This document shows, in pieces, positions 1-64,000 of a DNA stretch of 64,000 nt. A program made the translations under genes and the position numbers. Numbering within the stretch: the stretch's first letter is position 1; the number at the start of each line of letters is the position of its first letter. Origin of the DNA: Amphiscolops sp. MND2022 (Eukaryota). The stretch lies in NCBI GenBank assembly GCA_964187785.1, contig OZ076415.1, positions 18,910,001 through 18,974,000 of the forward strand. Direction: 5' to 3'. The notes beneath the pieces were generated by a model. It did not search any database. It worked only from the letters and a program-made list of their open reading frames with translations, and was not told the DNA's origin.

Positions 1-2072
1 ACCTTTGTGGATCAAAGATTCCATTTTGCGGGTACGACTAATATTAGCCGACCAAGAAGAAGAATAGTAGAAAATGATGGAAACAACACACGATTGGAAG
101 AGGTTGCGTTTTACTCTCGAAGGAACTTGATGGGGCACAGACAGTCGCAAAAAATTCAAACTTTTAGTCGCATTGACAAATTTTGTCAAAATATGAGCAT
201 TCCAGCTTAGATTATTCGATATTGTGACACCTAGATCGACCGCCCTTGACTTTTCCTGCAAAAGTTGATATCCAAGAACTAAATGATAAGCTTTCGTTTT
301 CTGAAAATGCAAGTAGCAGCATTTGTCTTAATGAAATGTCATTTGGTTGTCATAAGCCCAGAGAGAGATTGTGCTCAGATCTGACTTTTCAGGATCAACA
401 CTTGAGCAGATTTATTATCATCAGCGAAGCAGTAGCAGTGGAAGAATTCTGGAAGAGCGAGCATGTCATCAATATAAAGTACAAAGAAGAGAGAACCCAC
501 AACACTGCCCTGAGGAACTCCACTTGATACTTCACCAACAGTTGATAGTGTGTCGTCAATTCTAACTCTTTGTGTCCTACATGTCAGATATGAGTGACTG
601 AGTCGGAGAAGGCTGTCATCGAAACCAAATTTTGAGAGTTTGTCAAGGAGGGTTGCAGAAGATACTGAGTCGAAAGCCTTTTGAATATCTAAGTAAACGA
701 CTATTTGCTCCTCATTGATGTCAAAATTTTGATACAGCTCATCTAAGAATTCGATCAGCTGAGTACCAGTGGATTTACCACGTTGGAAACCATGCTGGCG
801 ATAGTTTATTTTGTTTCGGAGTTCCCTGTAAATCAAGTCGAATAGCAATTTTTCGAATATCAACGAGAGCCTGGGTAGAATCGAGATTGGTCTGTAATTT
901 TGAATATCACTACGGCTTCCTTTTTTGTGAACTGGTGTAACAAAGGCGCATTTCCAGATATCGGGCCAACTGAGTGTTGACGTTATGTAGGTAAAAAGTA
1001 GGTCAAACGGAGCAAGATGTTCAGACATGGTATTTAGAAGTACAGGAGGTATTCCATCGGCAGCTGGTTTGTTTGATCGGGGAACATTTTCAAGTTATTT
1101 TTGGATGATTTCCACTAAAAAGCATAAATCACTCAAGAAAATTGAGGGGTTATCAGCTTGGGGAAAGACAGTTTCCTCATTGGATTCGATATACACCGAG
1201 CAGAAGAAACGGTTGAACAGGTCAGCTTTGGCGAAAGCATTATTCGCAGAAAGAGATCCATATGTCATAGTGGATGGATAAGATGCGTTGTTGTTTAGTT
1301 TTCTGAGAAGGGTGAAGGCATCATGTGTGGTGTAGGTCGTTAAATTGCGCAGAAGTACAGTCTTATCCATTTCGATCAGAGTCGCAAGATCACTAGATAA
1401 CTTTTGAAGGACTGCTGTTGGAGCGGAGCGACGCTCGGCTGACCTTAATTTGTTGATCTGATGTACGGTTTGAGACGAGTAGAAAAAAGGTAGTTGGAGA
1501 CGTTTTTGACGTTTTCTAGGTAACGAAAGTTGCATCGCGTGGTCCAAAAGTTGAAACCATCGAAACAAGAAAGAAGGATTCTGAGAGTGACAGGATTCAG
1601 CCAGCGCTCGGTTCATGACAAACACTTCCTTGAATAAACTGTAATTGAATTGTGCGAAAAAAAAATTGTGTCTCGTGATTTTCAAGAGTCATTACTACAT
1701 CTGTAATTAAAATGACTGGAGAGTGATCCGACATGTCTCTTTCGAGGACAGTGTAGCTCCATTTGAGTTCATGGGAAAAGAAAGCTAAGTCCAGAATATT
1801 ACCCGATTTATGAGTCGGTGAGTCAATGATTTGAACAAGTGAGGTCTCGACACAAAGAAAGTCTATAAGTGATTGTTCCTCAGAGAGGGTCGAGGACCCA
1901 GTGTCCCAGCAAGCTTTTCGAAAGTTGAAGTCACCGAGAACAAGTACTTCCACAGAATGACACGCTGACGGAATTATTCTCTCGATTTCGGTTAGTATAC
2001 GTTTCAAATCCAAGATGACCACAGAATAATCGATATGGAAATCTGATGTTCGACCAGGTAGGTAAAACAGGA
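1..2072 (-). mobile_element. CR1/L2-like LINE (LINE-A), 3' part of ORF2: endonuclease C-terminus, linker and reverse transcriptase, frameshifted; continues beyond window start
   Basis: Minus-strand peptides with LINE RT motifs [42 protein letters not shown] (375-1028) and APE motifs VLGDFN, GNILDL, SDHSPV (1690-2072). Interrupted at 2072 by the Gypsy insertion. Confidence 0.93.
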
Positions 2073-4458
2073 TGTCACAGCCCGCTCCCGGTCTGGCTTG
2101 TGGTTGCCGACGGCTGAAGATAGGGAGAGGACATGGAAGCAATCTGAGATTCCCCAAATCTTATTTTAACTGGTAACTCTAAAACTTTATCTTTGAAATA
2201 AACTGTGACTAGAAATGTGAAAATACATCTAAACCGCGCAAACTTCAACTGGAAATGAAAACAGAGAACAAAATGAACCAAAATGATTTCACGCATTTCC
2301 GGTAAGACGTATTTGTCACGTCAAAATAGCAACATTCGCCACCTGGAAACTAAATTGAATTACATTCTAAAACAAAGAAAGCATGGTCTAATCTAAATGA
2401 AAACGTAGTCAAAATCATCTCCCAAAAGAACATTAATCAGATCTAAAATAGAAAATACACTGAGATGGCACACCGATTGGTTTAAGCCTTTTTCTTAGAA
2501 AGGCAGCTTAATTACTCTTTGAACAGCAATTAAAGTGGTTTAGGACGTCAATACTGCGCTGAGTAAACAAAGCGGCAAAAGAAATAAGAATACATGTATA
2601 TTTGTCGTCAGAAGGACGCAGACAAGTTTGAAGGCATACCAATTGACGTCACTGCCTCGCATACGCGTACCAGCAAATCATTCCAATTATCCGCCTATGC
2701 TAATAACATTGCTAGGAATCATTCCAATTTACCGCCACTGTGACGTCACTGCACCGGCAGCTAGCGAGAGACTCATTGCTAAAATACTCGTCAGCATTGC
2801 GTCAGACTAGTCAAAATCTCTATTCTGCCAAGAAAACTCGTCAACATGACGTTGACAAGTTTATGAGATTGAGCAAAATGGATGAATTTGCAAGATCAGT
2901 TAAGGTTTCATCGCACTAAAGTTGCTAACATGCTAAAAGAAAATGATTGCAGGCTATTTCAATTCGTAAAATAAGTGTAGATGCGGTATTCCCTATAACT
3001 TAAAGTACCAACTTAAAGTAGTTTCGACACATTCGACACATATAGAATAGTTTAATTCCACGATAATTGATCGTCTCGCAGTTATCAACTTCGAGGAAAT
3101 TCCATTACATAAATCATTTTTCCTCTATAGGAGTTCTTAGTAAAATAATCAGAAAGTCACAGTTTATGCTTTCAACTAAAGTATATTTTGTACTGAAAAT
3201 GTATTTTCATATACTTCGCATTTTTGTACTCTATGATAATGAACGCTATATTTATGACCAAGGTCATATTTTTCATACTAATTCAGTTGTTGCTATCCAT
3301 TAAATGCGTTGCGTTGTCGTTGCTATTTAACAAACGTTGCTGTTAATTTTGTAAAACTTGTCGCAGTTGTCACGACTTGACAAATTTACTAATGGTGCAT
3401 TATTTTAATACCATGTTTTTTAATTCTATTTCCAACGAAAGGATGAGTCCAAATTCATAAATTATCGTCTTAGCATCGTTCAAATAATCACGCTTTGGAA
3501 TTAGTCATAGCATTTTGATCAAGCCGAATTTCAAAATCAGGTATTTGTTGTTCACGTCAGCGTCATCTCAGCGTCAATTTCCCGCGAACCAAAGCAGTAA
3601 AACAGGGAAACATTTCCGGTTTGACAGACTGAAGTAATATCTACTTCCTGCTTGGGAGGAAGCAAAAGGACGCCGGGATGAAATGATATGATCATGTTTG
3701 ATGACTAATGCTGGTTTAAAATTGTCGTGTCCTAAAAATCGACGAAATGTCGACGCAATTTTGGGAACTTCGTGACTTTTTCATCGTTAAAACAGGAAAT
3801 GACTAATTGTTCGAGGGAAATTAGGGATTATAGTCGTGATCAAATGATGCTGGAAGGGTATAAATATAATAGGATTTGATGATTAAGGGACTCAGTCTTT
3901 TGCTAGTGCTACAACTCAGTTGTTCCAAACTTGCTATTCTCAAACTATTTTCGTTCTTCTAACCCTGTTGAAAATCAGAAAGTGAAAATTGAATTCTTCA
4001 AGAATAAATCTTTCTTCAACAATATGTCTACAACACGAAGCCAAAAGAGAAAGAATACCCAGCGAGAAGCTGATGATAACGTGAGTAAAGGTTTTGTATC
4101 ACCAATAAATATGGAGACCATGTCAAGAAAATACTAAATCGCGCATATCTCGAAGACAAACCCTACAACGACATAGTAGAATTAGCGGGTCCTTCAAGAC
4201 CTAAGTCCCCGAGGGTAGAAAATAGCTTCTTGGAAAGCATAAGGTCCTCTCTGAAGGAAGAAATAACGTCCGAGATAAGGGCTCTTTTGCTTGAGTGTCA
4301 AAAGGAAATGTTGAAACTCTTGAGATCTGAAACGAAAGAAAACGCAAGGGATGAAGCATCAGAAGAGCTAGGAAATGAAACGCGAAACCTCTATACTCCG
4401 ACAAAAACAGTGCGAATTAGTTCTACCCAAAACGAAGATCATAGTATAATTCGTAACA
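2073..4458 (+). repeat. 5' LTR of Gypsy-1 (2386 bp)
   Basis: Near-identical to 15795-18240, with TG...CA ends. Candidate TATAAA at 3859-3864 and AATAAA at 4003-4008. Confidence 0.96.
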
Positions 4459-5501
4459 TGGTGACAGGAGTTTTAAACGACTCCACCAATCAACCCAAGA
4501 GAACGAAGGCCCGATCTCAAAGTCAACCTCCGTCAAAAGAACGCCCAACAGCAGCGCGAACTTTGTTCGCCCCAGACAAAACTAGCGCCACGACATTACC
4601 CATGCCAAAAGCTCCAACAGCATCACTCCCAACTTTTGACGGGAAATCCAAAAAATTTGAGCTTTTCGAAGACCTCTTTAGGAACAACATCAAGATGTAT
4701 CCACACCTTACAGAACTACAGAAGATAAACTACTTCCACTCCCTACTTAGAGGAGACGCCCTGCAAGCCTTTTGCAACATCGAAGACTCCAAGAAAGACT
4801 CACTGGACGAGATCATGACGATATTCAAACGACGATTTGGGGACTACCTGTCAATGGCAAAGGCTAGATGTGAACGGGACGCGCTAAAATTTGATCCCTC
4901 GACACAAAAACTCCACGAGTTTCTGGATGTACTCCAGAAAACCGCAAAAGAAGCTTTTGGATCAGAAGCGCAACAATTCATAGACAAGGCTATATACGCC
5001 AAAATGCCAGACCATGTCAAGAAAATACTAAATCGCGCATATCTCGAAGACAAACCCTACAACGACATAGTACTCCATCTGGAAAGGGAAATGCATCTCA
5101 AGGGACTAGGAGCACCAGACGAGGTAACGTTAGTACCCCTGAACAAAATCGAACCCGCTCAAACAAAAACTGAGCCTAAACCAGCCAAAAACACCGCTCA
5201 GACCACCAAAAAAGGGTACTGCTTTTACTGTAATAATTTAGGACATTATAACGCTGAATGCCGAAAAATGAAAAGGGACAAATGGATGCAAACCCGCAGA
5301 AACAACGGGCCGAGCAACCACAGTGCAGGCAAACCACCCAAATGCGACACCTGCGGCAAACCACACAAAACAGAAGATTGTTGGAATGGAGCCAATGCTG
5401 CCAACGATCCACGACCCAAGCGTCACAACACACAAGAACGTAAGATGGACACCTCTGCCACACAACCAATGAACCAACCAGAAGATGAATCAAAAAACTA
5501 A
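4024..5501 (+). pseudogene. Gypsy-1 gag, starting inside the LTR; broken by an insertion at 4115-4178
   Basis: ATG 4024 (MSTTRSQKRK). The intact N-terminus is visible in the 3' LTR copy (17841-18240). ORF 4230-5501 has capsid-like LPTFDGK..FEDLF and two zinc knuckles (CFYCNNLGHYNAEC, CDTCGKPHKTEDC). Confidence 0.88.
4459..4471 (+). promoter_or_regulatory. Primer binding site of Gypsy-1, probably tRNA-Leu
   Basis: TGGTGACAGGAGT directly follows the LTR; 12/13 match to the complement of the tRNA-Leu(CAG) 3' end as I recall it (TGGTGTCAGGAGT). Confidence 0.7.
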
Positions 5502-5545
5502 TTACGCCGCGCCTGCGCTTTGGGGAAACAGTAGACGCGAGGGCG
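5492..5545 (+). promoter_or_regulatory. -1 ribosomal frameshift signal between gag and pol
   Basis: A AAA AAC (5492-5498) is in canonical phase just before the gag stop (5499-5501) and is followed by a GC-rich segment. The -1 frame is open from 5498 to 7120 (read codon by codon to the ATG at 5861, ORF track thereafter). Confidence 0.8.
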
Positions 5546-8500
5546 TATTCACCAGAAGACCCCCCTACCATATACACAACCGATACAACAACAAGATGCA
5601 CTGACACTCCAACAGAAAATTGGCTGAGACAACAAGCCAGCGCCTCCATTAAGAGACCACCATCAGAAAAAGGTCAGGAAACAACATTCCTCCAAGATCA
5701 AGATTACAGAAGCGATCATCAAAATCACACAAATCCATTTTCTCAGCCAACCACCAACACCAAGGAACTCTCTACTACAACTCAAACAGACAACAATGAA
5801 AACGCCCCCGACGACAACCCCACGTCACAAACGACCGAGGAAGTTACGCACAAAACCACCATGACATCTGCCTTCCATAACAACTTCCCCATCGCACTCA
5901 ACTCAATCAAAGAGTACATAACTGAAAGAGACGGAGATACCTACATACCTCTCCACTCAACAATAGTCCTCAAGAACAGAAGACGAATGCTTTACTTGCC
6001 ACTGGAATTTGGAGAACTAACAATGGACAGCCTCGTCGACTCAGGAGCGTTCATCAATGCCATGTCATGGTCTGATTACAACGCCATTAAAATGAACAGC
6101 GATAATTGCGTCATAAAGGAGTACCCACAACCTCCCTTCAAAATTGAATGTGCAAACGCGCAACTAGAACAACCTATCGCCACAGCTGATATCCAATTCA
6201 ATATCGGAACATACACGTTCACTGACACCTTTGTCATACTATCAAAGACCTCATTCCCCATAATTGGACTGAACTTCATGAGAAATCACCAAGCAGTGAT
6301 AGATACAGCCAATGGGACCATCACCTTCCCCCATGTCGAAATGACATTAGCCATGACAGATGAAAAGAAAAACTGTAACCCCAAACCGCTTCAAATCATG
6401 GCTGAAGGGAACCAGACACTGCCTCCACAACAAACAACAACTGTAAATGCAATAGTTATAACCACCAACGCAACCGACATCACAGGAGCAGTACAACCGC
6501 TACCACAGTTCGATGAAACAGCCACCATCATCGTCGCACCAGCACTAGCCACAGCTCACAACAAACGAATCAACCTACGAATAGCCAACTTGACAGATTT
6601 CCCGCACACCATAAAAAACCATACCAAATTGGCAGAACTGCAAATTCTGAGGCCAGAGGACACCAAACAAATACGACCTGTAGATGTTGCAACGTTGACC
6701 ACCCTACAAGACCCAGATGACACACACATATATGTAAATGAGCTCATGAAATCCACAAACAACGAACAAAATGACGAAAACCTCTGGTTCGCAACACCTG
6801 AAAACCCAGGGAACGAGGATGAACACACACCAATACAAAAGCGAATATTAAAAGAAATTAGAGAACTCATCAAGAAAGAACAACTCGACCCCACCAAAGA
6901 TCCAGATTCAAGAAAAGAGTTTGTCCACATGTTCAAATGGGAAGGATCACAAATTGAAGGCAATGACAAAAAACAATTAGAACAAACGATAGTTGAATAC
7001 AATGACATCTTTGCACGTCACAGACTCGACATTGGCATCAATGATAGCTTCAAAGTGAAGCTGACGCCAGCCAAAAGACGAACGCCCCATATACACGCAG
7101 AGCCTACCAGTACCGATTAACCTCAAAGAAGATCTAACAGTTGAACTGGCACTCATGCATAGGTACGGCAATATGCCAGTCCAGTTTTTGCACAACGTAA
7201 ACCAAATGGTAAACTACGTCTACTCGTCGACCTACGAAAAATCAATGCACTGATATCCGACGACTATATCAACAATAACCACCCAGTCAGTACCATGTCG
7301 GACGCAGCCCAACACTTAGCTGGGAAAAAGTTGTTCTGCAAATTAGATTGCTCCCAAGCATACCACTGTCTACAAATGGCAGACCAGAGATCAATTGAAA
7401 TGCTAGCGTTCAACTTCGCAAGCAGGACGTTCGCCTACAAACGACTAGCACAAGGACTGAGTAGAGCTTTATCAGCATTCTCTAGTTTCATGAGAGAATA
7501 TTTAGACAAAGTAATCAAGGCTGATCAGTGCGCGCAATACGTAGACGACATCGGAATAGCTGCAAACTCCGTGACGCAACTGATACGGAACATTCGAGCT
7601 GTCTTCGAATGCATCAGACAAGCAGGACTCAAACTATCCATCGACAAATGCCACTTTGGAGTGACCGAGGTCGAATTCCTTGGAAGAACGATCACCCCAC
7701 AAGGAATCGCCCCCAAGACCACAAAATCCAGAAATTCTTAGCAAATGTACGATTCCCGAAATCAAAGAAACAAGTACCGAGATACATAGGCTTTGTCAAC
7801 TACTACCGCAACTATATCCCGAGGTTGTCTGAGAAGCTACTCGGTTTCTACGAACTACTGAAAGCTGACAAACAAATCAAAGTCACAGAAGATCTGTTGG
7901 ATCACTACAAAGCGATCAACGCAGCGCTAGCGGAAGCATGTGGACTAGCCCTCAAACAACCAATCACAGGACGACAATACGTCTTAATGACGGATGCTAG
8001 CTTTCGTGCCTCAGGATACGCGTTAATGATCGAAGAAGAAAACGACAAAAAACTCAATTCCAAGAAGAAAACTTTTGCGCCTGTAGCATTTGGATCAAAA
8101 GTATTTTCACCAGCACAACTGAAGATGTCAATCTATTGCAAAGAATTTCTGGCAATCTACCATGCGTTCCTAGAATACAGCCACATATTGTGGGAAACAA
8201 CCCTACCAACTCTCGTAATGACAGACAACAGATCAGTAACGAGGTTCTTCCAAACAAAAGCGATTCCCCCCACGCTATGGAATGCATGTGACTATGTCCT
8301 ACAGTTCAATTTTCACATCATGCATGTAGCCGGGACGCAAAACACGGCTGCTGATTTCTTATCGAGAATTGACCTTAACCCTAAAGAAAAAGTCGAACTA
8401 AAAATCCGAAACGATATTACGATCCAACCAATACAAGTAAACCTTCAATCGACAGACGTCGCAGATGAAGAACAACTCTTTTTCCTCCCAGAGGAAACGA

Positions 8501-10411
8501 TTGAAACAGAAGAGGAAATCCTCCTACAAAAAGAACAAGCAAGACAAAATGCACGAGACGAGGAGACGACGAAAATAAAGTTGTCAATAAGAAACAACCC
8601 CAATCCCAATAAACAAGGCATCATACACCTTTGGGGCAATCAAAGAAGATGCACGCATTAGAGTTGAACAAGATTCAGATCTAGTTTTCAAAGCAATCAA
8701 AAGAAAACTGATCTGTGAAGAATACGACAAACACCTCTTACAAACAGATCTGAAAGCCAAACGCCTCTTAGTTCACGAAAATAGACTCATCGTCAAAGAC
8801 GGAGTACTAATGCGCAAATACTACGGAGAATGCGGTCAAGTTACACACAACCAAATATTAATCCCCGAACACCTGATTACAGAACTTCTGAAAGCAATCC
8901 ATGGACAAATGGGAAAACACCCAGGAATCACAAAAATGATCCAAGAATGCCGATCAAAGTACTACTACCCTGGCTTAGCAAAAAGAATCAGACAGTGGGT
9001 AATGCAATGTGAAGATTGCATTAAATACAAAAGAATCAACAATAGCCAAATCCGACCGAAGATGATCAACAACACAGAACACGTATTAGGACCAGAAGAT
9101 ATACTCGAAATCGACATATTGCCAAACCTACCAAACTCTGCAGGATACCAGAACATTGTCACAATGATCGATATATTCTCACGTTACCTATTCGCATACC
9201 CAACGCAGAATGCCACTGCGAAAACAATCGGACGATGCATCGTCGACGTCATGACCAGACATGCATATCTGCCAACTTTAATTTTGTCAGACAAAGGCTC
9301 ACAATTCAGATCAGAAGTCGTCGCAGAAATAACGCAAATCCTTGAAATTCAAATCAGCCATGCGTCCACAAAACATGCACAAACAATCGGAATTTTGGAA
9401 AGGACACACGCCTCAATCAAGACCGCACTCAAAATATCAACGGGTTAAAGACGTTCAATGTGGCACAAATACGTCCAAATTGCAGTCATGAATTACAATA
9501 CGACGTACCACGAAACCTTAGGATGTGAACCATCTACAGTATTCCACGGACGTATACCCTACAATGTTCTTGACTTAAAATTGGGCATCAAGCCAAAGTG
9601 GAAAACTATGCCCAACTCGGACATAGCAGAGCAACTACAAAAACAAATTGACGAAGTGCGGGCGACAGCGAAAGACAACATCATGCTGTCTTACCTCAAA
9701 TACAAAAAATATTACGACTGCAAAGCGTCAGCAGCTCCGCTCAAAGTCAACGACTACTGCTATATCCTCAACCCAAAAGCCGACAACCAGTCGACAAAGT
9801 TTGCGTTTCAAGATTGCATCTGGACAGGACCGTATATTGTGATAAAAATACTATCCAACAACAACTATACAATTCGAAGACTTGGCACACGATACACACA
9901 AACATTACATAGGATCAGAATACGCCCTTACGTGCCAGAACAACGACTGCCTGACGTCACAGTACGTACAAATGATTACCTTCCTGATCCGAACGTCAAA
10001 GTGTCACACAATGAGTGGTACGCGGTATCGTGGGAAATGTATTTCGGAAAACAGATTGACGAACATGAAACATTAAAAAGTACAGAAAACAATCGACACA
10101 CAGAAATACAAGAAGTGACAAATACGAACGACGAAGACACGACGTCTCAAATGCCAAGAAACCAAACTGATGACACAAATGACGAGGCGCCGCCGTCTCC
10201 GGATTTTTCAAATCTTTCTACAGAAGTGGGGGACAACCCATACATACGACGCCCCCCACCCATTGAAAGTCCACCTATTCCCCCAAGATCACCGCCTACA
10301 ACTATCGGATATAACCCGAGAAAAACAGCAAAGTATAACCTGAGACCTAATCCTAAGCCTAATGCAAATCCTGACTTCCGACGACTTGACGCTATAACTA
10401 CAACTTACTAA
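5498..10411 (+). pseudogene. Gypsy-1 pol (protease, RT, RNase H, integrase) with several frameshifts and stops
   Basis: LVDSGA protease; QYVDDIG RT; MTDASF RNase H; H-H-C-C zinc finger, LEIDIL, SDKGSQF and ERTH integrase. Pieces at 5861-7120, 7295-7741, 7528-8661, 8810-9448 and 9458-10411. Confidence 0.93.
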
Positions 10412-10660
10412 ATGAAAAGACAGTATCAGTAGTCCAAACCGAACCGGTCTGACGATTTTCAATTGCAGGCATACTACGGCCTGAACGAATATTTTTTTTC
10501 TCTACCTTTTTCTTTTCAACTGCAGCATTTGGAATATCATCCACGCCAGCATAATACAAAGATACAAAAGAAAGCAACAATTAATACAATCTACATTACA
10601 ACGTCACAACAAAGCAAGAGTACTACAATAAACATGGAAACTGTCTTAAAGTAAAAGTCA

Positions 10661-13600
10661 CTATTTCTTCGAGCTAGATTCACCACTTTTACTGGCAGAC
10701 TTTTTGGACTTCTTCTTGACCACGTTCACAGGCTCCGGTATGACTTCGAAACCACCACGAGAAGCATCTTTCTTTCGCCCAAGCAAAGACGCCAGGCTAC
10801 TGTGAACCCGCGTCTTACTCCGCCTAAATGAACTGGTATCACTTGAACTAAGCATAGGAGGGAGAGACGCAGCTGACGCAACACTATCTGACAATACTGC
10901 CGACGATACATCGTCATCGCCACCAGAACGCAAACCTGGGTTCAAAACATCAGGAGCGCAGGTCTGTTGTGAAACCTCACCCCTTTTCCGGTCGACCCGA
11001 GTTTTAAAAAGACCAGTATAACGCTTCACAAAAGCAGCCTGACCTTCACTGCAAATTCCAGTCCAGGGATCGTAGCCAGCATTTGACATAAAAGACTGCG
11101 AAGCATCAATTGCATCACGAACGTCTTTCATTGTAAACTTGGTAAAAAATGAACACAGTTTAAAATCAGAAGCAGAAACACAACTTTGCACACCACTAAT
11201 ACAGGAAGCTATCACCCACTCGGACACTTGACAGTTTGTCAGACCAAGATCCACAGAAGGGTAATCAACACGAGGTTTCAGCGCTACCAAACAACATAAC
11301 TTGAAGACGCGAACTAAACTCTTGCGGGACAAGAAACTGTAATCTGATAACAAGTATTGCTGAACATCAACAATGTCCTCTGCACTGGCCCCACAATCCT
11401 CATGCCGCCTCCGCGCATCCACAACAAAGGTCGAATACTCCTCGACAGCCGTCCTCGACTCGGAAGATGACAAACAACCACTTGACTCCAGGACCCGAAT
11501 CAATTTGCTAAACAGACCCAACATGTGACGGTCATCTCCTTCTAATAATAATTCTGGACAAAACGCATAAAGTCCTTGAGAAAAATCCCCAGTCACAGGT
11601 TGTTGACCCACAATAGCGTCCACCAGCCGGTCCATGACTTTTCGACACTGCTCGCGGAAAGTTCGCCCACTCCCGTCATTACGACCATGTAAAGTCGACC
11701 CGAACGAATGGTTTCGCAGAAAATCGTCAGGAGAAATAGAATCGAACTCGTCTACCTTCTCCGCATCCATATACTCCTCCCAATTGTGCAAGCCTGGGAG
11801 AGAACTGATTTTCCGGGTACGCGACAACAGGCAGTAGACAAACTGGCACACTTCCATGTAGAAATGAAAACAGTAGTCCATGCGTTTGGACAGCAGCTTC
11901 TTGAAGGAACAACGATCTAAACATGAAACATTTCCACCATATGTATGAAGTCAACATACCCAAAATCCCAACCTGACAGAACCCATCCAATAACATAGCA
12001 AAAGCACAACAACTTACAAAGCTCCAGGATGTGTAGAAGAAGACCCAATCGTAGCTCACCCACACCATCAGAGTACACAGCCCAGTCAGTGCATCGCATC
12101 TGCAAAAATCAAATATTCCCACTAACGTTACCAACACCACACGAGGAAAATAGAGAAAAGAACACAATCAACATGAGAAAAACAACTAAATAGCCAAATA
12201 CATTGATACTACGAACAATGGGACATAACTTACCCGGCCAGCCTCAGTTTTGATATGAAGCGGTGCACTATCTCTGATGAATTTCCGCACTAAAGCCCAC
12301 ACAGAGAGCAAATCCTTCACGACATCACATAGGTCAGAAAAGAGCACTCGTCCAGCAATCACACTCCGTCGCAGTATTGGCAAATCGTCGAACCACGACT
12401 CTTGTAGGGCACCACGCAAACGCAAAACCAGGAAATCAATCATGGTGGTCACTTCCAAACCACCAAACACCTCCTGATAAGCCAGACGGAAACAATGCAA
12501 GAAGACATCCTCGCTGAATTCCCGGAACACGACAAAGCTACGACTGTCCACTCGACTATCACTCAAGACACGTAAGAGCGTAGGACTGCCCCCATGACAA
12601 GCAAGAGGCAACTGGCAAGAAGTCGTGCTGTCAACGACACGAGACAGACCAGCTAATTCTGCTTTAGGCGCATGTTGTCCAGAGGGCTCCACCCAGACAC
12701 AGACACTCATCCAACAGTGCTCGTCCCACGTCTGTACGAAACACTTATGAGTCCTCTCATCCTCGACAAAGAACACACTGTACTCACGAAACGCAGAAAT
12801 CCGCGAAATGAGCAACCGCAATGCCCGAGGGAAAAGCGCACGGCAAATTATTGACTAAAACACAAACCAAAAATTGCATCCCAAAATGCCGAAAGTTACT
12901 CCCTATGACTTCTAGCAGACACCAACACAAAACAACCATATACAAATCAAAAGCGGAAAATAGAACAGGAAAATTAAGACTCACCAAGGATTCAGCAAGG
13001 CTCCAATTCAAACTTTAGAGGGGATTCTCTCGGCCCAAAGTCGCTCGAAAACTCCCCCAAAGACGTCGCAAGAGAGTATAGCTTCCACCCGACCGCAGCA
13101 ACTCAACCAGACAATTGATCATCGTCATCAATGGAACACTCGAATTAGCTTGAGTGCATGCTGGCAACAGATCTTCCGGGAAGCTGAACCCCTCACTTTT
13201 TCCTTTGCGAGGCCGATCACGATACTCCGACAGTTGAGCCTCAGTCAACACCATCGGGTCCATCAATCTGTTGAAAACTGGCATGTCGTTGTGCACACGA
13301 TAGGTCACGTCCAAAACCCAGTGCCGTTTACCGAAGAAGTGGCGAGCAAATTCAGCAGGGCCTCGTGACTCCATCGATACGTCTCGCTGACATATCATAC
13401 AATGGAACAACTTATCAGATCCAGTACTTGACCCACTGACGAAGAGCTCAAACACGGGGTGCCCAGAAACCATGTCGCGTCGCAACCGATTACGAGGACT
13501 GTAGGCTCGTTTTCGCCCTCGAGTGGCCCCCTCCAAAGTCGACTCCATTCTCTGTATCAACTCCTCGAATTCTATAATGGACAAAACGCAATTTCAATAC

Positions 13601-14731
13601 AAGACGACAACAAATAAACAATACAACATAGAACCTCCATATAGAGAACAATTATCAAAAAAAAAACAAAAAAAAAGAGAGAAAGGAAAACAAACAAAAA
13701 GGAGGAGGAAACGATATTACCACAAAGGAAGAGAAACAATGCTGTACGAATAACCATCAAACCATACTTACTAGCTACAAATGGATCCATGGCATGTCTC
13801 TCAGTGTCTGACTCGACAACCGGTCGCCGCCCTGGAATCAGTGATAGAGTTTTACTGGTAGTAGGTTCAGCGACTTCTTCATCTCCACTGCTGCGCACAT
13901 CGAACTGAACATGCCTACCACTGCTTTGTGACGTACCCGGACGAAGTTGCAGCAACTTTCCACACTGCCCAAATGACTTTTCTTTTTCGGGAGCGGCCAG
14001 TAAAGCTAATACACAATAGCAACCATTATTAAGCAGCACAATAAAACCGACTATGGGAAACTAACTTACATAAATCAACAACCAAAACCAACAGTCAACT
14101 CACTCACCACGTTTGGAAGCAGGAGAACTGACTCGACTGCCGAATGACTGACTGAAACCAGGCAAGAAATCACTGAACCGTGGAGAAGACGTCTTTGCAG
14201 CAACATCATCTCCTGGCGTTGTTTCTATTTGCTTGCTACTTCCTTGAAGAGGGGGGGACAGATACTCACCTCCGCGAGTCTCTGAAGCTACGGAAGAACG
14301 AATCTGCTGTGCGAGAGCTCCCAAAGTCATGTCCAAATCGTCAGACTGACAAACAACAGAGTCACTAATGACAGAACCAACTCCACCAACAGAAACCCGA
14401 GTAGGACCACTTGGGAGAGAAGTTTCCAGAGTAGAGGCGAGAACACCACCAGCAGGGGACGGAATAAATGGCCCAGAAACTGAAATAACATTCCCGTATT
14501 GACGCGTCAGAATATCTAAGCTGTGAAAATACGAAACAGAAAAGGCCTATCTGAGAGTAGTATTATTCATAAAAGCTTAATGGTCCGGGGAATGACAAAC
14601 CCACCTGTTGCCTGCCGACGAACAATATCGCCATCACTCTGGTAGATGTCTCCCTCAGAGAACACGAATTGGGTTTCATTGCCGCTCTGAGCGCCGGTGT
14701 CACGAGGGGACGGAGGAGGCTCCTGATCCAT
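10661..14731 (-). CDS. Antisense 7-exon gene inside Gypsy-1, about 1120 aa, hAT-transposase-like with BED-like zinc finger; two lesions in this copy
   Basis: Exons 14731-14605, 14515-14108, 14005-13772, 13571-12985, 12854-12234, 12099-12018 and 11972-10661. Six GT-AG introns whose phases all preserve the frame. Lesions: in-frame TAA at 13015-13017 and a 1-nt deletion near 11917-11922. FHCMICQRDVSMESRGPAEFARHFFGKRH finger at 13318-13407. Confidence 0.8.
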
Positions 14732-14784
14732 CTCAAAATAGCAGAAATCTGGAAAAGAGAGGATATGAAAACAACAATCAAAAC

Positions 14785-15080
14785 TGACGTCACCATAACG
14801 GTGACAAAAATGAAAGTTGGCTAATCACCAACGAAATTGAATCGGCATAACGTCGACAAAAAGGTTATCAGGGTTAAGAAATTAATCCTATATCCTAAAA
14901 TGACGTCATCAAAACGGTGACAAAATCAAAAGTTAGCTAAGCTAACGAAAATGACGTCAGCATAACGTTGACAAATTTGGCCAAGTAAGTTATTTCAATT
15001 TACAGCCAATAAAATGCGATGTCGACATAACGTCAACATCTGAAGATTAAAAAGGATTAAAATATTTGAACAGCCAATCA
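14785..15080. promoter_or_regulatory. Putative bidirectional internal promoter with repeated 17-bp palindromes, TGACGTCA and CCAAT boxes
   Basis: Lies between the divergent starts at 14731 (-) and 15193 (+). Five GTCnnC-N5-GnnGAC-like copies, three overlapping TGACGTCA, and two CAGCCAAT. Confidence 0.5.
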
Positions 15081-15192
15081 GAATGGAGAAAAGTTTCCAA
15101 TATTCTCCTTAACCCAAATTAAAGCAGGAGCTCATTGTGGAACAATTAAATACAAACGACAGCTGCAAAAGAAAAGAAACCTCACAAAGAAG

Positions 15193-15898
15193 ATGAATAA
15201 TTTACTAGACATTTACGAGTTGATCGACATTTCATCGTCAAGCGAAGAAGAAGGCGAGATCACAAGAGCTTCTACCCCGTTACCGAGGGCCAACAAAGAG
15301 TACCCCAGAATAATTGTCGAAATACTGAACTCGTCAGCGGAAGCTACTGCAGATGAAGAAGAATTCCTCGACCTTTCTCTAGACTCCCTGGAATCTGAAT
15401 GCAAAAGAATGAAACTCAGTGAACCCTACACGAGCTTCGAAACAGTAGAATCGGGTCAGTACCCTCAGTCGGAAAGCCCCGAAGAAATAGTAATGGCCGA
15501 CTCCCCAGAGAGCCCAGATGAAAGCTTGTCATCCGACATATTTGTTGTCGAAACATCGGCAAATGATAAGGAGTCGATAACGAGCAGTAAAGTAGCAGAA
15601 TATCTCGAAAAAGTGCACCAGGAAGACGCTTCTTCTTACTTAAACACCCCGCCGGGAACGCCAAGAGATAAATTTCTTGCAGGCAAGCCCTTTGAATGAC
15701 TTGGAGAGGAGAGTACAGACGAACATCACTACTCCAACAATCGCCTCACTGCTCAGAGCCCCGGGCAGCGTCAATCTTCTTACAAGAGCGGCCCTGTCAC
15801 AGCCCGCTCCCGGTCTGGCTTGTGGTTGCCGACGGCTGAAGATAGGGAGAGGACATGGAAGCAATCTGAGATTCCCCAAATCTTATTTTAACTGGTAA
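15193..15898 (+). CDS. Acidic, Ser/Glu-rich extra ORF of Gypsy-1 (about 234 aa after removing one inserted base), ending inside the 3' LTR
   Basis: ORF 15193-15699 and overlapping frame 15677-15898 join if one T is removed from CCCTTTGAAT. The last 104 nt lie in the LTR. Confidence 0.55.
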
Positions 15899-18240
15899 AT
15901 CTAAAACTTTATCTTTGAAATAAACTGTGACTAGAAATGTGAAAATACATCTAAACCGCGCAAACTTCAACTGGAAATGAAAACAGAGAACCAAATGAAC
16001 CAAAATGATTTCACGCATTTCCGGTAAGACGTATTTGTCACGTCAAAATAGCAACATTCGCCACCTGGAAACTAAATTGAATTACATTCTAAAACAAAGA
16101 AAGCATGGTCTAATCTAAATGAAAACGTAGTCAAAATCATCTCCCAAAAGAACATTACTCAGATCTAAAATAGAAAATACACTGAGATGGCACACCGATT
16201 GGTTTAAGCCTTTTTCTTAGAAAGGCAGCTTAATTACTCTTTGAACAGCATTTAAAGTGGTTTAGGACGTCAATACTGCGCTGAGTAAACAAAGCGGCAA
16301 AAGAAATAAGAATACATGTATATTTGTCGTCAGTAGGACGCAGACAAGTTTGAAGGCATACATATTGACGTCACTGCCTCGCATACGCGTACCAGCAAAT
16401 CATTCCAATTATCCGCCTATACTAATAACATTGCTAGGAATCATTCCAATTTACCGCCACTGTGACGTCACTGCACCGGCAGCTAGCCAGAGACTCATTT
16501 CTAAAATACTCGACAGCATTGCGTCAGACTAGTCAAAATCTCTATTCTGCCAAGAAAACTTGTCAACATGAAGTTGACAAGTTTATGAAGCTTAAATTCT
16601 GCCAAGAAAACTCGTCAACATGACGTTGACAAGTTTATGAAGCTTAAATTCTGCCAAGAAAACTCGTCAACATGACGTTGACAAGTTTATGAGATTGAGC
16701 AAAATGAATGAATTTGCAAGATCAGTTAAGGTTTCATCGCACTAAAGTTGCTAACATGCTAAAAGAAAATGATTGCAGGCTATTTCAATTCGTAAAATAA
16801 GTGTAGATGCGGTATTCCCTATAACTTAAAGTACCAACTTAAAGTAGTTTCGACACATATAGGATAGTTTAATTCCACGATAATTGATCGTCTCGCAGTT
16901 ATCAACTTCGAGGAAATTCCATTACATAAATCATTTTTCCTCTATAGGAGTTCATAGTAAAACAATCAGAAAGTCACAGTTTATGCTTTCAACTAAAGTA
17001 TATTTTGTACTGAAAATGTATTTTCATATACTTCGCATTTTTGTACTCTATGTTATTGAACGCTATATTTATGACAAAGGTCATATTTTTCATACTAATT
17101 CAGTTGTTGCTATCCATTAAATGCGTTGCGTTGTCGTTGCTATTTAACAAACGTTGCTGTTAATTTTGTAAAACTTGTCGCAGTTGTCACGACTTGACAA
17201 ATTTACTAATGGTGCATTATTTTAATACCATGTTTTTTAATTCTATTTCCAACGAAAGGATGAGTCCAAATTCATAAATTATCGTCTTAGCATCGTTCAA
17301 ATAATCACTCTTTGGAATTAGTCATAGCATTTTGATCAAGCCGATATTCAAAATCAAGTATTTGTTGTTCACGTCAGCGTCATCTCAGCGTCAATTTCCC
17401 GCGAACCAAAGCAGTAAAACAGGGAAACATTTCCGGTTTGACAGACTGAAGTAATATCTACTTCCTAGTTGGGAGGAAGCAAAAGGACGCCGGGATGAAA
17501 TGATATGATCATGTTTGATGACTAATGCTAGTTTAAAATTGTCGTGTCTTAAAAATCGACGAAATGTCGACGCAAATTTGGGAACTTCGTGACTTTTTCA
17601 TCGATAAAACAGGAAATGACTAATTGTTCGAGGGAAATTAGGGATTATAGTCGTGATCAAATGATGCTGGGAGGGTATAAATATAATAGGATTTGATGAT
17701 TGAGGGACTCAGTCTTTTGCTAGTGCTACAACTCAGTTGTTCCAAACTTGCTATTCTCAAACTATTTTCGTTCTTCTAACCCTGTTGAAAATCAGAAAGT
17801 GAAAATTGAATTCTTCAAGAATAAATCTTTCTTCAACAATATGTCTACAACACGAAGCCAAAAGAGAAAGAATACCCAGCGAGAAGCTGATGATAACGTA
17901 AGTGAAGGTTTTGTATCACCAATAAATATGGAGAACTCTTGCCTTTTAGACCAAAACGTAGAATTAGCGGGTCCTTCAAGACCTAAGTCCCCGAGGGTAG
18001 AAAATAGCTTCTTGGAAAGCATAAGGTCCTCTCTGAAGGAAGAAATAACGCCCGAGATTAGGGCTCTTTTGCTCGAGTCTCAAAAGGAAATGTTGAAACT
18101 CTTGAGATCTGAAACGAAAGAAAACGCAAGGGATGAAGCATCAGAAGAGCTAGGAAATGAAACGCGAAACCTCTATACTCCGACGAAAACAGTGCGAATT
18201 AGTTCTACCCAAAACGAAGATCATAGTATAATTCGTAACA
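15795..18240 (+). repeat. 3' LTR of Gypsy-1 (2446 bp)
   Basis: Matches the 5' LTR. Has a 52-bp unit in three copies (16544-16692) versus one copy in the 5' LTR, and retains the uninterrupted gag N-terminus. Confidence 0.96.
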
Positions 18241-18245
18241 CAGGA

Positions 18246-19715
18246 TTACTCCAAGATACCATGAATCGCTTTGAAAAAGACAAGAACAAAAATAGCTTCC
18301 TGAAATCTCGAACAAGACATCTGTTTTTGTGATGTAGGCGCTAGAAGCTGCAATGAGGACTCCACAATGTTGACCTTTTGGCCTATCACTTCTGGAGATT
18401 ACATTGTAAGGAAGGTTGGAAAACAACGACTTGTTTTCAACAGAAGAATCGAGCCAGGTTTCTGTGAGGCAAATCAGAGTGGGGTTATTGATAGCCAAAA
18501 GTTTGCTGAGTCTGAGTCGTTTTTCAGGTGTCAAAATGCTCTATGCATTGAAGAGAAAAATTTTGAATTGAGACTGAGGTTCTAGTCAAGTTACCTCCGA
18601 AACATGACCATTTTTGATTCTATAACTTTTTCGAGGATTCTCGGCCTGTAGTCGACGTTTTTCTTCTCTTAGTTTAAACTGCATTTCACGCTCAGACTTA
18701 GTGAGATCAGGTTGGATGTATACGTTTTTGAAATTGAGAGATTCTCGCAGCTTTTTTGCCCTTTGAAGCAAGGCTTTTCGATGTTCACCTGAGTTGAACT
18801 TAATTTGTAGAATTTGAAATCCTGTTTCAGCATGAGCATTGCCAATTCGTCGGGTAATAAAGTCTTTCTCAGCTATTTTGACTTCGAGCTCGGTGCAAAT
18901 CGAAGTTACTAATTGCATGTCAGAGACAGAGCCGTCACCTTTGGTCCCCGTGAGGATCAGGTTTGAGCTTTTCTGTTCAATTATTTTCTGTTCCGATAAC
19001 AATTCCTTAGCAGTCTGAGTACGCGAGCAATTTTCTTCCTTCAGGCTTTTACCAAGGCAGCTGCATAAGAATGTTTATTCTGAAGAGGTGGTGATGCAAG
19101 CAGAAGCCGCAGACGAACTTTTTGTTGCTCGTATCATAGTCAGAAGGAACATTTATTTTAGTCCAAACTGGACAGTTATCATTTGAACACTCAATCAATT
19201 TATCAACAAAGACAATCTCCTCGTCCTTTTTGTTGGTTTTCTTTTTACGCGCAATAGTTTTTCCAACTCCAGTGGAACTTGAACAAGAACCTTTGGAAGT
19301 AAGACAAAGCAAAAGCTTGAAAATCCGGTGGAACTTAAAAAAGAACCTTTGGAATCTCAAGCTTGAAACTTATAGATCTTGAACAAGAATCTTTGGAAAT
19401 TAAGAGGGCGAATGCTCAACTTTTCAAAGCCCAACAATCACAAGTACAGTTTCCCGTGCAGTTGAAAATAGTAAGATGACCAGCTTTGTCAACTTCTGAG
19501 ATGTAGTTGCCGTATAAAATTTTGTTCTTCAGGATAGATTTCACACAGCTCAGTGCTTGGCTGTTGAGGTGGACTTGATCACACTTGAGATGCTTCTGAT
19601 CATAAATGTGTTTCGCTGAGCCCCGGAAGAGCCAAGGTTTCACTGCTGCAGTGCGATTGAAGTAATTCAATCGCGGAGTCAAACCGATGTCAAGGCATGT
19701 CACGGTTGTGGATGA
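18246..19715 (-). mobile_element. LINE-A 5' part: endonuclease N-terminus, ORF1 (PHD-like and RRM-like) and C-terminus of an upstream SGNH esterase ORF
   Basis: ICLTETWLD..RSDR APE motifs (18246-18534); ORF1 SSNLILTG..VYIQPDLTKSER (18586-19002); Cys-rich CSNDNC..CGFC (19049-19360); DQVHLN esterase block (19416-19703). Confidence 0.88.
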
Positions 19716-19717
19716 TT

Positions 19718-20288
19718 TTCAGCCAGCTGCCTGAATCAAGACTCTCTATGCATCCCGGGAACCACCGCCATCGATGCTGAAGCGCGTAAAATTGAGAAGT
19801 ATCGCGAATTAATAGACAATTAGATACATTTTTCTACCGGTGGCCTCGGAAGTACTGGGTTCTTTAGGCGAGAGCAGTGAAATTCTCATCACGCGTCTCT
19901 GTAAAGTGCTCTGTCGTTCGAACGACGATCAACGAGCTGGCAGCTTTTTGAAGCAACGGATTTCAAAGGCTCCAGATGGGCAATGCGGCCTGTGTTCTAT
20001 GAACTGTGAGCGACAGAGATGCGTTCGAAGAAATTTATTACATATAGCTTATTTTTTAAACCTCCATGTCATTGCAGCTTTAAAAAAATTACCGGTCGGC
20101 TGGGATAGTCGCTGGTATGAGTAGTTTGTTGGTTGTTTTTTCTGTTTCTAGTCTACTGGGATAGTGGCTGATATGGGGTTTCCTACTTTCGTTGCAGACC
20201 ACGGGTGTGTGTTTCCCCCCAACTTGATTATACACATGGCACTTGATTGATGACGAAGATCCCTGATAGCTGATAGAGGAATTTAAAA
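19718..20288 (+). mobile_element. 5'-truncated CRE-like non-LTR retrotransposon (restriction-like endonuclease C-terminus and 3' UTR)
   Basis: Degenerate PGTTAIDAEARKIEKY..PVASEVLGSLG..FLKQRIS..GNAACV peptide. A second copy lies at 58743-59630. Confidence 0.75.
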
Positions 20289-20758
20289 AATTGCTAGATT
20301 TCCACTTCACGACGAGCAATGTTAAACATTGTGATAATAATGCTGTAATTTGTAAATTTTCTTCCGCTTACCAGTTTTTTCAACATTTTTTATATGGAAC
20401 CGTTATTGACACTGCAAGGAAGCTCTGCACCTTGCAGCATATTCGATATCCTCTTCGATTCTTTCCGATTCGAGCTTGTTTTAACAACGGGCTCTTTTCG
20501 TATTCGTCCCAACATGAAAAATGGGTTCCAGTACGCACGGTCCCTTTTACGTTTTTGGAATAAACGAGAATTTTAGTTTAAATTCAATGTATTAGGATGG
20601 CGAATTAGCGTGTCTTGGCTGAAGACGTAATTCCCGCTTGCCTTTTAACATGGTATACACGGCACCAGAATAATTACGACGATCTGTGTCGTCTGTTAGA
20701 AAGTTGATTTGAAGTTTCATTGTTTCCCCACTGATCTTCAGTTGGTAATGTTTTCAAG

Positions 20759-23700
20759 ATGAATGGCGAGGCTGATCTCCATACAACCCCTGAAACACGG
20801 TGCTTGCCTAATATCTTGATTTGTGGTACCCCTGGTACTGGTAAAAGTACTTTGTCGCAAGCATTAGTAGAGTCTATTGGAAATGATGAATTCAAATATT
20901 GCAACGTGGGACAAATCGCGTCGGAGAATTCTTGTTTTGATGAATGGGATGATCAGTATGAATGTCACGTTTTGAACGAAGATTTGCTGTTGGATGAAAT
21001 GGAGCCCATGATGCACCCCGGAGGTTATCTTTTTGCACCTCAAGACAATTCTAATTTATGTATTATGCAAAGTGATGTTCAGAATATTGATATCGAAACT
21101 TCTGTTGATCCTTGGGTAGTTGTTTGCGTTGGGCGGAGCTGATGTAAAAGGTACTGTATTTCGAATCACTGAGACTACGGTAGTCTTGGCATTATGGCTT
21201 TTACTACTACTTCACTTTTTAATCGGACAGTTTTCTCAACTAGCAGATACTTGGTCTGGTTGCCCGGACTTCTTTTCGCTATTTTAGCTCGCTATCACCG
21301 TACTGTGGACCGGTCACAAAGTTTTTCCTAGAGCTCGAGTCTCCACTGCTTGAGGTTACAACGGGCCCAAGCTACTTGAGGCTCACCAATTTTCTGATTT
21401 GGCTCACCAAAAAATCGTACAGTGGAAGGACTCTGTATTTTTGATCTGGAAGAACTCTGCTTACGGAATAAAAATGGGCTAGGTTGTCATATGACATACA
21501 GAGTCTCTTTAAAATGATATATCTAAATTATTATCAATTTTGAATGATGATGATGATGATGACAATAGATGATTAGGTTTATCCTAATTTATGGTACAGT
21601 CAAAGGTTTGTTCGTATCCGCTTAATTATTGATATGGTTATCAGTATAGATATTGGTCTATAATTTTCAATATATGATTTATTACCTTTTTTGTTCACTT
21701 GGCTAATTTGGGATTGTTTCCAAATTTCGGGGAAGTTGATGTTTGTTTAATCTTGTAGAGTACTTGACTAAGAGATTCAGCAATTGTCGTTGCAATAGAA
21801 CGTTGAGGTATGTCGTCTGGACCGTTGGCTTTCTTTATATCTAAATGCTGACAAATGTTACTGATAGTTGTTTCTGATAGAGAGAGAGAAAGACTTTATT
21901 CTCATAGAGAAACCAAAAACAATTTAGCTAATACTTTTAAACAAAACACAATTCGAACAAGTACATACTATATAATAGGTACAAACAACGTCAATAGAGA
22001 ATGTTTTATTCAACAGAAATTTTTTAACAGCTGTTTCATCGCTCTTTTGAAATCCACTTATTATTTTGTGTCGGAAAAGGTAATTGGCCATAATCGCGCT
22101 CCTCGTGAAGAAAGAGTTCAGATTGCTCGAGAGGGTATTGGTCTTGAAAAAATTGAATGAGCATATTCGTCGCTGGTTGGTTGAGTCGTTAACGAGAAGA
22201 AATTTCCTGTAATCATATTGGTATTTATTGTTCATCAGTTGAGATAAAAAGATGAACGTTCTTAGCTCAATAAGGTGACAAATGGGAAGAATGGAGTGAT
22301 TTTTCAGTAGCTGTTGATAAGAGGTTTTGGTACCAAAAATCCATTTGAAGCATTGCTTTTGAAAATTTTCCATTATTTTCAAACGAGTTATATCGGGTGA
22401 CCAAGATGGGATCCCATATAAAAGAACAGATAACACTTGTGAGAAATAAAGGTTGAATTTTTTCTCTGATGGGGTTTGCCATGGAATCTTTTGCTTCAAT
22501 GAATAAAAACTCCTTTGGGCTTTTGCAACTCTCATCTGCACAGAATCCGTCCATTTAAGGCTATGACTAACAATGATTCCCAGATCCTTTGTATACTCAA
22601 CTTTTTTTAACAGACAGTCATTCATAGTAACAGAGGTTAACCCCTGAAATTTAAACAATTAGTTTTCCCGAGATTGGCAATCATTCCATTTGATAAGTTC
22701 CAATTGTAGAGACGTGTCAGGTCATTGTGGAAATTCAGTGAGGAGAAAAGGAGCTTAAGATCATCGGCAAACAACCAGATCATAGCGTCGAGAAAAATAC
22801 TCGGAAGGTCATTGATAAATATAAGAAAGAAAAATGGTCCTAGAACTGACCCTTGAGGGACTCCACTAGGTACTGACAGATGTTCGGAAAAATAGCCGTT
22901 CACATTGACAACTTGGGTTCTCCCATTAAGATAAGTTTCAAAAAGCAGGAGGAGCTCTGAATCAAACCCAAAGAGCTTCAGTTTAGATAATAAAATCTTA
23001 TGAGGGACTTTATCAAACGCTTTTTCGTAATCCAAATAGACAGAGAAAAGGGTGCTAGATTTATTGCGATACAGTGTTTCCAGATAGTCTATTAATTGAA
23101 GTACAGCATTTTTCCGAGATTGAAAGCCAAATTGTTTAGGGTGAAGTTGAGCTTTGCACAATCCAAAAAGATAAACGAAAAGCAGCCGTTCAAAAATTAA
23201 GATTTTTGACAATAAACTGATGGGACGGTAGTTTTCAATGCTGGCCTTGGATAAGCTTTTGTGCAAGGGTCTGATAAAGGCAACTTTCCATAATGCGGGG
23301 AAGATTTTGCAGCCAGTAATAGAGTAAAAAAGATACGCAAGAAGATCAGCAAACATTTGTGGAACCATTTTCAATAACTGACATGGAAAATAATCATTGG
23401 TGGGATAAGTTGACAATTTGATTCTCATTCTTTCAATCAGGATAAGATGTGGTCGAATAGAAAATTTGAAATCCTTGAGACTTATGAACTCCGAAGATGA
23501 ATATGCAACGCCAGTATAAGAACCGGTGTTGAAATTTTTTGCAAAGAACTTATTAAAACCGTTTGCAATATCGACAGGATTTTCAAGGCGTTCTTGGTCA
23601 AAGAACATAATCTTTGGATAGTCAGAGGACTTTAAACTTCTCAGCAGGTCGAAACAATCGGAGAGATTAGAAGTCATTGAACCATTAATGAAACAGATCT

Positions 23701-26700
23701 TATCCATTTCGGAAAACTCTCGGAACTCAATTTCCAATTCAGAAAGTCGAGAGATTGGTTTTAGATGGGTTTCGGGCAATTTTTCTTCTCATCGTGTTGA
23801 ACTTATTCAAAGTATGCATCGTTAGTGAGCTGTAGAAAAAAGGGTTAGCTGTACGTTTCCTTCGTTTCTGCTTGAAGTTTGTTTTAACACTGGACCAAAG
23901 GAATTCTTAGAACCTAGTTACGTCGTTAGTATTAGGTGAGTCTTCAAAGGCAAAAAACTTCCAAGAACCCAAAAACTTTTCCAGATGTTGAGCTTGATTG
24001 AAACAGTATTGGGTCGGTTGCTTAGTGTTAATGGGTAAAACTCTGGAGTCAATTCTCAATATAATTGAATAATGATAGCTTAACTGAAGGTCTCTGCGCA
24101 CCTGACAGTATACAAAAGCACCATCTGAGGTTGTCAGGATGTTACCAAGAGTGTTTCCCAGTTTATGCGTAGGGGTATCACGAATAAGTGGTTCAAGGGA
24201 AAAATCGCGAAAGACATTTACAACTTCCTGTTCTATTTGAACAGAACAAGTCATTGAGTGCCAGTTACAAGATGGCAGATTGAAATCGCCTACGAGGAAG
24301 TAAGTAACGTTTGAGTAAATTTGGTTAGTCCTGAGTTGACAGTTTTGAAAAGTTCAAGTCGCTCTGGTATGACTCTGTAATCGCTTGTTCTCGGTGGCAG
24401 ATAAACACAGATGAAGGCAAAGGCATGAGATGAGTTCTCCACGACGAAGCAGACGCCAAAAAATTGGTCTAATTTGATAATTATTTCTTTGGAAATCACG
24501 TTGCTAACTTTTCTCTGAAGAACTACTACCCCACCGTGTTGGCCGTCAGGCCTGTCAACCCTGGTTACTACCTCAAACTGTCCAAAGAGTAAAATTTTCA
24601 CTGAGAGTTTTGGTGTCTAGCCAGGTTTCGGTTAATATAACTATTTCAATATCATTAAGCATAAGGTAGTTAAGTAAAGTCAGTTGCTTTCTGATTGGAT
24701 TAATGGATTGAACGTTAAGGTGCAGGATTTGTGTTTTTGATTGTCAATGGGTAGTATTTTGGATCGTTGTATTGTTTTTGAGTTTTTCGTATAGTATGGA
24801 CAAGTTATCCATTTCTCCAGGGTCAATGTGTACACCGTTGTGGAATAACTTCAGATCTCTTATGCTCAAAGAATCTCGATTTAATCCAAGCTGAATCAGC
24901 TCATATCGTTTACTTAGCAGATCTTTCTCTTTAATCCGATCCTTCCAGCTGAGTTTTGGTTTAACGAAGATCTTAGTGCCTTTCAGAAGGAAAGCGTTGC
25001 TCAATGTTATGCGGCGATCATAGCTGGAAGTTAACTGGATCTCAACGGGACGTGGTCTAGCGGTTGATTCTGGCTTGAATTTACCGAGTCTTGAGAGGTT
25101 CTTTATTCTAGAAGGGGCGATTTTCAGTTTCTCACAAAAAGTTTGCACATTTGGATCTTCATGGGGGTAGAAGATTCTGGAATGTTGTACAGAACAATGG
25201 TTTCTTGAGCTTTGCTATCATAGTCACGTTCATCAAGGGTTTTCTTTATAGCGTCTGCATACAATAGAGGTTGATTTGAATTTGTAATTTGTCTATCGGT
25301 TTCAGAAGTGGCCAGTTTTTGTTCAATGGGCTTCACTGTTTGTGCTGTTTCAGACAACACTCCTCCAAATTGCTTTTTACATTCACCCAATTGCGACAGA
25401 GATTCTCGAAGCAAACACTCGAGAGTAGATTTTTTTTGCTTTAGACGTGAAGGTTTGTATCTCATTTGGGCTCAGTGTTAAAATTTCACTGATAGTAGGA
25501 TAGTAGTCGGGTGTTGATAATATACGCGAGCGAGGTTCACCCATATTTCAAAGAGATAAATGGTCCAAGATTGTGAACAAGGGGAGAAAAGAATAATACA
25601 GTACTAGAATTAGCAACCTGTGGTACCTACAGGAGACCTGCGGATGCTTACCTAGTATGTAGAATGGAGAAATAAACAGTATTAGATATAGCAACCTGTG
25701 GTACCTACAAGAGGAGACCTGCGGATGCTTACCTAATAAGTGCAGTTGCAGTTTCTGTATTGACACTCGAAAACACGTCTGTATCCCTTCTGGCCGGTAG
25801 TTGTAGTTTTATCGTAGAGAACCTTGTTTTTTAAGACTGATTGAATAGCTCTGCGGCCTTCTTGACTTAAATGAATTGAGTCTGTTCCAGTATGGTAATC
25901 GTTGTAAATTTTATCGGATAGACCCCGATACTTCCACGATTTCGTTTCGGCCAGTCTTTGAATTTCAGAGTTAACAGCGGATGCTCGTTTTCGATAAGAA
26001 CCACGATGGGGGACACCAAGTACAAATACTGAATTTGCTAGCTTACACAGGGAATCGGCAAGATTACCAAGTTCTTTAGCAATGTCGGCAGGCAACACAG
26101 TCGATGGCACTTGATAGTCGTAAGTGTCGTTTCCGCCAATGAATATTACGATAATTTTGTATCGATCCTTCGATGGATAGAAGTTTTCGTTGATATTTCC
26201 GATACGAGCTCCTGGGACTGACAAAATATTGAATTTATCAAATCCAAGATCTCTTGCTTGGGAATCGGCAATTAATAAGTTGTTTGACCTAGAATCCTTG
26301 AAAGTATGAAATCGTCTCAGCATAGGCATAGGGGATAACCACGGTTATCCCAGAAAATCAAACTAATCTGAAACTATTTAAGAAGATAGATCGATAGAAG
26401 ATAGATTTAAGATAGATCGAAGTCATCAGTCGTGTCCACAAGTGCAGTTCGGGGCAAAATAGTTCTAACTCTGGAAGTTGTAAAAATCGAAGCAAAGTCT
26501 TGAGAAAATAGTTCAGATTGTGTTGCAGGATCATTGGCGTATTCATCTTTAAAAAACATTGACGTTGGGGTTTTCGATTACTTAAAGAATCGTAAATTTC
26601 TGTCTGTAGAATTTAAATAGTAATAGGCTTCAATTTACCCCTTGGGGAGTTTACACAAGAAGAGATATAGATTTACAGATGGAGAAATAAGTAAAAAGAA

Positions 26701-29700
26701 ATCAAAGAAGCTCTCAGGATACAAAAAAACACTTACATTTTATATGCCAAGTACAGGTTCTGTTCAAGTCATACTTAGTTCGAGTTAAAAGTAGAAAGTA
26801 CTGTCGAAGTTGGTCTTTGAAGTTTTGCGAAAGAGTGATCAAGTCGATTTCAATAGAGTCATGAAGATCATTGACCAGTTGAGTTACTCATGAGAAAAAC
26901 GACTGAAGTATTTTTCTTTTGAATATCGGCGCGACGAGTTTAGAGAGAGATTGTGCTCAGATCTGACTGGAGCTTTCCAGGATCAACACTTGAGCAGATT
27001 TTAGTATCATCAGCGAGGCAGTAGCAGTGGGAGAATTCTGGAAGAGCGAGCATGTCATCTATATAAACTAAAAAGAAGGTAGGACCCACAACACTGCCCT
27101 GAGGAACTCCACTTGATACTTCACCAGCAGTTGATAGTGTGTCGTCAATTCTAACCCTGAGTCCTACATGTCAGATATGAGTGAATGAGTCGGAGAAGGC
27201 TGTCGTCGAAACCAAATTTTGAGAGTTTGTCAAGGAGGGTTGCATGAGATTCTGAGTCGAGAGCGTTTTGAATATCCAAGTAAACGACTATTTGCTCCTC
27301 ATTGATGTCAAAATTTTGATACAGCTCATCTAAGAATTCGATCAGCTGAGTACCAGTGGATTTACCACGTTGGAAACCATACTGGCGATAGTTTTTGTTT
27401 CGGAGTTTCCGGTAAATCAAGTCGAATAGCAGTTTTTTGAATATCAACGAGAGCCTGGGTAGAATCGAGATCGGTCTGTAATTTTGAATATCACTACGGC
27501 TTCCTTTTTTGTGAATTGGAGTACCAAAAGCGCATTTCCAGATATCGGGTCAACTGAGTGTTGACGTTATTGTGTCAATAGAGCATCAGTAAACCTCGTA
27601 TCTGCTAGATTCCTAATTATTTTGATCCTGCTCCCACATTTCCGAGCACAGCGTTTGAATATAAGCACATCTCCGCCAATTTCTTGGAGTCTTTTCCAAG
27701 TCATTCTCCAGTTTTTAATGATGTTTGAAATGCCGGGTTTGATCCAGGGCGATAAACTGCTACGATGGGCTGTTCTTCTAGGAACACATGCTCCTTTTTT
27801 TCCTATCACCAGATGATCCACCATAACGTCAACATTACTCCAACAAAAGCTTGAGAATTTTTGATTCCGGATTACTTGGTTGAGAGAATCATAGTCGGCT
27901 TTACAGTAACTCAGCTCAGGTTCAAATCTGTTTTCACGCAAATAAGTCAGATTTGATTTAAATTGTACACACGAGACACCGCCAAAATGTTTGGATAAAT
28001 TGTTAATCTGATCGTTTCCTTTTTCACAATAAATGTTAATTAGATTTTCACCGAGAGCACAATATCCAGACTTCCACTAGCAGCGGTTTTGAAGTCAACA
28101 ATCTGTACAATATCATTTTCAACAATCAAGTCGGGGAAACTCTAAATGGAAATATTGTCTGATGAATAATCACTCCAGTCACAATCTTCTCCGATACTGA
28201 AATCGCCGCATACAATGAAAGTCATTTTTTGGTGTTGAAAATTTCAGCAAATAGGCTAGTAACAGTATCTTGATTGATATGATAGTCACTGTCAATCGGT
28301 GGGTTGTAAAATGAACAAAGAGTAAATTCTTCTCGCGAAAATGACGCTAGCACTCAGAAATAGCTCCCAAGATATTCGTTTTGAAATCCGCTTTCCGAGT
28401 TTGGAATTCTTTCTTTATGCTAACAAGTACAGCACCACGAGCAGAGACATGATTGTCCCCTGTCGTTCAGAGCGATGAAACTCATAATTATCAAGATACA
28501 GCTCGTTCTCATCCAACGAGTCGAGCGACCATGTTTCAGTCATAAAAAGTATCGATATATAAACAGCACATGAGGTTGGTAAAGGTTTCACGTTTTTCCT
28601 TATTCAAAAGGCTCCTTACATTGAAAAGTAAAAAGATAGTTTTTAGTTAGTCAGACTTCAAAGTTCCGAATGGTGATCTTTCGGTGTACACTTTTCTCAT
28701 ATCAATTCCCACGTCTCTTATAGACATTCTTTGTCCTTTTGCTGTTTTGTCAAACATTTTGACAAGAACACTTCGTAATGTCAGATTTGTAATTTTTCAT
28801 CATGGGTGCTTTCGAAAGAACCTTCCTAACTGCTCACTGGTTTGATAAAGTTATAAGCATTGTTCTGGGTCTTTTATTCGCCGTAACTATTTTGGGTTTG
28901 TTCTTTTGCTCAACGAATGTTGCTTTTATCCGGCTTTCCTTCCCCCAAAAAAGTCGAACATTTGTTCGATTTTTTTTTCGTTTCATACACAATAATTTTA
29001 GATGAAGCAACTCTTTCATTAGGTTCAGATTTATATTCATCTAATCCTGATACACTACTGAAAGACTGAATTGAAAGAAGTCAACACAAAAAAACATGGC
29101 GATTTTCAAAATTAACAGATTGAGACATTTCAACAGCAGGTATTTTAAGAACATTTTGCAGCGACTGTCTTCATGGTTAGTTAGGTAGTAGTTCCAGCAA
29201 ACGTTTCCTAGTTCTGCTTCATTGACTTCTGGATGACATGAAATCTTCATTATATACTTCAGGTAAAGAAAATTGGCAAGTTTATTCAGGCGATAGAAGA
29301 AAGCACTTGTTCACTTTAGCCGGGTGGTGTCTGTTTTTAAAGTCTTGAGGAAGTTGCTACGCAGTTCGTAGTTTTCGTTCCGCTGGTTTAAAGACACGTA
29401 GCTCCAGATTGGAAAGTCGTACAGACCAAAAGTGAACTTGTTGAATAGAGGTAGATCATGCATTGGCAACATAAGGGAGACTGGTAAGAGCTGGTATTTC
29501 CGTAATAGTGTATGATAGGACTGTTTGTTGTCTATCCACTTGAAGCTAATGCGTTGGAGCTTTTTTGTCTCCTCTGATTGGGTACCAGACACCTGAAGCA
29601 TAAGTGAGAGCGGGTAAGATGTCCAACCTGTTTAATTTGAATTTTTTTCTGGCTTGAGATACTTTGGCAAATTTCGACGTAGGATTGCAAGGCTCTCGTA

Positions 29701-32700
29701 ACAGTTTGAAATTTTGTATTTGCATGACTGGTCCAGGTCAGGTTTGCAGAAACGATGACGCCAAGGTCACGATTACTCTCGTTTTTAAGATATATGTCGT
29801 TACCCATGAATAGAACAGGATGATCACATTTAACACTCGTTTTGCTGACGTTCAGAATGTTCGTTTCAAAAAAAGTGAAAGTTTGTTTTTGTTGCTTCAT
29901 GTTAGTAGCGACAGCAAATCGTTCTGGAGAGCAATCATGGAAGAACTAGCTAGCTTCAAGTCATCGGCAAATAGAGAGGGAGTATATCCACAAAAATCCG
30001 GGAGGTCATTACTCAAAATAAGAAAGAAAAGGGGCCCCAGCATTGAGCCCTGGGGGACACCGCTGGTGATAGATAACTCACAAGAAAGGTAATTCCCAAT
30101 TTTGACTTGTTGTACTCAGTCTTGTAAGTATGACGCAATTACCTTCAGAATGGAACCACCAAAGGCAAAATGACGCAGTTTCGTCAAAACTATGTAGTGG
30201 TCAACTCGATCGAATGCTTTTCAGAAATACAAATAAATAGCAAAAGCCTTTTCGTTAGGATCGATCCATTCAAAGATTTTGTCAAAAAACGAAAGTAATT
30301 GAGTGCAACATGATCTAGACTCTCTGAAGCCGAATTGATGAGATTACTTGTTCTGTATATGCTTGAGGATAGTTCTGTAAACAATTCTCTCAAAAGCCAA
30401 AGATAATTCAGAGAGAGATGCAATGGGGCGATAATTAGAGATTTCAGATTTCCGACCATCTTTGAATATCGAGGTAGTAATTGCACGTTTCCATGAAGAT
30501 GGTCGCCTGATTGCATAATGAAGGAGACTAGTTTTTAAAAGTGGATTGATAGACCGTTGGAGCATTTTTTTTGAATTTGACCAGGTATGAGGTCCGTGCC
30601 AGTGCCGTTGCTATATTTCAAATCGTCCCTGACTATTTCGACTGTGACATCCAGTTCATTTATTTCGTTTTCTGTAAAATCAGTGAAAGTTTCATCCGAC
30701 GCGTTGACTATAGAGACGAAGAACTCGGTAAAGGCATTTGCAATATTGTCGGAGCAACAAACTGTTTGCTTTTTCGTGTCAATCATTGTCTCTGGAATGC
30801 CAGAACTCTTTAGATTGCTCAGTAATTTATAGCAGTCGTTCATATCACAATTTGAGCTACTGAAGTTATCAATGAACAAAGTTGTGTCAAGTTTTAGGGT
30901 GATTTCCAAGTCTTTGCATAACTTGTTATAAGCAAAGAAGTTTTTAAGTCATTTTAATTGTTTGTAGGCAATTGAAAAGGTGGACGCTATGTGAATTCGA
31001 ATATATCGGTGGAAGCTTTTTCTTGTTCCTCTTACGATTGAAAAACCATTTAGAATTGATTCGAAGGATTTCAGCCAATCAATGAAATTATCTGAGAATT
31101 GTAGCAGATCGAAGGAGAAGTGCGACTTGGAAAGTTCGGAGTCCAGTGTTTGAATGTCGGATTTGAGACTGAAAGGTCTGCAGTCAGTATTAATAGCCAA
31201 AGTCGATATGGTTCTGGGAAGGCCTAGAGATTTACTATAGTGATCAGAAAAGATAGGTGCCTTTCGGTACAGAGAATCTCAGGATCCTTGAAGTTGCTAA
31301 AGATCAGGTCCAAGACACTCCCATCCTTATGAGTTGGTTCACCGACTAGTTGAGTAAAACTGTTAGTTATCAAAAAATTCGTAGTGTCCGACAATTTTTA
31401 AATTCCGTTTCAAGTTCGTCCATTGAGGAATCTTTCATGTTATCAAAGTGTGTCATGACACACTAAATCCGCCTCATGACAGATTGAATCAGAAGGCTTA
31501 TTTTTGAGAAATTTTACTTCCATAAGGCACAAAATTAAATCTAGACTTGTCTTTCAGTTCCTCGATGGATTGAAGTGATGTCAGGCTTTCCGATATCTTG
31601 GTTGCAGTCAAAGGTTCCTCCATGTTCTTGATGATTTTCTTGACTGTACTTCGGGCATCGGTTGCAAAACCAAAAACATCCTTTCCCGTCGATGATGCGA
31701 AGTACTGCTTCTGGTAGCTTGGGACATTTCAGATGAGCCCAGCCAGAATATTTGTCACATTCAATAGATGGTTACCGTCCTTGACTTCCAGTTTGCAGTA
31801 GATGCACTTTCCAAGTGATTGCGCATCTTCTACATAGGAACTTCTGATTTTTTGATATTCTTCCTGACACGATGTAGAAAAATGCATCCAATGCCTTACA
31901 TATCCTTTTTGAAAAGTTTTCCAAACTGAAAGAAAACTGCAGTTTGCAGCTTTTTCATTGCACAGCTAAACTTTTTCTTTTCTTTATCAATATCGATGGT
32001 TGCCACCAGTCATATTGAGGCAAGTTTTTCGATTTTATAAAAAAAGCTTAAGGCCCCGATTAACCACGGAACTGAGCAGCGACCCCAAGCAATCGCCCGT
32101 TGGTTTCAGAAGCCATTCCTTCAGCCGGCATTTGTTTAAGGCAGTTGCTTGCTTCCCGACGACATCAGACAACTGTTTCGATAATAATCTGTGTTGGTCC
32201 AAGGAACTCGTTCCAAGTCGATTTGAAGTGAAGTTGTTGCGCTATAAATTAACCGTTCTATCATTGAACTTTCAATTCTTTCACTGCTGGAGATCCTATT
32301 GATCGCTCTTTCTCGTACACTTTCTTTGAGCCTCGTGATAGTTTTCGAAGCATTCCGAAGAACACTCCGTATGACGCAATCGGAAATATATCTCTTGAAA
32401 TGGTTTTCTTTTGTGTTTCTTCTAATCCAGTCTCATGTTGATGATACTCTATTTCGAAATCCGTGACGCGTCAAATTGCGGTGTTACTGTATTTGTAGCA
32501 ATTAATCTGTTGTCTATGTAGCCGATACATTTCGACATGATCTGTTGAAGAAAACTGATCAATGATGAAGAACATCACCTGTCCAATTATGGAAACCTGC
32601 GACTCCGCCGAAAACATCTCTAGCATTTAATAAGACTCGATGTTTCTCTGCTTTTAGTCAAGTAGCTTTCCTAGAGGTTCATAGAGTTTCCACCGCATTC

Positions 32701-34879
32701 TTTGTTTGATTCAATTTCTCGAACTTATGAGCGTTCGATAGTTTTCGAAAATTTCCGTTTAGTCTAATCATTTGAGTGATTGCCGACTTGTCTTTTGTGG
32801 AAATAAACGTGATTGAGAAGTTCCTGGTTCGACTAACAGAGTTATTTTCTTGTTGATCAAGAGAGTTTCGGAAACTTTAATAAAAAATTTTTGAGCCTGT
32901 ATCTCTTGACATCCTTGTATGCTACCAATTTTCGCTTTTTTTCGATGCTGTTGAAAATTTGCCTCCAATGCTAATTGTTTTGAAAACACGTTCGAGGAAC
33001 TTTCCAACGGGAGGTGGGAGCCTTTCAAGGAGTATATTGCTTATCCCATCATGACCACCCGTTTTGGACACATTGTTTTTCCAGAACATCCGTTATTTCT
33101 TCCTCTTCGGAATAGAGTTCGTGCCTCTCCCATACGGGTGCTTCCGTTTCTCTGTAATTAACCAAGGTGCAACTCGATTGAGAATACCGGTTATCTCAGC
33201 GATTTTTTCTTGGTTTCCGGAGGTTTCAGCCTCCATTTACTTATCTTGTGGTAAAACGACGATGTCTTCTTGATGCTCAAATTACTTGTTGGTTGGATAA
33301 AATTCAACTGCCTAAGGTTGATTTTTAGAAAGTTGTCCGATTTTTCTTCAAGAAGTATATCGAGCTGATTTCGTTTTCGTTCTTGTGACGCTTCAGTTTT
33401 ACTCATACATCTTTGTAATATTGCCTTTTTCTTGAGATGAAAAATTGTGTGCTCGCTCTTTTCGCTTCGATGGTTGGTCCTTTGTTGTATTTACAGTCCG
33501 AAGCAATCGTGTAGCCATATGTATCAGAGTTCAGCAATAACGTCAACGTTACTACCATACTGTAATAAATGAATTGGACCTCTGATTGTAAAAAATGATT
33601 TGGACTCGATTAAAGGAGACCAAAATCTTCTGAACGAAAAATATTTTGGAAAACTGTAAAACTAAAACTTTAATAAATTTTAACGTTGATTACGAACATT
33701 TTCGTTTAAAAATTCTGAGATCAATATACAAAAACTTAGAAGCTATGCATTTTACTAGTGATTTCGTTTCTAACTTATTTTCAAATTTCGAAAGCCTTGA
33801 GTGTAGAAAAAAATTCATTTTCAATCTTTCAGACGCTTTTTCAACAAAAGTATCCACTAAAAAAATTGGCTGTAATTGTAAATACCTGCCTCTAGATGTA
33901 TCATTTCCGGATACAAAGGATACATTATTACAAAGGTATGAATTGGCAATCAAAATGGGGACGAATTGCAGCTTTTAAAAAATTGGGACGAATTCATGCT
34001 TGGGAAAAATTGTCATTTTTTGAAATTTGGAACGAATTGTCGCTTGGGACGAATCGCCGCTTGGGACGAATTGTCGCTTTACGAGTGATATGTGTAATCA
34101 CTAAAAAAACTATAAAAGTCGAATGAAATTGTATTTCTTTGTGATTCATATAAGTTCAATTTACTCATATTTTGGATTCATTTTTGCACATGACGAAGTC
34201 AATGTGCATTGCAGTCCAGCTAAGAAAGTTTTTTTTTCCACAATAGTCAACTTCATAATGAGCGCCTTTTAGACAAAAGCCAAAACCCCTGAGAGATTCG
34301 AACCTGCAGCCTCCCGATTGCACGGCATAAGTGTTGACCACTGTGCCATAGGGACGTTATTGAACAAAGTTGAACTGTTGAATATATACGCATGCGATTA
34401 AAATAATATATACGCATATTAAAATAATGTCTTCGTCATGTGTTGCGAAGCACCGCTTCGCCTCTGTGTTAAACCATGCTAGCTCGTAATCAGACTCATG
34501 AATCAGTACAAAAAACGCATAAAAATCCGAACCCTGGTAATCACGTTTGAGTTTTATAGGCTGTGTCGTGGACTATCATGGATGTGAGTTTTTCCCAGAA
34601 CGTTGGTTTGACCTCGTTGTGGTGCTTCGTTCTACCACCGAAGTGTTATTCGACAGACTGAAACTCCGAGGATACAGCGAGAAAAAATTATCCTCAAACT
34701 TGGATTGCGAAATATTCCAAACTCTTCTCGAAGAAGCTCAATCCTCCTACAAACCCGAAATTATCTTGGAGCTGCAATCGAATACTGTGGAAGATATGGA
34801 GAAAAACATAGAAACTGTTGCGGCATTTGTTAACCAATGGAAATCCTTGAAGTCGGCCAATCAAAATTCGCCGTCATAA
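20759..34879 (+). CDS. AK6: Adenylate kinase 6 (Fap7/hCINAP family), 2 exons: 20759-21023 and 34560-34879, 194 aa
   Basis: P-loop [14 protein letters not shown] in exon 1; [22 protein letters not shown] and [14 protein letters not shown] in exon 2. The phase-1 junction GGA G|GC restores [11 protein letters not shown]. Acceptor TTTTATAG; weak donor GTTATC. Confidence 0.92.
21570..21860 (-). mobile_element. Old LINE RT fragment
   Basis: Minus strand reads [25 protein letters not shown]. Confidence 0.65.
21879..26560 (-). mobile_element. Near full-length CR1/L2-like LINE (LINE-B): esterase ORF, ORF1 and frameshifted ORF2, inside the AK6 intron
   Basis: RT 22637-23779 ([25 protein letters not shown]) and 21924-22658; APE pieces 23907-24601; ORF1 24744-25465; esterase 25733-26329. 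AATAAA (21895-21900) and a (CT)n tail at the 3' end. The 5' boundary is approximate. Confidence 0.92.
25733..26329 (-). CDS. Stand-alone SGNH/GDSL-type esterase ORF of LINE-B (198 aa)
   Basis: Blocks LLIADSQ, PGARI, IGGND and DSIHLS are all present; uninterrupted ORF; Cys-rich tail [10 protein letters not shown]. Confidence 0.8.
   Translation of the reverse strand: MPMLRRFHTFKDSRSNNLLIADSQARDLGFDKFNILSVPGARIGNINENFYPSKDRYKIIVIFIGGNDTYDYQVPSTVLPADIAKELGNLADSLCKLANSVFVLGVPHRGSYRKRASAVNSEIQRLAETKSWKYRGLSDKIYNDYHTGTDSIHLSQEGRRAIQSVLKNKVLYDKTTTTGQKGYRRVFECQYRNCNCTY
26610..29040 (-). mobile_element. Decayed composite LINE (LINE-C): RT core closely similar to LINE-A, joined to APE/ORF1 of a different-looking family
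   Basis: 26943-27566 aligns closely with 358-985. C-terminal [11 protein letters not shown] near 26720-26760; APE remnants 27900-28560; ORF1 remnants 28600-29040. Boundaries are approximate. Confidence 0.8.
29045..31900 (-). mobile_element. Decayed LINE (LINE-D) with RT, APE remnant and PHD-finger ORF1 remnant
   Basis: [10 protein letters not shown] and FADD near 29950-30070; NYRPIASL near 30420; SIECDK..WAHLKC..WFCNRC at about 31640-31780. Boundaries are approximate. Confidence 0.78.
32850..33400 (-). mobile_element. Highly decayed LINE ORF2 fragment
   Basis: Minus strand gives [25 protein letters not shown] across frameshifts. Confidence 0.55.
33950..34082. repeat. Short array of TTGGGACGAA motifs, probably the end of a non-autonomous DNA element
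   Basis: Five (T)GG(G/A)ACGAA copies within 130 bp; a related motif occurs near 20500. Confidence 0.4.
34286..34355 (-). pseudogene. tRNA-like remnant (tRNA-derived SINE head or tRNA pseudogene)
   Basis: A-box TGGCACAGTGGT and B-box GGTTCGAATC at tRNA spacing; the acceptor and anticodon stems are imperfect. Confidence 0.55.
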
Positions 34880-34892
34880 TAAGTTTTTCTAA

Positions 34893-37800
34893 CTGATGTT
34901 TTTTCTATTTACTGTTTATGATTTTGAATTCTATTCTTGCGAAATTTTTCAATGCCCTTGGATATTTGCCTCGGAGAGTGGGTGGTAATTTAACTTGAAA
35001 TATAATGCTCATTTGAACATCTTTTCAAAATTTGAGATTGACAGTGAGAATAACATTTTGCCGCAATTAAAACTTGAAAATGCATAAGTCGGAGCCCGCT
35101 TGAGGCTCAAAACGAGGAAGTACTTCAAAGCGTCAAGATTCTCTTCAATTTTCAATTTTCCGAAAATCCCTAGAGGACCCTTTGGGCGGAAAACGCTTCC
35201 TATGGAAAACTAAAAAAACAATGAGCCTTTTGGAAAGCTTTTTTCGACAATCGCACATTTTCAAAAGTAATGTTGAGTTGCAAAAAAAACCTATTTAGTC
35301 CGAATGAGTGTGTGGAAATAAGGAGACCCTGCCGACTAATTTGCCAATTTTAAAAAATTTTGGTATTCAGCATGGAAATGGTCACTTCACTTCGGCTGGA
35401 TTGAAAAAAGATGCGATGATTAAACACTACAAGAGTAACGTTTTAAAAGGCGGGAACTGCCGAAATTGCCAACCTGTTTGAAGCCCAAAAGAACTTTTCA
35501 GATAAGCTCCATGACAATCATTATGCTAAATCCATGTTTTTTACCTTACATCCAATCCTAACTTTAGCTGTAACCGAAGTAGCACATAATTTCATTCAAT
35601 GTGAAAAGTTAACTGCATTAGTTGGAATCGAAACCCCCAATTTCTGCTTGGTAAGAGGAAAAGAAGCGCTAAAAGCGATTTTTTAACGCTGTATCCTATC
35701 TATAAACTATATATTCGATTTATCCGAAAATCGAATGGAACGTCATAAAATTGGATATAGCGCAATTGTCAATGATAGAAGTTATTTATCTGGAAACGTT
35801 TTTCATGACTTCTGAGACTGAGTGAGAGGAAAATATGATAGTTTCAATTCAACTGTATTCAGACAACAGAAAAATGATATAAAGACAAAACAAATATCAG
35901 AAATTAATGGTTATTTCACGCTGAAATACAAGAACCTGTGATTTCTTCTGACTGGAGAAGTTGCTCAAACATTTTAAGAACCTTGTTTCTAGCTTCGAAA
36001 CGTGCTTTGACTTCTATAATTTATGAATCTTGAGTTTTTAAAGGTCAACTTAGTAAGACTCAGAAGGTCGTCAATGATTAAAGGCGAGCCCTCGCTATGG
36101 GGAGACTGATTGGTGGTAACAAGGTTGAAAAAGTTGACAACAATGTCAAAAAAATGATTGGCCGATTTTTACCGCTGATCAAAACTGGTCCGAACAGGGA
36201 TACTTTGCGGTGAAACGATTTTTTCCAAACAATTTGATGAAAAAATGACAGAAGTCACACAGTGCCGAAAAACGATGAGCCTTCCTTACTTGTTTCGACG
36301 TATTTGAAAGTGTGAAGGTATCAGAGTGGGTTCTGTGAATAAACTTCGTTTTTTTCTGTACAAAAATTAAACTAAACATCTCTGCGAAAAACATCCACGA
36401 GAGAAGCCTTCAACCACTTCTACCTTTGCAAACAGTAGAAAAGAGGTACCACGTACGTTTGCATCTCAGGCGTGTGTTAATTACGGAGCAAAGTGGCAAG
36501 TACTTTCCTGCCTTCTATGACAGTTGTTTCTGGCTGAAGTTTTTTGAACTAAATTCACAAAATCACGCTCTTTGAAACAAAAGAGGCCCCCAAGCACCGA
36601 AGTCGTTTTCACCACACTCGTATTTTAAAAATATATGACGAAAGCGAGGCTTGAAAGCCCGCTACACTCCTTGAATGAGCAAAAACGTATGGCGACATCG
36701 TGCTTTAATCATCCACATTTTTCAACGTAACCAATAATAACTAAATGGAAAATATCACTAAATAGACTTTTGGAAGAATTTGGTAAAAAATAATCACAGA
36801 TGGTGGTTTCCCTTCCTCTACACAAAGAAATGTGTGAGGGCGCAAAATAACAGCACACTTTAGGCGAAACTTCGAACCTGTTATGAGGTGTCTTATGAAC
36901 AAGTGGCAAAAAGAACAGGCAGGATACACATGAAATTTCACAAATTTGTGTAGCAATTGAAACTTGTGAAAGTTTTTTATGTTCAAGGATCAAGCTTTCT
37001 TGAACACCTCGATAACGCATGAGCCCATCTGACATGTATATGGATAGTATTAGCATTAAAATACACTCGTTCTGGTAACTTTTCATCAGCAAGATAGCTT
37101 CGTAGAGTGAAATTTGACTTACCTTTCGCAAAATATTTTCATTAGGACTCTAATTCAAAACGTCTGATAGATCCATGTTATATATAGTCACATTTGTTCG
37201 TCTGTCATGCCAGCTTGATGGAAATGTTATTTCCTAAAATTTCGTAATGTTCATATTATGCCATATTTACTTTTTTTATGGGCAATATACGTTTATTGTA
37301 CTTAATCCTGTTCCCAAAGTCTGAGATGTATAATTTTTTTGTACCTGATGTTTTTTCTTTTTACTGTTTGTGATTTTGAATTCTATTCTTGCGAAATTTT
37401 TCAATGCCCTTGGATATTTGCCTCGGAGAGTGGGTGGTAATTTAACTTGAAATATAATGCTCATTTGAACATCTTTTCAAAATTTGAGATTGACAGTGAG
37501 AATAACATTTTGCCGCAATTAAAACTTGAAAATGCATAAGTCGGAGCCCGCTTGAGGCTCAAAACGAGGAAGTACTTCAAAGCGTCAAGATTCTCTTCAA
37601 TTTTCAATTTTCCGAAAATCCCTAGAGGACCCTTTGGGCGGAAAACGCTTCCTATGGAAAACTAAAAAAACAATGAGCCTTTTGGAAAGCTTTTTTCGAC
37701 AATCGCACATTTTCAAAAGTAATGTTGAGTTGCAAAAAAAACCTATTTAGTCCGAATGAGTGTGTGGAAATAAGGAGACCCTGCCGACTAATTTGCCAAT

Positions 37801-40800
37801 TTTAAAAAATTTTGGTATTCAGCATGGAAATGGTCACTTCACTTCGGCTGGATTGAAAAAAGATGCGATGATTAAACACTACAAGAGTAACGTTTTAAAA
37901 GGCGGGAACTGCCGAAATTGCCAACCTGTTTGAAGCCCAAAAGAACTTTTCAGATAAGCTCCATGACAATCATTATGCTAAATCCATGTTTTTTACCTTA
38001 CATCCAATCCTAACTTTAGCTGCAACCGAAGTAGCAATTAATTTCATTCAATGTGAAAAGTTTACTGCATTAGTTGGAATCAAAACCCCCAATTTCTGCT
38101 TGGTAAGAGGAAAAGAAGCGCTAAAAGCGATTTTTTAACGCTGTATCCTATCTATAAACTATATATTCGATTTATCCGAAAGTAAACGCAATTAGTTTGA
38201 TTGAATTAAAAAAGCCAATGATAGTAAGAACAGTGATACTGAAGTGATTTATGTATATTCACACTATACTGGTGTAATGAAGATCAACACCTCACAGGCG
38301 TAATCGTTTGACAAGAGGTATCCGAAAGTTGTGAAATGAAAATGTCTTCACATAAATGCAAACTAGTTCAGATGTTTGTGCAGTTGAAACGACACAAAAA
38401 ACACCATTGATTAGAATAAAAACTCATTTTCCTGGCAAGAGCTGAAACAAGTCAAAAACGATGTAATGAAAATTGAATGGAACGTCATAAAATTGGATAT
38501 AGCGCAATTGTCAATGATAGAAGTTATTTATCTGGAAACGTTTTTCATGACTTCTGAGACTGAGTGAGAGGAAAATATGATAGTTTCAATTCAACTGTAT
38601 TCAGACAACAGAAAAATGATATAAAGACAAAACAAATATCAGAAATTAATGGTTATTTCACGCTGAAATACAAGAACCTGTGATTTCTTCTGACTGGAGA
38701 AGTTGCTCAAACATTTTAAGAACCTTGTTTCTAGCTTCGAAACGTGCTTTGACTTCTATAATTTATGAATCTTGAGTTTTTAAAGGTCAACTTAGTAAGA
38801 CTCAGAAGGTCGTCAATGATTAAAGGCGAGCCCTCGCTATGGGGAGACTGATTGGTGGTAACAAGGTTGAAAAAGTTGACAACAATGTCAAAAAAATGAT
38901 TGGCCGATTTTTACCGCTGATCAAAACTGGTCCGAACAGGGATACTTTGCGGTGAAACGACTTTTTCCAAACAATTTGATGAAAAAATGACAGAAGTCAC
39001 ACAGTGCCGAAAAACGATGAGCCTTCCTTACTTGTTTCGACGTATTTGAAAGTGTGAAGGTATCAGAGTGGGTTCTGTGAATAAACTTCGTTTTTTTCTG
39101 TACAAAAATTAAACTAAACATCTCTGCGAAAAACATCCACGAGAGAAGCCTTCAACCACTTCTACCTTTGCAAACAATAGAAAAGAGGTACCACGTACGT
39201 TTGCATCTCAGGCGTGTGTTAATTACGGAGCAAAGTGGCAAGTACTTTCCTGCCTTCTGTGACAGTTGTTTCTGGCTGAAATTTTTTGAACTAAATTCAC
39301 AAAATTACGCTCTTTGTAACAAAAGAGGCCCCCAAGCACCGAAGTCGTTTCCACCACACTCGTATTTTAAAAATATATGACGAAAGCGAGGCTTGAAAGC
39401 CCGCCACACTCCTTGAATGAGCAAAAACGTATGGCGACATCGTGCTTTAATCATCCACATTTTTCAACGTAACCAATAATAACTAAATGGAAAATATCAC
39501 TAAGTAGACTTTTGGAAGAATTTGGTAAAAAATAATCACAGATGGTGGTTTCCCTTCCTCTACACAAAAAAATGTGTGAGGGCGCAAAATAACAGCACAC
39601 TGTAGGCGAAACTTCGAACCTGTTATGAGCTGTCTTATGAACAAGTGCCAAAAAGAATAGGCAGGATACACATGAAATTTCACAAACTTGTGTAGCAATT
39701 GAAACTTGTGAAAACTTTTTATGTTCAAGGATCAAGCCTTTTTGAACACCTCGATAACGCAAGAGCCCATCTGACATGTATATGGATAGTATTAGCGTTA
39801 AAATACACTCGTTCTGGTAACTTTTCATCAGCAAGATAGCTTTGTAGAGTGAAATTTGACTTACCTTTCGCAAAATGTCTTCATTAGGACTCTAATTCAA
39901 AACGTTTGATAGATCCATGTTATATATAGTCACATTTGTTCGTCTGTCATGCCAGCATGATGGAAATGTTATTTCCTAAAGTTTCGTATTGTTCATATTA
40001 TGCCATATTTACTTTTTTTATGGGCAATATACGTTTATTGTACTTAATCCTGTTCCCAAAGTCTGAGATGTATAATTTTTTGTACCTGATGTTTTTTCTA
40101 TTTACTGTTTGTGATTTTGAATTCTATTCTTGCGAACTTTTTCAATGCCCTTGGATATTTGCCTCGGAGAGTGGGTGGTAATTTAACTTGAAATATAATG
40201 CTCATTTGAACATCTTTTCAAAATTTGAGATTGACAGTGAGAATAACATTTTGCCGCAATTAAAACTTGAAAATGCATAAGTCGGAGCCTGCTTGAGGCT
40301 CAAAACGAGGAAGTACTTCAAAGCGTCAAGATTCTTTTCAATTTTCCGAAAATCCCTAGAGGACCCTTTAGGCGGAAAACGCTTCCTATGCAAAACTAAA
40401 AAAACAATGAGCCTTTTGGAAAGCTTTTTTCGACAATCGCACATTTTCAAAAGTAATGTTGAGTTGCAAAAAAACCCATTTAGTCCGAATGAGTGTGTGG
40501 AAATAAGGAGACCCTGCCGACTAATTTGCCAATTTTAAAAAATTTTGGTATTCAGCATGGAAATGGTCACTTCACTTCGGCTGGATTGAAAAAAGATGCG
40601 ATGATTAAACACTACAAGAGTAACGTTTTAAAAGGCGGGAACTGCCGAAATTGCCAACCTGTTTGAAGCCCAAAAGAACTTTTCAGATAAGCTCCATGAC
40701 AATCATTATGCTAAATCCATGTTTTTTACCTTACATCCAATCCTAACTTTAGCTGTAACCGAAGTAGCACATAATTTCATTCAATGTGAAAAGTTTACTG

Positions 40801-42778
40801 CATTAGTTGGAATCGAAACCCCCAAGTTCTGCTTGGTAAGAGGAAAAGAAGCGCTAAAAGCGATTTTTTAACGCTGTATCCTATCTATAAACTATATATT
40901 CGATTTATCCGAAAGTAAACGCAATTAGTTTGATTGAATTAAAAAAGCCAATGATAGTAAAAACAGTGGTACTGAAGTGATTTATGTATATTCACACTAT
41001 ACTGGTGTAAAGAAGATCAACACCTCACAGGCGTAATTGTTTGACAAGAGGTATCCGAAAGTTGTGAAATGAAAATGTCTTCACATAAATGCAAACTATT
41101 TCAGATGTTTGTGCAGTTGAAACGACACAAAAAATAAAAACTCATTTTCCTGGCAAGAGCTGAAACAAGTCAAAAACGATGTAATGAAAATTGAATGGAA
41201 CGTCATAATATTGGATATAGCGCAATTGTCAACGATAGAAGTTATTTATCTGGAAACGTTTTTCATGACTTCTGAGACTGAGTGAGAGGAAAATATGATA
41301 GTTTCAATTCAACTGTATTCAGACAACAGAAAAGTGATATCAAGACAAAACAAATATCAGAAATTAATGGTTATTTCACGCTGAAATACAAAAACCTGTG
41401 ATTTCTTCTGACTGGAGAAGTTGCTCAAACATTTTAAGAACCTTGTTTCTAGCTTCGAAACGTGCTTTGACTTCTATAATTTATGAATCTTGAGTTTTTA
41501 AAGGTCAACTTAGTAAGACTCAGAAGGTCGTCAATGATTAAAGGCGAGCCCTCGCTATGGAGAGACTGATTGGTGGTAACAAGGTTGAAAAAGTTGACAA
41601 CAATGTCAAAAAAAAGATTGGCAGATTTTTACCGCTGATCAAAACTGGTCCGAACAGGAATACTTTGCGGTGAAACGAACTTTTAAACAATTTGATGAAA
41701 AAATGACAGAAGTCACACAGTGCCGAAAAACGATGAGCCTTCCTTACTTGTTTCGACGTATTTGAAAGTGTGAAGGTATCAGAGTGGGTTCTGTGAATAA
41801 ACTTCGTTTTTTTCTGTACAAAAATTAAACTAAACATCTCTGCGAAAAACATCCACGAGAGAAGCCTTCAACCACTTCTACCTTTGCAGACAATAGAAAA
41901 GAGGTACCACGTACGTTTGCATCTCAGGCGTGTGTTAATTACGGAGCAAAGTGGCAAGTACTTTCCTACCTTCTGTGACAGTTGTTTCTGGCTGAAATTT
42001 TTTGAACTAAATTCACAAAATCACGCTCTTTGAAACAAAAGAGGCCCCCAAGCACTGAAGTCGTTTCCACCACACTCGTATTTTAAAAAAAATGACGAAA
42101 GCGAGGCTTGAAAGCCCGCCACACTCCTTGAATGGCGACATCGTGCTTTAATCATCCACATTTTTCAACGTAACCAATAATGACTAAATGGAAAATATCA
42201 CTAAATAGACTTTTGGAAGAATTTGGTAAAAAATAATCACAGATGGTGGTTTCCCTTCCTCTACACAAAGAAATGTGTGAGGGCGCAAAATAACAGCACA
42301 CTTTAGGCGAAACTTCGAACCTGTTATGAGCTGTCTTATGAACAAGTGGCAAAAAGAATAGGCAGGATACACATGAAATTTCACAAATTTGTGTAGCAAT
42401 TGAAACTTGTGAAAGTTTTTTATGTTCAAGGATCAAGCTTTCTTGAACACCTCGATAACGCATGAGCCCATCTGACATGTATATGGATAGTATTAGCGTT
42501 AAAACACACTCGTTCTGGTAACTTTTCATCAGCAAGATAGCTTCGTAGAGTGAAATTTGACTTACCTTTCGCAAAATATCTTCATTAGGACTCTAATTCA
42601 AAACGTCTGATAGATCCATGTTATATATAGTCACATTTGTTCGTCTGTCATGCCAGCATGATGGAAATGTTACTTCCTGAAATATCGTATTGTTCAAATT
42701 ATGCCATATTTACTTTTTTTATGGGCAATATACGTTTATTGTACTTAATCCTGTTCCCAAAGTCTGAGATGTATAATT
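34893..42778. repeat. Three tandem copies of a ~2.7-kb unit starting in the AK6 3' UTR
   Basis: Units start CTGATGTTTTTTCT at 34893, 37345 and 40086. Unit 1 lacks about 290 bp present in units 2 and 3. Scattered substitutions between copies. Confidence 0.95.
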
Positions 42779-45700
42779 ATTTATAAACTTATGTGCCCCT
42801 TAGATCTGGTGTTCGCTACTATATCTGCCAAAAGCAAACGCTAGTTGATTTGATGGTGTGCCAAGAAAACCGAAGAGTGAAAAGTGCCTTATCCGGTCAA
42901 CATGGACCGACGGATGTACAAAAGATGAAGTATTTTGTGAGGATAGCAAGCTCCTGACTCAGAGCGAAACTATCGTGACATCTCATCATAAATTCATCGC
43001 TTTTACTGAACCGACTCAGAACTGAAGCGGGGAACAAAAAGTTCATCGGTTTTACATCATTACTGATCAGACTTCAAAGTAATCATTACAATTGGTGCTT
43101 ACTCCAGTATTTCCAACGTGAATCGATCAGCGGATTTGATTGTTTTTCACGCAATTAGTGCATAGTTTTCTTTCTCATTCGCTTGTGAGTGGAAGTCATA
43201 TCTTAGGTATCGAATTACGAGGAGTACTAAAGTCACTCTGGAACTGGTTGTTTAGTAGTTACGCCCAAGAAAGAGAAATTGATCTTAAATCCATCACTTA
43301 ATCAGTAAGGAGTGAATGTGCTAGTTTTGATTGAACACTTTATCGTATATTCGTCAGTAACTTGACGTATTGCAATATGATGCTTTGTTAGTTGTATTTT
43401 ATGCAAAAGTTCATCGCTTTAGCGTCACTATAGTAACCAAATGTTGTGCAGGCATTTGTGAAACATGTAAAGTTATGAATAACGTGAAATTAGTTAAATG
43501 TGTTAATTGCGCATTAGTATGGGTACCCAGCGGCAAATAGCCCTACAGTTAACTCGCAATTATGAAAATAGCACCTACCCAGAGTAACCAATGGCGAAAG
43601 TTGTATTGTAAGAATTGAGTGTTACCATCCGAGCGTGACGCTCAGAATTGTTAGTCATTAAGACGTGTACCAATGCTACGATAAGTTGAAAACTTACTGA
43701 CAAGATTTGCATCTACAAAACTTAAAATCGACCTCCAAAATCCAACTTTCCATCCATTTCTGATCACCTACGGTTGCCCGATCATAATTCGTAGTAGTGC
43801 ATCTTAATCTCATCCACTTGCCACCGCTGAATATTTTCAGAACGAACTGTGTTCAGACTATTGAATTGACTTGAAAGTCTACTACAACTTCATCGTATTT
43901 TCATTGTTACTTGTGAACATATAACGCGTATTTAGTTCAGACTAGTAAAACTAAACTTCGCAGCTTACTTAAATTAGATCACAATAGAAAAATAATTCAT
44001 CGAAAAATCATTTTTATTTCAATTATTCAGCAATATCATCTCTTTTCCATCTTATGAGTTTGCAGCAGAACTCTCCGAAACGGTAAAACTATTGAGACAA
44101 CCGCCACAGAATGTTCAGATAGTTATAACGTTTTGGCCAATACCACTGATTGCAACTATGAGATTGCCAGTGAATCTGATGTAAATTCCCAAATCTCTGA
44201 AATAAAAGAAAGATATGAGAGGAAATTCAATGAACTACCTAGCGAAACTGGCTGGCGAACTGAAGGACTTTATGATCGCTATGATGAAGAAAACAAGCGG
44301 TCCTATTCAATGGAGTTTCAGATCAAGGTCCTTCAAAGTCACCTAAAAAAGGGTTCGACATCGTCAAATCTCTAACCATTTTGCGTGCTTTTTCAGGTAT
44401 CATGCCAAACTTCTGGCAGTAATTTGAGCCTGTTGCTGTCCAGAAGATGCATTTAAGTTACGTGGATTAGATACAAAGTATTTTTCGTCCCAGCTACATT
44501 CAAGTAAATTAAGAAATCACACTTTTGCAAAGCATCCCGAAAAAGATGCACATCGATGGTCAAGCAAATTTTGTTACTTTGTTAGTACCTGGTCAGCTGA
44601 CAAATACTGATGATATATACACTATCATTGGTTAGTGTTGCAATTGCTGTTGGCTGTGCAAACAATATTTTGCTTTTTGATATTGTAGATAACCATTTCC
44701 TTGCGTGGGCATATACTTGCTAAATGAAATCGAGATCCAAAGATTCTAACCGGATGAGAGAATTGACGAGAGACTGGAGGATCAAACAAAGAATTACTTG
44801 AAAAAATATAATGTTTCTGTTGTATGGTTGAGGCTTCGCATAGCCTCAATCACTACTTCTACTGAATCGATTCTGTATGTTTCGGCAGAGCAGCTTGGGC
44901 GTCACTGCATTTCCTACTGGGTGTCCTCACTTCCAATGAGATGAAACAGTTACCAATTGGGCAGCGACTATTATTCCGCATAAAAAATGATACAGCTCAA
45001 AACAGAATATGGTGACTTGAAAGATCTAGAAATACTGTAAGATACCGTTTGCCAAAACAGTTTCTGTAGCCACAGAACGCTTGTCAACTTTGCTCCTAGA
45101 GTTCATATTTTGGAGGCTTGTGTGGAGCGAACATTTGCGAGACATGAACTTGTTCATAACACTTTTGAGTGCTGAGAATCTCACTTCCTGAGTGCTGAGA
45201 AGTTACAACTTCAAATACAATTTGAAAGTCGCGTACGATGTAATAATTGTGATAGACATTGAAATTTTTCAATGTTTTGCTGTATACATACATGTAGAAA
45301 TTTTAGATAGCGAGGGCTGGAGAGATTTTCCAAGGATCTAACTCTATCAGAAAAGGTTTTTTATGATGAGTTCTTGCTTCTGCTCATAGGACTAGCTTGA
45401 CACTAGTATCTCTCCAAATTGCTCTATCGGCTCTATATTCGCAATGAGACTGTGTGTTAGAATAATCGAGTTGAAAAATCAATATAAAATCACAGAACAT
45501 GATAAAGGAAGACAATCTTCCAATTGATTACTAAACGAAGATATTTCACAATCAGGCCAACTGAATCAAACAATCGTCAAGTCCTGGACTTGTACAATTT
45601 CTGTCACTGACTCACGGAGTTAACGACGACCAGTTACTCCAGCTGGTTCGAATCTCTTTCCCCCGCCCCGAAGCTCAACTGAATTCTAGTTCTCTAACTC

Positions 45701-48700
45701 GGTTGTGTCTATTCAGATGAAGTCCAATTCCGCCTCGATTAAATTTGTTCATCGCCCGCATTTTTGTTTTACCGAAATCGCTCTTTAGGTTACATGCTTT
45801 TGGCCTCATGTTTACTTTTTCCTTTTATGGCATGGCGACGCCACTAGTTAATTTTTGCTAGACATACTTTGCCGCCAACGACAAATAATTCAACAATGGT
45901 TGTACAAATTTCAAATTTCGATATTATATCAAGTCGCCAGAGATACTTCTAATATCACGACAATTATTCAATGACCTTCAATTACATGGTTTACATGTTC
46001 TCTACGCCTAATTGGTACTTCTCGTTTATTTTGAGCACGGTGCAACGCGAATTCTCTCGCATGACTGAAACGCATAAATTATCACGCAAAGACGCTGATT
46101 TACCTGTTTTATAGTATGTTTTTCCTTATATTCCGAGATTGCATCTAAAATGACCCTGGGGTCCGTCCATGACCTTGAAGTTGATCGTTATCATCCAATG
46201 TCGCTATATGCCAAGTTATTCAGTCCTAGGGCCAATGGTCTTCGAGTTACATTATATGCGTATGGTTTGTTTACTTAAGGCGGTTACCCCCGCCTGGGTT
46301 ACAAATAAGGTTCTGTTCACGTTAGTAATCGACTATACTCCTTCTTCCGATTCGTTTGAGATTTTACAAGACAAAGTCAAAAGTCTATTATTCGGTCGGG
46401 CCGCGCGTCTGGTCGCATGTGCCTTAGACAAACATTACTTCGCGCGTGGTGGACCGATTAATGTATCTTTCAGTATATTAATTAGGGTTGCTAGGAGAAT
46501 ATCTTAGGTAGGTTTCATGATTCTCGGGTCATCTGGTGGCTAATTAGATAACAATCGGGGTTTGTTTACATAGGGTCCGTGCTCCTCCTACGTGTGCAAT
46601 CTGGTTCCGAAATTATTCGCAAACGGCTTAATATCCTATGGGTTACCAATTCCATATATAACATGATTTATTCCGTGCTTCGCCGACGAATCGGCAGGGG
46701 GTCGACCTAGGTCACTTCCGGTGCTAATAGTCCGGGACTGGGGGTCTCGACTCGATTCCGTTTTCATAGACGAGTAGCATAACAGCTCAGGTATACGTGT
46801 GACAAGTTTCAGGTCTCTACGATTGATAGTCTTTGAGAAAAACCGTTTAAGGGGGGTTTTAAAGATTGGTCCCCTTCGGTTTCCGAATATCGTGTCTTAG
46901 AATATTTTCGCTCTTAAGTGGGATTTAAAATTCGCTGTTAGAGATCATTTTTGACTTAGCCGATTCGTATCATTTCATTGTTAACATCACTCACTAGCTC
47001 ATTAATTTTGCCTAAGAAGATTTGTTTACTAAGTAAATATCTGGTTTGCGAAAAAGGCCTTATTGAAACACGCCATTGTCAGCCTTTTCAGCTCTTTTCA
47101 CTATTCCGAGGGTTTAAAACGTAATTAACCTAGTTCTGTCGATCGTACGTATTTCGCACAAAAGCAATGGGAATTTTGTAGACGTCAAAAGCTAAATTCC
47201 CACAATACAGAATTTCACGCAGCCTTGCTAATGAGTTGAAATTTAAATGAGAAAATGTTCGGTGACTGAAACCTCAGATTCGTTTGACAGCGTCTTTCAC
47301 CATCTATTTTCATAGGTCAGCGATACGGGTTTGGAACCTAAAAAGTGCCAAAGCCTTTAATTAGACCTAAAATGTGTATCGTTTTTTACGAATTTCGTGC
47401 TCCGTTGACAAAATTTCATCTACCATTTTCCTTTGCAAGTTTGTTGAACGTTACATTAAGAAGCGTTTCATGATTTTTTAAATAGTTTATTTAGCAGTTC
47501 TCTGTTATAAATGTTTTTTGATCAAAACGCAGCTTTTATTTTCCTTTGAAGCCTGTTTTGTAAGTAGGTGTTCCCCACAGCGTATAGGACGGTTCTTTTG
47601 ATTCACTAGTTATGCTATAAGTTTTTCTAGTGATAGTGTCTGAAAAAATAATTTTTGACCAAATAATTCAGAAGCTCCTAATCTCCACCCCAACCATCAA
47701 AACTTTTGACGGGAATTTTGAAATTTTTTAAACTGACCGGAAAAAGTGAAATAGTTTTCCATAACAGGAAGTTAACGTCTATTAAAATAGTTTTTTTATT
47801 TGAACAAAACATTTTTCACTCATTAGGACTGTGACAATGCTCCAATTAATTGTTCTTTGTGACTCAAAAAATCGAAGCTGTTGATTTCCTAATAAAGAAT
47901 GCGTGTCTTCAAATGGAAAAACGATGTGAACTAAGTTTGTGAATGGATTCGAAACTGATCACTGAAACTGACCGAAATGGATCACTCTCAGAATTGAAAT
48001 AAAAACGAAATAAAATTTCGTGTTTGTTTTTAAGTCTTTTTGTTATCTTTTATGTTAGTCAAGTGCAAACTAAGTTAGCCTAGTGCAATAGTTTGGGGTT
48101 TCCAGATTGTTCTGGAGGAGTTTCCTTAGCTTTGAATGATTTTTTGTTTTTGGGTTTCGCTGATAAATGTAAGTTATCTCTTATGGACTGTCTCGTTTTC
48201 CAGGGCCCACGTGCTTCAACCGTCTTTCAGCAATGCAAAACTCTTTCCTCCCTCCGTACACCTTAGTTTTTCCAAGCATCCATCAATCTCTAGGCTCTGT
48301 CTGAGCAGTTCTCTGTGAAAATAATCCTTTTATTATTCGTTCTTTTTTTGCAATCCATGCAGAGCAGATATACAAAAGAATGTCTCATAGACATTTGGTA
48401 TGCATGATGAACAATGCATAGGATGCTTTTCACGGTTCTCAGAACCACAAATGTGTCTCTGATTTCCCCTGTCTCAGGCTGTCGCCTGTGATGATGACGT
48501 CTTGGATACTGCACCAGGTCGAGGGACATGACCCCCATTTGACCCCAAAAACTATAAACTGTTTTCATTCATTCCAGCGATTAAGTACAAAAAAAATATG
48601 TATATTACCTGTAAAATTCAATGATAAAGCTTGTAAAATGGAAACCAATCAATCGCGTGCTATATTTAAAAACTTGCAATATGCAACTACTAACATTACA

Positions 48701-48711
48701 TGTAAGATTTA

Positions 48712-49489
48712 TCACATTCCGCAATGCTAGGTGTTCAGTTTCACTGGTTTTTCTGATAACCAGAATATAAAATTTCACTCACTTCATTCAAGAACTCATT
48801 AGTTGAAAGAACAGTATGTGTGAAGGAACACTCAAAAGGTAGAGTCATAATGGCATACAATTGTATGCAATTATGAAGGATTATGAAGGTTTTAATTGAA
48901 TTTAAAATGGTTCAAAATGGTATATGAAACGTGTTCAACTGGAACAGTGCTCAACTCCAGTTGACTCGGTTTTCCATATTATCTCAACTAATCAAAAGGC
49001 GCTAATCCGATTACCTTTATGTAATACAAGTACGATGTTACATCAAAAATAACAATAAACTGTTTCCGTTGTCAGAAATCTTAGAATTCTTTAAAAGATC
49101 TTGGCGGGATCATGCAATTCTTTTTTCGATATTTTCATGTCTTTTTGACAATTTTCAGAGATTTTTTTGTTGATGGGATTGTATTCTCGATATCTCGAAA
49201 TACAGATAAATCATTTGAGTTTTTCTTGGTTGCATTCGAAATTTCAGCTGCTGCGGAAGCTTTTGCAGGGATTTCCGTTAGAATTATAGGGATTACATTT
49301 TCCCCATACTTTGTTCATTGTAGGGTCTTTTCTCCAAAAGTTATGTGCTTTGATTTCTTTCAAAGCAGTGACTTGCTGTCATAATTTTCCAAGCTGCAGG
49401 GAAGTTTACTAAGATTCTACAATGCATGCACTCTGAATTTTTTGTTTCATAGAAAGTTTTCAGCATGAATCCACAGAGCATGTTAAAAG
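48712..49489. repeat. 778-bp direct duplication flanking Gypsy-2 (left copy)
   Basis: Matches 55556-55961 plus about 56696-57062. Confidence 0.9.
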
Positions 49490-49741
49490 AATAATGAACA
49501 ACAGACAAATTTAGATTAACTGTTGATAAACAATCCGTTGCTATTTTTAGTTACCATTTGTTATTGTTGTTTACTAACGACTACGTAGTTTTCTAGAATA
49601 CCCAGCTTTCATTACGATAAACTTTTGCTCTAGAGAAAACATTGGTTCATACAAACTTTTGTATTACAAGTCTAGTTCGCAGTATGCAACATGGCGCAGC
49701 CAACAATCTGAACTTACAGAAAACAAGAAACTGCGAAAAAA

Positions 49742-52700
49742 ATGGAAGACGAACAAGACAACTTAACGGGAGAAGCAAGCAGCCAATCACTCCCAAACAA
49801 TACAACAGCGAGATCGGCAGAACGGACAACAACACAAAAGTTGCAAATTCCGATCTTAGAAAAAACCGATCACACCAGTGCAAAACTCTGGTGGAGAAAA
49901 TTCACCCAATACATTAAAATGACACGGGAAATAGATCTATCAAAGATGACCAACTCCAAAGAAGTGCTTCCCCAATTCAGAGACCAACTCGAAGACGAAA
50001 TAAAAGACGTCTTCATCTGGGCGGTCGGGCAAGCAGCACTCACCGAAATGACAAAGACGGTAAGAGTAAGAGAACCAAATTCTCTACCATTATACCGTCT
50101 TTACGCGCTATTCAGACTACACTTTATTCCGGAACGGAACAAACACCATAGCAGAGCCGATTTCTTCAACTTAAAGCGGGAACCCGGAGAATCCGCAGCA
50201 GAAACATGGAAAAGAATACTCGAAATTGAGAAAAACTGCGAATTCGCAGAAATAACAGCGGCAGAACTGCTGGCGTCAAAATTTCTTTCAGTGATCGGGA
50301 AAACCACGGGAGACAATGATCTAAAAAAGAAAATAAAGAAAGGGGACATGTCGGTAGAAGCAATAACCGACACAATCCACGAATACATGTATGAAAAAAT
50401 GAACGAATCCCGAGATACGGAAGAAGAAACAAAAATGAAACACGTGGACAGAAAAAGAAGCTACCAAAAACCGGAAAGAAACAAACCAAATAAACTCAGA
50501 AAAGTCGACTGCATTAGATGCGGAGCACCAAACTGGAACAAACAACATGATTGCCCAGCAAAAACAAAAAAGTGCCTAAATTGCGGAAAAACTGGTCACT
50601 ACGCAAAATTTTGCCGTACAAAACAGAGAACGGACCGAAGGATAAAACACATTCATCCGGAATCAGAAGCAACAAGCGCAGAAGAAGACGAATGGACACC
50701 AAACAAAATTCACCTTATCACGAAAACAATCCATTCAACAAAACAAACAGCCAGTGACGGACAGCCATTCATCACAAAAACGGCATTGGTTAATAACCGT
50801 CCAATCAAATTCATTATAGACAGCGGATCACCGGTCACCCTGATTCCAAAACAAATGTTCAACCAAATAACACCAATGAGGTCACTACAAACCGAATACA
50901 GAGATGTAAACAACAACAAAATCCAATTCGAAGGAAAAACAATAGCTAACGTTGAAATCAACGGGGAAACAAAAAAGCTAGAACTACTGATAACTACGAA
51001 AAAAACGAATCCATTACTTGGACTAGATTGGATGAAACAACTGGGGATAAAGCTAGAAATGGAGAAGACTAACCCGAAGATCCAGAATGTAAAAGAAGAC
51101 CCGGACACAACTGAGTTGAAAAGAAAATTCAAAAAATTATTCCACGAAAATAAAACAATAAAAGGAATAGAAGTAGATATCGAACTAAAACCGGACGCCA
51201 AGTTAATACAACAAAAAGGTCGTCCGATACCATTACATCTACAACCAGCAGTTGGTAAAGAAATCGAAAAGCTGAAGAAAAATGGACACATCGAGAAGGC
51301 AACAAACGTCAACGAAAAATGTTTTGTCAGTCCGGCAGTAATAACCGTAAAAAAGACAAATCGGTAAAAATTGCTTAAGATTCACGGAAACTAAATGAAA
51401 TAACCGTGAAACGGAAAACACAAATGCCGAATATGGAGGAACTCATCTCACGAATATCCAGGAAAATAGCAGACGGGGCATCCGACCAAATATGGATAAC
51501 TAAATTCGACTTGGATTACGCCTACGGACAAATGCAGCTATCAAAACACGCAATGGATCTGTCTATATTCGCGATAACCGGAGGCAACTTCACTGGATAC
51601 TACAGATTCTTGAAGGGATTTTACGGCCTGTCGGACATACCGACCATATTTCAAGAAAAGATAGACCAAACACTGGAGAATAAACATCCGGCGTGGTTAG
51701 ATGACATATTAGTCGTCACAAAAGGAACAAAAGAACAACATACACGTGAGTTAATCGAGGTATTAACAAAAGTAGAAAACGCAGGATACAGATTGAGCGA
51801 AAACAAAACAGAATTTTATAAAACCGAAACTGAGTGGGTGGGTCACAAAATTGACCAAAACGGTATTAGACCGTTACAAGATAAACTAAAAGCGATACAA
51901 GAATCAAAAGAACCAAAGAACGAAAAAGAACTGAAATCATTTCTAGGGGCAATTCAATACCTCTCGAAATACATTGAAAACCTGTCAGCACAAACTGATT
52001 TGTTAAGACAGTTGTTAAAAAAGAAAAACAACTGGAACTGGTCAACGGAACACTCCGAAGCATTCAACCAATTAAAGCACAAAATCACGGAAATACCGTG
52101 TCTCGTTCACTACAGCTCCGTTCGACCGAACACCCTCACAACCGACGCCAGTACAAAAGGATTGGGCGCAACCCTCTGGCAAGAACAAAAAAACGGCGAC
52201 TTAAAACCGATAGCATTCGCAAGCAGATTTCTATCGGACACAGAAAAAAAAATCAACGAGCTCGAATTATTAGCGGTAGTCTGGGGCCTAGAACATTTCC
52301 GACTATACATTTACGGCAAGCCCGTCAAATTATTGACGGATCACCAAGCACTAGAACCTCTAATTAAACGCAACCGCTCAAACAAAAACTACAGCGCACG
52401 CTTAACACGTTGGCTCGACCGATTAGCACACTTCACAATTAATGTCAACCATATAGTCGGTAAACATTTAGCTCTCACGGATTACTTGAGTAGAAATCCG
52501 ATCGAACTGGCGCAAAAGGACGAAGCATACGAAGAAGAGTATGTGATTAACAGCATAGCACCGCACTACGGATTTGTTTCAAAATTTGGTTGCCTTAGCA
52601 ACCACTTCAATCACTCACATCGCGAGAACGGACCAAAAGCAAACAATACGCGATCATCGGACAACGCGCGTGAACAAAACGCCATTAACAGCCTTAATCG

Positions 52701-55321
52701 CTTTTCAAACAGCAACGCAAATTTCAATCAAAATTCCGATCCGATAACAATGGACGCAAGAACCATTGACACGTATGAATCAATCGATTCTTCTCAAGAG
52801 ACTACAGATTTAATTGAGAGATGGCGAAACATTGTATAGCCGGGAGTGTACCGACTATCAAACGGTAAGTGGAAGAAATAGCACGAACCGAAGTTCCTCC
52901 GCAACGAGAGAAAAACTATTGAAGAAAGATTATTAGAAATTTTTAGCAGATTAGAAAGCCCGGCCGTAGAAAGTAGAAACCGGCCCATTCATAATCAACC
53001 ACAAAATGATTATCTACCCGACTGGCAGTTTACCGGAGCAAGAAACTTCGAAGGGGGATTCATCCCGAAAGATGCAAACCAACCCAGCACATCAACAGCT
53101 CGCCCGGAAGAAGCACCAATGGAGGAAGGGGAAATCTCGAGTGATTCCGAGATGGCTCCGTCGGTACTAGAAGTACCGACCATTAACTGGGCCAACTACT
53201 TAGGCATAACGAGTGTTCAATACATTAAGATGGGACATGCGCCAAGAATACAAGCAATTGAACCGAACAACTGGGACCACGAAAAAACCGTCAGGGAAAC
53301 CGAAAAAGAAATCGCAACGGACCTCCAGTTATTAATGACGGAAACGACAAACGACCCGAAGCTATTGAAAACACTCGTATGCTTAGAAAGAAAGCAATAC
53401 AACAGCATCCCCGAGGAATACAACCAATACAAGCGGAAATTATCCACAAGATATGGATTAGTATTCTTCGAAGAGAAAATTATTGTGCCCGCAAATCTAA
53501 GGACAACCGTCATCTCGCTCCTCCACAAAGGACACCCAGCAATTAACAAGATGACCATTGCAGCGAAACACTTCTGGTGGCCGAAGCTAACCGAGGCAGT
53601 CCAAAGAAAATGCGACAGCTGCATATCGTGTAAACTTTCCGGTAGAAATTTAAAACCCAATTTACCTAAGACGGAACAAAACCGTTTACCGCCATTGAAC
53701 TCGCCAAATGAAGAAATCCAATTGGATTTCATCGGACCAATCACGGAAGAGAACCGTAGATATTACATTTTACTATCCATTGACCGGTATAGTAAATGGC
53801 CGGCCGCCAGTTTGTGCAAAATAACGGACGGAGAAACAACTGTAAAATTTCTACAACAGTATATCCAACTGAACGGAATACCACAAACAATACGAACCGA
53901 TAAAGCGTCGGCGTTCACAGGTCGCTTCTTTAGAGAATTCTGTAAAAAGAACTACATTTCGATAATATACGGAACACCGTACATACATACCCCAACCGGC
54001 CTGTTGGAACGGGGCGTAAGAACTTTGAAGGAAAACTTATTAACGAATATAAAAGCGGGAGAACCATTCGGAAAAGCTCTCGACCCAGCATTGTACTTAA
54101 TGCGGACCACACCACACACCAGACTAAAAAATCGGCATTTGAACTACACTTCGGAAGGGAACCGAACACGGAACTGAGTAATATGTTAAATATAAATGAA
54201 ATAAAAAAATTAACAAATAACCATTCCTTTTTAGCAAAACCAGAGACTTTACAAGTCTACACATTCAGTGGAGAAGGCGGTAGCTCCGACCATCTGCCAA
54301 TGAAACAAAAGAGAAAATCGACAAAGACGGTAAGCGAATACACGTTTAAATTTTTCGAAAGAGAAAATCGAAAAACTAAGTTCGAGAGCCCCTACTCAGA
54401 TCAGTTAAAAACAGCAATAAAAGGGACCAATCATACGATAACTACAGCAGATAACAAAATAATCCATCGTAAACTATTTAGTAAACCAATTAAACCATTT
54501 GAACAGGAACCATCCAACAGAGGCACCGGACCAAGAGGACCGGACGGACGATTCGCCCGCAAAGAGAGCAAATCACCAGAAACCCCCAGAAAGTCCCAAT
54601 CACAAGAAGATCAATTGGACACCAGTCCAGAGCCACCGAACACCAAAAAGAACGGAACATTTGGCAGAGAAAGACCAAAAATGGCCAAACTGATCAGAGA
54701 AAAAGGACAGCAAAGCCCCTCCGAGTGAGACCTGGGAATGGCAGCCACGACGGCAGCGACGAACACCTAGGCACACTAACTGCAAATACAGAGCAAATGT
54801 CGGAATCCGACATTGAACAGATAATCGAGGACACACAAAAATCAGGCCAAGAACTTCATATCAGGGACCATAATGGTAAGGTAACCTACGATACTTTTGA
54901 TAAAATAGAAGAATCACACCTAGAACTAGCAAGCAATTTAAGTTCAAGCACTGAAATAGAAAAAGAACTAGAAAAAACAGAGGAAAATAACCTACGCCGG
55001 TCAAAACGCCTAACCAAAACCAATCCTATAGTAAGATTGAACAACCCAGTTAACCGAGATTGTTACAGGAAACACAGCAAAAAGACTAAATCTGCCACCT
55101 TTACTGGAGACACAGGAGGAGGCGTGAGAGCAGGACGGCGAAGAAAACAACTAAACCATTCAACGGAAAAACAAAATGCCAATCACGGAAGCCCGGATTC
55201 AACAATTGCTAATCACGAAAGCCCGGATTCAACAACTGCCAATCACGGAAGCCCGGATTCAATAACGTGGCCAGGGTACCGACCACAAAACTATGGACTG
55301 CAACGGAACCCCATTGGATAG
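49742..55321 (+). pseudogene. Gypsy-2 gag-pol polyprotein, broken by frameshifts and stops
   Basis: Zinc knuckles CIRCG..HDC and CLNCGKTGHYAKFC; IDSGS protease; WLDDIL RT; TDAS RNase H; HKGH..CDSC, QLDFIG, RTDKAS and ERGV integrase. Confidence 0.92.
55178..55267 (+). repeat. 3 x 30-bp coding tandem repeat (ANHGSPDSTI-like)
   Basis: GC(C/T)AATCACG(G/A)AAGCCCGGATTCAA repeated three times. Confidence 0.9.
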
Positions 55322-55555
55322 TTCCCATCCAGTTGTAGAGGGGGAAATGAAGAATAATGAACAACAGACAAATTTAGATTAACTGTTGATAAACAATCCG
55401 TTGCTATTTTTAGTTACCATTTGTTATTGTTGTTTACTAACAACTACGTAGTTCTCTAGAAAACCCAGCTTTCATTACGATAAACTTTTGCTCTAGAGAA
55501 AACATTGTTTCATACAAACTTTTGTATTACAAGTCTAGTTCGCAGTATACAACAG

Positions 55556-57062
55556 TCACATTCCGCAATGCTAGGTGTTCAGTTTCACTGGTTTTTCTGA
55601 TAACCAGAATATAAAATTTCACTCACTTCATTCAAGAACTCACTAGTTGAAAGAACAGTATGTGTGAAGGAACACTCAAAAGGTAGAGTCATAATGGCAT
55701 ACAATTGTATGCAATTATGAAGGATTATGAAGGTTTTAATTGAATTTAAAATTGTTCAAAATGGTATATGAAACGTGTTCAACTGGAACAGTGCTCAACT
55801 CCAGTTGACTCGGTTTTCCATATTATCTCAACTAATCAAAAGGCGCTAATCCGATTACCTTTATGTAATACAAGTACGATGTTACATCAAAAATAACAAT
55901 AAACTGTTTCCGCTGTCAGAATTCTTTAAAAGATCTTGGCGGGATCATGCAATTCTTTTTTGTCTGATATCAGGTTTTCTAAATGAATATCCTCCGATAA
56001 ATTTTGTCGATATTATCTGAGTTTTAGACGTGGAGGTTCGAAATTTTTGTGGTATATTCAAATTTTTGACCTTATGTCTGAACTATTTTACGTTTTACTA
56101 AGGAGGAGGCGGAGGTTCGAAAACAAGCGCTCCCATTTGACCCAGCACGCTCTATCCGAACTTTGGGCGTTATATCGGAAATAATTTTGTTTTACTGAGG
56201 AGGAGCAAAAGGATCAAAAAACGCTCGCATTTGTCTCAGCCCGCTATATCCGATCTTTTGAAGCGTTTTCCGAGCACGAAAAAACGTCCTGAGCATATTT
56301 TTCAAAGCTTGCGCCTTTTTGAGCCTAAGGTATAGCGACGACGATCCCGTCTTGTTATCATTTTTTTAATATTTGTATCTTAATTATGTACCACAGAATA
56401 CATTCAATGAGTTTTAGTATTTTAGGCCAGTTCAAAGAACATTCGAATTTCCATTCAAAAAATTCTGATAATGGGGACAGAAAAGAGATAATGGACCTAA
56501 AGGTTTTAATCAATCCTTGATTGATTGAAAACTACTTACAATGTTCCTATGATTTTTATTGGTTTGTTTCAGATCATCTTCAAAATTTATTACCGAGTTT
56601 GGCTGAAAGTGGCATGAATGAAACTTGGAAACTAGTTGTCTGTTGAGGACATCAGTGGGATTGTTGGTTTGAAAGCTGGCCCTGTCTGAATCATGTTTTC
56701 GATATTTTCATGTCTTTTTGACAATTTTCAGAGAATTTTTTGTTGATGGGATTGTATTATCGATATCTCGAAATTCAGATAAATCATTTGAGTTTTTCTT
56801 GGTTGCATTCGAAATTTCAGCTGCTGCGGAAGCTTTTGCAGGGATTTCCGTTAGAATTATAGGGATTACATTTTCCCCATACTTTGTTCATTGTAGGGTC
56901 TTTTCTCCAAAAGCTATGTGCTTTGATTTCTTTCAAAGCAGTGACTTGCTGTCATAATTTTCCAAGCTGCAGGGAAGTTTACTAAGATTCTACAATGCAT
57001 GCACTCTGAATTTTTTGTTTCATAAAAAGTTTTCAGCATGATTCCACAGAGCATGTTAAAAG
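55556..57062. repeat. Right copy of the Gypsy-2 flanking duplication, with an extra ~735 bp at about 55962-56695
   Basis: Direct alignment to 48712-49489. Confidence 0.88.
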
Positions 57063-57340
57063 TTCAAGCAGTTCTCATTACATTACATTTTGATCTCCAA
57101 TATCAGCATGGATTTATGTATCAGCTCTAATACAGGTTCCAATTCGGATAAAAGCAAAAAATGACTCGATCTATTCAATATCAGGCGATTTCGTCTGATG
57201 AACAGCTGCAAGTATGATAACCGTCTGCGATAATTTCTCTGCGTAGGAGGCTTTCACAGCTAAATTTGTTGACATCTAAGTTAGAACCTATTTGAGTTAA
57301 TTTTGGGCTGTTTGAGTAGTTTTCCAGCTGTTTGAGTAGT

Positions 57341-57371
57341 AATGTTCCAGAATATTCTAGAATTTAGTCAT
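57341..57371. promoter_or_regulatory. Heat-shock element cassette, distal copy
   Basis: TTCcaGAAtaTTCtaGAA: four alternating nGAAn units. Confidence 0.75.
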
Positions 57372-57732
57372 GTAAAAGGTTAACTTTTGTTTTCACCATG
57401 CTTCGCTGAAAACGAATTTTTGATCACAGCTCACGCATGAAGGATTTTTTCTTTCGATTCATGAATTCCACCTTTTGATAACTGAAAACAAGGCAGTGAA
57501 TCCAATCGACTCAATTGTCACATGATTAACGTCTTCCATCAGCAATTGAAATCATCGATATGTGCTCTTCGAACAGTTTTTGACGCTGTAAAGTAGTCCC
57601 ACACTGATCTGCCGATTAAAAGCAAATGAATTTTTTTTCCAATTTTTTAAATGTCTTGTCTTTGAATGGCACTGTGTAAACTTTCAGAAAATGATGTTTT
57701 CAAAGAGTTTGAAAATTCAGAACTAGAATTTA

Positions 57733-57772
57733 AATGTTCTAGAATATTCTAGAATTTAGTCATATTCCAGAA
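57733..57772. promoter_or_regulatory. Heat-shock element cassette, proximal copy
   Basis: TTCtaGAAtaTTCtaGAA followed by TTCcaGAA, just upstream of the HSP90 non-coding first exon (donor GTAAGT at 57887). Confidence 0.85.
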
Positions 57773-58037
57773 GACGCGAAATGAATCAATCAGTGAATCA
57801 CTTTTTCTGCTTACGTTTGAATCACCGTTCGCTCTTTGCTAGCATCTTGAATCTCTGGAAGTGAGCATTTTACGTAACTATCGAAGGTAAGTTCTCATCA
57901 GTTTTTTTACTTACGCGTGAGTCATTACCTAGAGAGTCGAAGTATACTGATAGCCGACGTGATTCTTTAACTAGCGATTTATTTTTTGCTTCTTTGAAAG
58001 TTCTATAATATCTGTGATTTTCATAATGTCTGTTTAG

Positions 58038-63965
<5,928 letters not shown>

Positions 63966-64000
63966 ATTTGCCACTACTTAACTTGACAGCGTTTCTAGAT

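Follow-up and report, generated by a model that had tools for sequence, protein, structure and literature searches.

The window, the whole 64-kb stretch of DNA analysed here, carries a Ty3/Gypsy element of 16,168 bp (positions 2073-18240) inserted inside a LINE. Boundary analysis placed a CAGGA TSD on either side (2068..2072 and 18241..18245, plus strand) of an element whose termini read TGTCAC...GTAACA, bearing out the length and exact ends given in a preliminary description of this DNA; an exact 5-bp TSD was readable in 11/20 further copies. The 5' LTR (2,386 bp, 2073-4458, plus strand, TG...CA) carries the first ~134 gag codons, and the 3' LTR (2,446 bp, 15795-18240, plus strand) has a 104-bp tandem expansion relative to it. 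Directly inside the 5' LTR is a putative primer-binding site, TGGTGACAGGAGT (4459..4471, plus strand), through which the gag frame reads and which we take to resemble the 3' end of tRNA-Leu; no tRNA genes were found within the window.

The gag gene (4024..5501, plus strand; Pfam and ORF analysis) encodes DUF1759, Retrotrans_gag, and two CCHC knuckles. It starts inside the LTR with an ATG at 4024, and its open frame at 4089-5501 spans the inner boundary of the 5' LTR. It terminates at an A-AAA-AAC run where pol continues in the -1 frame, suggesting expression of pol by ribosomal frameshift. Pfam places pol at 5489..10411 (plus strand) with domains in the order PR-RT-RH-IN, and the best PDB matches to the RT are the foamy-virus and Ty3 RTs. 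At the level of sequence, this Ty3/Gypsy domain order, together with the TG...CA LTRs, short TSD, and primer-binding site, confirms membership of the Ty3/Gypsy LTR retrotransposons. All four genes of the window copy are broken: gag is frameshifted by replacement of 5' LTR positions 4108-4178 with a 71-nt piece matching gag 5011-5081, and the pol frame shifts near 7.1, 7.7, and 8.6 kb and is interrupted by a stop at 9446-9448.

Between the end of pol (10411) and the 3' LTR lie 5,383 bp that hold two divergent genes, in agreement with the ~5.4 kb described previously. The larger is a predicted antisense gene of seven exons and 1,104 codons (10661..14731, minus strand). Its exons, all on the minus strand, lie at 14731-14605, 14515-14108, 14005-13772, 12985..13571, 12854-12234, 12099-12018, and 11916-10661; the intron-1 acceptor is ambiguous, and exon 2 may instead begin at an in-phase acceptor ~36 nt further on. 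Exon 4 encodes an invariant C-x2-C-x16-H-x5-H zinc finger and is the stretch in which the protein is best conserved. The window copy has a single premature stop, at codon 442. In an alignment of 40 sequences, from which the heavily broken L037 was excluded, the full seven-exon frame is open in eight copies using the first splice set, and exons 4-7 are open in 26. Splice sites are conserved, with GT at the start of 233 of 234 introns and AG at the end of 230; exons 4-6 are constant in length while introns vary, and intron 6 is missing to the exact base in a subfamily of 6/40 sequences. The dN/dS ratio is 0.015-0.31 wherever dS is measurable among eight representatives (most cross-subfamily dS values are saturated), indicating that the gene is under purifying selection. 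For exon 7, a word-index search yielded no longer relatives, and a profile search returned 542 clusters; among the 150 listed, the 10 proteins checked were all ENA sequences without a name. A RabGAP-TBC identity for this exon (Atlas 0.87) fell under the lead threshold with low recognition, and was rejected.

The second gene runs in the sense direction (15193..15898, plus strand) and encodes an acidic, Ser/Pro-rich protein of 232-247 aa in open copies. It ends 104 nt into the 3' LTR, which encodes the protein's basic C-x-C...H-x-C tail. The preliminary description had reading frames crossing both inner LTR boundaries; this holds for gag at the 5' LTR but not for the sense frame of the window copy, which is frameshifted from the ATG at 15193 and stops at 15697-15699, 95 nt before the 3' LTR, yet the frame crosses in 30 of the 35 evaluable copies. 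Pairwise comparison gave pN < pS in 28/28 pairs for the whole ORF and in 27/28 for the 34 codons within the LTR, indicating that this gene, too, is under purifying selection.

The start codons of the two genes flank a conserved, CRE-rich spacer (14780..15150, no strand assigned) containing three copies of TGACGTCA and two of ACGTYGACAA, which occur in the LTRs too; we consider it a candidate bidirectional promoter. All eight TGACGTCA and all five ACGTYGACAA occurrences in the window fall in the element (shuffle means 1.0 and 0.4), for motifs that were chosen after inspecting the sequence. Neither was found in five sister-lineage loci checked, and they therefore cannot be a universal target.

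An env gene is not evident, as previously noted. No accessory ORF has an env-like Pfam match, and the largest 19-residue hydrophobicity mean is below 1.4 in antisense exons 2, 4, 5, and 7, the exons covered by this test. The sense ORF is short, acidic, and hydrophilic, with no Pfam match and no hydrophobic stretch in its alignment; the element thus has no third sense ORF of the errantivirus-like env type, which carries a signal peptide and a transmembrane helix.

The layout is far from peculiar to this copy. Of 2,006 candidates, 29 were scored, and 23 loci besides the window copy proved to span 5,100 or more of the 5,401 bases at 90-99%. Three lineages share the same layout, with RTs 73-96% identical to the window RT and accessory proteins diverging down to 25-50%. 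With purifying selection on each of the two accessory genes as well, the earlier suggestion of a distinct lineage with its own accessory module is supported as far as the layout goes. In the sister lineage exons 4-7 form one ORF of 870-918 aa (13/15 loci), whose profile aligns to window exons 4, 5, and 7 at consecutive positions 40-224, 226-426, and 463-861. Every one of the 15 sister-lineage and 16 third-lineage loci examined has the gene antisense to a Gypsy pol. Integrase and exon trees, built from 47 of 56 loci (eight were dropped for short matches) with the integrase tree internal to our own loci, differ: the window copy matches locus L022 at 96% in integrase and 72% in exon 4, and locus L017 at 86% in integrase and 97% in exon 4. 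These comparisons of sequence show that the cassette has been swapped between pol lineages. A cassette tree that departs from the pol tree, and the many broken copies, might be expected if the cassette were a passenger that brings no benefit, either a DNA transposon nested in the element or a transduced host gene. That reading is largely refuted already and very improbable: purifying selection extends up to dS saturation, the gene is antisense to pol in all 70 loci examined for context and free-standing in none, the element contains no inverted repeat of at least 40 nt, and the sense gene is built into LTR sequence.

Two further signals lie inside the antisense gene. A purine run ending in G5-12 (14245..14259, plus strand), within exon 2 and present in 37/40 copies of the window lineage, is a candidate internal polypurine tract; it sits 1.5 kb upstream of the 3' LTR, immediately before which there is only ACAAGAGCGGCCC, and many copies are frameshifted because the length of the run varies. 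The palindrome GACGCGTC (14501..14508, no strand assigned), within antisense intron 1 or at its end, is kept in all three lineages. When two lineages were compared between pol and the LTR, it was the sole non-A-rich 8-mer present in 85% or more of each; it is a candidate RNA-dimerisation or protein-binding site. The large protein may act on RNA or particles instead of chromatin, binding the genomic RNA, for example at the palindrome or purine run, and aiding export, dimerisation, packaging, or nuclear entry of a genome of unusual length in the manner of a Rev-type factor. The sharing of GACGCGTC and its location inside the antisense gene, the identity of intron 1 between subfamilies (77-93%, versus 38-80% for exons), and the basic tails at the protein's C-terminus are all consistent with such a role. 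We nevertheless consider it unlikely: the intron-1 region folds no better than shuffles (z -0.86), GACGCGTC falls outside hairpin loops in the predicted fold, and the nearest named Atlas leads for the finger are the DNA-binding BED and Spin-doc fingers, though only at 0.82-0.84 (<0.9).

A possible ancestry for the large protein lies in the hAT transposases, of which Hermes and Kat1 are described, in the available text, with a BED finger, DDE, CxxH, Trp, and an insertion domain (PMC4763223). By eye, the large protein shares with them an N-terminal C2H2 finger, a helical region, three predicted strands, and a long helical remainder, but it has no significant sequence or fold match, no DDE or CxxH by eye, and no terminal inverted repeats. 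Its CxxC...H...H finger is invariant, without a Pfam BED match. Pfam, host-hAT profiles, hhalign, and PDB profiles gave no hAT homology, with sensitivity limited by the targets, which were individual host sequences or a 13-row alignment of mixed composition. Single-exon structure models reached a mean pLDDT of 38 and 47, and fold searches against PDB and viral structures stayed at background level (best Z 6.1 and 4.6; no E <0.001), a result that speaks only to the families listed there. PF14291 and PF18658 had no matches in the element's own genome, nor did controls. A degenerate pattern built on a hAT motif had eight matches versus 15 in the control; three of the eight belong to one hAT family, which had no match to the antisense-protein profile and no relatives in metagenome or viral contigs. 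Descent from a hAT transposase, with loss of catalysis, has in our estimation about even odds.

In favour of a still-active nuclease or transposase-like enzyme, helping integration or targeting, are the long (~700 aa), strongly conserved core and the twelve acidic positions that are at least 85% conserved in the family alignment. We find this improbable, as no DDE-family match appeared in any library searched, the presumed hAT aspartate positions hold V/M/A/F and G (in an alignment by eye), and the element already encodes an integrase, of which its 5-bp TSDs are typical.

The reading we prefer, with a probability of roughly 60%, is that the two conserved divergent genes form an exchangeable cassette, likely with one internal two-way promoter, that likely regulates the element's own transcription or chromatin. 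The antisense gene, predicted to be spliced and encoding a zinc-finger protein of ~1,100 aa, and the small sense gene would be transcribed from this promoter; the zinc-finger protein would bind element DNA, the motifs common to spacer and LTR being candidate sites; the sense product would act in the nucleus as a small activator or adaptor; and template switching in reverse transcription would carry the cassette between pol lineages. Introns would survive because the gene is antisense: in the plus-strand RNA that is packaged they carry no splice signals in that direction, so reverse transcription copies them. A more specific version, possible but somewhat short of an even chance, is that a retrotransposon clade domesticated a catalytically dead hAT transposase, backwards and with its introns, and combined it with a small activator in a two-way cassette that can be swapped and that would control the element or shield it from host silencing.

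Foamy viruses have an internal promoter and genes that extend into the 3' LTR. Compared with complex retrovirus accessory genes, the element has no env and no homology, and one spacer appears to serve both directions; HTLV-1 HBZ, as described in the text available, is likewise an antisense accessory gene 3' of pol (PMC11963269). The nearest parallels are the plant Retand/Tat elements (maize Grande gene23, rice RIRE2, Silene Retand), which from their available descriptions share a long pol-to-LTR region (2.9-6.6 kb in Retand versus 5.4 kb here), conserved antisense coding, lack of env, and a proposed regulatory role (PMC7264820; PMC11963269); Grande gene23 is antisense, with its own promoter and a nuclear product (PMC7264820). 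In contrast to these, our large protein is ~1,100 aa with a C2H2 finger and no TRP28 (PF04195) or other Pfam match, the gene has six predicted introns (PMC11963269 does not use the word "intron" in its main text), a second gene, divergent and in sense orientation, ends inside the LTR, and gag starts ~400 nt into the 5' LTR. The brtn gene of Boty in Botrytis/Sclerotinia is an antisense extra gene at the same place in a non-plant Gypsy element but, compared by description, differs in size and has no divergent partner reported in the available text (PMC7264820). Ogre (16-25 kb) and Burro (>30 kb), as available accounts describe them, have similarly long LTRs and extra coding capacity (PMC6431247); beside them an element first called giant is modest at 16 kb, and its extra genes are divergent and 3' of pol, with no giant polyprotein and no env. 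Our search, with subscription journals and Repbase outside its coverage, found no published description of the layout or of a hAT-derived antisense gene in a Gypsy element. Antisense extra ORFs are already known from plant and fungal Gypsy elements, and by this comparison the window layout is a variant.

Neither where the antisense extra ORFs of LTR retrotransposons come from nor what they do is stated to be known (PMC7264820). Both questions become testable in the present family, which is large, young, and diverse: its long protein can be aligned, it shows natural gain or loss of an intron, two cis-signals are conserved, and cassettes have been swapped in nature. Should the protein prove to be a disarmed transposase, one kind of mobile element would have tamed another's enzyme for its own regulation. 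The family further illustrates how a gene with several introns, here predicted ones, can persist in an element that replicates through RNA.

The 5.4-kb region between the end of pol and the 3' LTR of the Ty3/Gypsy element carries two selected, divergent genes on one exchangeable cassette. That this layout might be unique to the window copy is contradicted by 23 further near-full matches to the region (29 scored of 2,006 candidates). The last antisense exon gave 7,480 candidates, with identity bands near 90, 66, and 60% among the 98 scored, and a profile search matched 542 protein clusters (E up to 0.001), one of which, P0099 (890 aa), pointed to a sister lineage within this genome. There the gene lies antisense to pol in 15/15 loci (L076-L090, taken from the 51 matches listed), with RTs 73-78% identical to the window RT; it is likewise antisense to pol in 16/16 loci of a third lineage (taken from 124 matches). 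Among these 15 and 16 loci we saw no free-standing gene copies.

The element itself (2073-18240) was confirmed to be 16,168 bp long with exact ends: a CAGGA duplication flanks both sides, and LTRs of 2,386 and 2,446 bp have TG...CA termini. The preliminary description called it giant; the measured length stands, but it falls inside the bounds known for Gypsy elements (PMC6431247). Pfam identified gag by DUF1759, plus weak Retrotrans_gag and CCHC, and downstream PR, RT, RNase H, and integrase, the Ty3/Gypsy order. The window copy is dead: pol has frameshifts and one stop, the gag start is rearranged in the 5' LTR, and the accessory genes have one stop (antisense gene) and one frameshift (sense gene). 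The rearrangement is confined to the 5' LTR, where 71 nt matching gag 5011-5081 exactly stand at 4108-4178 in place of part of the gag start, the product of gene conversion or of template switching within the element. This patch inflates the divergence of the LTR pair (52 of 2,342 aligned sites, K2P 0.023), 35 of the 52 differences lying outside it. Between 2073-4458 and 15795-18240 the differences are transversion-rich (32 transversions, 20 transitions); CpG depletion is absent from element and flanks. Because LTR pairs, found in 19/20 further copies, mismatch at only 0.13-2.9%, and 11 of the 20 copies have an exact 5-bp TSD, the proposed LTR-divergence check indicates a recently active family. 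The insertion lies within a minus-strand LINE (375-2072 and 18241-18540), with Exo_endo_phos_2 endonuclease and RT matches (Pfam) on the left; the ORF on the right resembles, by eye, the N-terminal part of the endonuclease, without a Pfam match.

Aligning diverged subfamilies revealed conserved blocks separated by T-rich variable gaps, GT/AG-bounded on the minus strand. The predicted antisense gene (10661..14731, minus strand) starts at ATG 14731, its seven predicted exons giving 3,315 nt in frame with a premature stop at codon 442 only; the remaining five frames have many stops. Across the window and 39 loci (40 sequences; locus L037 excluded), predicted introns start with GT in 233/234 cases and end with AG in 230/234, the intron-1 acceptor being ambiguous (in-phase site 36-45 nt downstream in 39/40). 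Intron 6 is precisely missing from six copies. Exons 4-7 form a single ORF in 13/15 sister loci, and along a sister-only profile the matches to exons 4, 5, and 7 of the window follow one another; in the third lineage, the sequence is interrupted where exon 4 meets exon 5. The whole seven-exon frame is open in 8/40 copies (first splice set) and exons 4-7 in 26/40. Where dS is unsaturated, dN/dS is 0.015-0.076 for exon 4, 0.04-0.15 for exon 5, and 0.07-0.31 for exon 7. Splicing of the gene is predicted solely from DNA sequence.

The sense gene (15193..15898, plus strand) has a conserved ATG at 15193 and encodes an acidic protein of 232-247 aa, rich in Ser and Pro, whose basic tail has the pattern C-x-C...H-x-C. 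The stop codon lies ~104 nt into the 3' LTR in 30/35 evaluable copies (6/41 were not evaluable), and pN is well below pS, LTR-encoded codons included. The claim of two divergently oriented genes thus holds, both being under selection, and we regard a passenger cassette as very improbable. Reading frames do cross both inner LTR boundaries, gag in 18/18 copies with the primer site found (first gag Met 397-400 nt inside the LTR in 12 of them) and the sense gene in those 30 of 35, but the window's own sense gene is frameshifted. The earlier statement that no env-like ORF is evident was borne out for the sense gene, for which neither a Pfam match nor env-like features were found. No tblastn match links the sister sense gene to that of the window, yet in the 5/15 loci that extend to the LTR the sister gene runs into the same TGTCACA start of the LTR in the same frame (L-S-Q-P).

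Of the non-coding blocks, the spacer (14780-15150) is conserved best. It and the LTRs have TGACGTCA and ACGTYGACAA in common, every window occurrence of both falling within the element; TGACGTCA recurs in 14/16 third-lineage loci and in 0/5 sister loci checked. The palindrome GACGCGTC (14501..14508, antisense intron 1 region), the sole complex 8-mer common to window and sister lineages, is present in 40/41 window-lineage, 14/15 sister, and 12/16 third-lineage loci. The exon 2 purine/G run is kept in the window's lineage; the tract adjoining the 3' LTR is poor. The identity of the integrase does not track that of the cassette (96% vs 72%, 86% vs 97%, 96.5% vs 71%), and the sense gene follows a pattern unlike either. 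These sequence comparisons therefore argue that parts of the element recombine among co-existing lineages.

The antisense protein begins with a low-complexity stretch rich in acidic residues and Ser, carries a C-x2-C-x16-H-x5-H finger that is invariant, and continues with a conserved core of ~700 aa to a basic tail. By eye, we take its order of finger, helices, three strands, and long helical part to resemble a hAT transposase lacking the catalytic aspartates. An active enzyme seems improbable to us, and an RNA or particle role for this large protein somewhat less so, if still unlikely. Repeated tests of hAT homology with Pfam, PDB profiles, and hhalign stayed at chance level, as did scoring the protein's profile against host hAT proteins. 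Two exon structure models were low-confidence, and fold searches with them uninformative; the sole computational support comes from an Atlas lead, which points to BED and Spin-doc fingers (0.82-0.84). We put hAT ancestry at about even odds. A low-copy host hAT family (L116-L121) also occurs in the genome; it shows D, TRW, and E motifs, and it has internally deleted derivatives.

Elsewhere in the window, a second, unrelated Gypsy element (about 48712-56990; gag-PR, RT-RH, and IN by Pfam, LTR-like repeats) has an extra 272-aa sense ORF (54503-55318) without a Pfam match. A unit of about 2.5-2.7 kb occurs in three tandem copies, 97-100% alike (about 34880-42430); at 58250-60220, inverted and direct repeats lie nested in a cluster that resembles a MITE or foldback element; and a minus-strand GDSL/SGNH hydrolase-like ORF (25736-26344) adjoins LINE RT fragments. 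Host gene pieces comprise a P-loop kinase exon (AAA_18; 20735-21142), which we take to be adenylate-kinase-6-like, and Hsp90 (60996-62222).

Antisense ORFs occupy the same place in the plant elements Retand, Grande, and RIRE2 and the fungal Boty, their origin and function being stated as unknown (PMC7264820; PMC11963269). Antisense coding at this place is thus already known; in contrast to those elements, what is new here is that the antisense gene, predicted to have several introns, encodes 1,100 aa and has a divergent partner whose reading frame extends into the LTR. No paper listed by our literature searches describes this layout. Clade names and hAT features follow PMC6238403 and PMC4763223, respectively.

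We suggest that an internal two-way promoter drives both genes. The introns run opposite to the packaged RNA, which would explain their retention; a spliced antisense cDNA would account for their occasional loss. The cassette may supply a regulator that binds DNA together with a small activator, both acting on the element.
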